Origin: a virus
Length of the DNA stretch: 64,000 nt
Reading direction: 5' to 3' (one strand)
IMG/VR virus record: IMGVR_UViG_3300025168_000044
Coordinates: 1 to 64,000 of that record
The notes beneath the pieces are model-generated. The model worked only from the letters and a program-made list of their open reading frames with translations, had not been told where the DNA came from and ran no database searches. The position numbers and the translations under genes were made by a program. Below are positions 1 through 64,000 of the stretch, one piece after another (the stretch's first letter is position 1; each line of letters opens with the position of its first letter).

Positions 1-278
1 TATTCTAACTTCCCACTAACAACAACATATACAAGAGTACCGTCACAAATATAACTAAGCCAATAAGTACCTGTTGCTGATATTGTTGTAGCATCTCCAG
101 ACTTTATTTTTACAACACTTGTATTTATTGAAACAGTGTAGTTACTACCATTTACAAAAATTATATTGCCTGACTGACCTGTTGCTGCGGATACATTCGT
201 AAATGTAAATCCTGACGAAGTAATATTAGCAGTTGGAGTACATTTAAAATTATTAGTTACTGCCAAGTCAAAAGAACC
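1..278 (+). repeat. Direct repeat copy 1 (tail-fibre C-terminal domain) of 56803-57080
   Basis: Aligned by eye: 278 bp, mismatches only at 128, 141, 147, 182 and 227; positions 1-127 identical. Confidence 0.97.
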
Positions 279-1013
279 GTCATTATCTACTGTAATTGCC
301 CCCCGATTCGCACCAGTAAATGTCTGATCATTAGCTAACGCAGCAGCATTATCCGCTTTTGTTCCTTGTGTTGATGTTGCATATGCTGTTGCAGCAGCAG
401 TTGCTGATGTCCCCAAACCTAAAGCACTTCTTGCTAAAGAAGCGGTTGCACTTCCGGTCCCACCAAGTGCCAAGGGAACTATACCGGCTGTAATTGCCTG
501 TCCAGACAAAGAAAGATAATTATCAGTTACGCTAGCAAGAGTGACATCAGTGGAATTGTCTGTCCCTGCCTCATCAACGCCTAAACTTGTTCTCAGGGTA
601 CCCCCAGATTCTGCCACCCATGTGATGCTGCTTCCAGTGCCGCTTCCGACAATGACGTTGCCATCTGTAGGCGTTAATGCCCCAATAGCCAGCAGTTCAG
701 CATCCTCATTGGCTAGGGGGTGCCATGCGGAACCACTCCCGTCATTATGAGAAAAATAGACTTTGCCTTCTGCATGAGCATGGGCTAGTGCCCCGTGATT
801 ATCTGCACTTGCTGCATAAGAACTGTTTAGAGCACTTAAAGAAGCGTATTGTGGGGGAGTGATCTTGGTGTGAGCAATTCGGTCAGCATTAGCAGTCGTG
901 ATGTCAGCATTGGTAATCGTGCCATCAGCAATTTTGCCTGTGACCACAATATTATCACTCAGGTCATCTGATGTGAGTGCAGCTGGGGTAGGGGGTTTCC
1001 CAATGTAGGCCAT
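1..1013 (-). CDS. Tail fibre protein (stop codon cut by the window edge; absent from the ORF track)
   Basis: ATG at 1013 gives MAYIGKPPTPAALTSDDL...YICDGTLVYVVVSGKLE; paralogue of 56802-57710. Confidence 0.85.
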   Translation of the reverse strand, partial: MAYIGKPPTPAALTSDDLSDNIVVTGKIADGTITNADITTANADRIAHTKITPPQYASLSALNSSYAASADNHGALAHAHAEGKVYFSHNDGSGSAWHPLANEDAELLAIGALTPTDGNVIVGSGTGSSITWVAESGGTLRTSLGVDEAGTDNSTDVTLASVTDNYLSLSGQAITAGIVPLALGGTGSATASLARSALGLGTSATAAATAYATSTQGTKADNAAALANDQTFTGANRGAITVDNDGSFDLAVTNNFKCTPTANITSSGFTFTNVSAATGQSGNIIFVNGSNYTVSINTSVVKIKSGDATTISATGTYWLSYICDGTLVYVVVSGKLE

Positions 1014-1014
1014 A

Positions 1015-1338
1015 TTAGTTCTCCAAGCACGAAATGATTACGTCTGCCACAGCACTGGCTGTGACTTTGAGCTTATCGCCATTTTCCAAAACGACCTTCT
1101 GATCGCCACCTACTACCGCCAAGGCTGAACCTACTCCAATGGGAGCAGCTCGAATGAGGTATCGGTCTTGATTACTGCTTTCAGAAGCATCATAGAGCTG
1201 TACATCACAGGTTATTGCGGCACTGGTTCCGGCGTTAGCCACAGAGAGCCCAATGACGGTGGCGCCTGCCGTTGGAGCGGTGTAGCATTCCGTGACCGAG
1301 GTCACATTGTGTTTGGTAGCATTTTTGAAGGTAGCCAT
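1015..1338 (-). CDS. Small tail-fibre adaptor/structural protein
   Basis: MATFKN...GGDQKVVLENGDKL; homologous to 57710-58042; lies between fibre genes. Confidence 0.7.
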   Translation of the reverse strand: MATFKNATKHNVTSVTECYTAPTAGATVIGLSVANAGTSAAITCDVQLYDASESSNQDRYLIRAAPIGVGSALAVVGGDQKVVLENGDKLKVTASAVADVIISCLEN

Positions 1339-1340
1339 AA

Positions 1341-2162
1341 TTAACTCAGAGCAATTGCGAGTTGCAGGGCAGTCCCCGCTGGATCAACACTAATGGTTAC
1401 GTTGCCACTACTGTCTGGAAGAGAGTCGTTTACGGTACTGACCGCTCCAGTGCCATCAACTCCTTTGGGAATACCCAAATTCATGACAGGGTTGCTTGAT
1501 GTGCCTGTGATGGTAAAGGTTGGGGTAGCACTCGAAGCCAAGGCCGTAATTGTTCCGGCAGTAAAGCTGGGAGAAGTGCCGTCTATAGGCTTTGTAAAAT
1601 CGGCTGTCTGATCCGCACTGGAATCATCAAACGTAAAAGTAAATCGCTTTAGTGTCGTATCGCTGGGATGATCCGCTAGGGCTACTGTTGAGATGCCTCG
1701 TCCATCCACACCAGCTTGGACATTGAAAGAAGAGGTCGTTGTCACAGCCGTTGAATCTGGATAAGTGAAGGTCAGCGTATAGTTATTGGTGCTTGGTTGA
1801 TTAAGCGCAATACTAGATGGGATGGCTTGGGGGCCAGTATCACCCGTGTTGCCTTTGGGGATTGAGAAATCCAACACGGCAGCTGTATTTGAACCTGAAT
1901 TGCTAATTGTGGCACTTGAGCCTGAAGCCCCTGTGGTTACACTGCCCACGGTCACTGTAGCAGCGTCGCCTTTTTCTCCTGGGCGGTTGACCAAGAGCTG
2001 GGTCAGCTGAAGCATGTTTGTGGCAGTCTCGCCTGCATTGAAGCCAGAGAAAGCGCTTAGATCGACAGGGATATGGGAAGGGTTTAGGTCGGTGTTGACT
2101 GTGCTTAAATCCGAGCCTTTGATCTTTCTGGTAGTGATTTCGGTATTGGCAAGAGTAGTCAT
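1341..2162 (-). CDS. Tail fibre-like protein with short collagen-like segments
   Basis: GEKGDAATVTVGSVTTG, IPKGNTGDTGP and C-terminal LAIALS motif. Confidence 0.7.
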   Translation of the reverse strand: MTTLANTEITTRKIKGSDLSTVNTDLNPSHIPVDLSAFSGFNAGETATNMLQLTQLLVNRPGEKGDAATVTVGSVTTGASGSSATISNSGSNTAAVLDFSIPKGNTGDTGPQAIPSSIALNQPSTNNYTLTFTYPDSTAVTTTSSFNVQAGVDGRGISTVALADHPSDTTLKRFTFTFDDSSADQTADFTKPIDGTSPSFTAGTITALASSATPTFTITGTSSNPVMNLGIPKGVDGTGAVSTVNDSLPDSSGNVTISVDPAGTALQLAIALS

Positions 2163-3541
2163 GAGCTGCTAGTCGTTAGAGTCGTTGGGCTCCAGCTGGG
2201 GCCGTACATTCTGCGGCCTCCGTAGCGGGTAGGAAAAGGGATCGTCATGGTCATCCGGTCAACGCCTTCTGTGTGGCTGAGATCGTTTTGGCCTTCACGC
2301 CTCTGGCAATCGACAACAACCTCATAGAATTTTGCTCTCCAGAGCTGGCTTTTTTCTAGATTCCTAAGCTCATTTTCTTTGAGGAAAGCCCGTTCCAAGC
2401 AGCCATATACCAAAGCCTCCACATACATATCTGGCAGTAAAGTGCTGGCCGTTCCTGAGTAATTGGCAGTGTTGGTCGAGTCTCGAAAGGTCAGCTTCCC
2501 GTTAGCCACACCCTCAATTGTCCAGACGTAACCACTGACCGTGGAGGTGTTCTGGATTAGGCTGTTGGTCGAAATGATCGCAATAGAAACTCCAGAGCTG
2601 GTGGCAATGGCGTTTTTGTCAAGCCGGACTGCATAGCGATTGTGTTGGGCGGTAACTGAAGGGTTGTTTATTAGTGATAGGGCAATTGAAAAAATGGTCA
2701 CAGAAACTGCAGTCGTGCTTGAAGAAATTGGATTCTTGTCCAGAGTAATTGCGTATCGCCCATTTTGCGCAGCATCACTGCTTGTAATTTGGACAGAGCT
2801 GACAGAGCTGACTTTAGTATCAGGATCTAATACCCCTCCAGACTGAACAGAGGCTCCAACAAAATACTTAGTGTAATCAGCGGCATAAATGATGTTTGAA
2901 TTTAAATCAACATTTGCCGTATCAGTGCTATTGGCACTAACCTTGGAATCATCTGCCAGGATGTTGTCTGCACGAACAGAGGCTCCAACAAAATACTTAG
3001 TGTTATCAGCAGCATAAATGATTTCTGAACCATCCGTGGTGGTGGCTGTATCGCTCCCAGAGTTAACTACAAAGACAAGAGCTGAGGTTGAATCAGCAGG
3101 GCTGGTGACATTGTTCGATGCCGCCGTCATGTTGGTCAGGTGAGCGGTCTCTGTCGGGTAGGGCACAATCCGCAAGGTATTGGCATTCCGAGCATCCTTG
3201 ACTAAGTAAAGCGGTGTCCCCGTGGAGGCCAGCCAACCGCCAATGCCAGTAGTTGGGTGCTGGCCCATGTACTTCTGGTCTAATTGGCTGGAGGTCACAA
3301 TCTGGAGCTGCAAGCCCTGAAGGCGCACAAGCTTAACTACCGAGATGCTTGAAGGAACAGCCACAGTGGTGTTATTGAGTACCACATTTGCTGTTGCCGT
3401 GGCTCTTGGAAACTCCGTCAGCCTCAGCCATTCCTGTTGAGAGTCTTCGACATAAGAGCGCAACTCTGCCAAGGGCCAACGGATGTTGCCAGCATCCTGC
3501 AATAGTGCAGCAGCTCTTGAAGTGATCTCATCCAGTGTCAT
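2159..3541 (-). CDS. Head-tail adaptor / tail tubular protein A-like, with internal insertion
   Basis: N-terminal LLQD..NIRW...EL..Y, LRIVPYP, C-terminal EALVYG..RAFLKE; position after the capsid genes. Confidence 0.65.
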   Translation of the reverse strand: MTLDEITSRAAALLQDAGNIRWPLAELRSYVEDSQQEWLRLTEFPRATATANVVLNNTTVAVPSSISVVKLVRLQGLQLQIVTSSQLDQKYMGQHPTTGIGGWLASTGTPLYLVKDARNANTLRIVPYPTETAHLTNMTAASNNVTSPADSTSALVFVVNSGSDTATTTDGSEIIYAADNTKYFVGASVRADNILADDSKVSANSTDTANVDLNSNIIYAADYTKYFVGASVQSGGVLDPDTKVSSVSSVQITSSDAAQNGRYAITLDKNPISSSTTAVSVTIFSIALSLINNPSVTAQHNRYAVRLDKNAIATSSGVSIAIISTNSLIQNTSTVSGYVWTIEGVANGKLTFRDSTNTANYSGTASTLLPDMYVEALVYGCLERAFLKENELRNLEKSQLWRAKFYEVVVDCQRREGQNDLSHTEGVDRMTMTIPFPTRYGGRRMYGPSWSPTTLTTSSS

Positions 3542-4143
3542 ATTGCACTTTTTCTTAAAACAAATTGCTCAGGCATAATGGCTGGCGCAGCTTGCTCAGA
3601 AGCAAGTGCTTCAGGATAAACTTCCTTGGTTGCAGGAGCAGGATCATCAAAGCCTGGGGCAAAACCTTTTGAATTCATTTGAGCGCGATAGTTCTGGGTT
3701 GCCGCTGGATTGATTTCGCCCATGATCAGCAGGTTCAGATGAACTGCTATTTCGCCTTTTGGTGGGACAATGATGATGAAGGGCCAACGTTGCTCATAGA
3801 TTGGCTCCAGCTCTCTGCTCATGTCCGATTGCTGGTACTTGGTTTCTACAGTTTCAGCCAAATGTAGAGCAAATTCATTAGGTACAATGGACGGGATACC
3901 TCGCATAATTGTGCAGTCAATGCCATTGATACTCCCCTTCCAAGGTAGCTTGGAGTTAGGGTCATGGCCTGCTTGCAATTGCAACACACAGCAATCTGGA
4001 GGAATCGTATTTTGATCACCATTATACTGAGGGCATAAATTCTTTAAGCCTCTGGTCTGGAAGTTATGACCAAGAGCCTTGTTGTAGTAACTGTTCGCCA
4101 TTCCTGGCTTATTAATTGGGGCAATATCCCAGGCATTTGCCAT
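3538..4143 (-). CDS. Hypothetical protein in head operon
   Basis: 201-aa ORF coupled (ATGA) to the adaptor gene. Confidence 0.6.
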   Translation of the reverse strand: MANAWDIAPINKPGMANSYYNKALGHNFQTRGLKNLCPQYNGDQNTIPPDCCVLQLQAGHDPNSKLPWKGSINGIDCTIMRGIPSIVPNEFALHLAETVETKYQQSDMSRELEPIYEQRWPFIIIVPPKGEIAVHLNLLIMGEINPAATQNYRAQMNSKGFAPGFDDPAPATKEVYPEALASEQAAPAIMPEQFVLRKSAI

Positions 4144-4153
4144 AAAAAAACCT

Positions 4154-4181
4154 AAAAGCAGGGGCCACCGGAGCAGCCCCT
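4154..4181 (-). terminator. Probable rho-independent terminator after capsid/cement genes
   Basis: AGGGGCTGC-TCCG-GTGGCCCCT followed by GCTTTT on the minus strand. Confidence 0.6.
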
Positions 4182-4188
4182 TGGTTAG

Positions 4189-4629
4189 TTACAGAAGTAG
4201 ATAGTTCGGTTGAACCATGTACTTTGCAGGATCATCTGGATCGAGCTTCCACTCAGAATTTGGCGCAAAAACATGCCAAATCTGGATGTAGGCTCGACCA
4301 GTGGTGCTATCACCAGTTCCTGTCACAGTTACCACCACCTTTTTATTAGCGTCCAAGGCACCAAAGCGCTTGGCATTAGCTGATGTAATAGCGTTAGTAG
4401 CATGAGTTAGAACTGTCGATGCCAGATAGGCATCTGCGGTAGTAGGGTTCCCCACTTTAATAGCGGACCCCGATGGGAAAACTGTAGTGACGATAACATC
4501 AATACGTTCAATCAGTGCTGTTTCCGGCATTTCAATGTCCATCGTCAAATTGCCATTGACTGTCGTACTCCAAACAGGCAGTTGGACAAATTGAGATGTG
4601 TTTGAGAGCCGGTTTACATTAGAGTTCAT
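4189..4629 (-). CDS. Putative capsid decoration/cement protein
   Basis: 146 aa, beta-rich, directly after the MCP. Confidence 0.55.
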   Translation of the reverse strand: MNSNVNRLSNTSQFVQLPVWSTTVNGNLTMDIEMPETALIERIDVIVTTVFPSGSAIKVGNPTTADAYLASTVLTHATNAITSANAKRFGALDANKKVVVTVTGTGDSTTGRAYIQIWHVFAPNSEWKLDPDDPAKYMVQPNYLLL

Positions 4630-4637
4630 TTGGCTCC

Positions 4638-5693
4638 TTACAATGAAGATACAGCTACTTCTAGCCGCATAATAAATTCATCACGCAAAATTACATTTCC
4701 ATACATATATTTATAGCCGATACTTCCTCTCTGATTCAAGGGGTCCTCTTTGGACGGGGAATCAGGTCGATGAACTACAGGTATGATGGAATTGAGGCCA
4801 CCCAAGCGAACCACTCCAATGGAGTTGGCGCCATAGATGATCACCGGATAAACGTCCACAGAAGTTGACCCAGCTGTTGTCAAAACTGGCATGGCTGGGC
4901 TGGTGCTTGCAGTTGTCCCCGCATTTTTAAATGGCTCATAGATGGTTGACTGCACAAATCTAACACCCTTGTAGGCCCCCATTTCACCCTCAAATGCGAC
5001 AGACGCATTGCTGTACTTCTCCACCGGCACAAAGTCGGTCAGTAGTTCCAGATCCACACGCAGGTTTGGATGGCACACTGCAACATAGGAGGCGCGAATT
5101 GGTTCAGAAGCAATATCCCGTGAAGGGCTCACAATCGTTGTGATCTTCTCGCAATCTTCCTCTTCCAGCTTGCGCACGGCCTGGGCAATCATGTTGGTGG
5201 TTATGATGCCATTAACCTGTGACCGATTCGTTACACTGGCCCCAGAGGCATTAACCCGAAAAACATTGGTGCCTGCTCGGAATTTCTTGAAATTCAGAAA
5301 CTCCATCTGCTCGGCAGCCTGTGTCGCTTGGGTCTCCGTTATAATTTGCTGGTAAGGCAACTGGCCGAAGGAATCCATCAGGTCGGTTGTTGTAATATAC
5401 CGCCCAAATTGTCTCATTTCGGTAGTCACTATGCGCTGAGATATAGAATCCCAATTCGGGGTTGTGCCCTCCGAAAGGGGCTCATCCCCAAAAGGCAGCT
5501 TCTCTATTCTTCTGAATCGAACTACTGCACTCTCATTTGCATTTTTTATATGCTCGGTTGCAAAACGAGCGGTGATGAGGTTTTTGGTGACATTCGGCAA
5601 CATATCCTGTTGCAGCCGAATCGCTTCCTCGACCTCTAGATCACCAAACAGCCGTCCTGCGACATCTGTAGGTGTACTTAAGACCGTTGACAT
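4638..5693 (-). CDS. Major capsid protein, N4-gp56 family
   Basis: PLSEGTTP, QFGRY, YVAVCHP..RVDL, FVPVEKY, GEMG...GVRF, DPLNQRGSIGYK. Confidence 0.9.
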   Translation of the reverse strand: MSTVLSTPTDVAGRLFGDLEVEEAIRLQQDMLPNVTKNLITARFATEHIKNANESAVVRFRRIEKLPFGDEPLSEGTTPNWDSISQRIVTTEMRQFGRYITTTDLMDSFGQLPYQQIITETQATQAAEQMEFLNFKKFRAGTNVFRVNASGASVTNRSQVNGIITTNMIAQAVRKLEEEDCEKITTIVSPSRDIASEPIRASYVAVCHPNLRVDLELLTDFVPVEKYSNASVAFEGEMGAYKGVRFVQSTIYEPFKNAGTTASTSPAMPVLTTAGSTSVDVYPVIIYGANSIGVVRLGGLNSIIPVVHRPDSPSKEDPLNQRGSIGYKYMYGNVILRDEFIMRLEVAVSSL

Positions 5694-5728
5694 AGGTCAA
5701 ATCTCCATTAAAAACAGAGACTTCTAGG

Positions 5729-6700
5729 CTACCAAGGGCCAACCGTTGCAGCTTGCTGTTTCGGCTGGGAATCCCAGTACGCCTGCATCTCTGCCATCGT
5801 TGAATTTTCAGTAAGTTTTGATTTGGCGCGAGTGCGTGGAGCAGCAGCATTTGGAGTTCTTACCGGAGCAGCCGTCCTTGGTCGAGGAGGTGCAGATTGG
5901 GACTGAGGTGCAGCTGTGGTCTCAGCCACCTTCCCAACTTCCGGTTTTTGCATCAGAAATTCGCGCATCAATGCAGCAAAATCTTCTGCAGCCTGTTCAT
6001 AACTTTCATGGCCGTCCATTACCCCTGCTTGAGCAATTTTCAGTCGTTGGGGTGAGGCCGAAACCCACTGTCCCCATTGCTGAGAATTGTCTATTTCCAG
6101 AGCGTTGGTGATGCCAAGGCGTTCGTTGGTAAGTTGATGACGTTTCTGAGCATTCAAGGCTCTCTGATAATCAGAGCGTTCCTTGAGAAGTACGCCAAAC
6201 TCGCCTCGGACGTTTGTCATGAATTCAGGTAATAATGTTGCTAGTTCTCGGCTAATCGCATTTTTGGTTTCCGTGGCAATCACTTCGTTGATCACCGGAA
6301 AATCCTTGAGGAATTCCTGATGTTCCTTCGACCTTTCTGCAGGCTGGTCAACCGCCTTCAGGTCTCCATCACTCTTGGGCTCCTCTTTTGTCTTTGACAA
6401 CTTGTCTAACTGGGCCTGCATCTGCTGTAATTGCTGATTCACTTGTGTTGTTTGCGTTCGCAATAAAGAGTTTTCAGCCTCAACATTCTTGATGTGCTCA
6501 GTAGCCACTTGATGTCTTGTCTCCCAATCCTTGCCTCTTGCCTTGGGCTTGTCGCTTTTTGGCACAGCCTCCAGAGGGTCAGGAGTTGCCAGTTGGGCTT
6601 CAGCTTCAACAGATTGGTCATCTGCATCCCGCGAATCCCAAATTTCTTGCAGCTCATCCATCGTGTATGAGCTTTTTGAGCTTGCTTGGTCAGCAGCCAT
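5729..6700 (-). CDS. Putative scaffolding protein
   Basis: Acidic N-terminus, coiled coil, Pro/Ala-rich tail, immediately upstream of the MCP. Confidence 0.65.
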   Translation of the reverse strand: MAADQASSKSSYTMDELQEIWDSRDADDQSVEAEAQLATPDPLEAVPKSDKPKARGKDWETRHQVATEHIKNVEAENSLLRTQTTQVNQQLQQMQAQLDKLSKTKEEPKSDGDLKAVDQPAERSKEHQEFLKDFPVINEVIATETKNAISRELATLLPEFMTNVRGEFGVLLKERSDYQRALNAQKRHQLTNERLGITNALEIDNSQQWGQWVSASPQRLKIAQAGVMDGHESYEQAAEDFAALMREFLMQKPEVGKVAETTAAPQSQSAPPRPRTAAPVRTPNAAAPRTRAKSKLTENSTMAEMQAYWDSQPKQQAATVGPW

Positions 6701-6718
6701 AGGGTCTTTCTGCAGTGG

Positions 6719-7018
6719 TCACTGCTTTTTAGATAAGTAAGTGTTTAGCAAATCATAAAGGCTTTGCCGGAATTCCAGCAGGCCCTGCCGTTTGCCTAGG
6801 TTGAAGTTGTGGGTTGGTAGCGACTCTGGGGTCACCGGATCGCTCGTCACCCGTTTGAGGGATTCTTCGCATTTGAGCAGCATTTGCTCCTCCACCCATC
6901 GCCATTCTCTGCTGATCAACAGGTCGTGGAGCTGGTTGGGCTGTAGGTCCTGCTCCCCCTTCAGGTGCGAGGGCAGCTTCGAGTTCACCGACTCGTTGTC
7001 GTTGTAGGGCAGTGTCAT
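6719..7018 (-). CDS. Small post-portal protein overlapping the portal 3' end
   Basis: L..SREW..VEEQM...HNFNLGKRQGLL pattern typical of small genes after podovirus portals; start uncertain (7018 ATG or 7030 TTG). Confidence 0.5.
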   Translation of the reverse strand: MTLPYNDNESVNSKLPSHLKGEQDLQPNQLHDLLISREWRWVEEQMLLKCEESLKRVTSDPVTPESLPTHNFNLGKRQGLLEFRQSLYDLLNTYLSKKQ

Positions 7019-9104
7019 ATTCTTGATCAATTACTTGTTGTTCTTCGGCACGGGAAACTTGATCCTTGAGGAGATAGCTGTGCTGAGAAAGATCGCCAGG
7101 ATCCCCCAACATATCGCCATTCTTCAGACGCTCCAGCCGCTCCTGCATCTGCAAACGCCGCCGATCCTTGCCAATGGAAAGCATTTCTCTGAATCGGGCA
7201 TCACTCTCGCCTTGTGCCACTTCGTGTTGCAACTCCAAGCGTTTACGCTCATTGATGATTTCAGCCTCTGCCAGTTGCAACTTGAGCTGGGATTCCATGG
7301 CTTCCTGTTGTTCCTGTGCCACCTGATCTTCAGGCTTCAGCAGCAGCTCAGGATCCAAGCGGTAGGCTCTTAAAACTGATGGCAAGAGATGCCTGACATC
7401 AATGTGCCTCTCCAAAACTGGCATGGCTCCAATTAACTGCACAAACTGCAAGAGCTGCTGGTTGTGGATTTCTGATGCAACATACCTGTCGTAGCCAGTG
7501 GAGTAGGCTTCACAGTCCAGTTTGATGCGGTAATCATCACTGTCTGTCATCAACCAGCGGTATACATGGTCAATGCACTGTTGGATCATTGCCGACACAC
7601 TTCTTAAAACTGTCCCCATTGCCCGATTCATATTGCTATTCAGCAAGGACATCCCTGTAGCAGTCTGCGTCTGATATTTACTGGAATCACCTGTGCCAAG
7701 CGCTGGCTGGCTGGTGATCAAATCCGCTTCTCTTTCCAAGTATTGCAACAACTCCAAAAGCCCTTGTGACACATCTGGCACAATTAGGTTCCGCATTGCC
7801 GTGTCAGCCTGCCCTGGCCTTGCCCGAAAGACTCGGCCTGGCCCCAAATCTTGAAAGTTTTCGCCTGGAGCAAAAGCAGCTTCATCTGCTACCATCATCG
7901 GCATTGCTGCCAAGTGTTTCCCCATCACATACATTGATAGAGCAAAGTTGGCATGGTCCTGCAAATCTGATAAGGCCCAATAAATCCCATCGCCCCAAAT
8001 GCTTTGAGGATTCCGTTGCCAATACGCCGCAGAGTACGGGCAAACGCCGTCATAAGGATGGGGCACCAACTCAATGACCCTGTCTCCCAACATAACGATC
8101 TTAACTGGGAAAACTTCGGCGTCTCCAAGCCATTCTGTGTCCATCCGCTCTTCCAGATCGGCCTTGTCGAGATAGCCGTAAAACTCCAGCATCTCCATCT
8201 TGCGGTTATCAAAAGTGGCCTTGCCTTTTACTGGATCAGGTGGAGATGACTGATCGCCTCCAATCACTGTCACATCCCTCTCCAAGACATCCAATACTGC
8301 CTCCACATCATAAGCCCCTTGAGTTTCTTCCAAAAGACGGCGGACTTGTACCGTTGAGAGAAACTTGCGCTCAATCACATACTCTGCATCTTCAAAGCGG
8401 GTGGCCTCTGGAGCAGGAAAGATGTTGAAGCAGCTCACATACTGGGTGGTTGGGACCACTTCGCTTTCGAGCAACTGCTCCAGCTGATAATCCATCGGTC
8501 CCACAAACTTCCCACTGTAGACCGGATGAGAGCGATACTCCAAAACAGGGCTCTTCATAATCGCTGTGCCGTGTAAGCACATCTCGTGGATGGCATTGTG
8601 CAACTCACCCTGAAAATCCGTTTGCTCACAAATATCCCGAATCCGGTTCTCCAAGGCAGCTCGGCGATTCTCCAGCTCTGCTACAATGTCTACTCCTGCC
8701 TGTTGCGCATAACCCTGTGCTGCCTGCAAATACTGCATCCGTTCTTCCTCACTCATCTGGGTCATCAAATGAGCCCCAGGCAGCATGTCTGGAGGGATAA
8801 AACGTAAATGGCGGGAAGTCCGCATCTTGAAAGGAATCTCGCCTCCCTCAAAAAGCATGCTGGTGATCTTGGCAACCGCCCCCTGAACCTTTCGTCTTGT
8901 CAGGTTGAAACGGATATCTACCTGCTGACTGCTAGTGGGCAGAGTCTGGTAGAGCCTGCCTTGGTAGGCATCTTCCCCAGGTTGCCAACGCTCCACCTCT
9001 ACATCATTGCGAGACTGCTGCGCCAAAGAAAACTTCTCCCTGATCAGCATCACCAACGGGTCTCCCGACTCGGTCATTGAGGCTTGCGCGCCATAGACAC
9101 TCAA
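6753..9104 (-). CDS. Portal protein
   Basis: 783 aa between terminase and scaffold; NIFPAPEAT...AEYVIER, SIWGDGI, QTATGMSLL motifs. Confidence 0.9.
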   Translation of the reverse strand: MSVYGAQASMTESGDPLVMLIREKFSLAQQSRNDVEVERWQPGEDAYQGRLYQTLPTSSQQVDIRFNLTRRKVQGAVAKITSMLFEGGEIPFKMRTSRHLRFIPPDMLPGAHLMTQMSEEERMQYLQAAQGYAQQAGVDIVAELENRRAALENRIRDICEQTDFQGELHNAIHEMCLHGTAIMKSPVLEYRSHPVYSGKFVGPMDYQLEQLLESEVVPTTQYVSCFNIFPAPEATRFEDAEYVIERKFLSTVQVRRLLEETQGAYDVEAVLDVLERDVTVIGGDQSSPPDPVKGKATFDNRKMEMLEFYGYLDKADLEERMDTEWLGDAEVFPVKIVMLGDRVIELVPHPYDGVCPYSAAYWQRNPQSIWGDGIYWALSDLQDHANFALSMYVMGKHLAAMPMMVADEAAFAPGENFQDLGPGRVFRARPGQADTAMRNLIVPDVSQGLLELLQYLEREADLITSQPALGTGDSSKYQTQTATGMSLLNSNMNRAMGTVLRSVSAMIQQCIDHVYRWLMTDSDDYRIKLDCEAYSTGYDRYVASEIHNQQLLQFVQLIGAMPVLERHIDVRHLLPSVLRAYRLDPELLLKPEDQVAQEQQEAMESQLKLQLAEAEIINERKRLELQHEVAQGESDARFREMLSIGKDRRRLQMQERLERLKNGDMLGDPGDLSQHSYLLKDQVSRAEEQQVIDQEYDTALQRQRVGELEAALAPEGGAGPTAQPAPRPVDQQRMAMGGGANAAQMRRIPQTGDERSGDPRVATNPQLQPRQTAGPAGIPAKPL

Positions 9105-9556
9105 TTGACTACTCCTTGTCGGTTACTGAGCTGCTCGGCAATTTGCTGCAAAGCGGCCTGCCCTTCCTCCTTCATGGTTTTCAGCCTTGCCATCTCCTCC
9201 TTCTCGACTGCGGCAAAAGCTGCATCGGCACGGTCTGCCACCGAAACCTGAGCCGTTTCTGTCTCACGCCAGCCACCAACTGCCTTGAGGTAAAACATCT
9301 GAGCCCTAGTGTTGCCCTCCAAAGCGTCCTCAAAAAGCTTGTTGGCTACTCTGCGAACCCCAATGCTACGACCCTGTGCCAAAGCAGCTGCTACTTCATC
9401 AGAAGCATCCGCGTTTTTTAGCAAGGTCTGAGGGCTAATCCGTAAACAATGAGCTACCTGAGCGTTTGTCAGCCCGTTCTGACTCAACTCAATAATCTGC
9501 TCTAAAAGCACAGGGCTCTTCCAATCCAGTCTGTTCTGCCTTTTTCTAGTCGGCAT
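9101..9556 (-). CDS. terS: Terminase small subunit
   Basis: N-terminal HTH, AAALAQGR, ALEGNTRAQMFYLKAVGGW (AxIFxLK..GW motif). Confidence 0.75.
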   Translation of the reverse strand: MPTRKRQNRLDWKSPVLLEQIIELSQNGLTNAQVAHCLRISPQTLLKNADASDEVAAALAQGRSIGVRRVANKLFEDALEGNTRAQMFYLKAVGGWRETETAQVSVADRADAAFAAVEKEEMARLKTMKEEGQAALQQIAEQLSNRQGVVN

Positions 9557-9570
9557 AGGTCCTCATTAAT

Positions 9571-11433
9571 TTAAACAATCTCTTCCTCCATAGCACTGAA
9601 GCCCCGTGAACGTGTAGCGTCATAGGCTAAATAATGAGCCCCTGCCATTTGTGCAAAACGTGAAGAAGGCGGAATTTGCTGGCAACCATGAAGCGCTAAG
9701 GCCAGTGCCATTACTGTGTCATCATGAGCCCCTTCCTGCGCTTGCTCCTTGCCATTCGGGTCTACTACAAAACGTAACATCTCCTGCAAAATCACTGGGG
9801 ACTTGACCCTCAGCCATTCCTCCCTGACACACTCCTTCAAAAAGCCTAAAATCTGTGGGCGAGTTCGCTTGGTGGTTAAAAAGCCTAACTTCCTCGTTGG
9901 CCTACTCCCACGCTCATCCAACACCCTTTCTGCATAAATATTGGGGTAGCGGTAGTAATCACTTAGCCTCCTGACTGTAACCATGCCGTGGTTGTTGCGC
10001 TCGACAACCATCCATGCTTGATTGTAAAACCGCCCCAATGCCGTCAAATGCCCTGCCAATTCGTCGGGGTCACAGCGTAGCCGCAAAGTCGCTACCTCTT
10101 CATAGGTCACGGCATCCAACACCACTGCTACCGAATAATCAGCATCCCGCCTACCTGTCAAAATCCCCTCGGCTACATCACAGCCAATCCGATACTCACG
10201 GTCATAGACTGGGGGCGTATGCACTTTTAAAGGCCCCAAAGGCTCTGGCAACAGGTTAAAACGTAGCTCTTGCATTGCACCTAAAGTCTGCTCAATCCCA
10301 AAAGGCTCCCCCTCTCTGGCCTGAGCCTGCCAGCCTGTTAGCACACTGCGCCGAAAAACAGAGCGTGAAGAGCTGAGAAAGCTCTCCTCTGGCGATGACG
10401 GGTAGTCCTGGTGAAATTGGTCCAGCTCCCCTTGACAAACATCACTAATACAGCTGCGCCGCCAGTGTAAATGCTCCAGCGATACGCTAAAAATCTCTTC
10501 AGTATCCCCAGTTGCCATCTTGTACGTCTGACCCAGTAAACTAGCCTCCTCCTCACCCCCATACTTCTCCAGTGTCCCCAAACTCGCTTGAAATGCCTCA
10601 CGATCCCCCTCATTGCGGAATGGCCTTACATAGTCACTGAAACTCCACCACGGAAAGAAATCAGCCTCCCAAGCATTCGCTCCCTCGGCTGCCTGCCAGT
10701 AGCTGTTGTAGAAATGCCCCCCAACCCCATTCGCTGTAGACTCTAAAATCTGCTCGCCATGCCCGACCTTGGTGGTGCGCATCAAGGCTCCACAGTAGTC
10801 CGCTGCCCCATTCCCCCACCGGCTTACCTCACTCAAGTGCAAAAAGTTGATCTGGTCCCCAACTACATCGCTACCGCCTACCGTTGCTAACCGATACCTT
10901 GTGTTGCGGCCTCCACCCTCGACTGTCCCCCACTGTAACTCCCCCTTGTTGCCATAGAGCTTGGATGGCTTGAAGGCCGCCGGTAACTGGCTCTCCATCA
11001 GCCGCACCATGTTGAACAATGTGCGGGTGGTCTCCTCGCTGTTGGCTACCAGTAAGATCCGCTGGTTGCTCCTAATCAAACTGGCTAGAAAGAACCGCGC
11101 TATTACATACGTCGAAAGGCCAGAGCGCCTAGGCTTCAAAACTACCCGCCTTACATAGCCCTGACGGGCTAGCTGATCCTCTACCCTCGCGTGAAGTACC
11201 CGCTGGACAGAGTTTAAACGCAACGGGATCAATTCCCCTGAGCCAAATGCCTCTATGCGGAACAGCCGCTCAAATGCTGCCGAGGGGTGTGACCAGCAAA
11301 AACGTATAAGATCAGCTAGATCCATTTGTGGCCCCGCCGTGCCCCCTCCCCCCTCCAGATTAAGGGATTCCTTACTCTCTGAGTCCCTGAGCTCTGCGAT
11401 GTAGCCGTTTTCTAGGCTGTCGGCTGTGATCAT
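9571..11433 (-). CDS. terL: Terminase large subunit
   Basis: LKPRRSGLST (Walker A), LHLSE (Walker B), ESTANG, IGCDVAEG, ERNNHG, HDDTVMA. Confidence 0.93.
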   Translation of the reverse strand: MITADSLENGYIAELRDSESKESLNLEGGGGTAGPQMDLADLIRFCWSHPSAAFERLFRIEAFGSGELIPLRLNSVQRVLHARVEDQLARQGYVRRVVLKPRRSGLSTYVIARFFLASLIRSNQRILLVANSEETTRTLFNMVRLMESQLPAAFKPSKLYGNKGELQWGTVEGGGRNTRYRLATVGGSDVVGDQINFLHLSEVSRWGNGAADYCGALMRTTKVGHGEQILESTANGVGGHFYNSYWQAAEGANAWEADFFPWWSFSDYVRPFRNEGDREAFQASLGTLEKYGGEEEASLLGQTYKMATGDTEEIFSVSLEHLHWRRSCISDVCQGELDQFHQDYPSSPEESFLSSSRSVFRRSVLTGWQAQAREGEPFGIEQTLGAMQELRFNLLPEPLGPLKVHTPPVYDREYRIGCDVAEGILTGRRDADYSVAVVLDAVTYEEVATLRLRCDPDELAGHLTALGRFYNQAWMVVERNNHGMVTVRRLSDYYRYPNIYAERVLDERGSRPTRKLGFLTTKRTRPQILGFLKECVREEWLRVKSPVILQEMLRFVVDPNGKEQAQEGAHDDTVMALALALHGCQQIPPSSRFAQMAGAHYLAYDATRSRGFSAMEEEIV

Positions 11434-11625
11434 TTCCCAGTCATATGATATAGCATCATTTGCTCGTTGCCTTAACTGCTCGGTTTGCCGGTGCTGAATT
11501 ACCGATTTGCAGGTTTGCCGGTATTATAAGCCGATAGAATCAGCCGAGTCAGCCTTCTCGCGCAGAAGCTGTGGTTGTGTTTAACTCTGCTTTTTCAACT
11601 CCCGTGGACAATGTCGAGATAATTA

Positions 11626-11675
11626 CGCAATATTGCGAAAAATTGCTTGACCTGTTGTTTTTGTTGCTTTACGCT
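11626..11675 (+). promoter_or_regulatory. Sigma70-type early promoter with upstream 12-bp palindrome
   Basis: TTGACC (11647-52), 17-bp spacer, TACGCT (11670-75); CGCAATATTGCG at 11626-11637. Confidence 0.6.
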
Positions 11676-11780
11676 TGACGTCCCACTCCAAGTGGGGCGG
11701 GGGAGATCTTGCCCGCAGCTTAACCCTAGCCTAGCGCCTGACGCGCTGAGCTTTTCAAATAATTGATAAGGATACCACGC

Positions 11781-12254
11781 ATGAAATACGCAATAGCTAT
11801 TTGCCTCGGCGTCGATATTGTTTCTTCAGCTGGCGGCTACATCGCAGCCTGTTGTTTAGCGGAAGATCGACTTGCTGAAGAGTTGATCCCGCTTCTCTAT
11901 AGCGACCTGCCTGAATACAACGGAGAGCAGTCGGACGGCTGCTTATCTTGGGTTCGTTGCACCGAAAAGGTTGCGGCGGAATATGGGCACCACGGCCAGC
12001 GTTTGCAGCCGGTGGCATTTGCAGAGCCGGCAGTATTCAGAGCGCCCACTGTTTTTGGATTAGACGAAAGATACCGATATTACTATGTAGCGGCAGGCAT
12101 TGACGAAGTGACTGTATACAACGGTCTAGTCGATTTCGACCCTGAACTAGCAGCCTGGAAAGAGCGGCACCCTACCGAGAGCGTCCCGCAAGGCTACAAG
12201 GCCGGCAGGGCAAAAAAGCTAAATGTTTGGCGAGCTGAGGAGGTAGTGCAATGA
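11781..12254 (+). CDS. Hypothetical early protein
   Basis: AAGGA RBS before ATG 11781; coupled to the next gene. Confidence 0.6.
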   Translation: MKYAIAICLGVDIVSSAGGYIAACCLAEDRLAEELIPLLYSDLPEYNGEQSDGCLSWVRCTEKVAAEYGHHGQRLQPVAFAEPAVFRAPTVFGLDERYRYYYVAAGIDEVTVYNGLVDFDPELAAWKERHPTESVPQGYKAGRAKKLNVWRAEEVVQ

Positions 12255-12727
12255 AGCCAAGCAACAACCCTCCGAACCGATTGGCTCAGGATGAACAACG
12301 CATCCGCGTGACTGTTGATCTGCTTTGCTCAGGAGGTCTTGATCTTGTGGATCTTGAGCTGATCGCGAGCAGGTTTTTGAGCCAAGAGCTAGAACGCCCC
12401 GTTGATGGGCTCCATATGTCAGCGTTTCAAGGCATCAAGCCAGACAGGAGAGAAGCAATCATTGACGGCTTGCAAGACCTGAAAAAACTAGACCCTGCAG
12501 CGGAGAGCAGCATTGCGGATTGCCTGCCGGTATCACTGCATGACAGCGAGGCCGACTATTGGTTCAGCGCTGAGGCAGAGGATTTACTTGACGATATAAC
12601 GACAGCGATTGAGGAGGCGGCGGACACCGTATTGGATGCGGCAATGAACCCGCACGATGCCGAAATGGAGGAAGCCGTGCTTTCCCTGCATGACCCAGAA
12701 AGCGACCTAATCGACTGCTACAGCTGA
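12251..12727 (+). CDS. Very acidic early protein (DNA-mimic candidate)
   Basis: C-terminal half is Asp/Glu-rich and has no Lys/Arg. Confidence 0.55.
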   Translation: MKPSNNPPNRLAQDEQRIRVTVDLLCSGGLDLVDLELIASRFLSQELERPVDGLHMSAFQGIKPDRREAIIDGLQDLKKLDPAAESSIADCLPVSLHDSEADYWFSAEAEDLLDDITTAIEEAADTVLDAAMNPHDAEMEEAVLSLHDPESDLIDCYS

Positions 12728-12775
12728 AACACTAACCACGGGGGCCGAGAGACTCCCGCACAAAGGATCTACACA

Positions 12776-13324
12776 ATGAGCTTTCAAAAGTTTGTAGAAG
12801 GGCGGCAGGAGCCTCCCGAAGTGCTTGCCTATATATATGAAACGAATGCGGAAGCGGATTGGCAGGTTTTAGACTTGCCAGACGTAGAGGCGGATTTTCC
12901 GCGCCGTTGCTTTCAAGATGCCTTGGCGGCGGCCGAGCATATCGGTGGAGAGTTGATCCACGCCGAAGGGTGCGCAGGCCCTTGGATTGTAGTTGAAGTC
13001 AAGGACTACAACCGAGCCCTCGAAGACGAGGTGCACGGGCAAGACAGCTTTGGCGTGAGGCCACAGCCCCCACGCAAGAGAATTCCAGATTTTACAGCTG
13101 CACACGCTGAAGAGGCTTGCAGGGAGCTAATCGCCGAGGGCGCACGGCTGAACGCCACCAAGTTTGTTGTCGAGTTTGAGGGCCACCAGCTAGCGCCAAA
13201 GCAAGTGATTGCCAAGGCTGTCCAGCTAGCAACCGGCCAGCCGCTATCAATCCGAGAGTTTTCTGGCGGGGAGGAAAGTAACCGGCGTTTGCGCCGCGCT
13301 GGGTTGACAGTGAGCCGATTATGA
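12776..13324 (+). CDS. Protein with C-terminal ScoMcrA-head-like domain
   Basis: KFVVEFEGHQLAPKQVIAKAVQLATGQPL..EFSGGEESNRRLRRAGLTV. Confidence 0.55.
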   Translation: MSFQKFVEGRQEPPEVLAYIYETNAEADWQVLDLPDVEADFPRRCFQDALAAAEHIGGELIHAEGCAGPWIVVEVKDYNRALEDEVHGQDSFGVRPQPPRKRIPDFTAAHAEEACRELIAEGARLNATKFVVEFEGHQLAPKQVIAKAVQLATGQPLSIREFSGGEESNRRLRRAGLTVSRL

Positions 13325-14043
13325 TCGCATACCACGGAACGCCGATCAGCGGCGCCGAGGCAATCGTAAGCCGTGTCTTGCTGTCGAGGTTTGCCTTTGT
13401 TTCATTTGCGCGGCCCGATCAGCTAGAGCTTGTTTCTGAGGTCTGCGCTGGATTCGCCTTGGACAATGGGGCGTTTTCATTTTGGAGCCGAGGCGAGAAA
13501 CCCGACTGGGAGCTTTACCGCTCATTTGTGTTTGAGTGGTACAAGCACCCCGCTTTCCAGTTCGCCTTGATCCCTGACGAAGTCGAAGGGGGCGAGGCAA
13601 TCAATGAGGAGCTTTTGCGTGAATACCCCCTTCCCTCAGGCGTTCCGGTATTTCATCAAGGCGAGAGCTTGGAGCGCTTGGAGCGCTTGGTTACTAGCTA
13701 CGAGCGGGTAGCCTTGGCAAGCGTAGAGCGATACATACCGAGCGACAGCTTTTGGGCGTGGATTGGTGAGATGATGACAATTTGCTGTGATGCTCACGGC
13801 AGACCTCGTTGCAAGCTGCACGGCTTGCGGATGCTGAATCCTGAGATTTTCGAGCGCCTGCCGTTGGCGTCTGCTGACAGCACAAACCTTGCGCGCAATT
13901 GCAACCACCGCCAGCGCTGGTCTGGGCGCTATGTCCCCGTCGGGGCTGAGCTGCGCGGTTTAGTAATGCGTGACCGGATTGAATCATTCCAAAGCCCATG
14001 CCGCTTCGAAAAAGCGACAACCACACAACCAACATTTTTTTAA
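13321..14043 (+). CDS. TGT-fold (queuine tRNA-ribosyltransferase/DpdA-like) transglycosylase
   Basis: YHGTPI, FALDNGAFS, IPD..EG, VPVFH, LHGLRML, PLASADST. Confidence 0.65.
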   Translation: MIAYHGTPISGAEAIVSRVLLSRFAFVSFARPDQLELVSEVCAGFALDNGAFSFWSRGEKPDWELYRSFVFEWYKHPAFQFALIPDEVEGGEAINEELLREYPLPSGVPVFHQGESLERLERLVTSYERVALASVERYIPSDSFWAWIGEMMTICCDAHGRPRCKLHGLRMLNPEIFERLPLASADSTNLARNCNHRQRWSGRYVPVGAELRGLVMRDRIESFQSPCRFEKATTTQPTFF

Positions 14044-14082
14044 ACCGTAGGGGGCAACACGCCCCCGCACAAAGGATGCACA

Positions 14083-14748
14083 ATGGTGAACTTAACAAAA
14101 AGCACAGACCCCCAACCAACGGCCCCAGAGCTTGGCCTTTGTATGAATTTAGACGGCACACAGCTGCAAGGCATATTCCCGCAAAACAAAAGATCGGATT
14201 TTCAGATTTGCGTTCAAAGCCTAAGCCACAAAAACGGCGGGCAGGTGGTTTGCGCGTGGCTGGACGTTGAGGATTTAGAAGTTGAAGACATAGAGTTAGC
14301 AATCGCCAGCTTCATGAAATACCTCGACAAGCGAGAGCGAGAGCGAGACCTAAAAGGCTACTGGTTCCTTGGGCCAGTGGAAGAGTGGGAGATTGCAGAC
14401 TACGATTTACCGTTTAAGTATGATGACTTTGAAGATTTAGTCCGCAAGGTCGAAATCTGCGCAGAAGAAGACGGGGCGTTTTTGCTCAAAGCCGCTCAAG
14501 ATTGCGGGGTCGACTGGGAGCGCGGGCTCAAACACCTAAAAGCCCGCATTATGTGGCGCGTCAAGAATAATCAGCATGGATGCATGAGCGATTCACGGCG
14601 GGATTGGGCTTGGGAACAATTAGGCGAGGCGGGTTGTCCTGAGCGTTTCAGATCGTGGATAGATTTAGACTTTGCTTTCAAGGAACTAATCGACGGCCAC
14701 ACTTATTATTATGACGATGATGACGGGCTAGTTATTTTTGACTGTTAA
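14083..14748 (+). CDS. ardA: ArdA-like antirestriction protein
   Basis: SL..KNGG.VVCAWLD, EEWEIADYD, S..DWAWE.L....PE.FRSWID.D...KEL and terminal GLVIF follow the ArdA consensus. Confidence 0.72.
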   Translation: MVNLTKSTDPQPTAPELGLCMNLDGTQLQGIFPQNKRSDFQICVQSLSHKNGGQVVCAWLDVEDLEVEDIELAIASFMKYLDKRERERDLKGYWFLGPVEEWEIADYDLPFKYDDFEDLVRKVEICAEEDGAFLLKAAQDCGVDWERGLKHLKARIMWRVKNNQHGCMSDSRRDWAWEQLGEAGCPERFRSWIDLDFAFKELIDGHTYYYDDDDGLVIFDC

Positions 14749-14795
14749 CCACAACCACGGGGGCAGGAGGCCCCCAGCACAAAGGATCTATTACA

Positions 14796-15215
14796 ATGAA
14801 AAATCTGATTGAGCAAGCGTTGCATGAATGGTTGAAGGCGGACACGGTGAAGGCTTGCGGCCATTCACAATTAGCGGTGATTAAGTGGGGGCCTTGGACG
14901 GAGGAGCCCGAAACCAAGCAACTGATAGAGCCGCAGTGGTTGGTAAGAATCAACAACCGAGGGCGTTCTTACAAAGTCCCCACAGATTCAGAGCTTGACC
15001 TTACAAATGACATGATCCGCGCGTTTTATATTGCGATCCATCAAGAGATTGCCAAAGAGTGCAAGCGCGTTCCCGCCGATGCAATCCAGATCCAAGCCTA
15101 CACGAACAACCACCCGACGGGGTTCCACATCCTTTTTCAGTACACGGAGAATTACCACGCCGCACGGCACGACCAGCAGCGTGAGCGTTTAAGCCTTCCG
15201 GCAATCGCCGAGTAA
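14796..15215 (+). CDS. Hypothetical early protein
   Basis: Preceded by repeat element/RBS. Confidence 0.7.
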   Translation: MKNLIEQALHEWLKADTVKACGHSQLAVIKWGPWTEEPETKQLIEPQWLVRINNRGRSYKVPTDSELDLTNDMIRAFYIAIHQEIAKECKRVPADAIQIQAYTNNHPTGFHILFQYTENYHAARHDQQRERLSLPAIAE

Positions 15216-15262
15216 CCAACCAACCAGCTCCCCCCTGGGGGGCTACTAACAAGTGAGGCATC

Positions 15263-15487
15263 ATGCACAAATTCACTAACGGCACAAGCTACACGACACA
15301 CAACGACGGAGATTATAAAGTCATCAGCCGCACGGCAAAGCGGATGACGATTAGCGACCAGTTTGGAGCGGTCAAAACCGTTGGCGTACTAATTGACGAG
15401 CGCGACCCCAAGCGAGGCGAATGGGCACGGCCCGAGGGTAAATATTCAATGTGCCCAGTGATTCGGGCAGAGCGGCCAAGCAACTAA
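15263..15487 (+). CDS. Hypothetical early protein
   Basis: Preceded by repeat element; VISRTAK...GKYSMCPVIRA. Confidence 0.7.
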   Translation: MHKFTNGTSYTTHNDGDYKVISRTAKRMTISDQFGAVKTVGVLIDERDPKRGEWARPEGKYSMCPVIRAERPSN

Positions 15488-15583
15488 GGAACCAGCCCAG
15501 AGGGCACAGCTGGCTCAGTTGTGCCCCCGAGGCTGGCGCTTTGGTAGCGTTGCAGCGTTTTGCTACTAACTAAAGGATCCACA

Positions 15584-16027
15584 ATGACCCGTACAGAATT
15601 TGTTACGAACTATTTGGGTTTAGCAGACCCAATGGTGACAGAGTTAACGATTGACCGGCTCAGGCGTCAAGCTGAGATGTTGCAGGAGCTGGAGCCGCAA
15701 AAGCTCCGAATGATTACAGACTCAGGGCACGGCTGGCTCGAAGTGAGCGTTTTGCAAGCGATTAACTTAGGGCTTTGTGCTACAGACTTCAGCGCCTTCA
15801 GCTACACAAACGGCGAATTTATTGGCCGTGAATTTATTTGGTCAATCTGGAGTCAATGCCCTCTAAATAATGGGCGGTTGCCAATCCATTGCTACTACCT
15901 TGAAGAAGACTGTGACGCCGTGATCTACCTGAGACGGCATCAGCTGGTGTATGAGTGTGAGCCAAGAATCACGCACGTTGAGCTAGATGGTGATTGCGAA
16001 ATACGGCGGTTGCCAGCGATCTACTAA
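15584..16027 (+). CDS. Conserved phage hypothetical (DxGHGWL...YLEEDCD family)
   Basis: DSGHGWLEV, FSAFSY, YLEEDCDA; AAAGGA RBS before ATG 15584. Confidence 0.7.
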   Translation: MTRTEFVTNYLGLADPMVTELTIDRLRRQAEMLQELEPQKLRMITDSGHGWLEVSVLQAINLGLCATDFSAFSYTNGEFIGREFIWSIWSQCPLNNGRLPIHCYYLEEDCDAVIYLRRHQLVYECEPRITHVELDGDCEIRRLPAIY

Positions 16028-16073
16028 CCACAACCGGCCCCGCCTTGGGGCTACTGACTGAAAGGAAACACAA

Positions 16074-16643
16074 ATGAAAGCCACCATACTATTCCCTGCA
16101 ACACCCACCACCAACGGAGTGATGAATAAGCTACGAGCCTATGCTCAACTTCTCGCCAGCTGCCCATTTTTCAAGGGCGGCACCAACTTGCCTGAGATCG
16201 CAGGGTACTTCGGGGATGAAGATTACGAGGAGCTGAAGGACGTTTGCTGTCCTACCAACTGGCATTATGTCAGTGAGCGGGGCAACGAGGTGCAGGTTCG
16301 CAAAAAAGGATCCGCTTGGGCGGGTTCTTCAATTGAGCATTTTGGCTGCGCGGCGATGTGGGAACTGCACCTTGACTGCACTCGGGGCTGGTTGCGCTCT
16401 CACCCCTTGGGCTATGCCATCGCCAGGGATTTGGGGCGGATGCCTCAATTGCTGAGAAGCCTGAAATCACAAGAGCCTGAGCGCGGGGTTTGGGAACATC
16501 CCAAGCCAATGCAGGGCCGTAAAATCGCTGTCAAAGGGGGCTGGTGGCATGTCAGCGCAGACCCAAGCGGAAGGGTTGACAGCGCAATACTACGGACCAT
16601 TTTGCGGCGTAATGATCAAAGTGTGATGACGCTTCCGGCTTAA
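16074..16643 (+). CDS. Hypothetical early protein
   Basis: Preceded by repeat element. Confidence 0.7.
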   Translation: MKATILFPATPTTNGVMNKLRAYAQLLASCPFFKGGTNLPEIAGYFGDEDYEELKDVCCPTNWHYVSERGNEVQVRKKGSAWAGSSIEHFGCAAMWELHLDCTRGWLRSHPLGYAIARDLGRMPQLLRSLKSQEPERGVWEHPKPMQGRKIAVKGGWWHVSADPSGRVDSAILRTILRRNDQSVMTLPA

Positions 16644-16678
16644 TTTTTCTGAAGGACTTAATTTTTTCAAGGATTAGG

Positions 16679-16909
16679 ATGGGACTGCTAAAAAAATTTG
16701 GAGTGCTCAAACCAAAATCGTTTAAATACCAAATTAAACGAACGCACACCTACTATATGTCAGGTGAAATCTGGGCATCTAGTGAGGAGGCGGCAAGAGA
16801 AAGGATTGAGGGATTTAAAGATAGTGTCCCACCGGAATTGTTTGACCACACACACAACACTGAAATCGTACACATTAACGTAATCAAGGAGACAGATGGA
16901 TCTATTTGA
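16679..16909 (+). CDS. Hypothetical protein
   Basis: AAGGA upstream; overlaps the next gene. Confidence 0.55.
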   Translation: MGLLKKFGVLKPKSFKYQIKRTHTYYMSGEIWASSEEAARERIEGFKDSVPPELFDHTHNTEIVHINVIKETDGSI

Positions 16910-17246
16910 ATCGTTCCTAGAATTAACTGATAAAGTCCCCCCTGCGCCTGAGCCTGAGCGCTACCTAACCCTAAGCCCTTCAGACTGGCTGGATCGCGTG
17001 GAGCTGGTTGAGAGCACCGAGTTGCAAGTTGAAGGTTGCCCAGTGTCTATCGCATTGACTCCACGGATTGAAGCAGTGCATGAAGGACAGCGCTTCATGC
17101 TCCGAAGCACAGACAACGGGGTTCTACTGATCAATGGCAAAGCTCAGGAAACCCGATCAATGTTGCGCATGAGCCAGCGCGAATGGCTTCGCTTTCGTGA
17201 GCTGGTCGATCAAGCTCAGGCCAGAGGCAATGGCCGTTTACTGTAA
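16896..17246 (+). CDS. Hypothetical protein
   Basis: AAGGAG RBS. Confidence 0.65.
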   Translation: MDLFESFLELTDKVPPAPEPERYLTLSPSDWLDRVELVESTELQVEGCPVSIALTPRIEAVHEGQRFMLRSTDNGVLLINGKAQETRSMLRMSQREWLRFRELVDQAQARGNGRLL

Positions 17247-17290
17247 TAACCACAGCCCCGCCTTGGGGCTACTAACTAAAAGGACACACC

Positions 17291-17851
17291 ATGGATTTAA
17301 TCATCAACAGCACAAAAAAAATGAGCCGCAAGCCCTATCTCTGTCTTTGGCTTAAAGGCTATGAAAGACAATGGGCGCCAAAAGAAAAGGCAACAAGCAC
17401 TACTGTCAGATTCCAGCTGCTTGGGCTTGAAGCTGGTCAGGTAGTCGAGTGGAGAGCGAGTCTTTGGGATGGTCAAGATTTTACGAATCCAGCTGTACGC
17501 TGGGGGCTGGTGACGGATAACGACTTTATTCTGATTAGCCGCAATCTTTCAATTCACGCCCAGGTAGCTCACAGCAAGGGGGATCCGTTTGTACAAGCAA
17601 CTGGCAGTGATTACAGCGGGGATCTATCTGGGGGGTTAACAGCTGATGAAGAAGACCGGCTCCGAAATTCTTTGATTAATTGTGGCGGGGACTTTATTTG
17701 TTTCCGAAAGCGTAGTGGGGAGCTGTATCTGCCGGTGATGGAGGATGATAATGATATGTACTACGGCACTGTACAAGGCAAGGCTTGGACGCTACCAACT
17801 GTCAGGGTCGTGGGCTGTGCCGCTGCTGCCGCTGAAGAAGCTGAAGCCTAA
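17291..17851 (+). CDS. Hypothetical early protein
   Basis: Preceded by repeat element. Confidence 0.7.
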   Translation: MDLIINSTKKMSRKPYLCLWLKGYERQWAPKEKATSTTVRFQLLGLEAGQVVEWRASLWDGQDFTNPAVRWGLVTDNDFILISRNLSIHAQVAHSKGDPFVQATGSDYSGDLSGGLTADEEDRLRNSLINCGGDFICFRKRSGELYLPVMEDDNDMYYGTVQGKAWTLPTVRVVGCAAAAAEEAEA

Positions 17852-17899
17852 TCAACATAACGCCCCGCCTTGGGGCTACTAACCTAAAGGGCAAACATA

Positions 17900-18223
17900 A
17901 TGGGAATGGAACTACTAAATAAATATGAGTTTTGGACGAACTATTCAGAATCGTATTCAGATGAGTATTTGTATCATAGTGCTCATGCTGATGAAGATAA
18001 CGGTATCCCTTATATATATGAGCAGACTCCAGAAGAACTCGTAGAAGCAGCTGCTGGAATGACCACAGAACATAATGACGATTGGTTTGTTGAACTGCTA
18101 TATCGGGTAATTGTGCAAGGCAAGACACTGCAGAATGCCTATGATTCGATAAAAACTGAATCCTCTGATTATGGAGGCCCAGGCGTTGACTTCTTACACC
18201 CAGCTCCAAGGCGGGGCTACTAA
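17900..18223 (+). CDS. Acidic hypothetical early protein
   Basis: Preceded by repeat element; Asp/Glu/Tyr-rich. Confidence 0.7.
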   Translation: MGMELLNKYEFWTNYSESYSDEYLYHSAHADEDNGIPYIYEQTPEELVEAAAGMTTEHNDDWFVELLYRVIVQGKTLQNAYDSIKTESSDYGGPGVDFLHPAPRRGY

Positions 18224-18236
18224 CTAAAGGAGACAT

Positions 18237-18587
18237 ATGCACAATTTTAATTGCCGATACGCAGATTTGGTGATCCACACTAGCTGCCCTGCATTTGTAG
18301 ATAAAAAAGGCCAGATCCCATATTTAAATGAATTAATGTGGGAGGATCCTGACAGCATCACCGTGCCGCAAGCAAAAATGGATAACGAGAATTGCCAAGG
18401 CAGCTACCACTATTTAAATGATAGCCCTGCCGACTTAAAACTGGTTTGTAACGAGCTGGATGAGCGGGGGATCAAATATCATGTCTTTTTTGATTGGCAA
18501 CCAGAGCAAGGGGCAACACCATCAAGCTATGTAATTTGGACACCAGAGATGGGCATGAGTGATTTTAAGGCAACCAATAACTTATAA
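18237..18587 (+). CDS. Hypothetical early protein
   Basis: Preceded by repeat element with AAGGAG. Confidence 0.7.
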   Translation: MHNFNCRYADLVIHTSCPAFVDKKGQIPYLNELMWEDPDSITVPQAKMDNENCQGSYHYLNDSPADLKLVCNELDERGIKYHVFFDWQPEQGATPSSYVIWTPEMGMSDFKATNNL

Positions 18588-18597
18588 AGGATTCACA

Positions 18598-18915
18598 GTG
18601 AAACTATTTTACGGGTTCCACTACCGAGGTGGGAGAAACACAACGACTGGCGATCCACACCCCACCACTGGGCGCATGAGCATTGCGGGAAATCTCAAGG
18701 TGTTTGCAACTGGGGAAGCAAGGGACGAATGGGTTGATGCAGAGATTTTTCATGTTCCCGATTCAGGATTTCGGGAAGCTGTCACCACCAAGCAACAAGC
18801 CAAGGAGTTGTGGGCTGGTCTGAGTATCAGTGAGTTTAACGAGTACATTAGACAAGAAGCAATCTTACTTGAGGATGACGCCGATTTTGATCACCACACT
18901 TGGCTGAGTTACTAG
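18598..18915 (+). CDS. Hypothetical protein
   Basis: AAAGGA RBS before GTG 18598. Confidence 0.6.
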   Translation: MKLFYGFHYRGGRNTTTGDPHPTTGRMSIAGNLKVFATGEARDEWVDAEIFHVPDSGFREAVTTKQQAKELWAGLSISEFNEYIRQEAILLEDDADFDHHTWLSY

Positions 18916-18983
18916 CTCAGGGCAAATCGGTGCGGCAAGGATCGTGCCGGTTTCCCCGCAACTAGTAATTCGGCTAGTAAGTA

Positions 18984-19040
18984 AACTCACAGAATGAGTT
19001 CATAGGCTCACAGAATGAGTTTCATTCTTCACTGAATGAA
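18984..19040. promoter_or_regulatory. Three phased palindromic operator-like sites
   Basis: YTCA-C(A/T)GAA-TGAR cores at 18986, 19007 and 19028 (21-bp period). Confidence 0.55.
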
Positions 19041-19049
19041 GGACACACA

Positions 19050-19388
19050 ATGAAGTTCATGACCACACCGATGAAAAAAAACATTACTGCTGGAGAGGAG
19101 GAAAATTTAGTCAAGGACTATATCAATAAGAACTGGAGCTATGACTCCATTAATGAAAGCAGGCATCTCCAAGGATTGAAAGGGTTGGAAGTCACTGAAA
19201 TGATGGAAGAATACAAAACACCAACACATGATTGGGGTTATCAAAAGCTAAAGCATCCTTGGGATGGATACCCAGCTGGCGCTTGGAGAATTGTTGATGA
19301 CCAAATTGGCTCTGAATTTGTGAGTGTTGTTTTTACAAAAGAAAAAGGGATCTGGGAGGTGATTAGTCTCGGTGAGGAAGGCTGGTGA
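19050..19388 (+). CDS. Hypothetical protein
   Basis: AAGGA RBS. Confidence 0.65.
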   Translation: MKFMTTPMKKNITAGEEENLVKDYINKNWSYDSINESRHLQGLKGLEVTEMMEEYKTPTHDWGYQKLKHPWDGYPAGAWRIVDDQIGSEFVSVVFTKEKGIWEVISLGEEGW

Positions 19389-19636
19389 TCTTGTGCTGTT
19401 TAATGCCTATTTAAGCGTTTAATGTTTTAGCCAATAAAATCAGCATACTAGCGAGGAGGCAAAAGTGGGGAAATCTATAAGACCTAGATACAAATTTTTT
19501 AGATAAGTCAAGCACTGTTAAGTTTCTAATAAGTTAATAAGTATTTCTCCAATAAAATCAGCATACTAACAAGCGCGCTTTGTTGCGCGTTCACAGCGCG
19601 CACATTGGCGCGCATCAACTACAAAGAGAGAAAACT

Positions 19637-19915
19637 ATGAGCTTTACTTGCAGGAGAGTGTGGCAACACTACGAAGACGATGAAGGCACAATGCGCTACG
19701 AATGCTGGGAAGTTGGGTTTGATGAGTTTATGGGCGGAACAGACGACAATGTAAGATACCAAGTCGTAGCCCGATTAGAAAATGCTACTGATGCCGCATG
19801 CCTTTGCAACTTTTTGAATGGCGGAGAGGGGCGTAGAGTTTTGAGGCCAGATGATCTGCGGGACGACCACGTTGCTAAACTGCTGGGCAACAACCTGCCA
19901 GAAAAAGCGTTATGA
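19637..19915 (+). CDS. Hypothetical protein
   Basis: ATG 19637; ATGA-coupled to the next gene. Confidence 0.6.
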   Translation: MSFTCRRVWQHYEDDEGTMRYECWEVGFDEFMGGTDDNVRYQVVARLENATDAACLCNFLNGGEGRRVLRPDDLRDDHVAKLLGNNLPEKAL

Positions 19916-20115
19916 TCGGCAAACGCTTCTCAAGGCTGCTAGTGCTGGAGCGTGTTCAAAAAGCTGGCAGCACTCACATTTTCTGGCGATGCCAGTGCGA
20001 GTGTGGCAACCAGCGCATTGTGCGCAACAGTGAGCTGTACGAGGGCACAACAAGGCACTGTGGTTGTCAACCGCGCAAGCAACATTGCTACACAGCAGCA
20101 GAGTATGCGAAATGA
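19912..20115 (+). CDS. Stand-alone Zn-binding domain of the type found N-terminal to phage HNH/AP2 proteins
   Basis: GKRFSRLLVL...WRCQCECG...L..G.T.HCGC. Confidence 0.65.
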   Translation: MIGKRFSRLLVLERVQKAGSTHIFWRCQCECGNQRIVRNSELYEGTTRHCGCQPRKQHCYTAAEYAK

Positions 20116-20414
20116 ACATTTTTGAATCAGTGGATAAGCACTTCGGGGCTGTAGTTGCCAAAGATCCAATTAAAGGCAAACTGCATGTTGGCTACAGCTT
20201 GAAAGAGCTGAGGGCCTTGCCCATTCGCAAAGCTGGATTTTCTGAAGCAGTGGTCATTTGCTTAGAACGCTCCCGCATTTATGACCTGGGCCAGCTCACA
20301 GCGTTGACACAAAAAGAGCTGCTGCAAATCAAAGGGTTAGGGGACGGGAACCTGCTGGCAATTCTTAAGCTGTTGAGGCTACTTAATCTTAGATTAAAGA
20401 CTTATAAAAGATGA
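20112..20414 (+). CDS. RNA polymerase alpha-subunit CTD-like protein
   Basis: PIRKAGFSEAVVICLERSRIYDLGQL...QKELLQIKGLGDGNL..I...L matches the alphaCTD HhH pattern. Confidence 0.75.
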   Translation: MNIFESVDKHFGAVVAKDPIKGKLHVGYSLKELRALPIRKAGFSEAVVICLERSRIYDLGQLTALTQKELLQIKGLGDGNLLAILKLLRLLNLRLKTYKR

Positions 20415-21106
20415 GGCTGCTGCAATACGCTTATCTACCAGAAGAGCTGAGGGCTACGAACTGGCAAGGACAGCCGTTGCATTTATGGCGGTTGCACGAT
20501 CTTTACGAGATCCCCAAAAACCAGTGCATGCACCGCATCAAGCGCTTCCGGCAGCCGTGGTGGCAAGAGGTGGGTCTAAGTGATCAGCCGCCAGCTTGGG
20601 TATTAGAAGATGAGTACAAGGTACGGTTTGACCCCATTTACTTGGGGGTGACGGAGCTGGTCAAACTATATAAGCATGACCACTTTTACGGTCTGGAGTC
20701 TGAACGTCAGGGAGTCAGGCTTCGAGTCCGCATTTTACTAACTAAAGAGCAAGAGGACGCTATGACAACACCACAATTAATCAAAGAATTGTACATAACC
20801 GGCGAGGATGGGCACGATTTCTTCCCGTATCATGATTATGAAGACCAAGGAATTGAGCTGACAAGGGCAGGAGCTTATGAATTTGCTGAAGAGATGCTTC
20901 CAGTGAAGTTGGATCTAGTTATTGAACAACTGAGGGAGGAACTTGCACAGTTAAAAAATACTGAGGCAATTGATGAGCTGAACTTATTGAATGAGCGCAG
21001 AAGAGTCTCTTCCAAAGTCGGCAGTTACACGAAAATGCAAAAGGGCGGGATGAAAGAGGAGTGGCTGCGTAGTTGTGCCGATTATATTTACAAAAAAGGT
21101 CAATAG
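20411..21106 (+). CDS. Hypothetical protein
   Basis: 231 aa, ATGA-coupled. Confidence 0.6.
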   Translation: MRLLQYAYLPEELRATNWQGQPLHLWRLHDLYEIPKNQCMHRIKRFRQPWWQEVGLSDQPPAWVLEDEYKVRFDPIYLGVTELVKLYKHDHFYGLESERQGVRLRVRILLTKEQEDAMTTPQLIKELYITGEDGHDFFPYHDYEDQGIELTRAGAYEFAEEMLPVKLDLVIEQLREELAQLKNTEAIDELNLLNERRRVSSKVGSYTKMQKGGMKEEWLRSCADYIYKKGQ

Positions 21107-21460
21107 ATGGTAACAACTGACTTGATAGACGAGGTATTAGCAACCTCTGAAATTAAAAAGTTACAATTTCGGGAACTTTTAGCAAGTAAAAGCAGTAATT
21201 TCCCTTGGGATCCTGCGGCAGACGGGATTCCCACTGGGGTGATTCACCCTTACCACTTCAAAAACTACAATGGCAAAGACTTGCGTAATTGGCGATTGAA
21301 GTCGGGGTTTTATGTCACACATTGCGCTAAAATTGCGAACATCTCGTCAAGCAGCTGGCGCGCTTACGAAAAGGGGCACCGGCCTCTTCCTGCACATTTT
21401 TTTATAATTCTTTTTTATATTGAAACTCTAAAAAGCTACTTCTTTGTTCAAAAGCGGTAG
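21107..21460 (+). CDS. XRE-type HTH protein
   Basis: DLRNWRLKSG....CAKIANISSSSWRAYEKG. Confidence 0.65.
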   Translation: MVTTDLIDEVLATSEIKKLQFRELLASKSSNFPWDPAADGIPTGVIHPYHFKNYNGKDLRNWRLKSGFYVTHCAKIANISSSSWRAYEKGHRPLPAHFFIILFYIETLKSYFFVQKR

Positions 21461-21720
21461 CCGTCACACGATAGATATTTAGCACTTGGCGCCCTTGGTT
21501 GTTTGGGAAGCACCAACAGCCCATCGTTGCTTTTTGCCGTTTACGCTTTCGACCTCGAAACAATGCCCTGCCCGTTTCCCACTTGAACAGCTGGCGGCTG
21601 ATAGATGCGGCCAGCTTTTGTCCATCCATCTCCTTCGGAAGCACTTTACTTCCAGGTTCATAGTGCAGGTAACAATCCTCTGCCCATTGTTCAATGCGCT
21701 TGATTCGGGCCTTGTGTAGC

Positions 21721-22176
21721 TCATTGCCCAAGGTTTTTGACCATAAGTCCGCCGTTATACGACCAATACTTTGTAGCGATAATGCGCCAGACGTGACGAT
21801 CATCTTTAAAGATGGCATCAAGGACGGCTTTTGCAAGATTGTCAGTGTCCTTGGGACTGGTTTTGGCAGGCTTATCGTTCAACTCTTTTTTGCGGCGTTT
21901 GCTCCAGCTCTTCGGCATGGGCAGGTAAAAAATCATTTCTACCTGATCAGACAATTGGAACTTTGCAGCATTGCACTTTAGCCTCAGCTCGTCACAATAA
22001 GCCCGATATCTAATTTCATGAGGAGAAGGTTTCCAGCGTGATCGCTGGGATTGTCGGGGGGAAGTAACTGGATCGCATGCTATGAAAATCAAAAGGTTTG
22101 TATTAACGGCAGAGACCCCGTCTCCCCTCATTTTGCATTGGCGCTGAGCTTCATCAATGGAGATTAGTGAGTCCAT
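21721..22176 (-). CDS. rusA: RusA-family Holliday junction resolvase
   Basis: FYLPMPKSWSK, KDTDNLAKAVLDA, DD..V. Confidence 0.85.
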   Translation of the reverse strand: MDSLISIDEAQRQCKMRGDGVSAVNTNLLIFIACDPVTSPRQSQRSRWKPSPHEIRYRAYCDELRLKCNAAKFQLSDQVEMIFYLPMPKSWSKRRKKELNDKPAKTSPKDTDNLAKAVLDAIFKDDRHVWRIIATKYWSYNGGLMVKNLGQ

Positions 22177-22333
22177 GAGATTTCCTGACTTCACAATTAA
22201 TTAGCACCTCCTCCTTATCTTCCTCACTCATGCCCCACCAGTGCATGATCTCCCACTCACTTCTTTTACAAACAATGCAATAGCCTTTGTGATTCAGCTC
22301 ACACTGTCTTTTTTTACATGGGGATTTGATCAT
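22154..22333 (-). CDS. DUF1289-like Cys-rich protein (59 aa, below the ORF-track cutoff)
   Basis: Hand translation: MIKSPCKKRQCELNHKGYCIVCKRSEWEIMHWWGMSEEDKEEVL... Confidence 0.7.
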   Translation of the reverse strand: MIKSPCKKRQCELNHKGYCIVCKRSEWEIMHWWGMSEEDKEEVLINCEVRKSHGLTNLH

Positions 22334-22673
22334 ACTGTCTAATAGGGATGGCTGAGAGCGTTGAGTCGTAGCTGCTCTTCCTGCACATTGCAGTGTTCAA
22401 GAATTGCAATAACTCTTATTGCTTACCAAGATATGAATTCAGCACTATTTTTAGGGAGGAGTGCTGACTTGGTTACCCAGCCGTGTAAAGAAGGAGTGCA
22501 GCGTAAGCCAAGATAGCAGTGGCTATATTGCTTTTAAGCAGTTGTTCCGTTGCCGATAGCGGCTTGCATGGGGGGCCTCGTTATGAGGTGGCATCCAGTG
22601 AAAACGTAACGCCAAACAACTATTTAACGACACTCCTTATTAAAGGTATCAAAAGGTCTAGAAGGCTTTTGGC

Positions 22674-23657
22674 TTAGGCGTCAGATTGATTCCCAAGTCC
22701 AAAAATATCAGTAGCGCATTCGGCATCAATACCTAGCTTAGATAATTCTCTCATGACGATTGATGTTTTTTCTGTGGGAGCATTAAGTTGAAGTTTTTGG
22801 ATGATACCTCCCTTAGCCAAGAACTTCGCGATTTCTTCCTTGTATTCAGTAGGGCTATCCAACTCATTTTTTTCAGTGATTTGTAAGTCAAAGGGGACAT
22901 GGGCACTAGATTCAGCGCCTTGGCAGATCGGCAAGATCATTGTGCGAACGCCTTTTGCAAACAACTCATCTCTCTTGCGTACTTTATCATCTTCTTGCTT
23001 GCAAAGCCGAGTCTTTCGAGCAAGTTCTTTACACTGTACTGAACAGTACATTTTCCTGTCTTTATGTGCCCCGTAAGTCGTAAAGACCTTACTGCAGTGA
23101 GAGCAAATAACCGTCCGGTTTTTGAGCAGCCTCCGAATTTTTGCGGTTGATAAGCATTCACTAGAACAGTAGACGTTTAAAATACTTTTTGGGCTGAAAG
23201 GCTTTCTACAAATTGCACAAGGAATACGCTTTTTATCAAGCTGGGCTTGCCTTGACTTGGCAGCATGAAAGGCAATTTTGCAGGACTCATTGCAATATCG
23301 CTGTTTGGTGTTCCTCGGTAAATATTTTTTAGAACAAAAATCGCAATGGGTTGACGTTTCTCGAAATAACTGAGCCCTCTCATCAACCCCGTTTCGCTTG
23401 TCCCTCTTCCTTTGGGTTGCTAATTCACGACAGTGCTTCTTACAGTATTTTGCTGAAGGGCTGCTAGCAGAAAAGTCTGTGCCACAAATCTCACACTTTT
23501 TTGCTTTCCACAGGAATTCACTGATTTTTTTATTCTTGTGGTAGATCGCTTCTGCACGGCAAGTGTACTTACAATACTTTTGTGCTGCATTATGGGGAGT
23601 AAATATCTTCTCGCATATAGCACATTTCCTTTCTGCATAAATAGATCTATTCCCCAT
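22674..23657 (-). CDS. Five-repeat Zn-finger protein with C-terminal SutA-like motif
   Basis: Five CxxC...YCxxxC repeats; EEIAKFLAKGGIIQKL. Confidence 0.7.
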   Translation of the reverse strand: MGNRSIYAERKCAICEKIFTPHNAAQKYCKYTCRAEAIYHKNKKISEFLWKAKKCEICGTDFSASSPSAKYCKKHCRELATQRKRDKRNGVDERAQLFRETSTHCDFCSKKYLPRNTKQRYCNESCKIAFHAAKSRQAQLDKKRIPCAICRKPFSPKSILNVYCSSECLSTAKIRRLLKNRTVICSHCSKVFTTYGAHKDRKMYCSVQCKELARKTRLCKQEDDKVRKRDELFAKGVRTMILPICQGAESSAHVPFDLQITEKNELDSPTEYKEEIAKFLAKGGIIQKLQLNAPTEKTSIVMRELSKLGIDAECATDIFGLGNQSDA

Positions 23658-24177
23658 ACGTCACAGCCTGTACTAAATCAGCAAAGCGCACTGGCCCCTT
23701 CGGCTTGGCGATAGGGGGGCCAGCTCCTCGGTTCCCCTTTTGTGCATACACGACTCCAATGCCGTCCTCCGTATCTATCACGTTGTAGCCATAGGGGGCT
23801 CGGCTCGTAGCCCAAAGAAATTTTGTGGCGGCCACCGGATCCATACGCCTATCGATTGCTTTGTATTCCTGCTCCATTGCCACCCAATCTTCAGAGTTTT
23901 TGCTTTCCAACAGCTTGGGTTGCTTGGCAGCTCTTGGGGGCCTCTGCTTCAGACCACTTAGCTCTAGAAACTCTCCTACAGTCGGGAAAAAACGGCCACG
24001 GTAGGCTGCTAGAAACCGGCTGATAGCTTCAGGCAGATCTTCCGCCTGCACATGAGAGTAAGCAAAGGCTGCAAACCACTGGTTATTGTAATCCACAGTA
24101 AAGCCACTCTTGGGAGCGCCATAGTGCATCTCTAGCTGCACTAACAGGTTGTCAACAATTTCAACTTTCATTAGCAA
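23647..24177 (-). CDS. Putative helicase loader/inhibitor
   Basis: FFPTVGEF motif; directly downstream of the initiator. Confidence 0.55.
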   Translation of the reverse strand: MLMKVEIVDNLLVQLEMHYGAPKSGFTVDYNNQWFAAFAYSHVQAEDLPEAISRFLAAYRGRFFPTVGEFLELSGLKQRPPRAAKQPKLLESKNSEDWVAMEQEYKAIDRRMDPVAATKFLWATSRAPYGYNVIDTEDGIGVVYAQKGNRGAGPPIAKPKGPVRFADLVQAVTYGE

Positions 24178-25174
24178 TCCTCAAATGCCGTTGCTTCCGT
24201 ATATCCGCTGCTGAGAGTTTAGTAGAATCTGCTATGGGTTGGGTACGCCCACGGCCACGCTCATAAAGCCAATCCTCGTTGACGGCTATGCCTGTGCTTT
24301 GCAGATAGTGTTCAAGGCCCAAAAAAATTTCTTCATGGGTAAGTGGAGGTTGATTCTGAAAGCCTTTAGTCGCACAGCGAACAACCTTGGTAAGCATATT
24401 TCTGGCACCATTGTACGTCCAACTAGAGCCCTTCATGTTTTCACGTTTTTCGTTAATTTGACGCCACTGGTCAGGGTCAACAATTTCTAGGTCAGACCGC
24501 CTAAATGGCAAAGTCGATTGGTATTGTTTATGATCATCCGGCAATTGCGTACGCCGCAGCGCCTCCTCAAAAATCGAATCCAGCGAAGCAAGGTTCAACT
24601 TTAACTTGGAGGCGGGAGCGAGTTGGGCAACCGTTTCCCCAGGGGGGACATGGGGGGATTCTTCTAGCTCATCTTTTAGCTTATCTTCTAGCTTATTTAG
24701 CTCTCTTACGGGCGTACTACTAAGAGCGTTCCGGCCACTTTGGCATGTTGTACCGGCCACTTTGGCACTTTGAGACCGGCCATTTTGGCATGTTGTACCG
24801 GCCACTTTGGCACTTTGAGATCGGCCACTTTGGCATGTTGTACCGGCCATTTTGGCATGTTGAGATCGGCCACTTTGGCCGGTCTGCGCTATGAATTCAG
24901 CAAGATTTTCAGGCATGACCAAGGGCCGAATGGCGTGGTTAAACTGGCGCCTTTGCACTTCAAGGATTCCTGCCTTTGTCAGAGCCTCTACGCTCCTACG
25001 ATACGTCCTTTCGGCAATGTCGAGAGTAACGCAAAGGGGCTCACCAGCATTGACATGCCAGCCATCATCAGCTTTTTTGCTTAAAAACTGTACACGGTGA
25101 TAAATCACGCCTGCCGTCCAGCCAAAGTGTTTCAGTATGAGTTTGTTCGCGCAGATGAAATCAGTCTCTTTCAT
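24161..25174 (-). CDS. Replication initiator (lambda O-like) with internal origin
   Basis: N-terminal wHTH (LDIAERTYRRSVEALTKAGIL) followed by an iteron-encoded repeat segment. Confidence 0.75.
   Translation of the reverse strand: MKETDFICANKLILKHFGWTAGVIYHRVQFLSKKADDGWHVNAGEPLCVTLDIAERTYRRSVEALTKAGILEVQRRQFNHAIRPLVMPENLAEFIAQTGQSGRSQHAKMAGTTCQSGRSQSAKVAGTTCQNGRSQSAKVAGTTCQSGRNALSSTPVRELNKLEDKLKDELEESPHVPPGETVAQLAPASKLKLNLASLDSIFEEALRRTQLPDDHKQYQSTLPFRRSDLEIVDPDQWRQINEKRENMKGSSWTYNGARNMLTKVVRCATKGFQNQPPLTHEEIFLGLEHYLQSTGIAVNEDWLYERGRGRTQPIADSTKLSAADIRKQRHLRIANES
24660..24882. repeat. Replication origin: 7 iterons plus adjacent TAGCT repeats
   Basis: YCGGCCAYTTTGGC x7 with 22/23-bp period (24731-24882); TTYTAGCT-type repeats at 24660-24707. 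Confidence 0.8.
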
Positions 25175-25454
25175 CCGGCTGCCAGTCGTAATCCCAAGTG
25201 GAATCGTTGTAAGGATCGTCTTTGCGCATTAGCTTTTCCTCCATGGTTATGTCAGCTGCTATGAATGTTCTGCAGGTTTTCGTGTGCTGTTCGGAGCTGT
25301 GCTTCCCGCAGTAGGGGCACTTATAAAGCCAGCAGACCCTTCCGAGCTTTGCCTCAGCCGCGCGAATGCTTGCCCAATATGCCCTGCCAATCGCCTTAGT
25401 CTCTGCCTTAAAGGCTTTGAAGCGTTCAATCCCTTTTCCCTCTCCTTCATCCAT
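25161..25454 (-). CDS. Hypothetical protein with CPYC...HxxxC
   Basis: Overlaps the initiator start; Zn-finger-like motif. Confidence 0.5.
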   Translation of the reverse strand: MDEGEGKGIERFKAFKAETKAIGRAYWASIRAAEAKLGRVCWLYKCPYCGKHSSEQHTKTCRTFIAADITMEEKLMRKDDPYNDSTWDYDWQPDERD

Positions 25455-25645
25455 TCAGTGATTTCTCTTTCGATCCAGCGACTCTGCTGCCCAACTAAAT
25501 AGGCTCTTGGGAATCTACTCGTCTTGTCCTTGCTCAGTTTGTAAACATAGTATCTAGTGATCCCCGTAATCTTTTCCACTTCCGACACTTTAATCATCTT
25601 GTCAGTCGGCTGTAGCTCCAAGATGTACTCAAAATCAAGGTTCAT
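25259..25645 (-). CDS. AlpA-family regulator / excisionase candidate
   Basis: IKVSEVEKITGITRYYVY......FPRAY.VG..SRWIEREITEW. Confidence 0.75.
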   Translation of the reverse strand: MNLDFEYILELQPTDKMIKVSEVEKITGITRYYVYKLSKDKTSRFPRAYLVGQQSRWIEREITEWMKEREKGLNASKPLRQRLRRLAGHIGQAFARLRQSSEGSAGFISAPTAGSTAPNSTRKPAEHS

Positions 25646-26616
25646 TCATATTCTCGGACAACATCATTTAGCAGGGCTTGTAGATCGTCCAAACACACTG
25701 GTTCGACTTTCCCTCTGACCTTGGCAACCAAGGTGTTTAGCTCTTGCTGGAGCCCTTTCTTGCCACCCATCTCCCGCAGCTGCTCTTGACTCTCAATACC
25801 CTCAAACCGAAAAGACAGGTAGTCAACCGCCTTTTTCGGAGATCGCTTTAGATTTGGGTCCTCACGATCTTTAATACTTTGCAGCCGAGCATCAACCGCT
25901 CCCTGGTCAAAAGGGATATCATCACCTAATACTTGGCCCTCCCCATTGGCTGAATCACTGATTGGATACTCCCCTTCAAACAGCTTGTTTATATCAACCT
26001 CAGACTCAGCTAAAGCCTCTGCAATGTGTGCTTTAAGCGGCCGTTTCTCCCCTTCTCGCACCATGTATTCAACTTTAGGGAACCCATCAAAATTTTCCTG
26101 CTTAATAGTGGTTCTATTAATTTTGATGTCGTACCCAACGTGGTCTTTTGACTCATTCTTAATCTTTGGCCTATCGTATGGGTCTCCCAAATCGGGGTCA
26201 TTCATTAGTACGACTAACCCCTCACGGATCTTTCTTTGATAAATAATCCAGACTCGAATCATTTCTAGGTCGTAGTCCCAAACAACAAAGGCCCAAAACA
26301 ATTTTGAGGTATTGTTCTTTTGCTGTTCCTTTTCAGACATCACCCGCCCATTTAATTGCTCATATTTGTTGTGATTGTCCTGAATTATAGGCTTTATGCG
26401 GTTATCTGGCCTTGGATTCTTTGGGTTTTCTGCCTTAAAGCGATGAGGGCGATCCTTTTCGTCCCCTCTGTAACGCTCCCAAATTTCAAATCCTACAGCC
26501 GCAAGGTTTGGGCTTTCAATTCCTCCCAAAATCCTGATTTTGCTGGCTCCTTCAACTGGCTTAAAAAATTCATCGCTTTTGGTCGGCTCCCGATATTCGT
26601 CTGGTACTAATGGCAT
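25642..26616 (-). CDS. Putative single-stranded DNA-binding protein
   Basis: FFKP.EG..KIRIL, FWAFVVWDY, L..DPD.GDP, YDIKINR, acidic DDIPF. Confidence 0.6.
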   Translation of the reverse strand: MPLVPDEYREPTKSDEFFKPVEGASKIRILGGIESPNLAAVGFEIWERYRGDEKDRPHRFKAENPKNPRPDNRIKPIIQDNHNKYEQLNGRVMSEKEQQKNNTSKLFWAFVVWDYDLEMIRVWIIYQRKIREGLVVLMNDPDLGDPYDRPKIKNESKDHVGYDIKINRTTIKQENFDGFPKVEYMVREGEKRPLKAHIAEALAESEVDINKLFEGEYPISDSANGEGQVLGDDIPFDQGAVDARLQSIKDREDPNLKRSPKKAVDYLSFRFEGIESQEQLREMGGKKGLQQELNTLVAKVRGKVEPVCLDDLQALLNDVVREYE

Positions 26617-26799
26617 AATGGCTTTTGCTTTTTTTGTTATAAACTTTATGAGCTTGAGAGGGGAAAGCCGCAAACAGGTTAGGCAGTAAGCGAAGAGGTT
26701 GGACGCTTACACGGCGGGGCCTTATCCCTTTCGACTACACACATAGACGTAGCGTTGTTTAGGCACAAACAGGATGGTTAGTCCAAGGCCAAAGGATCG

Positions 26800-26985
26800 C
26801 TACATAGTCGTTAGCTTGCTGCTTTTCCCAAAATCAGAATGTACCCACTTTCCTTTAGAGGTGTACTTCAAATATGACTCAACTACTGAGGACAGTGACC
26901 CCCTTAACCCAACTAACTTACTGTTTTGAGCCATCCCGCCATTGATTTCATCAACCAATACTTTGCATTCTTGTAATTCTTTCAT
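26800..26985 (-). CDS. Hypothetical protein
   Basis: ATGA-coupled small ORF. Confidence 0.5.
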   Translation of the reverse strand: MKELQECKVLVDEINGGMAQNSKLVGLRGSLSSVVESYLKYTSKGKWVHSDFGKSSKLTTM

Positions 26986-27173
26986 CTTTTACCCATCACT
27001 GCCTGTAACTGCTGAGACAAGCTGGCTTCTTTCCCCTTTCTTGTTGCCGCTTCCGCCGCTATTGCCCTTTCGGTGCTAAGAATGCGCACTAACGTCTCAA
27101 ACGTCTGCTCTAGGGAATGCAGACGTTGCGATTGCTTTTCAAGGGCATCTAGTAAGGCTTCCTCATTACTCAC
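26982..27173 (-). CDS. Hypothetical coiled-coil protein
   Basis: Coupled to both neighbours. Confidence 0.55.
   Translation of the reverse strand: MSNEEALLDALEKQSQRLHSLEQTFETLVRILSTERAIAAEAATRKGKEASLSQQLQAVMGKR
27024..27050. repeat. 27-bp exact repeat, second copy at 44234-44260
   Basis: GGCTTCTTTCCCCTTTCTTGTTGCCGC at both loci. Confidence 0.95.
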
Positions 27174-27444
27174 TGGACAGCTCCGCTTGGATATTCATCA
27201 TCTCTTTCTGATATCGTTTATTCCACGCGTCCCGCATGTGCTTGGTGTTTTCAAACCTCTTGATCGCAGGCCATTTCTTACAAAACATAAGGATCTTATC
27301 CCTTTCAGGCTTTGTAAAAACAGTGGAAGGCCCGATCTTTTTCCCTTTTGGGATTCTCCCATCCCTACGCCATTTGCGCAGTGTCTGACGCGAGAAACCT
27401 GTTTCTTCTGATAAATCGGCAACTGAATATAGAGTCTGAGACAA
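27166..27444 (-). CDS. MerR/Xis-type HTH protein in the Cro position
   Basis: YSVADLSEETGFSRQTLRKWRRDGRIP; divergent from the repressor. Confidence 0.7.
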   Translation of the reverse strand: MSQTLYSVADLSEETGFSRQTLRKWRRDGRIPKGKKIGPSTVFTKPERDKILMFCKKWPAIKRFENTKHMRDAWNKRYQKEMMNIQAELSSE

Positions 27445-27563
27445 GATCGCCTTGTACTTTATGGCTTAAATGCTAATAGCCTGAGTAATGATTGCGTTGT
27501 TCTCTAATCGTATTGACTATGATCAGAACAAGGCGTATCAGTTATAAAAATTAATTTATACGC

Positions 27564-27592
27564 AAGATATGCTCATGAACCTAGCAAGTCAA
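27564..27592 (-). promoter_or_regulatory. Lytic (PR-like) sigma70 promoter
   Basis: TTGACT, 17-bp spacer, TATCTT on the minus strand. Confidence 0.65.
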
Positions 27593-27660
27593 CAGTAATT
27601 TTAAAAATTGCAACCGTGCTTCAAATACAGACTTGCATTTATATACATTAAAAGGAATTT

Positions 27661-28275
27661 ATGGGTTTTTCTCTTTCAACGAAATGCAGAAGTGGTTTAA
27701 GAAAGGCGTTAAAAGTAGAAGGACATTCGCAAAAAAAGGCAGCTGAGGTAACGGGTTTAAATCCAGAAGATGTAAGTAGGCTGCTAAGTGGTTCTGCAGG
27801 GGTGGGTGCCGAAAGAGGGAAAATTTTGTGCGATTATTACAGTGTTCCACTAGAAATTCGTCTCGAAGACGAAGAAACGACTAATTATACTGAAGTACCT
27901 TTATATGATCGGCCAATTGTCATGAACAACGGGAAAACAAACCTTGTAGAGACTGTTGAACTGCCGGAAGCATGGATGCCAAAAAGCGCAGACTCATCTG
28001 TCGGGTTAGTAAAAATGGTTGGGGATTCAATGGCGCCTACATTTAATGTCGGAGACATTATTGGGGTGCAGTTTGGGAGTGGTTTCATTGCCAATGGCAT
28101 GTATGCATGCCGTGTACATGACACCGTCATGATTGCTAAACTGCAAAGGAAGTTTAATAGCTTCCGTATCATTTTTGATAACCCACAGTACGAGGACCTT
28201 GATTGCAACGATAGCATGAGGGCAGAAGACTTTGAAATTATTGGAAAAGTTAACTACGCCGCTAAATTTTTTTAA
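27661..28275 (+). CDS. CI-like repressor (HTH + S24 peptidase domain)
   Basis: SQKKAAEVTGL....VSRL HTH; GDSMAPTF..GD; IIGKV. Confidence 0.85.
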   Translation: MGFSLSTKCRSGLRKALKVEGHSQKKAAEVTGLNPEDVSRLLSGSAGVGAERGKILCDYYSVPLEIRLEDEETTNYTEVPLYDRPIVMNNGKTNLVETVELPEAWMPKSADSSVGLVKMVGDSMAPTFNVGDIIGVQFGSGFIANGMYACRVHDTVMIAKLQRKFNSFRIIFDNPQYEDLDCNDSMRAEDFEIIGKVNYAAKFF

Positions 28276-28293
28276 CTTAAACTCAGGACGCAC

Positions 28294-29502
28294 ATGCCAC
28301 GGAATCAGGTCCCTTACTTTGTGGAGCGAGGGAGTATCTTCGCACGGTTATATGAGTATCAGGACTCTGGGCAAAGAGCCCCCACAGTAAAAATGTGTTC
28401 AACAGAGCAAAGGGATTTTGATCCGTCAGGCAAACGCCGCACTAAAGCACAGGAGGAAAAGTTTTTGCGGGGGTGTTTAATTGAAGCTACTAAAAAGTTC
28501 ATTGAAAGAAAGGGAGGAGAAAAAAAGACTGAATCAACGAAGTACAGATGGCTCCATGTTGTGCAACTTTTTCTGGATTCTAAAGCACTGACGGATCACA
28601 AGGGGGCCTCTACGCAAAAGGGGTATGCTGTTGCTACCCAGCATTTTTATGATTGTGTTGGAGACATTGACATCTCTGAGATAAAGCTTTTGCACGGGCA
28701 GAAATTTGCCGCTCACTTAATTAAAAGGGATGTGGGGCCGTACACCATCAACAGTTACATTACGCAAGTAAAAGCCGTCTTGAATTGGGCAGAGGAAAAT
28801 GAAATTATCTATAAGGCTCCTAAATTTAAAAAGGTTAGAGAGCCTGAGAAAAAACCGTCTTTTTATTCAATGGAGGCCATTCACAAACTACAAAAGTATA
28901 TAGAAGAGCTCATAAATAGTGACCCCAAATGGAAGGCTGATCGTATGCAGCATCTTCGGGCTATGTTTATGATGTGGGGAACGGGATGCAGGGTAGGAGA
29001 AGCTATGTATTTACCACTGAAGCGCATTAACCTTGAAACAGGCCAAATCTGGATTGCTCCAGTTAAAAACGACTTTGATACGGTTATCTGGCGCCCCAAA
29101 AAAGATATAGAAAGATATTATCCAATGGGCGATAGCCTAATTGAATTTTTGCAAAAAGATTCGGCTCTAAGACCGCCTAAAGAAAAATTTTACCTAGACA
29201 GTGGGTATGGGACTCCACGGTATCGGGCGGCAACCACTCTGGCTCATGCTTTTAAAAAGTATCAGATAAAACTTGGGATCGCTGGCCCCACAGGTAGACG
29301 CCCCAAGGCTAATCACGGCTTTAGAGCTACTACTGCGACCTTAATGTTACGAGGTGGGGTTGACTCCTATGTCGCAATGAAAACCATAGGGCACAAAAAG
29401 ATTTCCACAACTGAACATTATATGAGCGAGGACCTTGATTTACGGAAAAAGGCCATCAATGTTGTTGATCAGCAGTACAAGGATAAAAAAACCGACCCTT
29501 AA
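28294..29502 (+). CDS. int: Tyrosine integrase
   Basis: Catalytic R (TGCRVGE), HGFR, IGH, TTEHY. Confidence 0.93.
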   Translation: MPRNQVPYFVERGSIFARLYEYQDSGQRAPTVKMCSTEQRDFDPSGKRRTKAQEEKFLRGCLIEATKKFIERKGGEKKTESTKYRWLHVVQLFLDSKALTDHKGASTQKGYAVATQHFYDCVGDIDISEIKLLHGQKFAAHLIKRDVGPYTINSYITQVKAVLNWAEENEIIYKAPKFKKVREPEKKPSFYSMEAIHKLQKYIEELINSDPKWKADRMQHLRAMFMMWGTGCRVGEAMYLPLKRINLETGQIWIAPVKNDFDTVIWRPKKDIERYYPMGDSLIEFLQKDSALRPPKEKFYLDSGYGTPRYRAATTLAHAFKKYQIKLGIAGPTGRRPKANHGFRATTATLMLRGGVDSYVAMKTIGHKKISTTEHYMSEDLDLRKKAINVVDQQYKDKKTDP

Positions 29503-29529
29503 ATTTTTGTTTAGGAGATAACCTAGGGC

Positions 29530-29853
29530 ATGATTTTAGAACCACATCCTGGCTTAAAAAACTCGTCAAAGGCCCATCGGTTTAAGAAGTGTCTTGTCGG
29601 CGAACAGTTTGGACGGTGGAAGGTTTTGTTAAGGGCTCCTGACATAGACTATCACATAGTCTACTGGTGCCAATGCCAGTGCGGATTCATTGGCAGAGTA
29701 CAAAAAAGGTCTTTAGCTTCTGGCAAAAGTAGGAGCTGCGGATGTTTAAAAAGTGAACTGAATCGTAAAGAGTTCAAGTTTAGATGGGAAAATGGCTTTC
29801 ATAAAAATGGGAAGCTAACTCCTATAAAAAAAAGTAGCCCAGAATCCGATTGA
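29530..29853 (+). CDS. Stand-alone HNH/AP2-associated Zn domain protein
   Basis: LVGEQFGRWKVL...YWCQCQCG...LASGKSRSCGCL. Confidence 0.65.
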   Translation: MILEPHPGLKNSSKAHRFKKCLVGEQFGRWKVLLRAPDIDYHIVYWCQCQCGFIGRVQKRSLASGKSRSCGCLKSELNRKEFKFRWENGFHKNGKLTPIKKSSPESD

Positions 29854-29884
29854 AAGGTTATCTGAGCGGATCGGGTCCCTGATC

Positions 29885-30262
29885 CTACCGCTTCCAAAAA
29901 CGTGTGATACCCCGTACACCAAATGCTGCTGCCACAACTGTGGCAAACATGGCTTTATACCAATCAGGTACGGCCTCTAAATTTTGAAACCCTACCCGAA
30001 CCAGCTCCTCGCAACCAGGAACCCAGCACAGGATTAGCGGGATTGACAGCACAATAGTCAGGTACTCGTCTTTCCAGCTCGACTCTGAATTCCGCATCGC
30101 CGCCAGATCCCAATCGCTTTCGCTTAAAGATTTTCGCTCAAAAACTCTTGCCTCAGCAATCTTGTAAGCAACTTCTGCTTGTGCCTTGGCTTTGCTTTTT
30201 TCTTGGTGATTGTCGATGAAGCCAGTGGCTAAGTCAAAAACTTTGGGGATCAATGACCACAT
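29885..30262 (-). CDS. Putative holin (3TM/GTA-holin-like)
   Basis: SWKDEYLTIVLSIPLILCWVPG, PDWY, VAAAFGVRG, basic C-terminus. Confidence 0.7.
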   Translation of the reverse strand: MWSLIPKVFDLATGFIDNHQEKSKAKAQAEVAYKIAEARVFERKSLSESDWDLAAMRNSESSWKDEYLTIVLSIPLILCWVPGCEELVRVGFQNLEAVPDWYKAMFATVVAAAFGVRGITRFWKR

Positions 30263-30333
30263 TTTATTACCGATGAAATGCCGATAAATTTAGGAAATTG
30301 CTCTGAGGCTGTCCTAAATGCTGGCCTTGCATA

Positions 30334-30381
30334 TGACTGTTAATCAATGGGTCCCTGGTTCGAGTCCAGGTTGGGGAGCCA
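30334..30381 (+). other. attP core: 3' part of a tRNA-Asn(GTT) gene
   Basis: TGA-CTGTTAA-TCAAT-GGGTC-CCTGG-TTCGAGT-CCAGG-TTGGGGA-G-CCA; no D arm or 5' acceptor strand; 0.8 kb from the integrase. Confidence 0.88.
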
Positions 30382-30385
30382 ACAA

Positions 30386-30398
30386 AATCAGGCACTTA
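30386..30398 (+). promoter_or_regulatory. IHF-binding site next to the attP core
   Basis: AATCAGGCACTTA matches WATCARNNNNTTR. Confidence 0.6.
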
Positions 30399-30486
30399 GC
30401 TACTCTTGAGGGGTGTAAAATTAAAAACCGTGAAAAACCGGCGCAGTAAATATGCGGCCTGAAAGACCGGCCAATCACCGGCAAAA

Positions 30487-33400
30487 TTAATCAGTAATTG
30501 TGGCTGGGAGAGGCCGAGCAGTTCCCAGCAACTTTTCGTACTGTTTCATAATCGCTTTGGTAAAGTATTCGTTCTTTTCCCTTATTCGCTCAATTTTTTC
30601 TTCATCACTTAAATTTTGATTGCCAGCAATTTTTTGTGATTCTCTTACTTGTCGTGATTTTAATTGACCGAGCTTATAGCTTTGCAGTTCAATGTTTCGG
30701 CGTTGAGCATTTAGTGGATCTACACTGTAAAGGTTGGCCCCTGCAAAGGTGCGCCCCAAAGATTGGCCCAGTGTGCGCTTAGGCTGGCCTTCACTGTCTA
30801 CTAAAGTGCTTTCATCATATAACATTGGGATCATCCCTTCTGCTGACAAAGCATCAATGAGCTGCCTGATCACGCCGCCCGTGGAGGGTATGGGCACATC
30901 ACTATCTGAGGTAATATATTTATGTGCCTCATCAATCATGCCTCGCAAAATTGCAGGCTGAAGCTGGTTAGATAACCAAACCGATCTTTGTACATCCTGG
31001 TCTTCTTCTGGCAAATAATCGTCAATGAACTTCCGTTTAGTAAAAGGATCTACACCTGTTCGGTAGCCTGCTACTAGATTCAACAAAAAGCTTTGAAGAA
31101 TACCTGATTGAGCTGCGGCGCTGTCAACATTACCTCGGCTTAATTCTTCTGCCGCTCTGGTATACATGCCCCAAGGGATGTAGTACGTCTGATCAATGAG
31201 TTGAAAGCGGTCCATGCTGTCTTTAAATGGGAACAAGGCCAGCGATGGGTTCTTTTCTGCCCATTCACCTCTAGCTTTTTTGAGCGCCTCGACTGAATCT
31301 TCTTCATCCTCTTCAAACATTTCCTCTATGGTTTGCTTAAAGCCAAACTGTATTATTTTGCTGAGAGTATTAAAGAGCTTGTACTGCCATGCTAGCAACA
31401 GCAAGGATCGACGGCCTACCCCTGCAGGGTCGCGTTTTAAAGCTCTTGGGAAAGTTTCCAGAACCTTAGCAGTATAGGTTATAAAGGCAGCCCCTAGCGG
31501 AGAGGTTCTTGTGGTGCGAACCCACGGGCGCACCAGCGAGTAATCAAACAAAGCATCCTCTGCCAGCCTGACCGCTTCCTCCTCACTTAGCCCCTTTTCT
31601 TCCATTGCATACATGACCACGCTCATCTTATCCATGAACTCCATGTTCTGGTAGATAAAGCCTCCCTTGTCTACAATGTACTTGTTCCAAAGGTTTGCTA
31701 GATGCAGGTAGTAAATTTCGGCTGCAGAAAAGTCCTTGAATTCTTCAATAGGCAGCCCTGTCATTTCTGACAGCTCTCGCTTTTCGGCTGGAGAAAGTTT
31801 ATTCTTTTGCGTCTTGAGCTTGATTTGAAACTCAGCAACTTCCTGCCGAATGCGTTTTAGCTCCTGATTAGAAAACGTCCCAACACCTAAGCCATACTTT
31901 TCAAAAATCTCCTTATACTGCCGGTCTTTTTGATTGGCATCATTACTGAGCAAACTCTGAACAGCTCGGATATTATAGCTTAAAGCATTTACACCCAATT
32001 TCCTTGTGTTGATAGGGAATGGTGGCATTCCTGTGATCACATACATCCAGAGCTTGTTGGAAACAAAGTTCCTAGCCATCGACGGTGGGTTGAGGGCTAC
32101 ACTGAACAGCTTTTGGTAGCGCTGGTACTTTGCCGCAACACTGTCATCGCCAAAAAGAAACTTTGTCATGAAGTCATCTTTGCCTGGCTCAATTTGCGTG
32201 AAGCCTACGATGTCATCATAAATCTCCTGCTTCACCCACATCCCACGAAGAGCCCCATAGCGTTTGTCCTTTGGCATCTTTGCCCAGCCTTCAAAAGCAG
32301 TGGCACTTTCATCAGTGGGTAACCCCATTCGGCCCAATGCTTCTCGCTTGTAGTCATCCATGCGCTTGGTCAGGGTGTAAAGAGCCTGCTGGTACTTTGC
32401 GCTTTTCGTTGGAGCAATCTGGTCTCGGATCCTTTGGGCTTCTTCACTCAGGTAGCTGGCTGTCACATCGTAGCCTCGCATCCCTATAATTGGATCCAAG
32501 ACTTTCAGCATTTCAACCAAGGCAGCTGTTTCTAAATTGTTCGATAGCCATGATGCAGCAGCTCGTTGCTTTTCATTAGCCTGAATGGGTTGTTGTTGAT
32601 CTAATGCCAGCACCACAATTGGTTCCAACCCCTTAGCCCTTCGCTTTAAGCGCCGTTGGTTTCTGAAAGGCCGGTCAGGGTCTGTGCGCTCCAGCTCTGT
32701 TTGGAGGCGAGTAAACTGGCTGCGGATATAGCTCCATAGCTTTTGCTCTGCCAAGGCGGCTTCCACCTGAGCAGGTTGGCCGGTATCAGTTTCCAACATC
32801 GACTGCTGCCCAGCAGAAATTGCTCTTTGGTCATCAACATTCTGAGAAAGTTTAGCGCTGGTCCCAGAAATCCAATCGCCGAAGATATCAAGGACACTGA
32901 GCAAGTTCGATGGGATAATCTGAGGTTCCAACTCATGCAAACGGAGGTTTTGTGATAGCTGAATAGCCTCCTCCTGCGTCATTTGATTTGCATCCAGCAT
33001 CTCATTGATGATCTGTTGCATCTCATCATGGAGACTAAAGCCCGTAAATTGATCCTGCAAAGTCCAGGCAGGGTTTTCTGCCAAAGATTGAAAGTATTCG
33101 AGCAAGGCAATGTCACGGCCCACGGTTCCAACACTTTGAGCTGCTAAGAATGCGGGATCTTTCACAATGCCCAAAATCTCTTGGACTAATAAATCTGTTG
33201 GGTTGTCCCCAGTGAGCTTCCTGCGATTGGTGTAGTTCAACGGTGAGGGCTTGCGGCCAGTGGATAGAACCGCATTGACTTCATCGGGTAGGAGGTACTT
33301 CAAATAAACTTGAGGCAAATACTTGAAGCGATACTTCTCATAGGACTCTTGGGGAATCTGCCCAAGGTCTACCAGCTGCTGCCCTAAGTCATCAATCTCA

Positions 33401-36400
33401 TCTCTGGTCTTGACCGCTATCGCACGATCACTCTCAATGGTCACAGATTCTTCAGGCAACCCCTGCGTCAGCATCTCGTAAATTTCAGTCGGGGTTTCAG
33501 CTGTGCGGATACCATCATAGATTTCCCGCTGAACGCGCTCGGCCTTCTGGATCTTACCTTTTGCCAAATTTCTAAGTGTCAGCAGCTCGTCACGATGCTT
33601 GACATAAGCAAAGGGGTCAACAAAGCCGCTTACCCCGCTGGCAATCCGCTTGATGCGGTAAATCAGCTTGGCTGGGTCAAACAGGTTTTCAAAGAAATTG
33701 ATATTGGTAAATTTTTTACCAAGGCTTTGCTTCTCTTCTTCATTGAGAGGCCGTCTACCTCTGGGTCTGAGGCTAAACAGCTCATCTCGCTTTGTATCAA
33801 TCACTCGGTAATCCTCATTGGTAAAGAGGATCCCACGGTTAATTTCAGGTTCAATCTTTGGAATGGAGGGTAGTGCGTTCAGCTGCGTTTCATATTCGGC
33901 AAATGAAGCCAGATTTGCCGAGTTGGTTTCCGAAACCGTCCTTTTATTTATGCCAACATTGACATCACTGGCAACTGCCTCATAGTTCTTGGCGATCTTG
34001 CCTAGATGGTTTGGATAGCGCTGGTCATAAAATAGCCTTGTGCCTTCTTGAGCACCTGCTGCAGTAAGATTGTTACGAATGGTTTGATCGCCAGAGGATA
34101 AAACTATGCCATCGTAGCCTTCTCGCGCAGCCAGCTTCGTAATGAACTCCAAGCCTCGACGCCACCAGTTTTCCTGCAGAAAGTTTGGAGGCACACCCGA
34201 ATTGTTCCGTTTGTCTTTAATTTCACCTACTTTATCCGACAGAGCCTTAATCTCAGAGTCTGCTGCTGCAAATAAATCAGCTGCTCTTGCATCATATGGT
34301 GCTGCATCATCCTGTCGGCCCATTTCATTGATAATGGCCCTGTTTAATCTGCCAATGTCTTGATTGACAATGGCCCCATTACCATAGACTGCTCTGATTT
34401 GATCCAAAGTTAGTGGATTACTATCCCTCAGCATATGCTGGACAAAATCCTCAGAGTCTACAAATTTGTCAAAGAATGTGCGTATTGTGCGTAGCCGAAA
34501 AACATCCTGCATTTTCGCCACATCCCAAGGGTTCATTCGCTGATACCTTAAAACTTCTTCATCTGTGAGAGGCTTCAAGTTTTCATTCAATTGAAAAAAT
34601 TCATCAGCATCAATTCTGTCACGGCCTTGCTCTACTATAAATCTTCTTTCGCCTTCAATAAAGTTTGGGCCAGACTCTGCCTCATACGGTGCACCCCTAG
34701 TCATTACCGCACTTTGAAAGTACGGGTTACTAAACTCGTAGGAAAACAATTCGGTTAAAATAACATTCGCAGATTTTTCAAATTGTGAATTGCTTGACAA
34801 AGATATGTCCCTTGCAGCAGCAAGTTTCCTGTCTAGTTCGTTTTCGGCATTTTCTCGAGCATTTTGAATATCTTGATCTGAAGGTCTTGGCGCAATTCGG
34901 TTGTCAACATACTCCTGGTACACTTGGCCTAGATTGTTAAAAAGTTCCTGCTGCCTAAGTTTAATAGAAGTTTCCGTTTGGATTTGATCTTCTAACAACT
35001 GTTTGCTTTCTCCAGAACTTAGAGGCTCATTGCCGAATTTTCTTCCTTGCTGGAAACGGTCAGATTGCAGTTGATCCATAAATAAAACTTTTTCACCATC
35101 TGAAGTCCTGCGATCCTGCACCAAAAAGAAGAAAAGCGAATTGGGAACTGGGAAATGGTCCCCTTGGATGGTGTAATCATACTTGGGTTGGTTCTGTTCC
35201 ATATTTTTATGGACAAGCACGATTTGCCGGTAGTTACTGCCCCCAGGTTCCTGACTTAAAACGTACTCTGATTCCGCAGAAGTATGCACAAGCACTTCAG
35301 GGATAGCCGCATTTTTGGCTACTTCTTCCACAACGATGGGCCGGTTGGGGTTGCCATCGACAAACGTCTCTTTATCACCAAACAGCGTTTGCACTTCTTG
35401 CGTAGGGCGGCGGCTCATTGCCACCCGCTTGCTTCGAGCCATGTCAATCAGCCGGTCATACGCGTTCCCTGCTGGCATTCCGTCATAAATGTATTGTTGC
35501 CGGTGTTTGCCTCGGGCCTTGAGGAATTTGCTTTCACTTGCAAAGTCGGCGCGTACCGGCTCAGGGGGCAGATCCTGCAGAACCTCAACGAGCTTGCTTT
35601 CAAACATCGGGCGGTCTACGTTACGCCTTTCGCCGGTCTTTGGATCCGTCACCTTAATGCCAGCAACTAAAGGCTGATCGACAATGTTGCTTGGATCAAA
35701 AGTGCGCCTTAGCGAAAATAATTTTCCTCCTTCGTCAACAGGCTTCGTTAAGTTCCTTTGGTCTGTGGGCAATCCCTTTACAGCATTTTTAGCCAAAACC
35801 AGCGCACCTACCTGAATAACTTCATCAGCGGTATTTAGAGGCATCCCATCAGTTTTGTCATAAAACCAAGAGTACCTATGTGGCTTATACCCAACTTGAG
35901 TCCAAGTGCTACCATCGGCATCACGGTAAGTAGCCTTCCCTAGCGGGTTGTCCATTATGCTGACGGCTTGATTATATAAAGCTTCGGGGTCTTCATTGAC
36001 AAATGTCCCATTGATTAAGGCAAAAGGAGATTTGGCCGCCTCCCCCATTGCTACCTGCAATGCTTTCTTGGCAATGTTGTCAGCTCCAAAAGTCACATCA
36101 GTGATCTTGGCTGCCTTGCCATAGCCTATTGGTGCCCCGCTGCTATCGTGAATTGTTGGGGTGTATACTCCATAAGACTTATAGCTTGGAATGTCTAAAC
36201 GCAGCCCAACGCGAATCCCGTCAATTATAAATTTTGTAAGACCTATAAGACCCTTGTTACCTTTTAGTTTATTGCTATCAAGGGCGTTTACATGGTCGCT
36301 CCAAGGCCGTATGGACGGCGTGCTTTCTAGTGGTACTATTGGGTCAAATTCCCTTACGGCTGCTAAATATTTTTGTTGAGCTGCAAGCATCTTCGCTTCT

Positions 36401-39400
36401 GTTTCGTATTGGGCCTGTCCATACTTTCTTGCTGCCTCAATCAATTGTGGCGATGGGTCTTCAAGAAATTTCCCTTTGTTTGCGGACTTCCACGCAGTAA
36501 CTGCTTCTTCAGATGTGTCTGCAGCAGCAAGGTTCCGTTCGTAGCTAGGGGCGCCTTCAACACCTACCTGGGGCTTGCGCCTTAGCGAGAACAACGCCCC
36601 CTGGCTTGGGTCTTCCAGCACAGACTCATCAACAGAAAAAAAGTTCTCAACTAGCTTTTCATAGCCTAGTGGAGATTCATCTACTAAGTCTGTTGCATAC
36701 AGTTTTAAATGCTCATAGAACTTATCAAACTTCTTGCGCATTGAAGTAATGCTGGCCTTGCGAGTATTGCCCCGCATACTGCGCACCAGTATTCTTTGAG
36801 CCTTATCCTTAAAAGGCATCAATTCCCCGATGTTGCTAAAATCTTCAGCAGCAGCAGGGTTTTTTTCTAGGTCGTTATATACTGCTTCTGCTTCTCGCCA
36901 ATCTTGATAGATCCTATCTGTCAACCCTTGCAGCTCTTGCTTTAGGTTTTGATTCAGCTGCATCGCATCAACGGCTTGTAGCAAGTTTAGGCGTTTGGGC
37001 ACACTATCTCTTAGAGCGCCAACTTGTGCTGGGATTTCAGTAGCAAGTGAGATTTGGTCAACCAGCTCCTTGGGGTACGCTTTGGTAAAGAGTGCTAGTG
37101 TAAAAATCTTTTCACCCTCTTTTGTAAGCCCTCCATCTTCAGTAAAGTAAAGTTTGTATTCAGTGGCGTTTGGCACAAGCGCTTGAATCCGCTCTCGCAC
37201 ACCTTTTCTGGTGATTGCTAACCCATCTTCAGTAATAAGGCTTTGGACATCAATGCTGTTCATCTGGTTGCCCAGATCCCTTGCCTTCTCTGCCAGAGAC
37301 AGCACCTCGACTTGGGGCTTGTTCTCAATGTTTGCAATTTTTTCAATAGTGCCTTGGGGCAGATCCTCGGTAAAGCGCCGCACCATGATAAGCCGTGTGC
37401 CATTGGCCTTGGCTTCATTGATCCGCTCCAACACGGTGCTAGGGCTAAAGCCTAAGCCTTCTGCTCTTTCCAGCAGTTCGTCCTCGTAGTTTTGCCAGAA
37501 CTGGCTTTCTCGCTGGTTCTCTTGATTTGTGGCTTGTTCAGCAAGATACTTTAGGGCTCTAGAGCGATTATTGCCACTGAGGACTGCGCCCTGGTTGTTG
37601 ATGATGGGGGCTCCCATGCCAGGGTCAGGGCTGTTTCCTAAGAAGCGAGTCTCGTCAGGCTCCCCGATAATCTCACGCAGCTTGGGATCTGCCTGCAAAG
37701 AAGTCCGGTCCCTAGGCTGCACTCCAGCAGCTCTGGCAAAATCTGGGTTGATGGAGCCATCCAACTCATTGCTAATAAATATGTCATCGACATTGACCAA
37801 AGCCACCTGAGCTGGGGCATTTTCACTGACTGCTGCAATGTCTCTTGGGATATTGGCCTCAACGCCGCCATCGACTTGGACAGGAGTGGGGGTGATTGTG
37901 GGGGGGGTTAAAGCTAGCGGTTGTTCTGTGGGATTAACAAACGCTGATAATATTGCTTCTCTGCCACGTTGGACAATGCTGAAAACTTCTTGCTTAAGTT
38001 CTTTTTTGCCGCTTGGCAATAAAGGTGAAACACTACTGTCAGCCAAAACATTAAAGTCCTCAGCTCCTCGACGTTTTGCAATGATTTCACCTACACGGGA
38101 ATAAGCCGATTGCATTACTTCTGGAGAATCCAAGTTTACTTCAAGGTTCTTACCTGATAAATACATCCCAACAGCATCTCCCCTAAAATCTAGCTCAAAT
38201 GTTTCCAAAATAGCGTTGGCAAGCTCATCATCCCGAAGAGCATTGCGAACACTTTGCTCTATAGGTTGCCTACCCATTTCATACTCAACCCGATCCATTG
38301 CAATGCGGCTATCAAGCAGAGACTTAGCCTTTTGAAGATCCTTTTTGTTAATTGTTTTTTCAATTTCATTAATACGAACATCTTCATTCAGTTGTTTTGC
38401 TACTTCGTATTCTGATTTTTTTGCAAACCAATCACTCCCATATTTAGCAACCATTTGGTCATCAAAATCATCAATGCTTTGTTGAAGAGTTTTACCTTCT
38501 GCTTGCAGTTTAGCTAATTTTTTCTCACTTTTAGTTCGATAAAAACCAGCGGTAAAATTGGTTGGCTTAAGCTCTTCCTCTATATTGAACAATTCAACGG
38601 CACGGCGTAACAGCTGAATTTGAGCCTGCCTTTGCTCTTCGCTGTCTCTTTCAACCCGCTGACCATTTACCCTAATTTTACTTTCATAATACCCTGTTAA
38701 ATAGGCATCAAACGCCAAATTCCCAATTGCTTTTGGAGTAGTAAACTCAGCAAGGTCAAAATTAAGCAGGGCTGTGTAGTTTGTCCCACTTGCTTTTTCT
38801 ATGCTTTTTGCTTTTGCAACTTCATACCTTATAGAGTTTTGATGTGCAGCATCCATTGGCTCCAGCACCACATCAAGCTGTCCATCCTGCAGACTCAAGC
38901 GACCGACCGCCTCGGTTTTGCCAAACAGCCCTGTTGGCATAATGTTGCGCAACCTCACCAGCTCAGAGTTGTTTTGTTCAGAAACTAAAATTTCTGCAAT
39001 TTGCGGGGCTACCGGACGGCCTTGCGGATCAACAACAGGGTCATCCCCTAGATGTGTATTGAATTCAGCAATCAGCTCTTCTGGACTTAGCAGGTAGTTA
39101 AAAAACTTTACATCAGGTTTTTCTTCCTGCTGCATGGCTGCATCCACTTTAGATCGCAAGCCTGGATAAAGAAAATCTTCAATCTGTTGCAGCTCTTCAT
39201 CAATGTCAGGTAATTGATTAATGCGATCACCGACAAGACTATGAGTGGCATGACCCAATTCATGCAGAATGACATGAGCAATTTCTGTGTTGTCAGCATC
39301 CAGTGCAAAATCTAGATCAAGGCCAACTCCACCATTAAAATGCGCTCCGTTCCAAGTATAACTTCTTTCATGCAGCCGAATGTTCCCTAATTGGTTGCCA

Positions 39401-42400
39401 TAGCGGTCCACAACCTTCTGTTCAGGATTTTCAACAACTGGCTTGGTTTCATTGTATTCAATTTCTTGGAACTTGCGTTCTCTCCTCGTTGGGCTCGAAA
39501 GAGTATCTTCCTCGTTACCACCACTAATCCTTACGTTTGTTTCAACTGCGTCTTCTTCAAGCTCTGGCTGGTTACGCCGATCAATAAGCGTAGGTGTACG
39601 ATCCAGCATAAAAATGTTCCTGACCTCATCTTGGTCAAGACCTGCTAGGGAGTCATCGGTTTCACGGCCATTGGTCCCCTCCATCTCACTCGGGACTTCT
39701 GGCGCGGGAGGCATGACCACAGCTGGAGACTCTGGGCTGACGCCGCTGGCTGCCTCCTCCTCTTGCAGAGCTTCAAGCTGCCGGTCAAATTGCTCTTGAT
39801 AGGCTCTGATTTCTGCATCAGTAGCTTCAGCATCCAAAGGCTCCAACGTTGTTGTTGGCTCCTGAGCAACTGGCTGTATTTCTGGTGGTGGAGTGCGCTC
39901 AAGGCTTTCTATGTCAACGCTGGATTCTGGAACTGCCTGCTGCTCTGCTTCTGCCAGAGTTGGTGCTGCCCTCTCTGGCAACTCCACAGTGAATGGGAAG
40001 TCATCATTCTCAAAGACTTCTTTCAGCAGACGGCTTTGATCTCTAGTGCTAAGATCCTCAAACTTTTTACCTTTGGCAATTCGCTTACCCGCTGTGCTGA
40101 CTTTGCCTGCTGGAGTCTTTATTGCTGCCCCAACCAGCTCTCTCGTAGCATCTGGCAAACTGGCAAACCAAGGCTTAATTGCCTCCTCCTGCTCAACTCG
40201 TAGCATCTCCTTCGTAGCCCTTGCCGTTGGAGCTGCAGCTTTTACTGGCTCAACAGCAGGAGGCTCTGCCAGAACTGGGGCCTCTTGAGCTAGACTGGTA
40301 TCGGATTCCGGCACTTCTGGTGCAACAGCTTCAGGCATTTCTAGGGCTTCTTCCTGCTCTACCAACTCCTCAAAAGTTCGGCCTTCTGGCAATTTCTTTT
40401 CAACCACACTTCTAAACAGCCTTGCACCATCAGAATCTTCTTTACCATCGCGTTTTAGTTGTAGGTATTTTCTGAAAGTCTTCCACGCTGATTCTGGTAA
40501 ATTAATAATTTCTGGAGGCGCAACCTCTGGTAGCGTTGCCTCTTCCACAACAGGACCAGGGGCTGGTTTTGAAGCCACTTCCTCTTCAATGGCATTCGGC
40601 AAGGTTTTGAGGTCAGGGGCTTCTGGTGGGTCAAGTCGGTCATCATTGGCAACCAGCAGTTTAAGGTTGTCTGTTGGCACATTCCGCTCAACTCTGCCCG
40701 TTTCGGTCATGAGCATGTCTACAGAACCATCCTCATTAGTTTCGAGGATTACCCCAGCCATCCCACTTTTTTCAGCAACATCATCCAAGCCTATCATCTC
40801 GCCGCTTTGATAAGTTGGAGCTGCAGGCTCAACTTGTTCTGTGAGGATTGCATTGCCATCTGAAGTTTCCTCAATATCCACATCCTCTAAAGGTAGTGAC
40901 CCACCTCTCGGAGCTGGCTGTGGGCGCTCTGGCAAAACTGTTTCTTGGCTGGTCAGTGGGGGGATAGTCAGGTCTTCTGTTGGCTCCGTTGTTACCTCTG
41001 GCTCTGCCCTGCCAAAGAGGCGGCTGGCTTCTTCCTGCAACGGCGTTTGCGGCGCTACATCTGCGCCTATTTGATCGCCAAGTGTCGCAGGTGTCGCAAC
41101 TGTCGCAACTGTCGCAGACTCTTCACTGCCAATCTGATCGCCCTCTTGAGCTGGAGCCTCTTGAGCTGGAGCCTCTGGTGGAGGAGTTGTTTCGGGTGGT
41201 TTCTGTTTGGTGGCCCGTGGTGGCTGACGTTTCTTTCCACCGTCTGTTTGCTGTTTAACGATTTCAGCAAATAAACTTCTCAGCTCAATTTCAGATGCCT
41301 TAGCAATGTTGCCTCGACTCTCTGCCAGCTTCTGCCGAAGACCCGCCTGCCACTGTGCCTTGAGCTGCCCTTTTTCCGCATACTTGTTGACAATCCATTC
41401 CTCTGTTGCCGTCAGGTCATTGGCATTGGGGTAGCGTTCCTGGCGGAAGGCGTCAATCTCTTCCCCAAAAGTGATATACATCCTTTGAAGCAAGGAATCC
41501 CGATCCTCATCACTCATGATGTCGCGCAGTCCTTGATGACCTACATACTCATGCTCAATGACTTCAACAGCTCTAATCGCCATCCGTTCAACAGGGGAGA
41601 GCTTAAACTCTTTACCTTGGCTTAGAAAACCCGTGATGTTTAATCCTGAGACAAAATCTGGGCGGGGTTCTAGGGATCCTGAAGCAATGTTTTCTGCAAT
41701 AAAAGTGATTGTCTGAGTGCCCTTGTCAAAATAGCCTTCCGCCTGAGAATTGATCTGAGCCTTTGGGAATAGCGCTTGTGCTTCTTCCACAGTTCCAACC
41801 ACCTTGACCTTCCCAGCTTGGACCCGATCTCTCAACGACTTATTGCTTTTTGCCAGAAGCTTAATTGCAAACTGCAAAACTTGGGGGGTAGCAACAATCT
41901 CTTGAGCATTTCGGTTAGTCAGCTCATTAAAAGTTTCTTGTTGCCCTTTTGAAATAGGTTCGGCTTCTAGTGAGCCAGATGGAACACTATCTTGTCTGGT
42001 TTCAACCTGTTCCCCTGCGAAGATGCCGCCTTCCTCGGTCTGGGTTACCCCAGATTCAATGTCAAAATTTGGATCCAACAAATTGGGCTCAGGAGTAGGC
42101 CCTTCTGCTTGCCCACTCAGCATCCCTTCAGCCCCTTGCAGCTCCTCTTGCCTTACCGCATCCCCAAATAAAGTATCCAACAAGTTGGGCTGGCCTTCCC
42201 CAAACGCCCCCTCATCTGATTGATTTGGCATTTTATATTTGTCATACCATGCTCTCAGGCTTTGCTCTTTTGCTGCGACTGCCTCTGCAGAATTGGCAAT
42301 CTTTTGGCCCAAACGCCGTTGCCTAACCGTTTCAAACTGCTGCTGCATCCCATCGGGGCCTTCCAGCATGTACTGGCCCGATGTAACAAACCCAGAGATA

Positions 42401-44052
42401 GTTCCGCCAGCAGCAGCTTCCATTGCTGCCGACTTAATGGCTTCCATATCATCCCAAAGGTGAGCTTCTTCATTAGTAATGTCATCACCTAGCACTTCCT
42501 TTAGAGCAACCTGCATCCCGTCTCTGACTGCCTTGTAGTCAAAGAATCCAGTAATCCCTTCTGTAAATGCGTCATAGGCTACGTTTTTAGCCATGAACTC
42601 TGAAAGACTTGCTGCATTTCGGATAGTATAAATGCTTGCGGCATCTGCGAGTGAAGCCAAATTAAAAACAAGGCTTTTCCCATCCTTACCATCAATTTTA
42701 AATGCGCTGTCTGGCGCTTTATCTGTATCCACAACTCTATATAGATACATCCGGTTATCACTAACCTCTCGAACCAAAGTGCTTTCGGCTCTCATCATTG
42801 CAGTTTGCAACGCTTCATCATCAGGATACCGCAACCGTAATTTGTCACGAATGGCCTTACGGCGAGGATCTAGCGGGACATTTTCGTTAAAAAGTAATTT
42901 TAATTCTGCAACCCCAGAACCAACATTTTGGCTGGTGGCGGCATCTAAGGAGCCAGTGACTACACCACTTTTGGCAGCTAAGGGCCCAGCAAAAGACGCA
43001 ATTGCTCCAACCGTCAACCCTTGGACAAGAGCTGGGGTAGAACTAGGAAGCGTTTGGGAAAATTCGCCAAGAATAAAGTTTTTGCCTTGAAAGGGAGTAA
43101 GCTGATCTCCCGTAAATTCATCATACTTTTGGCGCTCCTCTGAAGTCACTTCCTGCTGGGTTGCAATTTTTTTCGCAATGGCAGCCAGCTCATTGGTAAA
43201 GGTTTGCGGCTTCCAGCTTTCTCCTAATTCTCTAATGTCCAGCAAAAGCGCGTCAGAAACTAAATTGGTGTCTATGCCTAGCTGAGATAATGTATCACTG
43301 CCATAAAGCGCTCGGCTGGATGCGCCAACTAGCAAATCACCAAAGGCACTAGCAGTTGCAGTGGGAACATTTTTTAAGCCAATGCCCAAGTTCTGCAGCT
43401 CTTCCTTTGCAACCTGAAGCGCTCTCTGGTTTTCTTGCTCTACAAAGGCTTCATCCTCTTTCCGCACAGCTGGTGGAAGGACCTGTTCTAGATTCCGCAA
43501 CTTTCCCAACTGGATCCGCTCGGCTTCCATTGCTTGCAGCTGATTTGCGCCTTCGAGTTGGGCATCAGGCTGAGGTTGGATAACTGCTGGAGTTAGGGCA
43601 AATGGCCCAGTGTTCGGGGCAGCAAACAACTTAGGTGAAGAAGAGTCAGGAGGGGGGACAGGTGGTGGTTCCAGATTTTGCTTAGGGGCTGGCGGGGCTT
43701 CTGCAGAAAATTGCTGAAAATAGTCAGGGATTTGCTGAGAGGCCGGATCAAATTCTAGGTTCAGCTCTGGTTGAGGGAACTCCAAGTTGGTAGGTTCTAA
43801 ATCCCCAACAGCTTCAAATAAATCAAGAAGTTGTAACGCTTGTTGGGCGCTTGTGCCATCACGCAAGAAGTTTTCAAACAGTTCAACCCGTTTTTCATCA
43901 CTTGTCTGATTACTTTGCAGAATTTCTTCAGGCATCCGCAACGGCCCAGGTGGGGCAATCTTTGGGGTGTCAATGCCAAGGTAATCAATATTGGTTTCCC
44001 TGTCAGATCTAGCATAGAAAGGGGCAAATTGGTTGCTGCCAAATTGAGCCAT
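30487..44052 (-). CDS. Giant (4521 aa) polyvalent internal virion/ejection protein
   Basis: Last of three large post-tail genes; HEYVGH and HELGH zincin-like motifs; ddrB-type ParB-like segment (QPRDR...GAPII...VLSGNNR); LPD-like C-terminus. Confidence 0.8.
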   Translation of the reverse strand: MAQFGSNQFAPFYARSDRETNIDYLGIDTPKIAPPGPLRMPEEILQSNQTSDEKRVELFENFLRDGTSAQQALQLLDLFEAVGDLEPTNLEFPQPELNLEFDPASQQIPDYFQQFSAEAPPAPKQNLEPPPVPPPDSSSPKLFAAPNTGPFALTPAVIQPQPDAQLEGANQLQAMEAERIQLGKLRNLEQVLPPAVRKEDEAFVEQENQRALQVAKEELQNLGIGLKNVPTATASAFGDLLVGASSRALYGSDTLSQLGIDTNLVSDALLLDIRELGESWKPQTFTNELAAIAKKIATQQEVTSEERQKYDEFTGDQLTPFQGKNFILGEFSQTLPSSTPALVQGLTVGAIASFAGPLAAKSGVVTGSLDAATSQNVGSGVAELKLLFNENVPLDPRRKAIRDKLRLRYPDDEALQTAMMRAESTLVREVSDNRMYLYRVVDTDKAPDSAFKIDGKDGKSLVFNLASLADAASIYTIRNAASLSEFMAKNVAYDAFTEGITGFFDYKAVRDGMQVALKEVLGDDITNEEAHLWDDMEAIKSAAMEAAAGGTISGFVTSGQYMLEGPDGMQQQFETVRQRRLGQKIANSAEAVAAKEQSLRAWYDKYKMPNQSDEGAFGEGQPNLLDTLFGDAVRQEELQGAEGMLSGQAEGPTPEPNLLDPNFDIESGVTQTEEGGIFAGEQVETRQDSVPSGSLEAEPISKGQQETFNELTNRNAQEIVATPQVLQFAIKLLAKSNKSLRDRVQAGKVKVVGTVEEAQALFPKAQINSQAEGYFDKGTQTITFIAENIASGSLEPRPDFVSGLNITGFLSQGKEFKLSPVERMAIRAVEVIEHEYVGHQGLRDIMSDEDRDSLLQRMYITFGEEIDAFRQERYPNANDLTATEEWIVNKYAEKGQLKAQWQAGLRQKLAESRGNIAKASEIELRSLFAEIVKQQTDGGKKRQPPRATKQKPPETTPPPEAPAQEAPAQEGDQIGSEESATVATVATPATLGDQIGADVAPQTPLQEEASRLFGRAEPEVTTEPTEDLTIPPLTSQETVLPERPQPAPRGGSLPLEDVDIEETSDGNAILTEQVEPAAPTYQSGEMIGLDDVAEKSGMAGVILETNEDGSVDMLMTETGRVERNVPTDNLKLLVANDDRLDPPEAPDLKTLPNAIEEEVASKPAPGPVVEEATLPEVAPPEIINLPESAWKTFRKYLQLKRDGKEDSDGARLFRSVVEKKLPEGRTFEELVEQEEALEMPEAVAPEVPESDTSLAQEAPVLAEPPAVEPVKAAAPTARATKEMLRVEQEEAIKPWFASLPDATRELVGAAIKTPAGKVSTAGKRIAKGKKFEDLSTRDQSRLLKEVFENDDFPFTVELPERAAPTLAEAEQQAVPESSVDIESLERTPPPEIQPVAQEPTTTLEPLDAEATDAEIRAYQEQFDRQLEALQEEEAASGVSPESPAVVMPPAPEVPSEMEGTNGRETDDSLAGLDQDEVRNIFMLDRTPTLIDRRNQPELEEDAVETNVRISGGNEEDTLSSPTRRERKFQEIEYNETKPVVENPEQKVVDRYGNQLGNIRLHERSYTWNGAHFNGGVGLDLDFALDADNTEIAHVILHELGHATHSLVGDRINQLPDIDEELQQIEDFLYPGLRSKVDAAMQQEEKPDVKFFNYLLSPEELIAEFNTHLGDDPVVDPQGRPVAPQIAEILVSEQNNSELVRLRNIMPTGLFGKTEAVGRLSLQDGQLDVVLEPMDAAHQNSIRYEVAKAKSIEKASGTNYTALLNFDLAEFTTPKAIGNLAFDAYLTGYYESKIRVNGQRVERDSEEQRQAQIQLLRRAVELFNIEEELKPTNFTAGFYRTKSEKKLAKLQAEGKTLQQSIDDFDDQMVAKYGSDWFAKKSEYEVAKQLNEDVRINEIEKTINKKDLQKAKSLLDSRIAMDRVEYEMGRQPIEQSVRNALRDDELANAILETFELDFRGDAVGMYLSGKNLEVNLDSPEVMQSAYSRVGEIIAKRRGAEDFNVLADSSVSPLLPSGKKELKQEVFSIVQRGREAILSAFVNPTEQPLALTPPTITPTPVQVDGGVEANIPRDIAAVSENAPAQVALVNVDDIFISNELDGSINPDFARAAGVQPRDRTSLQADPKLREIIGEPDETRFLGNSPDPGMGAPIINNQGAVLSGNNRSRALKYLAEQATNQENQRESQFWQNYEDELLERAEGLGFSPSTVLERINEAKANGTRLIMVRRFTEDLPQGTIEKIANIENKPQVEVLSLAEKARDLGNQMNSIDVQSLITEDGLAITRKGVRERIQALVPNATEYKLYFTEDGGLTKEGEKIFTLALFTKAYPKELVDQISLATEIPAQVGALRDSVPKRLNLLQAVDAMQLNQNLKQELQGLTDRIYQDWREAEAVYNDLEKNPAAAEDFSNIGELMPFKDKAQRILVRSMRGNTRKASITSMRKKFDKFYEHLKLYATDLVDESPLGYEKLVENFFSVDESVLEDPSQGALFSLRRKPQVGVEGAPSYERNLAAADTSEEAVTAWKSANKGKFLEDPSPQLIEAARKYGQAQYETEAKMLAAQQKYLAAVREFDPIVPLESTPSIRPWSDHVNALDSNKLKGNKGLIGLTKFIIDGIRVGLRLDIPSYKSYGVYTPTIHDSSGAPIGYGKAAKITDVTFGADNIAKKALQVAMGEAAKSPFALINGTFVNEDPEALYNQAVSIMDNPLGKATYRDADGSTWTQVGYKPHRYSWFYDKTDGMPLNTADEVIQVGALVLAKNAVKGLPTDQRNLTKPVDEGGKLFSLRRTFDPSNIVDQPLVAGIKVTDPKTGERRNVDRPMFESKLVEVLQDLPPEPVRADFASESKFLKARGKHRQQYIYDGMPAGNAYDRLIDMARSKRVAMSRRPTQEVQTLFGDKETFVDGNPNRPIVVEEVAKNAAIPEVLVHTSAESEYVLSQEPGGSNYRQIVLVHKNMEQNQPKYDYTIQGDHFPVPNSLFFFLVQDRRTSDGEKVLFMDQLQSDRFQQGRKFGNEPLSSGESKQLLEDQIQTETSIKLRQQELFNNLGQVYQEYVDNRIAPRPSDQDIQNARENAENELDRKLAAARDISLSSNSQFEKSANVILTELFSYEFSNPYFQSAVMTRGAPYEAESGPNFIEGERRFIVEQGRDRIDADEFFQLNENLKPLTDEEVLRYQRMNPWDVAKMQDVFRLRTIRTFFDKFVDSEDFVQHMLRDSNPLTLDQIRAVYGNGAIVNQDIGRLNRAIINEMGRQDDAAPYDARAADLFAAADSEIKALSDKVGEIKDKRNNSGVPPNFLQENWWRRGLEFITKLAAREGYDGIVLSSGDQTIRNNLTAAGAQEGTRLFYDQRYPNHLGKIAKNYEAVASDVNVGINKRTVSETNSANLASFAEYETQLNALPSIPKIEPEINRGILFTNEDYRVIDTKRDELFSLRPRGRRPLNEEEKQSLGKKFTNINFFENLFDPAKLIYRIKRIASGVSGFVDPFAYVKHRDELLTLRNLAKGKIQKAERVQREIYDGIRTAETPTEIYEMLTQGLPEESVTIESDRAIAVKTRDEIDDLGQQLVDLGQIPQESYEKYRFKYLPQVYLKYLLPDEVNAVLSTGRKPSPLNYTNRRKLTGDNPTDLLVQEILGIVKDPAFLAAQSVGTVGRDIALLEYFQSLAENPAWTLQDQFTGFSLHDEMQQIINEMLDANQMTQEEAIQLSQNLRLHELEPQIIPSNLLSVLDIFGDWISGTSAKLSQNVDDQRAISAGQQSMLETDTGQPAQVEAALAEQKLWSYIRSQFTRLQTELERTDPDRPFRNQRRLKRRAKGLEPIVVLALDQQQPIQANEKQRAAASWLSNNLETAALVEMLKVLDPIIGMRGYDVTASYLSEEAQRIRDQIAPTKSAKYQQALYTLTKRMDDYKREALGRMGLPTDESATAFEGWAKMPKDKRYGALRGMWVKQEIYDDIVGFTQIEPGKDDFMTKFLFGDDSVAAKYQRYQKLFSVALNPPSMARNFVSNKLWMYVITGMPPFPINTRKLGVNALSYNIRAVQSLLSNDANQKDRQYKEIFEKYGLGVGTFSNQELKRIRQEVAEFQIKLKTQKNKLSPAEKRELSEMTGLPIEEFKDFSAAEIYYLHLANLWNKYIVDKGGFIYQNMEFMDKMSVVMYAMEEKGLSEEEAVRLAEDALFDYSLVRPWVRTTRTSPLGAAFITYTAKVLETFPRALKRDPAGVGRRSLLLLAWQYKLFNTLSKIIQFGFKQTIEEMFEEDEEDSVEALKKARGEWAEKNPSLALFPFKDSMDRFQLIDQTYYIPWGMYTRAAEELSRGNVDSAAAQSGILQSFLLNLVAGYRTGVDPFTKRKFIDDYLPEEDQDVQRSVWLSNQLQPAILRGMIDEAHKYITSDSDVPIPSTGGVIRQLIDALSAEGMIPMLYDESTLVDSEGQPKRTLGQSLGRTFAGANLYSVDPLNAQRRNIELQSYKLGQLKSRQVRESQKIAGNQNLSDEEKIERIREKNEYFTKAIMKQYEKLLGTARPLPATITD

Positions 44053-44053
44053 G

Positions 44054-46153
44054 TTATTGCCCCCTATTATTTAGCGCCTGTTGAAGCATTTGTTGAAAAA
44101 GGGGGTTGCTTGAAAGTAATCCTAATGCCTTGGGGTCATTCATTACTCTATCTACAAGCCCCTCAAACGCATTATTGGTATAACCGGCTCCGCGCACATT
44201 TGCCAAATTGCCATTAGCAGAGCCTGCAGCTGGGGCTTCTTTCCCCTTTCTTGTTGCCGCCGCCTTCTTCAACTTTGCCTCATTTTTTTCGGCTGTATTT
44301 TGTTCGGTGCGATTACGTTCTAAAAGTCGTTGATTTATTGCAGAATCTTTTGTTAAATCAGGTAAGGTTTGTTGGAGATTGTATTGGTTAACAAGAGTTC
44401 CGTTTTCTCTCAAAACTTGGTTATAGTTCATCCCTACCCCCCCTATAGGAGCAAGGGTTTCTTGGTCAAGCCTGAGAACATTCTCTAAATTAGATTGATT
44501 TTCTTGCCCACCACCTTGGGTACGTTGCCTACCCCCAATTGAGGTTCTTAGATTAGGTTCCCCTTGAGGACGGCTAACGGGAGCTTCGATTGTATTTCCT
44601 TGCCCTGCAGCTTGATCAGCGCTGGGGCTAGAAAAATCAAATTTGAGTAGATTACTGAGAAACCCATATTCTTGAGTGTCTGGTGGTGGCTCCAGCTTTT
44701 GCTTAGGGGCTGGTTCTGGGGCTGCTTGTAAACTTAAACGCTTTAGTGGGTTTTGGGGCAGCTGTTCTATTGCAGCATTTATAGAATTCCGTGCCCGTTC
44801 AACTGCTTCATTAGACGGTTCATACAATGCTATGTAGGAATCCAACAACCCTTGCAAAACTTCAGGTGATTGGGCAACTGATTGCCCTAAAATGTCTGTT
44901 TTCTCTTTGTCAATCTGAGCGACTTTTGAAATAAACAGTTTGTCATTGGTATTTTGATTATCACTCTTAAGAACACTCAACAAATCTTGGGCTAAATCTT
45001 CGTCCATATCAGCATTTTGAGCTGCTACCAAAAATTGTTCATCAGACATTTTGTCTGTGCCAACTAAAGATTTTGCATTTTCTAACACCTTCTTTGCTTG
45101 TTCTAGCCTTGGTGCAGTTTCTAACTCAAACTTTTTTAGATTTACCTCAATGGAAAACCGTAGTTGTGCATCTGCGCTGAGTCTCTCATAATCCTCACTT
45201 GCCACCAAAGCTGGGAAACTTTGCGCCAGCTTTTTATACTCATCTTTTGTGGTAACCTTACCTAGCATGTCTTGAAAGGGTTTTAGATTTTCGCGGTCCC
45301 GCTTCAGTTCATTGTTTTCTGCAGTATCCACAGCAGCCTCAAATCTAAAATTGTCTCTTGTAATTGCTACTTTTGCAGCATTGGCTTCCCTTTCAATTTG
45401 CGCACGATCCTTTGCAAATTTCCTTTTGATACTAGGAGGAGCGTTGTCATACGCAGCTAATGCGCTTTCAGCATCCCCGCCATTTATGAAAGAGGTAATA
45501 GCGTTTTGCACTTTTGCAACTTGGGTTGAATAATCAAAAGGGTTGTTGCCGCCGACTGCTTCCGTTGCTTGCTGTTCTAGCTTTTGGAAATCAAGCATGT
45601 AGCTTGGATTGTCATCGCCTAGTTCATACTTTGTCCGATGGGAAGAATTTAACTGGTCAATCATGCTGGTTGTGGCCGCTGGAGCCATGTCTCTTGCTTC
45701 AGCAACTTTCAGCAGATTATTCAGGTTGGTGGTGTAGTCATTTTGCTGCTTTGCCAGCTCTCGCTCTTGAAAAGCCCCATAGGCGCCCATCACTTGAGGG
45801 GCTACTTGGTTGATCGTTTCAAAACTGCTTGGCTGCGTGTAGGGCATCCCTGTCAACTCTTGCTCGTTGTAAGGTTTGACCATACTGTTAGCACCACTTC
45901 CCAAGGTACTGCCAAGCTGGTAGCCCATCGCCATGGTTGCAGGGTTGTATCCCGTAGCCATTCCAGCCACAGCTGCTCCTGCCACTCCACCCAGAGTGCC
46001 AACCAACCCCCGATTGCTTCTAGCGTTTGAGGCTGCTCTCCGAGCTGCTGCAGCTTCCTCTTGTTGCCGTTTGATTTCACGGCGTTGCTTGCGATTGGCT
46101 AAAGCGTTGCCAAAATTCATTAACGATTGTCCGTAATTAGGGAAACTAGCCAT
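44054..46153 (-). CDS. Internal virion (ejection) protein
   Basis: Gly/Ala hydrophobic N-terminal segment, helical Q/E/K-rich body, position before the giant gene. Confidence 0.6.
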   Translation of the reverse strand: MASFPNYGQSLMNFGNALANRKQRREIKRQQEEAAAARRAASNARSNRGLVGTLGGVAGAAVAGMATGYNPATMAMGYQLGSTLGSGANSMVKPYNEQELTGMPYTQPSSFETINQVAPQVMGAYGAFQERELAKQQNDYTTNLNNLLKVAEARDMAPAATTSMIDQLNSSHRTKYELGDDNPSYMLDFQKLEQQATEAVGGNNPFDYSTQVAKVQNAITSFINGGDAESALAAYDNAPPSIKRKFAKDRAQIEREANAAKVAITRDNFRFEAAVDTAENNELKRDRENLKPFQDMLGKVTTKDEYKKLAQSFPALVASEDYERLSADAQLRFSIEVNLKKFELETAPRLEQAKKVLENAKSLVGTDKMSDEQFLVAAQNADMDEDLAQDLLSVLKSDNQNTNDKLFISKVAQIDKEKTDILGQSVAQSPEVLQGLLDSYIALYEPSNEAVERARNSINAAIEQLPQNPLKRLSLQAAPEPAPKQKLEPPPDTQEYGFLSNLLKFDFSSPSADQAAGQGNTIEAPVSRPQGEPNLRTSIGGRQRTQGGGQENQSNLENVLRLDQETLAPIGGVGMNYNQVLRENGTLVNQYNLQQTLPDLTKDSAINQRLLERNRTEQNTAEKNEAKLKKAAATRKGKEAPAAGSANGNLANVRGAGYTNNAFEGLVDRVMNDPKALGLLSSNPLFQQMLQQALNNRGQ

Positions 46154-46155
46154 AT

Positions 46156-48786
46156 TTAATCGTTAGCTATGATGTTGTTAGTCGCATTGGAAATATCAAT
46201 GTCTCCAGAAGTTTGAGCCGAAGAGCCGGTCAATGTGTTGATATTGTTGAGAATGCTTTGCCCATAATTAGTCACCAGAGGGCTCATCGTGATGTACGGA
46301 TTGGTGGCTGCCAGCTGATTCGTTAGGTAGTTCCCAACATTACCCACCCCAGCATTTGCAAAGTTGATTGCCTGCCCCCCTGCAGCCAATTGGCTATTTG
46401 CCGCATTGGCGCTGATCCCTGCTGATGTGTTGTATAATTCCGCTTGTTGAATAGCAGCTCCTGCTTGTTGTCCTAAAAGCCCAACACCTTGCATCAAAGC
46501 GTTGGCTTTGTTGCTGATTAGATTGCCTTCAGAAAGTAAAGTATTGATTCCCATGCCATAAGCTGTACCTCGACCTGCTAGGCTGCGTTCGACACCACCG
46601 AGCAAGGAGGCTGAATTGCTCATGGCCTGAGCGCCCATGTTGAAGCTGTCAATTGCAGCTTGCCGTCTGGCTTGTTGAAGCGAGTTAGTTCGGTTGTTCT
46701 CCAACTCCATTAGAGCAGAAGTATACGCTGGTGAGTTCGGGCTCATCCCGCTTTGAGCAAATTGCGTATTGAGGGTTTCTCGAACGCCTTGTGCGCTCTG
46801 CTGCACTTGATCAGCAGCATCACTGTAAAGGAGATCCAGATAATTACGATACGGCGTAGGGCTACGAGATTCATTAAACATTTCACGATATTGAGCGCCT
46901 ACTTCATCATAGTCACTAGCCAGATCCTGAGTCAGAGATTCGTAAGGCCGCAGACGGTTGATTACTTCTTGATAATCCTGAGCAATCCCCCCTTCGCCTG
47001 GAGTAGAGCCGACCAGCTGCGTTTCATATTCGGCAAATCTGGCTTCAAAGGATTGGGGATTATAGACGGGGTTGCCATCTGAATCCGTGGTGTAGGCGCC
47101 AAAGCGATCACCAATGTCCGCAATCGCTTGCCCCATGTCGCGCATGTTATCAATGTCCTGCTCTGCTAGATCAATTGCGCCGCCTTCATCCAGCAGTTCA
47201 CTGACCACATTTTCTACACGATCATAAACTGTGGATTCCTCAATGACATTGCCCTCAGAATCCACTTCAATAGGTTGGCCGTTAAAGGTGTAGCTCTCTG
47301 CCGTTGCTGTGGATCCATCCGTTTGCAGGGTATTTCCTGTTGAATCCTGAAAGGTCCCATCGCCTTGCTGGGTATAGGTTGTTTGATCAATGACAACGCT
47401 GGCCCCCTGAGAAAACTGAGCAAATTCGGTATACCCAGATTCTGGTGTAATAATACCTACCTCATCTTCACCAACAGCTTTTCCTTTGGATGTAATGCCA
47501 ACAAAATTTCCATCGGCATCATAGACAAATTGCCCATATCCATCCCCACCCATTTCTTTAACAAATGAACTGGGGTCACGGTTATAGCTTGTTCTAAGAG
47601 AAGGGATTTCTACACCTAAATCTGTCGTTTTAGCAGGGGATTGTTCTTCCGTAGGGGGTGTGTCACTAACAGTAAACCCTGCTGGCAGGTTGTTCATATC
47701 TAACTGCCCAGCAATCGGATTGTTAATCTGAGCGTCAGGAAACAACTCTTGAAGTTGAGGCAACCCCTCTGGAGTCACAGGGTCAATTGGTTTTTGCCCA
47801 GGCACCAGCTCATAACCTTCTGCTAGGGTTTCCCCATCTGCCCCATAAATGCTTTCGCCTGTTTTAACCTTGATGCTGCCATCAGCTGCACTAGAGAGCT
47901 TGCTAAACACGCCGCCCTCTCTTGCCCCATTATCACCTGTTGGGGTACCAAAAAGATGATTCATTATGCCATCACGGATCCCAGCATTCTTTGCGTATTC
48001 CTTGCTGAGTATGCCAGTGCCATCATAGCCAGACAGCACGTTGTACGGCGTTTCCGTTGGCTCAAAAGATCCTGTTGTCTCATTGAAGTTGGCATAAACC
48101 ATTTGTCCTTGGCCGTTGTCCATTAAAATGGTTTCTTCCCCACCACCACTTGGCTGATAAACGTATACGCCTCGGTCTTCATCAAAAACAAAGGTGTCGC
48201 TATACGCTTGGTCAATTTCTTCTTTTGAAAGCTGGCTGTATTCAGCCTTGCCCAGCAGCATCTGCGACATATACTGAATCTGGGCTATCGTTTTTGGCGA
48301 AAGCCGAATCTGGCTATCCTCAAAGGTTGAGTTCATCCATTCGTTAAAAGCCTCTAGCGGGTCTTCAGCTTCCACGACCTGAGTGACAAACTCTTCCGCT
48401 TCCGCTTCTGTTACCCCACCACTATCACTGGTGGTGGTTGTGGAATTATTAAGGGTTTCGCCTGTTTTTGGATCTACCCCACCACCACCAAGGTTAATTG
48501 GCGTCCCTTGAGTAATGAACTCTGAAATTTGTTGAAGAACTCCTTTTTCTTCCTCTTCATCCTCCTCTGTGGTCTGACTGTTTACAATGATGTCCCCAAG
48601 GCTTTTCTCTGGGTCATCATTGTACTCCCGTAGCCCTGTCATTGGGTTCCGACCACCAGAGCCGCCTAGGCGTTTGAGCATTTGGGCTTCTTCAGGATTG
48701 ATGTGCGCAAGGATGGTGTCTCCCCCTCGCCCCATTTGTTCAGCTTGCTTAAGCACGCTTTTCATCCCTGAGCTGTAAGCATTCAT
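46156..48786 (-). CDS. Internal virion (ejection) protein
   Basis: GRGGDTILAHINPEEAQMLKRLGGSG..NP.TGL.E N-terminal motif; G/A/Q/N-rich C-terminus. Confidence 0.65.
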   Translation of the reverse strand: MNAYSSGMKSVLKQAEQMGRGGDTILAHINPEEAQMLKRLGGSGGRNPMTGLREYNDDPEKSLGDIIVNSQTTEEDEEEEKGVLQQISEFITQGTPINLGGGGVDPKTGETLNNSTTTTSDSGGVTEAEAEEFVTQVVEAEDPLEAFNEWMNSTFEDSQIRLSPKTIAQIQYMSQMLLGKAEYSQLSKEEIDQAYSDTFVFDEDRGVYVYQPSGGGEETILMDNGQGQMVYANFNETTGSFEPTETPYNVLSGYDGTGILSKEYAKNAGIRDGIMNHLFGTPTGDNGAREGGVFSKLSSAADGSIKVKTGESIYGADGETLAEGYELVPGQKPIDPVTPEGLPQLQELFPDAQINNPIAGQLDMNNLPAGFTVSDTPPTEEQSPAKTTDLGVEIPSLRTSYNRDPSSFVKEMGGDGYGQFVYDADGNFVGITSKGKAVGEDEVGIITPESGYTEFAQFSQGASVVIDQTTYTQQGDGTFQDSTGNTLQTDGSTATAESYTFNGQPIEVDSEGNVIEESTVYDRVENVVSELLDEGGAIDLAEQDIDNMRDMGQAIADIGDRFGAYTTDSDGNPVYNPQSFEARFAEYETQLVGSTPGEGGIAQDYQEVINRLRPYESLTQDLASDYDEVGAQYREMFNESRSPTPYRNYLDLLYSDAADQVQQSAQGVRETLNTQFAQSGMSPNSPAYTSALMELENNRTNSLQQARRQAAIDSFNMGAQAMSNSASLLGGVERSLAGRGTAYGMGINTLLSEGNLISNKANALMQGVGLLGQQAGAAIQQAELYNTSAGISANAANSQLAAGGQAINFANAGVGNVGNYLTNQLAATNPYITMSPLVTNYGQSILNNINTLTGSSAQTSGDIDISNATNNIIAND

Positions 48787-49568
48787 CTCGTTTCCTCGGT
48801 TTGTTGTGACATGGTTCGTTGTTCCAAATCGCTTAGGGTCCTATCCGTTTCAACAACAAAAACTTTACCTGCTGTTGGATTGAGTACCCGATATTGCAGG
48901 ACAAAGCCTACGGTCCCGCTCGGGAAGTATAGTTTCTCTGTCTTGGTTGCTGTTGAGGTCAGATTGTAGACTTTGTCGATGGCAACCCCGTCCAGATACC
49001 ATTGGAGCTCGACAGAGCCCCGATAGGTGATCTGAAACTCAGCATGAGTCCTGATCCCTCTATAAAATCTGGGAGGCAAGGCTCTTGGAATAGCCCAAAG
49101 GATTTCCGCATCCGCAGCAGAATCGGCTGTATTGTGAATGTGGGGTACAAACCCATAGCTAATTGGGTCAAAATAAAGCCGAAGGGTTTCCGTCACTTCA
49201 GTGGTGGAAGCCTCTTTTTTTGTTGCGACGGTATACAGTGTATCTTTAGCGTTTCCATCTACATAAACTTGAGGGCGTAAAGTACCAGCTCCTCGGAAAC
49301 CAATCTCGTAGTAGTGGAAAAGCTGCTGCTCTAGGAAGCTCTCCACCGGCACGGTTTCAAATACATAATTAAGCAGTGAAGTAGATGAGCTTGAGAGATG
49401 GCCGATATAGCCAGAGGTAGCCACTGGCAGAGTCAGGCGCCGCCCCCGAAAACTATTATGGTTTGGAAGGTTCACCGCTGTCATGATATTTAAGCCATCA
49501 ACACTCACAGTGATTGTCGGTGCCCCCACATACTCAACTCTCAAAGCGGTGAATAAAACCCGATTCAT
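48783..49568 (-). CDS. Putative tail structural protein
   Basis: Beta-rich, repeated VDG/LDG strands like the nozzle C-terminus. Confidence 0.5.
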   Translation of the reverse strand: MNRVLFTALRVEYVGAPTITVSVDGLNIMTAVNLPNHNSFRGRRLTLPVATSGYIGHLSSSSTSLLNYVFETVPVESFLEQQLFHYYEIGFRGAGTLRPQVYVDGNAKDTLYTVATKKEASTTEVTETLRLYFDPISYGFVPHIHNTADSAADAEILWAIPRALPPRFYRGIRTHAEFQITYRGSVELQWYLDGVAIDKVYNLTSTATKTEKLYFPSGTVGFVLQYRVLNPTAGKVFVVETDRTLSDLEQRTMSQQTEETR

Positions 49569-49762
49569 GAGAATTCGTTTGTCAACGCAGTCTTAATCGC
49601 TGCAAGATCGGCGTTACTGCTACTTGTGATGATCTCCACAATCTTGTCAACCTGTGCTTGTAGATTCGCTGTGTTGTCATAAGTCTGCCGAAATGACTCA
49701 CGGATTTTTGGATCTTCTACCAAAAAATATTGTTCGTAATTGCTGTTTTTTTGTTGTGCCAT
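49565..49762 (-). CDS. Small structural protein
   Basis: Coupled in the tail operon. Confidence 0.55.
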   Translation of the reverse strand: MAQQKNSNYEQYFLVEDPKIRESFRQTYDNTANLQAQVDKIVEIITSSSNADLAAIKTALTNEFS

Positions 49763-49763
49763 A

Positions 49764-52700
49764 TTAGCTCGTTATCACTTCATATTCGGTATCAATCCAA
49801 TCAACCTTGCCTGTTGACCAGTTGATTTCCACACTCCAAGTGTCTGCCACAGGCAGCCCGTAAAGCGTATTGGCCGTGTTCGTTGTGGGGAGATGCACTC
49901 TCGCTGGCTCAGAGCGCGTACCGCTCTCAATCGTGACTGTAACCGGAGTTGCTACTGCGGGATCGGCTGTATCAAAGAAAACAGCCTTCCCATCTAGAAA
50001 GACTTGTACCGTCCCACTACCCGTACCATTGATGGTCACATTGCGCACTAGCTTCAGACTGCCAAATGCCCCGCCGTCAAACTCTCTGGATTTATAATTA
50101 AACCCAAGACGGCTACTCCCACCTCGAATCACACCTCTGCGGGAAAAAAGCTGATTTACAGATGAGCGGTAATACAAAACAGGAGGGAGCGTTTGGCCTG
50201 AATTATTTGCAGGAGTTGTGCTGCTGCCCTCTTTTAAATCTATGCGGCTGATTGGGAACCCTTGTAGCGAAAAATCGACGGCAAAGCCTGTTTCTGTCCC
50301 ATCCACGACATAGTAAACATCTTCAAATTGCGCAGCATGGAGCTGTGACCCAGTAGCCAGACCTAGTGTAGCTAACCGGCCTCGCGTGATATTGACTACA
50401 GATTCTCCGTTATAGGCACAAATCCCTGTTTGTGAAACCCAGACTAAATACTGCCCGACCTGAGCGATGGTCCGTTCTTGGTTTTTGGGTAATCCCTCTG
50501 TTGAAGCCAATTTTGATTTGCGCATTTGATCGTGGCGGCTACCTGTGACTCTAAAAACCCCTGAGCCTGTCCAGACAATTAACTCACCTGGGTAGCTGTG
50601 CAAACCAGTAATACTGCTTTCAAACTCAACGTATCCAGCCAGCGGCCAGTTACGAGGGTTGTTGTACTCGCTGACAAAAAGGAAAGAGTCAGACTTGTTT
50701 ACATTTAAACCCCCATATCTAGCGGCTGGCGTGGATTCGGTCCCGACTGCAAAAAAGAAGTTGTTGCTCTCTTTTAAAAACCGCAAATACGTTGGAGCTG
50801 CTGTCTGAGTTGCCCCGCTAGTTAACCCCCCAGTGGTTAATCCTGTTGCAAAAATGTCTAGAAAGTCGCTGGTCCCTGTGATCGCACCTGAATTTACTCC
50901 ATTGCCGTTGCGATCAAACACATCAAAACACCGCACAACAGCATAAGTATCATCCACTTCAGAGCTAGTGTTTGTGCCAGTAATTACTTTTTTCTCCAAC
51001 CAAAAGTCTGCAGCTAAAAATCGCTTATTTGCCCCAGGATTAGGCGTTGATCCGGTTTGTGCAACCAGCGTAATAGTTGGGGCAGCATTGCCAGCAAACG
51101 TGATCCCGACGGTGTTGGCCTTGGCGGGCGAATTGCTACCAACAGTCACAAAAGTGTCTTGGTAAGCGTAGAATTTGAGCCGATACGCTTCACCTGTTTC
51201 CAAGTTAGAAAAGCTGACTTGTTTGCTGGTAGCGCCAGTATTGCTCGCATCATAGGCAAAAGTTACTGCCGGTCTATTTTGATAAGTTGAACCGGCAAAG
51301 ACACTTTCTGGAGCAATGTAGCCAAGATCAACTGTAGCCGTGTTGTCACGCCTCTCCAGTTTGTAAGCTACCAAGGGCGTTGTCGAATTTATGGAGGTGT
51401 GAAGATCCGGCAGAGCAATCGTGAAGTTTAAGCGTTGGGGGCTGTTGAGCAAATTCAGCGAATTGCTTAGAACAAGGGGTTCTTGAGTGGTTACTTGCGT
51501 ATAATCTGCACTGAGTTGAGGGAGGTAGTTGCTTTGGCGCACACTGCGCAAAAAATAACCATGCCCCGTCAGGGTAAATGCACGGTTTGCTGCCAGCCAG
51601 TTGTAGCCTCTTGCCGTGTCCTCATCTTCTGAACCGACATCGCTGTCAGACGCATAGACTTTGTAGAGCTTGCGACGGGCGTCATCGTAGGTAAAAGCCG
51701 GTGTGGTGGGGATAGAAGCTACTGCTGGGATTAAATCTGTACGGTCACTATATGTGTAATTTGTGATCGTATCTGTGAGATTACTATATGTGTAAGTGGC
51801 ATTGGTTGTGAAACTGTCCGTATGAAGGCTATAGGTGTAGTTTGTATTTGTGCTGGCTGTAGTTCTGTTAGTTAAATTATAATAATGAACTGTTGCTACG
51901 TCTCCAGTAGCAAAATTGCTTTGATCGTATGTCGTAAGACCAAAGCTACCAATATTGTAACTGTACGTTCCGTCAGAAACCTGCGTAGGGCGGCTACTTG
52001 AATTATTGTAGAAATAATTTGCTACCGCAGGGTTTGTGACATCTGCGGCGAAAACAACCACACTATTCCACCAAACACGAACCCACCAAAGGTCTGATGT
52101 ATCATAATAGTAATATCCGTAGATTTTTGTAGTCACCCCAGCGCTTGTTGATTGTGAAATAAGACCGGCTCTTACAAAAAAGTAACCTGCATAGGCTGAG
52201 TTATTATATCCAGTTGTACTACTGTTCATATAACAGGACGTAGAATTTTTGGCTTGGGTTCCGGCTGCGACAGACGCACCAAGTTCAGACGAGGAAGTCG
52301 TGAGCCCCGTGAACGACCGAAGAAGCGTAGAGTTAAAATAAAGTGTGAGGCTGCCGTAGGCGCCCGTGCCACTACTTGTCTCTTCTGTTTTCCAGTAAAA
52401 TCCGCTGGATATCCCACCAGTTTGCATAACTAATTTTTTCAGGAATATCCATTTGTAATCGTATCCTATGCCTGTTGTCGCACTTGAAGGGGGTGTTTCT
52501 GTTGTACCCCCACTTGTCCCTGTCCCGAGCCGTGTGTAGAAATTATTGTAAGCAATTGAATTTCCAGCACCATCTTGGAGAGCTGACCCAGTATATGTGG
52601 TTGGAGCATAATAATAAGTGGCCCCATTGCGCGTATAGGTATTAAAAGTGTAGTTATCCATCCCAGAGCGGGAGTCTGAGAAATTTGTCCCTGGGGCATA

Positions 52701-53591
52701 CACAGGGGTAAATTGGCTGACCGATGAAGAGCTTAATGTGACCGTGGAGCCAGCAGACCCGCCCGTTGGTTCTTGAATAGCCACCTGCCCTGCCTCTTGA
52801 TAAAAAGTGTCCCCATCATGGTACCACTCAATCTTATTTCTAGCGGTATCTACTTGGCCTGTAGTAGTATACGGGGGAGTGAATTGAAAAGCGGTAGTAG
52901 ACAATACCGAAAAAGTCTGCGTTGTACTGCCAGTTGCATTTTGAATTTTACCGTTGTCTGGGTGCTGAAAGTAGGTAATATTATTTTTAGTCCAAGCGAC
53001 TCTTCCTCTAGCTGTGTCTGTAGAGCCTTGTTGATAAACTGGATCAAATTCACTAGCGTTGCTAGTCGTTACCGTAACGGTCTGTGCTGAAGTCCCTGTC
53101 GAGCCGGTGACTTGGCTGACAAGAATTTCTGAAGTGGCAAGGTTTTCAGAAGTTGCAGTTGCATTAGTGGCACTAAAAGTTGAAGTTCCTGGCGAGTTGA
53201 AATTAATTGTCTCCGCTTGCTGGGCACCATCTCGAAAAACCCTGAGTTGCCCATCGCTATGCCCAACTCCAAACGTCACATATAAGTCTTTGTTCCATAA
53301 GGAAAAATCCGTTGAGTTTGCATAGTAAGGCGTGGTTGAAGGGACACCCGTGTCATCTTGAGAATAGATACTTACCCAACGCCCAGCAAAGAGAATATCG
53401 CTTAAGTTCCCGGGCTCATAAAAATAACTACCGCCAGCTTTTTCAGCAGTATTGAGCTGTTCACGGCCTTCCAGCCTCACTAATGCCAAATCAACATTGC
53501 TCATATCTTGGCCTTGCGTTTCGCCAATCGTATGGCCGCTAATCTTGTTGTTCAGGCCCCCGCGAAAATCGACAATGATGCTTTTAGCCAT
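49764..53591 (-). CDS. Tail nozzle / tubular protein B-like with large S/T/Y-rich insertion
   Basis: DFRGGLN start, LFVSEYNNPRNWP, WVSQTGIC, YKSREF. Confidence 0.7.
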   Translation of the reverse strand: MAKSIIVDFRGGLNNKISGHTIGETQGQDMSNVDLALVRLEGREQLNTAEKAGGSYFYEPGNLSDILFAGRWVSIYSQDDTGVPSTTPYYANSTDFSLWNKDLYVTFGVGHSDGQLRVFRDGAQQAETINFNSPGTSTFSATNATATSENLATSEILVSQVTGSTGTSAQTVTVTTSNASEFDPVYQQGSTDTARGRVAWTKNNITYFQHPDNGKIQNATGSTTQTFSVLSTTAFQFTPPYTTTGQVDTARNKIEWYHDGDTFYQEAGQVAIQEPTGGSAGSTVTLSSSSVSQFTPVYAPGTNFSDSRSGMDNYTFNTYTRNGATYYYAPTTYTGSALQDGAGNSIAYNNFYTRLGTGTSGGTTETPPSSATTGIGYDYKWIFLKKLVMQTGGISSGFYWKTEETSSGTGAYGSLTLYFNSTLLRSFTGLTTSSSELGASVAAGTQAKNSTSCYMNSSTTGYNNSAYAGYFFVRAGLISQSTSAGVTTKIYGYYYYDTSDLWWVRVWWNSVVVFAADVTNPAVANYFYNNSSSRPTQVSDGTYSYNIGSFGLTTYDQSNFATGDVATVHYYNLTNRTTASTNTNYTYSLHTDSFTTNATYTYSNLTDTITNYTYSDRTDLIPAVASIPTTPAFTYDDARRKLYKVYASDSDVGSEDEDTARGYNWLAANRAFTLTGHGYFLRSVRQSNYLPQLSADYTQVTTQEPLVLSNSLNLLNSPQRLNFTIALPDLHTSINSTTPLVAYKLERRDNTATVDLGYIAPESVFAGSTYQNRPAVTFAYDASNTGATSKQVSFSNLETGEAYRLKFYAYQDTFVTVGSNSPAKANTVGITFAGNAAPTITLVAQTGSTPNPGANKRFLAADFWLEKKVITGTNTSSEVDDTYAVVRCFDVFDRNGNGVNSGAITGTSDFLDIFATGLTTGGLTSGATQTAAPTYLRFLKESNNFFFAVGTESTPAARYGGLNVNKSDSFLFVSEYNNPRNWPLAGYVEFESSITGLHSYPGELIVWTGSGVFRVTGSRHDQMRKSKLASTEGLPKNQERTIAQVGQYLVWVSQTGICAYNGESVVNITRGRLATLGLATGSQLHAAQFEDVYYVVDGTETGFAVDFSLQGFPISRIDLKEGSSTTPANNSGQTLPPVLYYRSSVNQLFSRRGVIRGGSSRLGFNYKSREFDGGAFGSLKLVRNVTINGTGSGTVQVFLDGKAVFFDTADPAVATPVTVTIESGTRSEPARVHLPTTNTANTLYGLPVADTWSVEINWSTGKVDWIDTEYEVITS

Positions 53592-53867
53592 TTAGCACTC
53601 CCACCGCTTCCGGCTCCAGAAATTTGCACTTAACTTATTATTTCCCAAGGGTTTGCTCCTAGCACAATAGCTCTTCTTAGCCTTTGCATTGTTTTTGCGC
53701 ACTGGTAAATTTGGGTCTCCAAATCGTACTAAACGCACTTGATCGCCTGACTTAGCAAGAACGGCATATTCCTTTTTGCCTCCTGAAGTCCGAACCGGCG
53801 AATTGTATTTCTTGAAAGTAATTCCGCCCCGAGTCATCTTGCTGGATTTACTTTTTTCTTTTGGCAT
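53592..53867 (-). CDS. Basic conserved phage protein
   Basis: VLAKSGDQVRLVRFGDP...KSYCAR...LSANFWSRK.W. Confidence 0.7.
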   Translation of the reverse strand: MPKEKSKSSKMTRGGITFKKYNSPVRTSGGKKEYAVLAKSGDQVRLVRFGDPNLPVRKNNAKAKKSYCARSKPLGNNKLSANFWSRKRWEC

Positions 53868-54123
53868 GAGCCCCTTTTTTTGTGGCTACATTTGTTGGTT
53901 TTCCACCAATTGCTTGAGCTTTTGAGCGTTTACGGCGTACTGCCGATTGCTTTTCAGAATCACTCATTTTAGAAGCTTTAGAACTTGGGACACATTTCGG
54001 GTATCCTTTAGAGCTGGTAGATGCTTTCTTGCGACCACATGGCGGGTGAGAGCCATCTTTCTTTTTACGAGAGATGTCTACCCATTTCTGTTTATGCCAA
54101 CTGTCTAACCCTCCTTTTGCCAT
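53848..54123 (-). CDS. Basic conserved phage protein
   Basis: GGLDSW.KQKWVDI...PCGRK...GYPKCVP; ATG 54123 overlaps the upstream TAA. Confidence 0.7.
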   Translation of the reverse strand: MAKGGLDSWHKQKWVDISRKKKDGSHPPCGRKKASTSSKGYPKCVPSSKASKMSDSEKQSAVRRKRSKAQAIGGKPTNVATKKGAHAKRKK

Positions 54124-54293
54124 TACTTGCCTTTCTTTTTCTTGGGCTTTTTCGACCAAGTGCCGCCCATTTCCTTGTATCTCTTACTTGCGTAGCTGTT
54201 TGAGTATGCGCTTGGTACCACTTTGTACTTCCGTTTTGCTTCCGCTTGGGCTTTGGCCCAGAGACTCGGATTGTTGGGCTTGTTTTCGCTCAT
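54123..54293 (-). CDS. DUF5872-like basic microprotein (56 aa, not in track)
   Basis: MSENKPNNPSLWAKAQAEAKRKYKVVPSAYSNSYASKRYKEMGGTWSKKPKKKKGK. Confidence 0.7.
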   Translation of the reverse strand: MSENKPNNPSLWAKAQAEAKRKYKVVPSAYSNSYASKRYKEMGGTWSKKPKKKKGK

Positions 54294-54431
54294 TTTCTAC
54301 CGCTTTTTGCAAAGGTTTTTTGTTGAGGCTGGGCTCAGGGATGTAGTCCTCCAAATGAGGGTCCCAGCGACACCAGCCGTACTCTGGGGACCACATCGTT
54401 TGAATACGCTTTGCTGTGCGGCCATACCTCA

Positions 54432-54605
54432 CTACTGCTCCTTGGCCTTTTTTTTGGCTGTAGCTGACAGATCCTTCATGTGAAAAAGCGGCTTACTACT
54501 TGCCGTGTGCGTTGCACCAGTATGTAAAGCCCCATCTTTCATCTTATGCGTAGGTCCGTTATAGGCTTTGCCTGTCCGAAAGTAGTGTTTAGCTCCAGCA
54601 GCCAT
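54432..54605 (-). CDS. His/Lys-rich microprotein (57 aa)
   Basis: MAAGAKHYFRTGKAYNGPTHKMKDGALHTGATHTASSKPLFH...; TGATG coupling. Confidence 0.65.
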   Translation of the reverse strand: MAAGAKHYFRTGKAYNGPTHKMKDGALHTGATHTASSKPLFHMKDLSATAKKKAKEQ

Positions 54606-54688
54606 CAGTACCCCTTCTTCTTTTTCACCACTTTTTTTTTCTTGGCAACCGGCTTTTTCGACATTGGCTTTTTCTTCATACCGTACAT
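54605..54688 (-). CDS. 27-aa Lys-rich peptide (not in track)
   Basis: AGGAG RBS; MYGMKKKPMSKKPVAKKKKVVKKKKGY; stop overlaps the next ATG. Confidence 0.65.
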   Translation of the reverse strand: MYGMKKKPMSKKPVAKKKKVVKKKKGY

Positions 54689-54709
54689 AACAGCTCCTAG
54701 TTAAATTGG

Positions 54710-54779
54710 TGAGGGCTTTTGGGCTCGCTGCAGGCAGACCCCTCTGCCTTTGGCTTACGCCAAGAGAACCCAGCCCCCA
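54710..54779 (-). ncRNA. Candidate multi-stem structured RNA element
   Basis: Closing stem plus two hairpins, one with a GUAA tetraloop, filling the intergenic gap. Confidence 0.45.
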
Positions 54780-54783
54780 TGTG

Positions 54784-55161
54784 TTAATAAGTCCAAACAG
54801 TTGGCCGATAACGATCACTGTCCTCAGCTTCCAAATCATCAATGTGGAGGAAACGCCCTCCAGCCACCCCTATGCCAAGCATCCCGTATTTCAGGGCCAA
54901 TTTGAGCAGTAGGTGCATGTCCCCACCACGGCATGACAGATCAGCAGCCCTGCCTGTCGTATGAGGCCCTGTTCGGCTTTTAGTCCCACTCACTTTTTCG
55001 TTGTGATCAGGGCACCGATAGCCCGAATTTATTTTGATTGGCTTCTGATATTCACTGCGAATGCACTGCAGCTTATCAATAAATTTATCGCTCATCAGGT
55101 TTCCCCCACAGCCACATTTGCATATAAACTCAGTTGCACTGAAATTGATTGTATCCTTCAT
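54784..55161 (-). CDS. Endolysin, peptidase M15A family
   Basis: EFICKCGCG, INSGYRCPDHN..V, H..G.AAD, FLHID. Confidence 0.88.
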   Translation of the reverse strand: MKDTINFSATEFICKCGCGGNLMSDKFIDKLQCIRSEYQKPIKINSGYRCPDHNEKVSGTKSRTGPHTTGRAADLSCRGGDMHLLLKLALKYGMLGIGVAGGRFLHIDDLEAEDSDRYRPTVWTY

Positions 55162-55502
55162 TTGCTGTTCTTTGTTTCTTGCTGCATGATGATTTTAAGC
55201 TCATTGATGCTGGTGTGAAGATCCTGCAAAACTTTAGTTGTATTTTCCATAATACCCATCAGGCTTTGATAGCTCGACTTCTGGAGCTCCAAGACTCTGA
55301 TGTCGCTAGCAGTGTCTTTTTCGTCAAATCTCTTACGTTCTTCAGATGCCTCCAACCGTAGTTTCTCCCGCTCAAGCTGGTGTTCTTGCTCTTTTCGATC
55401 AAATGTCTGGTTTAGAAAGCGGATGTACCAAAAGGCGCAACCGAGAACTAACGTTGATGTCCCAAGTTGTTGGGCCATTTCGACAAACCCTGCATCAATC
55501 AT
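55158..55502 (-). CDS. Single-TM coiled-coil protein (holin/antiholin-like)
   Basis: One N-terminal hydrophobic helix plus coiled coil, coupled to the endolysin. Confidence 0.5.
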   Translation of the reverse strand: MIDAGFVEMAQQLGTSTLVLGCAFWYIRFLNQTFDRKEQEHQLEREKLRLEASEERKRFDEKDTASDIRVLELQKSSYQSLMGIMENTTKVLQDLHTSINELKIIMQQETKNSK

Positions 55503-55503
55503 A

Positions 55504-56052
55504 TCAAGACTCCGGCCAACGATTAATAATAGCCCTTCCAACTAAATTACGATTCTCTTCGTCATACTTTGCGTCGAATAGAGCCTTAAACTCTTCTAGA
55601 GTAGTAGTGCCTTTAATAGCAGTTTCTATTGAGTTACATGCTGCTCTAACAGATGCTCTATAGTCTAAAGTCTCTTGTGGTACTGCTTTATTATTTTCCT
55701 GATTACGGATAATCATCCAGTCTGTTGGAGTTAATTTAGAACTACAAGTAGCTTTGGCTTTTGCAATATGTTTGGTCTTTAATCCCTGTTGAATCTGCGG
55801 ATTACCTTCAACGTCTAAAACAGCGTTACCTTCTTCATCTACTACTTTAACATCCTCTAAATTTCTAGCGTTATTAGCTGACCAGTAGAACCTGTTATCA
55901 TAAGATTCTGGAACTACTTGCTCTTGCCAAGTAAGTCCCATGTCACGCTTAAACTCGTCTGTCCACCTAGTCCAAACACTAGGATGCATTACTCCATTAT
56001 CATCTGTCCAACTTCTGCCTGCTAGTATCGTAACACCATTGTATTGCCACAT
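55504..56052 (-). CDS. Tail fibre assembly chaperone-like protein
   Basis: YDNRFYW, LTPTDWMIIR..E...VP....YRA.VR, terminal WP. Confidence 0.7.
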   Translation of the reverse strand: MWQYNGVTILAGRSWTDDNGVMHPSVWTRWTDEFKRDMGLTWQEQVVPESYDNRFYWSANNARNLEDVKVVDEEGNAVLDVEGNPQIQQGLKTKHIAKAKATCSSKLTPTDWMIIRNQENNKAVPQETLDYRASVRAACNSIETAIKGTTTLEEFKALFDAKYDEENRNLVGRAIINRWPES

Positions 56053-56061
56053 ATTTTCACT

Positions 56062-56802
56062 CTAGGTTAATGTTAAATCGTTACTACCAGCAGAATCGTC
56101 ACCGATATTAGAAGAGTTCGTAAATTTTAAATAGAAGCCATTAGTTCCATAATTAGTAATCCCAGAAAAATCCGTTTTTGGCTGATACACAGAATCAACG
56201 GTTTGCGCAAAATCACTCGGACTATATACAAAACCGTCAATATAATGGACATCACTTAATTCGACATGGCAATAACCGGAACTGCCATAAGGATTTCTGC
56301 CAATAACAAATGTGTTAATGCCGGAATCTGTTTTATTTAATGCGTAAAATGTGTGATTCGCCGGGGGATAAGTGTTTCCTGTGCCAGTTGGACCCGTTAT
56401 ATTTACGTTGTCAACAAATATTTTAACACGATTAGTATCAAGCGTTTGCGTATAATCAATTGACATAACTATATGATACAAAGTGCCTGCGACTGGCCCA
56501 GCAGTTGATCTTTTGTAGTAGGTATAAGTGTTTCTTTCAATCAACCACCATGTCCCTGCACCCTGACGCACTAGCATAGTGTCATCAGTACCGTCCCCTT
56601 GGCCGAATAATGTATGATCACCAGTAGCAGAAATAGTGACGAATTTAACCCAAGCACTAAACGTCATTTTTTGCGTAGATCCAGCAGTAGTTACAGTCCG
56701 CGATAAAAAATTACTAGTACCGTTTAAAGTGAGAATTTCGTTGCTATCAAACCCAGACCACGGGCCACTGCTGCTATGTACTGTTCCTTGTATAATGCTC
56801 AT
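56062..56802 (-). CDS. LamG/concanavalin-like receptor-binding tail protein
   Basis: TFSAWVK, YHIV, VKIFVD, FVIG, YGTNGFYLKF. Confidence 0.75.
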   Translation of the reverse strand: MSIIQGTVHSSSGPWSGFDSNEILTLNGTSNFLSRTVTTAGSTQKMTFSAWVKFVTISATGDHTLFGQGDGTDDTMLVRQGAGTWWLIERNTYTYYKRSTAGPVAGTLYHIVMSIDYTQTLDTNRVKIFVDNVNITGPTGTGNTYPPANHTFYALNKTDSGINTFVIGRNPYGSSGYCHVELSDVHYIDGFVYSPSDFAQTVDSVYQPKTDFSGITNYGTNGFYLKFTNSSNIGDDSAGSNDLTLT

Positions 56803-57710
56803 TATTCTAACTTCCCACTAACAACAACATATACAAGAGTACCGTCACAAATATAACTAAGCCAATAAGTACCTGTTGCTGATATTGTTGTAGCATCTCC
56901 AGACTTTATTTTTACAACACTTGTATTTACTGAAACAGTGTAATTACTGCCATTTACAAAAATTATATTGCCTGACTGACCTGCTGCTGCGGATACATTC
57001 GTAAATGTAAATCCTGACGAAGTAATATGAGCAGTTGGAGTACATTTAAAATTATTAGTTACTGCCAAGTCAAAAGAACCACCATTTGTAGTTGAATTTG
57101 CTGTAACCGTACCTCTATTTGCTGCAGTAAATGTCTGATCTGCAGTTAAGTCAGCAAGATCAGCATTATAGGCTTGAACGTCTGTTCCAATAGCTAACCC
57201 AAGTGTAGTACGTTGGTCTGAAGCAGTAGCATCAGCTAGCAATGCTCTTCCTACTGCAGTCAAATCAGCAACTGCATAAGTATCTAAATCAGTAGCATAA
57301 ATCATTTTATTTGCTGCAGTAGTTAACCCACTAATAGAAGTTAGTCCTGCATCTAATGGCTGAACGTCAGCTTCTTTTGCTAATCTTACCCAACTAGTTC
57401 CATGAGCAAAATAAGCATTGAAATCACTTACTCCTCCAACAACGTCTGTTTCGTCTGCATGAACATGAGCAAATCTACCATGATTAGCACTTGCTGTAGG
57501 TAATAAACTATAACTAGAGTACAGTGGAGGTGCTATTTTTTCATCATGTATAGCTGCTCCAGAAGATACACTAGCATTTACTACTGCATTTGAAGCTAAC
57601 TTATCAGCAGTTACTGCATCATCAGCTAGATCTACTTCTACAATAATACCGTCTGCAATATCTGCTGAAGTTAAAGGTGAAGCTGCTGGGGTTTTTCCTA
57701 TATAAGCCAT
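56802..57710 (-). CDS. Tail fibre protein (phage B)
   Basis: MAYIGKTP...; C-terminal ~92 aa near-identical to the gene at 1-1013. Confidence 0.8.
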   Translation of the reverse strand: MAYIGKTPAASPLTSADIADGIIVEVDLADDAVTADKLASNAVVNASVSSGAAIHDEKIAPPLYSSYSLLPTASANHGRFAHVHADETDVVGGVSDFNAYFAHGTSWVRLAKEADVQPLDAGLTSISGLTTAANKMIYATDLDTYAVADLTAVGRALLADATASDQRTTLGLAIGTDVQAYNADLADLTADQTFTAANRGTVTANSTTNGGSFDLAVTNNFKCTPTAHITSSGFTFTNVSAAAGQSGNIIFVNGSNYTVSVNTSVVKIKSGDATTISATGTYWLSYICDGTLVYVVVSGKLE

Positions 57711-58042
57711 TATGTAGACTCCAATACTGATACAATTACATCTGCTGAAGATGCTGTATTTGAGGTAATAGTTATTTTATCTCCAGTTTCTAGCACTACT
57801 TTCTGATCTCCTCCAATTAGTACAAGAGAAGATCCTGTGCCTATAGGTGCTGCTTTGACTATAAAGGGAGTAGCAGAAGCACTAGAATCTGTAATAGTTG
57901 CATCTATTGTAATAGAAGAACTATGCCTGTTAGCTACTGTAGCACCAATGACAGTAGCAGTTACTCCACTTCCAGCAGTGTATACATCCTCTCCTGTCGT
58001 ACCTACTGAAACTTTTACTGCATTTTTAAATACATTAGCCAT
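57710..58042 (-). CDS. Small tail-fibre adaptor protein (phage B)
   Basis: MANVFKN...GGDQKVVLETGD; homologue of 1015-1338. Confidence 0.7.
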   Translation of the reverse strand: MANVFKNAVKVSVGTTGEDVYTAGSGVTATVIGATVANRHSSSITIDATITDSSASATPFIVKAAPIGTGSSLVLIGGDQKVVLETGDKITITSNTASSADVIVSVLEST

Positions 58043-58045
58043 AAA

Positions 58046-60064
58046 TTATCCTAAAGCAATTGCAAATGATACTGCTTCATCTGTAGTTCCTAAATTAGTT
58101 CTAGCTGTGGCAGCATTAGTTAAGTCACTTAAATTATTTGTTTTATCTAGAATATTAGTTAGTCCTGTTGCTCCTTGTTCCCAAGAAGACCCATTATAGA
58201 CTTTTAACTTACTGACTGCAGTATCAAAAACTAAGTCTCCTGCATCTAAAGAAGAAGTAGGTTCGCCACTCTGTATTCTATATCTAGTAGCAAAAGTATT
58301 TACGTTAGTAATATTAGTAGCTACTGCTGCTACATTTGCAGCATTGGCAATTGTATTCCAAGCAGTATTTCCTAAGTCATATACTCTCAGAGAATTTAGA
58401 GTAGTATCCCAATACAAAGCACCGTCTAGCAGAGTACTACCGTCATTGTCTACTGAAGGAGCAGAAGACTTACTTCCTAAGTATCTGTCATCGAAACTGT
58501 CTAATGCAGTTTCTGCAGCAGTTTTTGCAGTTTCTGCAGCAGTTTTAGCCGCTACTGCTGAAGCAGCTTCTGCTTGAGTATTAATAAGGGCAGTTGAAAC
58601 AGCAAGAGCAGAAGCTGCAGCATTATTTTCAGAAGTAGAAGCAGCAAGAGCAGAAGCTGCAGCATTATTTTCAGAAGTAGAAGCAGCTTGTTCTGAAGCA
58701 GCAGCAGCAGCAGCAGAGGCAGTAGCATTTGCTGCAGTAGCAACCTGCCCGTCTACATATGTTCTATTGGTTAGATCATTTCCTGTAGAAGGAGCAGCAG
58801 AAGAAGTAATTTTATGTGTACCCATGTCTATAGCTGATGCCATAGTCTGAGCATTTGCGCTGGTCTTACTTAGAAAATTTGTATCTACATAAATTTTTGT
58901 GGTGGCATGTAAAGTAGAACTAGGAAAAGCTACAGTAGATCCCCCACTTATTGTAGCTGCTGGTAAAGTCAATGCTCCTGTTAAAGTACCACCAGAAAAA
59001 GGAAGTTTAGCATCTAAAAGATTATTAACTGAGACAGAGAAAGTAGGATCATCATTTATAGAAGTAGCTAACTCCTTTAAAGTATCTAATGCTGGTGGCG
59101 CAAGGGCTACTAGAGTTGCAACTGCATCATCTACATATTTTCTAGTGGCAGCATCATTGGGGTTTTGAGGAGCAGTAAGATTTGTAATTGTTTTGCCAGT
59201 GTTAGCATCACTGGTCATGTCCAAAATACCAGTAATGGTGACATTGTTAAATGTAGAAGTTCCAGTAGCAGTAGAAATATTACCAGAAACGTCCCCAGTT
59301 AATGGGCCTGACAAAGTTTCACCTACCCCAGAAGCATTTACAGATCCGGTTAAATCTCCTACGAAAGAACTAGTCGCAGTAATATTTGTAGCATGTATAT
59401 CAGTAGCTGTAATTGCTGCTGCTACTGCTGCTCCTATTATCGTTCCGTCTATATTTCCAGCACCAATATCTACGTTTGATAATTCAGCAGTTCCAGAAGT
59501 CTGCTTTATAGCAGCAGTAGTCATTTCTCCAGTAAAAGAAGAAGTTGCATCTACTGCCAGAATATCTACGTTGGCTGTACCGTCTAAATGAAGATCTTTA
59601 AACTCTAGAGTAGAAGATCCTATGTCTACCGTATCATCTGCAGAAGGGAGAAGCTGTGTTCCATTATTTGATACGGATAATACTTCTTGCCAAGTTGCTA
59701 CTCCAGTATTGTTTGACGAATTAACAGAAGCATCTACACAAATAAAGTATTTATTTGTAGTTACATTTATCCAAATAGAACCTACATTGTAGCCTTGATT
59801 TGCAGAGTTTGCTGGTTGAGGATTACCAGTAGCTGTAGTGTTGTTTAGTCCTGACACTCCCCCATTTGATGAAGGAAGAAAACCAGAAATAGAAGTAGTT
59901 AAATTTATAAGTGGGCCTTCTCCTGTTGTATTCCCATTATGGCTATGCCCTGTAGATTTTTGAAATGCTAGTGCTAATTGATTAAACTCACTATTCAAGG
60001 GACTAGAAGTAATATTAGCACCAGGAATAATCGTTGCGGCAGACTTTCTTATATATCCAGCCAT
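58046..60064 (-). CDS. Proximal tail fibre (phage B)
   Basis: GHSHNG N-terminus, DAATRKYVD, ALDTLKELA, Ala/Ser repeats, FDDRYLG, C-terminal AIALG. Confidence 0.8.
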   Translation of the reverse strand: MAGYIRKSAATIIPGANITSSPLNSEFNQLALAFQKSTGHSHNGNTTGEGPLINLTTSISGFLPSSNGGVSGLNNTTATGNPQPANSANQGYNVGSIWINVTTNKYFICVDASVNSSNNTGVATWQEVLSVSNNGTQLLPSADDTVDIGSSTLEFKDLHLDGTANVDILAVDATSSFTGEMTTAAIKQTSGTAELSNVDIGAGNIDGTIIGAAVAAAITATDIHATNITATSSFVGDLTGSVNASGVGETLSGPLTGDVSGNISTATGTSTFNNVTITGILDMTSDANTGKTITNLTAPQNPNDAATRKYVDDAVATLVALAPPALDTLKELATSINDDPTFSVSVNNLLDAKLPFSGGTLTGALTLPAATISGGSTVAFPSSTLHATTKIYVDTNFLSKTSANAQTMASAIDMGTHKITSSAAPSTGNDLTNRTYVDGQVATAANATASAAAAAASEQAASTSENNAAASALAASTSENNAAASALAVSTALINTQAEAASAVAAKTAAETAKTAAETALDSFDDRYLGSKSSAPSVDNDGSTLLDGALYWDTTLNSLRVYDLGNTAWNTIANAANVAAVATNITNVNTFATRYRIQSGEPTSSLDAGDLVFDTAVSKLKVYNGSSWEQGATGLTNILDKTNNLSDLTNAATARTNLGTTDEAVSFAIALG

Positions 60065-60101
60065 TTTTACTTACCTTTTATTTTTGTATTCATTATTTTC
60101 A

Positions 60102-61838
60102 TTATCTTCTTCCTGCTACAGAAAATTCAAACACCATTCCTTGTATGGAATAAGGATCAAATGCACCTAGCGTAACAAAAGTAAGCTGTACAGCATAGCC
60201 ACTTCCTTGTATGGAAGTAGTAATAATTGGTTTATCTGTACCACCATAAACAACATTTGTTACTCCGTAATCCACACCTAATGCTCCGTATTTTACTGGA
60301 GCACCAGCAGAGTCTTGAGAATATGCTGCTGGATTTGTAACTCTAGGATCATCCCAGTCATAAGTAAGTCCCATTTGCATTGTCAATGGGCCTTCTGCTC
60401 TGACAAAAGCATTTACTTTTCTAAAAACTTTTCTAGTCTCTGTATCTCCTAAGTCAAAATAAGGAGTAGAATATACAGATAAGATATCTTCGCCATTAAA
60501 TGTTTTACCTGACTCTTGTTGATAAACTTTACCGTCATAATCTCCATGTATCACTAATTCTTGAGTAATATTTAGACTACTTGCAGTAGTAGTTTTGATG
60601 TACGCAGAGTCACAACATGAGGCTCTTATGCCTAGCAAAGTACCAAACTCCCAACCTAGTTTCTGATCTGCAGATCTTAATCCGCCAATAACTCCAAAAG
60701 AAGAAGGTACAGTAGTAGTGTCATTCCCAATAAAAAATCTTACTTGAGATTTAGATCTGATGACTACTGCATTCAGAGTAGTTAAGTCAAATGTAACCGA
60801 TAAATCTCCTAAGACCTGTTGAATATTTTTGGATATTGTTTCTATTTCAACGTCACCAATTCTACTTGTTCCAGCTACAGGTCTAAATCCGTCTGGAGAA
60901 AGAAATATTAAATCTCCTCCAATTTCTACTACACTGTCTCTGGCTACACATCCTACATTAGCAGTTACATTATCAATTACAAACCCTGCAGTAACATCTG
61001 GTGTGGCTTTTTTAATGGCATTATCACCAAAAATAAATAGATTTGTACGGAACGGTTTAAATTGAACTACATCAAAACCTACTACTACTTGTCCTGCTCC
61101 AGGTGATGTATCAAATTGAAGTGGATCACTAGCAGCAGAATACGCTACTACTGCCGAATTTGAAGTGTCACCAGACAAAAATAAATGATTTTCAAAATTA
61201 TCTACTAAAGCAGGTTTATCTAAACAATTAGGCCCACCTGGACTATTAGTACCTCCACTATTATTTTTTAGTACTATTTCCCAACTTGTACCGTTAAAAA
61301 TTATTGCTGGGTTAACTCCGTCTACAAAAACTATTCTATTACCGTCTCCAAAATTAAATTTAGTAAATCTTACTTTATTTACTGTAGTAGTTCCGTCTGT
61401 AGTTAGTCTGGTCAGAGGAGTAACAGAGGAAGCATTTACGTCATGACCTGCACCACTTCTTGTAGTAGTTAAAGAATATTTGACCCAATGGTTATTAACT
61501 ACAGATCTATAAAAACTATATGTGTCTGTTGTAGGATCTTTTCTGGCAGCAATAATAATATTTCCTAAAGTAGGATCATCGTATAAAGCTGTACAGAGTA
61601 CTGGCCCTCTTGCTGTTGTTGTTGCTCCTTTTACTTCTGAATAATTGGTCGATGCACTAGTGCCAGCATTATACTCAGTAAATCCTTCTATTCTTCTGTA
61701 CCCACCAAAAAGACTTACTTCGTAGTTTACTAACCTAGTTGCAGCACCTGGGTTATTATCAGATAAATCCAGATGATTTTCATTGGAGTTTAATCCTCCG
61801 TTACAAATTACTTTGTATGACTGTATTTGGTCAGGCAT
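60102..61838 (-). CDS. Tail tubular protein B / nozzle (phage B)
   Basis: GGLN, GGYRRIEG, VGCVARDSV.EIGGD.IFLSPDG.R. Confidence 0.78.
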   Translation of the reverse strand: MPDQIQSYKVICNGGLNSNENHLDLSDNNPGAATRLVNYEVSLFGGYRRIEGFTEYNAGTSASTNYSEVKGATTTARGPVLCTALYDDPTLGNIIIAARKDPTTDTYSFYRSVVNNHWVKYSLTTTRSGAGHDVNASSVTPLTRLTTDGTTTVNKVRFTKFNFGDGNRIVFVDGVNPAIIFNGTSWEIVLKNNSGGTNSPGGPNCLDKPALVDNFENHLFLSGDTSNSAVVAYSAASDPLQFDTSPGAGQVVVGFDVVQFKPFRTNLFIFGDNAIKKATPDVTAGFVIDNVTANVGCVARDSVVEIGGDLIFLSPDGFRPVAGTSRIGDVEIETISKNIQQVLGDLSVTFDLTTLNAVVIRSKSQVRFFIGNDTTTVPSSFGVIGGLRSADQKLGWEFGTLLGIRASCCDSAYIKTTTASSLNITQELVIHGDYDGKVYQQESGKTFNGEDILSVYSTPYFDLGDTETRKVFRKVNAFVRAEGPLTMQMGLTYDWDDPRVTNPAAYSQDSAGAPVKYGALGVDYGVTNVVYGGTDKPIITTSIQGSGYAVQLTFVTLGAFDPYSIQGMVFEFSVAGRR

Positions 61839-61850
61839 TAGTACTAATCA

Positions 61851-62588
61851 TCAAATATAACTGGATGCTGAAATTCTTTTTGCAGCTAAAACTCTAGTGT
61901 CTGTAATATGATCATACTTATTTATCAAGATACTTTGGATGTTTTTTATCCCCTGCTGAAAGACACTCAAAGCTAGTCCTGCTGCTTCGTTATTGTCCCT
62001 AAACATATACATATAGTAAAGAGCACCTTCTACAATTGTAGGATCATATTGAGAAGGTATTCTTGTCTCAGCAGTAGCACCATTAGCTGTGTCATTTACT
62101 AAATCATCAGAGATTAGGAAGTACCTAAAGTTTACTGTGTAGGCTTTATCGGGGGAAGGAGTTACACCAAAACCTGTACCGTGTTTAGGAAAAACAAATT
62201 GAGGAATACTTACTCCAGTAGTTTCTGAAGAAGAGTCTATATCTCTGTGTCTGTTGTAGTACTCATCCCTTTCCATATATCTTAAAGTAACAAAAGAAGA
62301 TCCTAACGTACTGTCTTTCTTTATCTGAAAACTGTTCCAGTCTGCAACTTTTAGATTTGTAGGCCAAGAGTATTCTTCTTGACCTATAGTTAGAACTTGA
62401 TCTGCATTTGTAGCGTTAAAAGGCCATTCAAATTCTGCTTGATTAATTTGCCTAATAGAATTTTGTACAGAGTCTTTGGCTAAAGCCTGTACACCTAAGA
62501 CTGTAGTAAAAGCAGCTTCTGCAATTTCTACCTCATTTAATCTTCTAAGTACTTGATTTGTAAGATGTAAAAAAGTAGATCCAGACAT
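61851..62588 (-). CDS. Tail tubular protein A / adaptor (phage B)
   Basis: FL.LTN.VLRRLNEV, EWPF, PSPDKAY, IVEGALYY.Y.FR. Confidence 0.78.
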   Translation of the reverse strand: MSGSTFLHLTNQVLRRLNEVEIAEAAFTTVLGVQALAKDSVQNSIRQINQAEFEWPFNATNADQVLTIGQEEYSWPTNLKVADWNSFQIKKDSTLGSSFVTLRYMERDEYYNRHRDIDSSSETTGVSIPQFVFPKHGTGFGVTPSPDKAYTVNFRYFLISDDLVNDTANGATAETRIPSQYDPTIVEGALYYMYMFRDNNEAAGLALSVFQQGIKNIQSILINKYDHITDTRVLAAKRISASSYI

Positions 62589-62725
62589 TGCTCTTATGCT
62601 TTAAATTGTAATTCAGTTTAGTTTGACTGGCAGTAGTGAAGCCCGTCCAGATCTAGAGGGAGTAGACTAGGACGGGGCAAGTACTGAAATGCCCTACCAG
62701 AAAAAGACATTCCAGCACATTTACA

Positions 62726-63817
62726 TTAAGAGGACAGATTATAGTGAGCAGTAAAAATAGCTTCTGGGCGTAGTATTTTACGTCCGTATAGCTGCATACC
62801 CCTAACTGTATCTGAGAAAGTATCATGTGACCGATAACTTTCTGTCTTAGCTAGTTGTTGTGCTGTACTTACTGCAGACATATGACCTGCTACCACTACT
62901 CCAAAGTTGGTCTGAGAACCTGCTGAAGCAGTTGCTGGGCCAGTTCCTCTAAAAGGCAAGTTATTGGACTTATAGGTTTTAAATCCTCTAATCAACCCTT
63001 CTCCTACTCGACCATTCCTAATTTCAGATCCACCACCAAAGTCACGGTCTACAAACTTTGAAGATTCGTCCATTAGAATTTCGTAGAATACTGGGTCAGC
63101 AACAAACCAACGGTCTGCTGTATCTACATTAGCTGAATCCATTAAACGTCCAAAACGATTTAGAAGTTCTAGAGGAGAAGTAATTGCGGAACTTCCTCCG
63201 TCTGCTTTAATGGGAATAGATGTCAAAGCATCTACTGTAGGTGAAGCAGTGGTACTTCCTGCGCCACCACCAGACGAGTGGAAAGTAGTAATGTTCAGTC
63301 TGTTAGCAGCTAGTAGTTCTGTATTTCCAGCAGAAGAATTAGCTTTTGTACCTGGAATATCCGCAGTTTCTCTAATAACCCACTTACTACCGTCGTACTT
63401 ATACCCAGACAAATACCCTAGTACCTCTGAATCAAAAGCATCTCGCAACTTATAAGCTGCACGGTCTGTTGCTAGATCCATAAAGTTGATATGGCTATGA
63501 GCTACTTCAATGTCATCAATTTTGAAAAGGTAGTAGTTAGCTTGATCAATTGTCATGGTAAAATCTAGATCAGTCAGAGTCGTAATCCCAGCAGTTACGT
63601 CTGTACCCCTAGCGTAAGTTGAAATGGTGATATCCGGTTCTTTGATAATACGGACACTGTCACCAAAATTAGAAATTTCACCCATGTAATCGGTATTGGT
63701 AATATCTTCACATATAGAAGATTTACGAAATTCTTTCTGGGCTTTTTGAGAGAAAATTACTGGTGAAAAATTACCAGTGTTTAAATTAGTGTAACTACTT
63801 GCTTTTGCAAACGCCAT
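62726..63817 (-). CDS. Major capsid protein (phage B; P22-coat-like type, not N4-gp56)
   Basis: GNFSPVIFSQK, ITNTDY.GEI...GDSV.IIKEP, IDQANY..FKIDDIE, VRGM.LYGRKILRPEA. Confidence 0.9.
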   Translation of the reverse strand: MAFAKASSYTNLNTGNFSPVIFSQKAQKEFRKSSICEDITNTDYMGEISNFGDSVRIIKEPDITISTYARGTDVTAGITTLTDLDFTMTIDQANYYLFKIDDIEVAHSHINFMDLATDRAAYKLRDAFDSEVLGYLSGYKYDGSKWVIRETADIPGTKANSSAGNTELLAANRLNITTFHSSGGGAGSTTASPTVDALTSIPIKADGGSSAITSPLELLNRFGRLMDSANVDTADRWFVADPVFYEILMDESSKFVDRDFGGGSEIRNGRVGEGLIRGFKTYKSNNLPFRGTGPATASAGSQTNFGVVVAGHMSAVSTAQQLAKTESYRSHDTFSDTVRGMQLYGRKILRPEAIFTAHYNLSS

Positions 63818-63899
63818 GTAGACCTTTAGCCTTATTATTATGTAATGACTGATTCAAAATGAAACTAAGGAGAATGCTAGATCTGAGAAGAGGCTACAA

Positions 63900-63997
63900 A
63901 AGTAACTTAGGTAGATTTGTGTCTGGTTCACAAATGGCTAAGATTTGCAGGTAATCTTCAAGTAAAAGAAACTGCATCTCTATTGACTAAGTTACTT
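63900..63997 (-). ncRNA. Candidate structured 5' leader of the phage B capsid gene
   Basis: 11-bp closing stem, two inner hairpins, possible pseudoknot. Confidence 0.5.
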
Positions 63998-64000
63998 AGA

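Follow-up and report, generated by a model that had tools for sequence, protein, structure and literature searches.

A family of intergenic hairpin and start-block modules in one operon of an uncultured temperate phage

In phages T7 and T3, the RNase III sites between early genes form irregular stems at least about 20 bp long, and intercistronic stabiliser hairpins are exemplified by REP elements. T4-type phages carry promoter-early stem-loops (PeSLs; Arbiol et al. 2010, PMC2839356; Comeau et al. 2014, PMC4122927), i.e. elements of about 100 bp, every one of which comprises a strong σ70 promoter and a transcription-terminating stem-loop; recombination between PeSLs gives rise to mini-circles. 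Start-associated and extended start-associated sequences (SAS and ESAS) were described in Cluster K mycobacteriophages (Pope et al. 2011, PMC3203893). Approximately one in two SAS copies is immediately preceded by an inverted repeat, the consensus of which varies by subcluster (PMC3203893). The ESAS inverted repeats are 17 bp long and imperfect; their departures from symmetry do not support RNA pairing, and a DNA-binding protein has been proposed instead (PMC3203893).

The window analyzed here is a 64,000-nt stretch of a 91-kb record (IMGVR_UViG_3300025168_000044) of an uncultured, temperate phage. Nine intergenic modules, all on the + strand, are located at 12.7–18.3 kb within an operon that carries two predicted anti-restriction genes, and none occurs elsewhere in the record. 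All nine elements listed in an initial annotation of this DNA are present where it placed them. The modules are repeated units of 45–55 bases between small genes of the operon, composed, in order, of a stop codon, a C/A-rich lead, a stable GC hairpin of 5–8 bp (long and irregular in the fifth module, E5), a conserved Shine-Dalgarno (SD)/start block and an ATG. Their spacing is narrow, with 6–11 nt from the stop codon to the hairpin and 16–23 nt from the 3′ end of the hairpin to the ATG. They recur every 0.4–1.3 kb in direct orientation and belong to two types grouped by position, type A at 12.7–14.8 kb and type B at 15.2–18.2 kb. The stem arms are swapped between the types (GGGGGC..GCCCCC in type A, GCCCC..GGGGC in type B), as had been noticed initially.

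The recurrence of these elements exceeds that in shuffled sequences. The type B 12-mer GGGGCTACTAAC is present in four exact copies and one with a single mismatch, all intergenic and on the + strand, against 0.17 expected, and five copies were reached in none of 100 shuffles. Three exact copies of the type A 11-mer GCACAAAGGAT were found (0.06 expected; three copies in 0/100 shuffles). A repeat search recovered families of 35–38 nt at 12734/14043/14753 and 16037/17255/17862. In addition, both strands of the 90,956-bp record were scanned, without reference to sequence, for a GC hairpin followed within 16 nt by an SD and then by a start codon opening an ORF of 40 codons or more. The scan returned eight of the nine modules and two spurious matches within ORFs, and nothing more in the whole record. 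The ninth module (15485–15586) combines a long hairpin with a type B block. The start block is confined to this operon.

The operon, all features of which are on the + strand, opens with a candidate host-type promoter (TTGACC, 17 nt, TACGCT; 11647–11675), identified on reading the sequence and retained in a close relative, contig L085 (80% at the nucleotide level). Its −10 hexamer matches the consensus at only three of six positions, and it was missed by the consensus scan. It is followed by a hairpin similar to those of the modules (11679–11699; 9-bp stem, one U·G pair), which lies at or close to the 5′ end predicted for the transcript; in L085 its stem is kept and its loop is flipped. A second leader hairpin (11732–11748) has a GC stem of 5–6 bp, in which a C-to-T change in L085 creates a G·U pair and preserves the pairing. 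Genes g1 (11781–12254) and g2 (12251–12727) overlap start-on-stop and match no known family; homologues are present in contigs L085, L087, L088 and L095.

Module E1 (12725–12778), a degenerate type A copy with hairpin 12739–12758, contains one G·U pair that is A-U in L085, and the hairpin is also kept in L088. It precedes g3 (12776–13324; 182 aa), with a C-terminus resembling the ScoMcrA head domain in structure comparison, and g4 (13321–14043), a homologue of DpdA/TGT-like 7-deazaguanine transglycosylases. E2 (14041–14085; type A, hairpin 14050–14066), which in L085 has an identical stem and an approximately reverse-complemented loop, leads to g5 (14083–14748), encoding a probable divergent member of the ArdA antirestriction family. 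E3 (14746–14798; type A, hairpin 14759–14775) shows a compensatory G-C to A-U change in its L088 orthologue and is followed by g6 (14796–15215; 139 aa), 92% identical in L088.

The type B series begins with the variant E4 (15213–15265; 8-bp hairpin 15226–15244, one U·G pair), located ahead of g7 (15263–15487; 74 aa), an ORF without a family match. E5 consists of the long irregular hairpin (15492–15536), a second hairpin and a start block that is a type B/type A hybrid (15562–15586); its fold has a minimum free energy (MFE) of −43.4 kcal/mol (z −3.0). It precedes g8 (15584–16027; 147 aa), which has a homologue in contig L086. Behind E6 (16025–16076; type B, hairpin 16036–16052) lies a three-gene unit (16074–17246) of g9 (16074–16643), g10 (16679–16909) and g11 (16896–17246), in which g10 is placed within an AT-rich insert lacking a module (GC 0.387 at 16644–16909 versus 0.55 and 0.54 in the flanks). 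The type B modules E7 (17244–17293; hairpin 17254–17270) and E8 (17849–17902; hairpin 17862–17876) flank g12 (17291–17851; 186 aa), for which only two homologues were found in a set of 5.8 billion proteins. The next gene, g13 (17900–18223; 107 aa), terminates at a TAA inside the block of E9 (18202–18239; hairpin 18202–18218, one U·G pair). An element had been placed at 18197, and one does exist there, but it is corrected to a type B block with a flipped type B hairpin, i.e. one with a reverse-complemented loop, sitting in the end of the upstream ORF. Finally, g14 (18237–18587) and g15 (18598–18915) form the segment 18237–18915, and their joint (18585–18600; repeat family D4) is a start block without a hairpin. 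The start-on-stop overlaps of genes inside units confirm the initial division into units of one to three unrelated genes.

In MFE folds the SD and the ATG are unpaired in eight of the nine modules. Folding z-scores of single modules are modest (−0.9 to −3.0), and the case depends on recurrence in register and not on how stable a single hairpin is. No + strand module scored in a σ70 promoter consensus scan or passed a scan for hairpins followed by a T-run, and the reported lack of a U-tract and of −10/−35 boxes holds. As the modules show neither a promoter nor a terminator signature, transcription of the genes behind them must arrive by read-through from an upstream start. Identity as intrinsic terminators was rejected, as the GC hairpins have no U-tract directly 3′. 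A search of Rfam produced no match to a module and one chance-level match (E 0.8) inside an ORF.

The modules share with PeSLs a GGGG..CCCC-type stem-loop present in many copies, a plastic region of small orphan genes, whole-gene indels at the elements between related phages (here the short contigs L088 and L086) and repeat-to-repeat recombination as the proposed mechanism. They differ in being 45–55 nt long and devoid of −35/−10 sequences, for which they appear on reading to have no room, and hence in needing read-through from upstream; moreover, the present phage is temperate and not of the T4 type. The PeSL analogy drawn initially therefore fits the architecture and the evolutionary behaviour but not the promoter by which PeSLs are defined. 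The modules are a promoter-less cousin of T4-type gene joints, real but not new in kind. With SAS/ESAS they have in common a conserved asymmetric block that holds an SD core a few nucleotides ahead of the start codon; it precedes non-structural genes exclusively, always in the same orientation and mostly at ATG starts. However, the sequences and the host group are different, the stems are 5–8 bp long, and G·U pairs together with compensatory changes speak for folding of the sense strand. As the block bears no relation to the 13-nt consensus of SAS (PMC3203893), this is a likeness and not membership.

Similarly to RNase III sites and REP elements, one structured element is present between consecutive cistrons of a long early transcript, where it would protect the end of each segment. 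In contrast to RNase III sites, eight of the nine modules have stems of only 5–8 bp; the E5 hairpin (15492–15536) alone is of comparable size, at about 20 bp. Hairpins of 5–6 bp are too short for such sites, a point against the reading preferred below. The layout also recalls integron attC sites, hairpin-forming repeats that bound promoter-less cassettes served by one upstream promoter, but no core repeats or long imperfect fold were seen, no integron integrase or attI is adjacent, and folding of the sense strand is favoured.

The array could be compared with four short contigs of relatives, none of which extends to E4–E9. Between the window and L085, one of 36 core stem positions is changed, against 0.40 of four-fold sites (109/274), whereas 13 of 18 loop positions differ and two loops are flipped. 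This comparison indicates strong purifying selection on the stems relative to four-fold sites, but not on the loops. Orthologous hairpins carry pairing-preserving changes. When G·U pairs were allowed, the best + strand stem became longer in about 16 hairpins out of 20 tested from modules or the leader, often by 3–7 pairs; allowing A·C, equivalent to G·U on the other strand, mostly added terminal pairs in the same set. The wobble pairs thus favour sense-strand folding. Both start blocks of L085 are identical to each other and show the same differences from all three type A blocks of the window, a pattern of homogenisation within each genome, i.e. concerted evolution, and an indirect sign of exchange.

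Relatives at 74–80% TerL identity keep the architecture with different sequences and gene sets. Each has its own module sequence family, common to its copies, and unrelated stem sequences are placed at the same position. These data agree with the initial proposal that structure is conserved over sequence. Contig L088 lacks exactly the segment corresponding to 12776–14083 (g3 and g4, the unit between E1 and E2); its E1-type hairpin is kept and is followed by the ArdA-like gene. In L086 the g3 homologue is directly joined to the g8 homologue. Gene order among the relatives is therefore not fixed and gene content is variable, as anticipated, with differences that begin and end at modules; the fixed order named initially as a refuting outcome was thus not observed. 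Among the relatives, entire genes have been acquired or lost at these sites, and the modules may serve as short homologies for gene turnover. However, a whole-gene indel survives selection only if its ends lie in intergenic DNA, and finding such ends at modules is therefore no proof of module-mediated recombination. Near-identical hairpin-SD-ATG modules were also found ahead of unrelated genes in unrelated Pseudomonas-type phages.

On balance, we lean towards reading the modules as RNA-level operon punctuation, in which a stabilising or insulating hairpin is combined with a standard translation start, and which doubles as recombination homology. They would be cis-acting intercistronic elements of one long operon, acting mainly in mRNA transcribed by the host RNA polymerase from the single candidate promoter upstream. 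Each independently translated unit would be provided with an unstructured C/A-rich lead, a short GC hairpin and an unpaired start block made up of an A-rich spacer, an AAGGA-type SD, a CACA-rich spacer and the ATG. At its distance from the ATG, taken to be just beyond the ribosome footprint, the hairpin may cap the message segment against exonucleases and 5′-end-dependent decay after cleavage, and may shield the start block from the upstream coding sequence. Expression would then be predictable for any gene placed after a module. As near-identical direct repeats of 35–55 nt, the modules would also lend themselves to homologous recombination and gene conversion. Such events would homogenise the copies, and whole units could be lost, gained or swapped between related phages. 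Recombination would take place within the modules themselves.

The conserved blocks could alternatively be operators for a phage or host factor, either an RNA-binding repressor or endonuclease or a DNA-binding repressor acting at many sites. T4 RegA and RegB act on early mRNAs and switch a gene set off together, while the stoperators of Cluster A mycobacteriophages are numerous intergenic sites for a DNA repressor. Block conservation extends past the SD into the spacer and the start context, the phage is temperate and has a CI-like repressor, and the block sequence common to all copies in a genome is what site-factor co-evolution predicts; within-genome homogenisation could instead mean co-evolution with a trans-acting factor, a point against our preferred reading. 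SAS/ESAS elements were interpreted as factor-binding sites (PMC3203893). We nevertheless consider operators unlikely, since two block types with little in common beyond AAAGGA coexist in one genome, the loops vary freely and flip, and hence a sequence-specific site does not lie in the hairpin, and family searches revealed no candidate RNA-binding protein in the operon.

It is rather improbable that the repeats are mostly historical, i.e. junctions copied together with genes by duplication or illegitimate recombination, or selfish repeats that merely carry an SD. Local copying would produce the grouping of types by position, and several genes of the operon lack the hairpin, but neglected remnants would hardly show selection on stems and not on loops, pairing kept through compensatory and wobble changes, or unrelated stems at the same position in relatives. 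We give still less credence to the hairpins being attenuators or weak terminators that grade operon expression, possibly with antitermination read-through. PeSL stem-loops do act in this way, those of the GGGG..CCCC type having lowered lacZ expression behind them to roughly the same extent as a strong terminator (PMC2839356), and the present hairpins closely follow stop codons; yet no T-run follows any + strand hairpin, internal promoters for restart are lacking, no antiterminator was identified, and nine serial terminators would silence the distal genes. Least probable of all is an integron-like cassette system with hairpins folding in single-stranded DNA to be cut and joined by a recombinase: despite a hairpin at every junction, flips indicating that the palindromes form in DNA at some frequency, and a tyrosine integrase at 28294–29502, that enzyme, the only integrase, lies about 10 kb away next to the CI-like repressor and has its matches among ordinary phage integrase PHROGs, the short stems lack attC-type folds and, on reading, core repeats, the wobble pairs favour the strand as transcribed, and module sequences differ between close relatives, making a conserved recombinase site unlikely.

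The suggestion that ORFs of the array without assigned function are anti-defence candidates gained no support, as the remaining ORFs had no match in Pfam, PHROGs, NCBIfam or PADLOC. The three functional likenesses noticed initially fared better. The assignment of g4 as a DpdA/TGT-like homologue is strongly supported by its match to phrog_887 (E 7.6e-57; residues 1–227, over most of the length), and 46 relatives are present in IMG/VR. Family-level support was obtained for g5 as ArdA: its match to PF07275 (E 6.4e-5, 24 bits) is below the Pfam cut-off of 27, but a profile search of the PDB gave ArdA 2w82 as the sole match (E 2.7e-4), and four homologues with 50–77% identity carry PF07275. Its structure model is poor (pLDDT 39). 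The AF2 model of g3 (pLDDT 79) had 5zmm_B as the best Foldseek match, and VIA-align superimposed residues 104–182 on the ScoMcrA head domain (chain residues 4–93; Z 8.5, rmsd 1.9 Å over 65 residues; next match Z 3.5), which supports a ScoMcrA-head-like fold for the predicted C-terminal domain.

The window covers the initial 64 kb of an IMG/VR virus record of 90,956 bp. Positions 1-278 of this record are repeated at 56803-57080, and five mismatches separate the two copies, starting at base 128. GC content is 0.474 for 1-56802 versus 0.348 for 56803-90956, as if a circular phage of ~56.8 kb had been fused to another phage that is AT-rich. The circular phage has its structural genes, encoding the major head protein, portal/adaptor and large terminase (TerL; 9571-11433), on the − strand, and a row of ~20 small genes runs along the + strand from a divergent gap at 11.4-11.8 kb up to 21.5 kb. 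The phage is predicted to be temperate: besides a RusA-like resolvase (21721-22194, − strand) it encodes an integrase (28294-29502), a CI-like repressor (27661-28275) and, on the − strand, an excisionase-like HTH protein (25259-25645). Cultured phages are all distant (TerL identity ~30% at best), and no prophage was found in GTDB species genomes with the TerL or ArdA-like profile. The sole Pfam match of a 4521-aa ORF (30487-44052) is a ddrB-like ParB domain at residues 2078-2203; this ORF is reminiscent of the polyvalent proteins that phages and conjugative elements encode. A 116-aa protein (20064-20414) matches the RNA polymerase alpha C-terminal domain (PF03118, 25.2 bits, cut-off 23.8) and might act for the phage as a decoy or modulate transcription in the host.

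The + strand operon (ORFs g1-g15, 11781-18915) carries a real and well delimited family of nine intergenic modules (E1-E9, 12.7-18.3 kb), each composed of a stop codon, a GC hairpin, an SD/start block and ATG. All nine were found where the initial annotation had placed them. E1-E3 are of type A, whose 11-mer occurs three times in the record against 0.06 expected, and the type B 12-mer (E4, E6-E9) occurs five times at one mismatch or fewer against 0.17 expected, counts that no shuffle equalled. A repeat search independently recovered the families as repeats of 35-38 nt. Types A and B could not be aligned in one register by MAFFT and module sequence families are lineage-specific, so a structure-pattern scan was chosen. 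It covered both strands of the whole record irrespective of sequence and asked for a GC hairpin with an SD no more than 16 nt away, then a start codon opening an ORF of 40 codons or more. Its output consisted of eight of the nine elements and two spurious matches within ORFs; the remaining element, E5, combines a long irregular hairpin with a type B block. Spacing is narrow: the hairpin begins 6-11 nt after the stop codon and ends 16-23 nt ahead of the ATG. Both the SD and the ATG stay unpaired in 8/9 minimum-energy folds, and the A-rich SD/CACA/ATG start block is used in this operon only. As claimed earlier, −10/−35 boxes and U-tracts are absent: a scan for such signals found no module resembling a promoter or a hairpin-plus-T-run terminator. 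An Rfam search of the modules gave no match. Where a gene has no module, its start overlaps the stop of the neighbouring gene, and units therefore comprise one to three genes. Just one gap of the array lacks a hairpin module; it is an AT-rich insert (16644-16909, GC 0.387 versus 0.55 in the flanks) that carries g10 (76 aa) and looks like a recent foreign insertion.

Three of the cargo genes could be related to known families or folds. The predicted TGT-like gene is g4 (13321-14043), a DpdA/TGT-like protein (phrog_887, E 7.6e-57). The ArdA-like assignment of g5 (14083-14748) held in part: ArdA is its only PDB sequence match and its homologues carry PF07275, but its own Pfam score falls just under the cut-off and its AF2 model (pLDDT 39) is unusable; g5 is best described as a putative divergent ArdA. 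Structural comparison of its predicted model bore out the McrA-head-like assignment of g3 (12776-13324), whose C-terminal domain folds like the ScoMcrA head domain (Z 8.5, rmsd 1.9 Å over 65 residues; next match Z 3.5), a domain of unknown function (PMC6224610). The precomputed annotation of g3 is PF26345, of which no mention was found in the literature. In g3 this domain is fused to an N-terminal domain of 100 residues and the gene overlaps the DpdA start, while in relatives the domain stands alone, in proteins 107-121 aa long that carry a hydrophobic tail. The remaining operon ORFs have no match in Pfam, PHROGs, NCBIfam or PADLOC and are candidate anti-defence genes solely through guilt by association.

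TerL-anchored scans yielded one close relative (L085) and four contigs with 74-80% TerL identity (L086, L087, L088 and L095). L085 (TerL 93%) is colinear with the window across 11442-14525 at 80% nucleotide identity. Comparative data on the modules cover E1-E3; for L085 three orthologous hairpins were compared, namely the leader hairpin ahead of g1, E1 and E2. Selection on these hairpins falls on the stems: only 1/36 core stem positions is changed, from G.U to A-U, as against 13/18 loop positions; in the four genes that both sequences have in common, four-fold degenerate sites differ at 0.40. One orthologous stem among the relatives has a compensatory G-C to A-U change. In two of the three hairpins the L085 loop is near the reverse complement of that in the window, which points to palindromes flipping at the DNA level and to loop sequences that nothing reads. 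Within the window, E9 is a flipped type B hairpin with an exactly reverse-complemented loop, and its block contains the TAA ending the upstream ORF. An operator for a trans-acting factor is an unlikely reading of the modules.

A strand bias was observed in 20 module and leader hairpins of the window and its relatives. When G.U pairs were allowed, the best + strand stem was longer in ~16/20 hairpins, often by 3-7 pairs; allowing A.C pairs, equivalent to G.U on the other strand, added mostly terminal pairs from the C/A-rich flanks. The fold is thus selected on the sense strand, which points to action as RNA, with folding of the + strand as single-stranded DNA an admissible alternative.

The start blocks are homogenised within genomes. 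The two blocks of L085 are identical to each other, and the same changes separate both from all three type A blocks of the window, a pattern indicating concerted evolution. Historical or selfish repeats are a less likely explanation than an operator.

A candidate promoter (TTGACC, 17 nt, TACGCT; 11647-11675) lies directly ahead of the leader hairpin, and both are conserved in L085. As the modules contain no promoters, transcription of the downstream genes must depend on read-through, and efficient termination at the hairpins is excluded. Attenuators are slightly less likely again than historical or selfish repeats. We favour, with a little better than even confidence, the reading that the modules are RNA-level punctuation whose repeats double as short homologies. 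The hairpin of each unit would cap a message segment and stabilise it, and would insulate the standard unpaired start region by shielding it from upstream sequence. Gene conversion would use the repeats as short stretches of homology, and recombination within modules could mediate the loss, gain or exchange of units.

Gene content at the modules varies among the relatives. L088 retains g1, g2, the ArdA-like gene (71% aa identity) and g6 (92%), and has an additional 69-aa gene. It lacks window positions 12776-14083, i.e. the g3-DpdA unit between E1 and E2; an E1-type hairpin is kept, and behind it come a start block particular to L088 and the ArdA-like gene. L086 has different genes at the head of the operon, and in it a short g3 homologue is joined to a g8 homologue via its own module of ~100 nt. 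The layout (stop, C/A-rich lead, GC hairpin, start block) is common to all relatives, with individual stem and block sequences. The gene-cassette interpretation of the initial annotation thereby receives partial support: gene content does vary at modules, but breakpoints there are expected under any mechanism, because a whole-gene indel can survive only if its ends lie between genes. It is improbable, marginally more so than attenuation, that the modules are recognised sites of active exchange, for example by a phage recombination function acting on hairpins in single-stranded DNA, with the operon an integron-like anti-defence collector and its dozen unassigned ORFs a library of new counter-defence proteins. 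A dedicated site-specific cassette system is the least probable of these readings. Lambda boxB/nut sites were rejected on account of the variable, flipped loops and nine copies, N4-type hairpin promoters since a virion RNA polymerase was not found (the 4521-aa ORF has no recognised domain but a ParB-like one), and CRISPR because spacing and coding content are unsuitable. The most conserved array gene is g6 (14796-15215, 139 aa), compared with 33-71% identity for its neighbours in L088; it has no family match.

Exact IMG/VR scans with 16-mers of the type B, type A and L088-type start blocks gave only single matches per contig, at chance level, and protein-anchored scans with g9 and g6 found nothing. 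With DpdA, the only close match was L085; the remaining loci (~45% identity) belong to unrelated high-GC Pseudomonas-type phages with the same module design. One such contig, L048 (7000-11100), shares with Pseudomonas phage phiAH14a (KU708004) only seven intergenic stretches of 31-63 nt (96-100% identity), between which the genes are unrelated. These stretches are hairpin-SD-ATG modules, and many contigs with DpdA have them in front of unrelated genes. One module of 29 nt is present in 17 copies spread over 16 contigs, and the proteins that start behind it have at least eight unrelated N-termini. Direct copies of one module enclose a DpdA-containing unit of two genes in L048, while phiAH14a carries that module once. 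Such flanking was seen at just one of 43 unrelated DpdA loci, and DpdA as a generally repeat-flanked cassette was rejected.

The proposed analogy with T4-type PeSLs was upheld for span, GGGG..CCCC stem-loop, orphan-gene surroundings and indel behaviour, but the defining feature of a PeSL is that each copy has a promoter (PMC2839356), and the modules have none. SAS/ESAS elements likewise combine a conserved start-associated block with an upstream inverted repeat; RNA pairing is not thought to occur there (PMC3203893), whereas pairing changes in the window modules point to a sense-strand fold. The modules do not have the features of attC sites, intrinsic terminators or, with the possible exception of E5, T7-type RNase III sites. 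They are a promoter-less variant of an already known kind of phage gene joint. That close relatives and unrelated Pseudomonas-type phages use the same design with other sequences suggests that accessory operons of phages follow a general but under-described rule, not a T4-type peculiarity. If this reading holds, the operon shows in compact, natural form how gene joints can be standardised: a promoter-less hairpin and translation-start module lets a phage express, add or drop small accessory genes, anti-restriction genes among them, without regulatory rewiring. The ~12 unassigned ORFs beside the DpdA and ArdA homologues would be candidates for counter-defence screens, and the modules short, portable insulator/start parts for possible use in synthetic operons.

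Downstream of the module array, a 248-nt AT-rich gap contains a 30-nt direct repeat (19426-19455 and 19544-19573; 87% identical, 118 nt apart), followed by GC palindromes. This gap may be a separate regulatory region.

Follow-up and report, generated by a model that had tools for sequence, protein, structure and literature searches.

An attP-like site between the late gene block and a holin-like gene in an uncultured phage may make late expression of that gene depend on excision

The principle that excision can be coupled to gene expression is already established in the conjugative element Tn916, where the genes for DNA processing and conjugation are expressed from Porf7 in a manner coupled to circularisation (PMC11658703). 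In integrated Tn916, genes at one end are physically parted from a promoter at the opposite end, and excision joins them, which is what we propose for the phage described here (phage A); unlike in phage A, the coupling in Tn916 has been shown experimentally and involves an insulating terminator and the canT antiterminator, whereas in phage A one small gene would be affected and what is shown is the gene order. The principle takes other forms in phages. In lambda int-sib retroregulation, an RNase III site lying beyond attP from int destabilises int mRNA; as proposed for phage A, a gene and a cis element acting on its transcript flank attP, so that expression would differ between prophage and free genome, but it is the RNase III site that is separated in lambda, whereas in phage A a coding gene would be parted from its presumed promoter. 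In the integration-dependent immunity of cluster G-type mycobacteriophages (e.g. BPs), and in intP of Mx8, attP lies inside the repressor or integrase coding sequence. Such placement lets integration alter a phage gene or its product as a genetic switch, in line with our proposal, although attP of phage A is intergenic and a lysis gene would be affected. With respect to lysis gene order, a common temperate layout (contigs L041, L038, and L213) ends the late genes with holin and lysin next to attP, and phage A resembles it in having a putative lysis gene at the operon end near attP and the integrase; this layout keeps the lysis genes connected in the prophage, whereas in phage A and an incomplete relative (contig L083) the holin-like gene lies on the integrase side. 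In T7, lysozyme (gene 3.5) is encoded far from the holin (gene 17.5), so that tens of kb separate endolysin and holin, the latter being encoded towards the end of the late genes, as is the holin-like gene of phage A, but T7 is virulent and has no attP. If the read-through model developed below were true, phage A would extend excision-coupled expression to the lysis step of a phage, and would be relevant to the question of how futile lysis is avoided by temperate phages in which excision is late or does not occur (in-situ replication, lateral transduction).

The window analysed is a stretch of 64,000 nucleotides (positions 1 to 64,000 of IMG/VR record IMGVR_UViG_3300025168_000044). Two phages are joined in this chimeric record at 56802/56803, 26 kb from attP, and the joint does not affect the locus described here. 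Its first 56,802 bp appear to constitute phage A, a circular, temperate, podovirus-like phage with a tyrosine integrase that is predicted to target the 3' end of a tRNA-Asn gene in its host. Terminases of the closest cultured phages are at most 31% identical to that of phage A. A Bacteroidota host was considered, as the nearest anticodon arm is of the Bacteroidales type, but the frequent Shine-Dalgarno motifs, which precede 25 of the 53 phage A genes, speak against it. Candidate promoters were scored as sigma-70 matches out of 12, which may not reflect the rules of the host. Features of interest are summarized in Table 1.

Table 1. Positions of the features discussed, numbered from the first letter of the window.
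Feature	Coordinates	Strand	Remarks
Candidate late promoter and associated motifs	11484..11552	-	CTGACT-18-TATAAT (11552-11523), 10/12; upstream of large terminase gene
CI-like S24 repressor gene	27661..28275	+	Peptidase_S24/HTH, phrog_4; directly upstream of integrase gene
Tyrosine integrase gene	28294..29502	+	PF00589, phrog_1; convergent with holin-like gene; 77% identical in L083
HNH-like gene	29530..29853	+	phrog_374; between integrase and holin-like genes; absent from L083
125-aa holin-like membrane protein gene (P0001)	29885..30262	-	phrog_2524 (PHROG E 1e-31); all-helical model; homologues in lysis cassettes
Holin-side attP arm	30263..30333		Repeats, inverted repeat, weak promoter-like site; no Shine-Dalgarno before ATG
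attP core	30334..30381	+	3' 48 nt of tRNA-Asn(GTT), anticodon stem to CCA; read directly
Giant-gene-side attP arm	30382..30486		ACCGGC x3 (30437, 30466, 30477); TGAAARACCGGC x2; weak irregular hairpin
4521-aa giant gene	30487..44052	-	Last of structural (late) block in ORF list; presumed internal or ejection protein
M15 peptidase endolysin gene	54784..55161	-	PF08291, phrog_894; no signal or SAR sequence
P0002 gene	55158..55541	-	One TM helix and coiled coil; overlaps endolysin start; likely ATG 55502

The first-pass annotation had placed attP between the giant gene and the holin-like gene, with the endolysin gene some 25 kb upstream; all coordinates of the former hold, and the endolysin gene lies 24.9 kb away in the operon sense. 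The minus-strand late block of phage A spans approximately 38 kb, and the 224-bp gap that contains attP is its largest, the remaining gaps being no longer than 56 bp and those from the giant gene to its upstream genes 1-2 bp. The attP core lies 105 bp past the giant gene and 71 bp before the P0001 gene. The presumed virion role of the giant product is consistent with a match to an 'internal virion protein' PHROG by a 1275-aa gene located further upstream within the late block, and the late block of phage HMO-2011 likewise ends with its largest gene. Lysis genes of phage A would appear to be split, with P0002 and the M15 endolysin in the middle of the late block and the phrog_2524-type gene displaced past attP to the far end of the block, convergent with the operon of repressor and integrase. 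When the genome replicates as a circle, the late operon could be read through the attP region into the displaced gene. In the prophage, the late operon would end at the rebuilt tRNA-Asn and the holin-like gene would lie at the other end, facing host DNA; the connection would be broken by topology, and late-promoter-driven expression of the holin-like gene would then require excision. The geometry of this separation, as described in the first-pass annotation, is correct, as is the orientation of host tRNA read-through antisense to the giant gene. We regard the explanation as a whole (the identity of phage A, split lysis genes, and excision-dependent late expression) as plausible, but stop short of calling it probable; excision-gated lysis is put forward as a gene-order hypothesis on an uncultured phage, the order having been seen in two sequences, and the lysis switch as unproven.

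Within the 224-bp gap, no sigma-70 match of at least 9/12 and no strong terminator were found, and a Shine-Dalgarno sequence is absent before the holin-like ATG, so that read-through would be the simplest source of mRNA. The otherwise short gaps of the late block also count for the read-through explanation, as does the contrast between this gap and the 10/12 match before the terminase gene. The sequence ACCGGCAAA (two copies) and ATCGGTAAT follow this candidate late promoter, and these motifs are also present in the attP arms. With respect to termination before attP, a hairpin and U-tract follow the giant gene on the minus strand (30470-30438), but the hairpin is irregular and its -7 kcal/mol places it at the cut-off at which 47 such sites are listed in phage A, and the gap folds no better than shuffles; we therefore rejected it as a convincing terminator. 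A genuine-looking strong terminator (-18 kcal/mol) does lie inside the late block at 4188-4152, and the block is therefore not simply one unobstructed transcript, which counts against the read-through explanation.

The first-pass view that the holin-like gene has no evident promoter of its own stands for strong matches only, as the minus strand carries AGGACA-17-TAAATT at 30315-30287, a weak candidate promoter (8/12) that ends 24 nt before its ATG; together with the weak hairpin, this site counts against read-through. A regulated promoter in the 71 bp between core and ATG would leave expression unchanged by integration and the position of attP without regulatory meaning. The -35 and -10 hexamers fall within opposite arms of an inverted repeat of 8 bp (ATTTAGGA-N16-TCCTAAAT, 30288-30319), a typical operator-over-promoter layout that looks like a regulated promoter, and both the 224-bp gap and the lack of translational coupling fit a separate transcription unit. 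Genes between integrase and attP in lambdoid and P2-like phages often have their own promoters, which is in keeping with this alternative. Against it, 8/12 matches have a frequency of about 0.55 per 224 nt in phage A coding DNA, the inverted-repeat word is not enriched elsewhere in phage A, and the same 71 bp contain the ATCGG repeats expected of integrase arm sites. The direct repeats ATCGGTAAT/ATCGGCATT lie in this arm at 30266-30285. On balance, we consider an own promoter possible but doubtful.

Several lines of evidence suggest that P0001, the product of the displaced gene, is probably encoded by a lysis gene. Its small size and one or more transmembrane helices are as expected of a holin, and it consists of a long N-terminal helix followed by hydrophobic helices. 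Hydrophobic segments are found at residues 68-84 (Kyte-Doolittle 2.1, the strongest among small coding-strand ORFs) and approximately 103-116, and the AF2 model (pLDDT 75) places helices at 63-78 and 100-114. Homologues are found in cassettes with three classes of endolysins (M15, lysozyme, or amidase): tblastn placed lysozyme or M15 within 2.5 kb of 31 of the 95 P0001-family loci, and downstream neighbours (n=87) included 12 Phage_lysozyme, 3 Amidase_2, and 1 M15. Gene orders include holin-HNH-M15 in three contigs (L084, L085, and L094) and gene 58 - gene 57 - lysozyme in HMO-2011; the position of the family varies, its members preceding or following the endolysin, or preceding the nozzle gene or the terminase genes. 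Homologues 93% and 73% identical to P0001 were also found on short ENA contigs. While the family is thus found next to endolysins in relatives, in phage A the endolysin is distant and the adjacent slot is held by P0002. We infer the holin function of P0001 from its hydrophobic helix and from synteny in relatives.

Assignment of P0001 to PF11351 (GTA_holin_3TM, DUF3154) was considered and rejected. The sole positive lead came from the ESM atlas, where PF11351 is present in 40% of the members of a neighbour cluster (score 0.96). The PF11351 HMM did not match P0001 even at E 10, any of 26 homologues, a Vibrio phage homologue annotated as DUF3154, or the record in a six-frame search, and hhalign of the P0001-family alignment (A2) against eight true PF11351 proteins from alphaproteobacterial genomes (A4) gave a probability of 7.5%. 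A BFVD fold search with the P0001 model returned no match with E < 1, and comparison with ICP1 ORF137, which may be TeaA, gave nothing. The failed PF11351 tests and the empty fold search count against the read-through explanation.

The endolysin carries no secretion signal and therefore needs a membrane lesion, a point in favour of the read-through explanation. P0002 is a second candidate for the lysis membrane protein, potentially a holin, a holin partner, or a spanin-like protein, and an ESM atlas lead places it near a Holin_BhlA cluster (score 0.91); since P0002 may itself be the holin, it counts against read-through, and the holin-like character given to P0001 in the first-pass annotation is supported by its hydrophobic helix and its family's presence in lysis cassettes, whereas a role as the sole holin is not. 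The arrangement may then be a by-product of module shuffling without lysis gating, in which P0001 is accessory or redundant, or lysis is timed by P0002 or another protein acting as holin, such that an induced prophage would still lyse without excision. The overlap of P0002 with the endolysin start (the classical holin position) fits this alternative, as does the recurrence of the P0002-M15 pair in ten other contigs (L212-L221). A complete 37-kb phage with terminal repeats likewise encodes a P0002 homologue and an M15 endolysin and no P0001-family gene (positive control run), which prevents P0001 from being established as the sole holin. Frequent rearrangement is also evident from the widely varying position of the P0001 family, and the inserted HNH gene is evidence of a locus in flux. 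On the other hand, the 37-kb phage has another small TM protein after its endolysin, as do relatives with the P0002-M15 pair, whereas no TM ORF was found at that position in phage A, which counts for the read-through explanation. Furthermore, several relatives encode a coiled-coil TM protein and a P0001-type protein in one cassette, suggesting partners rather than substitutes. We therefore consider shuffling without gating unlikely. The stronger form of the read-through explanation, namely that the holin-like gene encodes the timing holin, has read-through across the rejoined attP as its only source of transcripts, and has lysis licensed by excision, is in our opinion decidedly unlikely; were it true, an induced prophage that remains unexcised would make particles and endolysin yet be unable to lyse. 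In this reading, the ACCGGCAAA/ATCGGTAAT motifs common to the attP arms and the terminase promoter might link excision with late transcription through a single DNA-binding protein.

Conservation of the giant gene-attP-holin order, proposed as a check in the first-pass annotation, could not be demonstrated. A metagenome scan by protein recovered one close relative (L083), which covers the holin/integrase side only, and searches of viral contigs with the integrase, the C-terminus of the giant protein, and the attP core each gave no match. The L083 homologue of P0001 is 92% identical and occupies the same convergent integrase/repressor neighbourhood, which counts for the read-through explanation, with integrase and holin genes 35 bp apart; the contig ends 28 bp upstream of the holin ATG, and 27 of those 28 bases are identical to phage A. 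A holin-like gene on the integrase side of attP is thus seen in two sequences only, phage A and the incomplete L083, while in temperate relatives L041 and L038 the P0001-type gene lies on the late-operon side, both of which count against the read-through explanation. In these two contigs and L213, the lysis genes at the operon end adjoin attP and integrase from the operon side.

The core itself (30334-30381) has features of an attP. Read on the plus strand, it comprises an anticodon stem and loop with GTT, a variable loop, a T arm, an acceptor strand, and CCA, and ARAGORN found no complete tRNA in the window. A 26-mer of the core matches 47 places in bacterial genomes, and every match with readable flanks falls at the 3' terminus of a sequence resembling tRNA-Asn(GTT), with a few partial copies among them; in the species collection searched, the best bacterial match to the core was 47/48 and none was 48/48. 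Junctions (attL/attR) were not found by comparing the core with viral contigs, scanning genomes by tRNA pattern, or scanning metagenomes by protein. The context is of the attP type: the PF00589 integrase lies at a distance of 0.8 kb, and the core is flanked by two copies of ATCGGYA in one arm and three of ACCGGC in the opposite arm. Such repeats in both flanks are of the kind expected for putative integrase arm sites. That the tRNA fragment is a relic or an assembly artefact rather than a working attP, as might be suspected in a record that joins two phages and for which neither an exact host match nor a junction was recovered, is highly improbable, given the distance of the joint, the intact integrase and repressor adjoining the fragment, the repeats in both arms, and the conservation of the lysogeny module in a metagenome contig of independent origin. 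Near homologues in contigs L004, L005, L015, and L104, tRNA-like sites were considered as attP and rejected, being whole phage tRNA genes, with integrase not found in the two records checked. The HNH-like gene beside the integrase has a paralogue, 72% identical, at 66844-67127 of the record.

In phage A, the temperate phage whose genome opens the record, the putative attP core comprises the 3' end of a tRNA-Asn(GTT), anticodon stem through CCA, and lies in a 224-bp gap between a giant 4521-aa gene and a holin-like gene of 125 aa (P0001); the coordinates that the first-pass annotation gave were all correct. ARAGORN found no whole tRNA within the window. The T-arm/acceptor 26-mer has 47 matches in bacterial genomes, of which all with readable flank are tRNA-Asn-like 3' ends and a few are partial copies. 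The best match to the full 48 nt is 47/48 (Bacteroidales MAGs); Shine-Dalgarno motifs before 25 of the 53 phage A genes argue against a Bacteroidota host. Short repeats flank the core on both sides: ATCGGTAAT and ATCGGCATT, 11 bp apart and adjoining an 8-bp inverted repeat, in the holin-side arm, and three copies of ACCGGC in the giant-gene-side arm. The tRNA fragment and the attP arm are also covered by a 46-aa ORF, beginning 2 bp past the giant gene, which is unlikely to be a gene.

Positions of the features discussed (record coordinates, except for the two related contigs)
Feature	Position	Strand	Remark
Terminase and portal, set 1	9571-11433 and 6753-9104	-	phage A
Terminase and portal, set 2	~70118-71470 and 67929-69887		HMO-2011-like; 63% and 53% identical to HMO-2011
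Phage B part	56803-90956		own terminase and portal
Terminator-like hairpin	4188-4152	-	inside late block
Terminase promoter	11552-11523		10/12
ACCGGCAAA, two copies	11484-11522		adjoin -10 box
S24 repressor and tyrosine integrase	just left of core	+
HNH-like gene	29530-29853		between integrase and P0001
HNH copy	66844-67127		phage B
Convergent spacer	29854-29884		31 bp, weak hairpin
P0001	29885-30262	-	125 aa
8/12 promoter-like site	30315-30287
attP core	30334-30381	+	tRNA-Asn fragment
46-aa ORF	30344-30484	-
Giant gene	30487-44052	-	4521 aa
M15 endolysin	54784-55161	-
P0002	55158-55541	-	probable start, ATG at 55502
Cassette of contig L213	3986-6444
Cassette of contig L221	3585-4886

The full IMG/VR record (90,956 bp, of which the window is bases 1-64000) is a chimera: the circular 56,802-bp phage A and part of an HMO-2011-like phage B have been assembly-fused at a fibre-tip sequence common to both. 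Two packaging sets are present, and 56803-57156 is a second copy of 1-345 (90.7% identity). The attP/holin-like locus lies entirely within phage A, 26 kb from the chimeric joint. The late block of phage A, on the minus strand, starts at the large terminase gene, followed by portal, capsid, and fibre genes, crosses base 1 to resume at base 56802, continues through a chaperone, P0002, the M15 endolysin, and small basic proteins, and ends with genes for a 1275-aa internal-virion-type protein, 876-aa and 699-aa proteins, and the giant protein. Its intergenic gaps are at most 56 bp, except for that between the giant gene and P0001.

Given the plus-strand tRNA fragment and recombination within the core, the predicted prophage opens at a rebuilt host tRNA-Asn and proceeds from base 30382, the giant gene pointing toward the tRNA. 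The remaining late block would extend back to the terminase promoter, followed by the early genes, and the other end would carry the repressor, integrase, HNH-like gene, the holin-like gene reading inward, base 30333, a core copy, and host DNA. Fragment strand and gene order thus bear out the geometry proposed in the first-pass annotation, in which integration parts the holin-like gene from the late operon, and agree with its suggestion that host tRNA read-through would run antisense to the giant gene. Late transcripts of the prophage would exit through tRNA-Asn in antisense, and host DNA would lie upstream of the holin-like gene. The repressor-integrase-HNH operon converges with the holin-like gene, and prophage transcription from it could enter that gene in antisense.

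The phage A layout is common only to a 10-kb metagenome contig (L083), in which a 92% identical holin-like homologue converges on integrase (77%) and repressor (79% identical) with no HNH gene between. Only 28 bp of this contig precede the ATG, 27 of them matching the window, so attP and the giant-gene side fall outside it. In the temperate contigs L041 and L038, M15, the holin-like gene, small genes, a tRNA fragment, and integrase all lie on one strand, which places the holin on the operon side of attP; in L213, a lysis cassette is followed by a tRNA-like site and integrase. Lysis genes of this group often adjoin the lysogeny module; phage A differs in having attP one gene earlier. The HNH-like gene of phage A, 72% identical to the phage B copy, has the appearance of a mobile homing-type gene favouring this neighbourhood; in three other contigs (L084, L085, and L094) an HNH gene likewise comes after the holin-like gene.

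The 125-aa protein matches phrog_2524 (E 1e-31), a PHROG of unknown function, has the strongest hydrophobic helix among small coding-strand ORFs of phage A, and is all-helical in its AlphaFold model. Marine phages carry many members of its family, which occurs in 378 GenBank phage records and in several hundred viral or metagenome contigs. Apart from L083, the closest relatives, at 55-56% identity, show the order holin-like gene, HNH, M15 endolysin; HMO-2011 has gene 58 followed by a 37-aa TM peptide and then lysozyme. By tblastn, lysozyme or M15 lies within 2.5 kb of 31 of the 95 family loci with enough downstream sequence, and Pfam searches of 87 downstream neighbours gave Phage_lysozyme (12), Amidase_2 (3), and Peptidase_M15_3 (1), as well as terminase subunits. 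Because the family occurs beside three unrelated endolysin classes, gene neighbourhood provides good evidence for a lysis role. One GenBank annotation and an ESM-atlas neighbour had pointed to the holin family PF11351 (DUF3154), under which ICP1 TeaA is classed (PMC7182436). The PF11351 HMM matched neither the 125-aa protein, nor its homologues, nor the DUF3154-annotated Vibrio protein, and profile comparison with eight true members (hhalign) returned a probability of 7.5%. All these tests being negative, the protein is named holin-like by position and topology rather than as a PF11351 member.

A second lysis candidate is P0002, a protein with a single TM helix plus a charged coiled coil whose gene overlaps the endolysin start. 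P0002-like/M15 pairs occur in ten viral contigs. One of these, at 37 kb and bounded by terminal repeats, is a complete phage, in which a search with a positive control found no 125-aa-family gene. Both this phage and L213 encode an extra small TM protein directly past the endolysin, where phage A has none. Since the cassettes of L041 and L005 combine a coiled-coil TM protein with one of P0001 type, P0002 and P0001 may be partners rather than substitutes, and the sequence data are compatible with either timing lysis. The L213 pair is accompanied by a signal-peptide protein and a 51-aa TM protein, and that of L221 by a lipoprotein-like ORF and a 79-aa TM protein.

A consensus scan found a 10/12 promoter (CTGACT-18-TATAAT) in front of the terminase gene and none of at least 9/12 in 30263-30486; a relaxed scan gave one 8/12 site (AGGACA-17-TAAATT) 24 nt before the holin-like ATG. 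Both hexamers fall within the two arms of an inverted repeat (ATTTAGGA/TCCTAAAT), an arrangement reminiscent of a promoter overlaid by an operator, but 8/12 sites have a background of ~0.55 per 224 nt in phage A coding DNA. The evidence for a promoter in 30263-30333, which would count against excision gating, is thus equivocal. So is that for termination before attP: in a hairpin and U-tract census of phage A (47 sites listed), the hairpin after the giant gene stands at the listing cut-off of -7.0 kcal/mol. RNA folds of the gap were no better than shuffles. The same census placed a strong and convincing intrinsic-terminator-like hairpin (-18.2 kcal/mol, then a seven-T run) directly after a 146-aa gene, two genes past the capsid gene; the late block is therefore not a single unobstructed transcript, which suggests attenuation or an antitermination requirement.

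Hence the attP and gene-order observation behind the proposed excision-gated lysis switch stands, and its lysis-gating reading is partly supported. Late read-through across attP is a plausible, if short of probable, chief source of holin-like mRNA; that it truly gates lysis is unlikely. The evidence is positional, from two sequences and an uncultured host. Among phages, the analogues are lambda sib and, in some mycobacteriophages and Mx8, switches with attP inside a gene. A literature search of incomplete coverage found no phage with attP between a lysis gene and the late operon. In Tn916, expression is coupled to excision, as it takes the joining of the two ends to bring a promoter to its genes (PMC11658703); this logic is established there, whereas for phage A it is a proposal from gene order. 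If real, the phage A arrangement would extend this known principle in a new form.

Attachment site and terminase promoter share motifs. ACCGGCAAA occurs five times in the window (0.6 expected), with two copies at the terminase promoter and one in the attP arm (attP-side positions compared, 30266-30285 and 30477-30485), and ATCGGTAAT is also common to both regions. Among phage A windows, the terminase upstream region ranks first in 8-mers shared with the attP gap. By analogy with Cox and Apl, the same DNA-binding protein may act at both sites.
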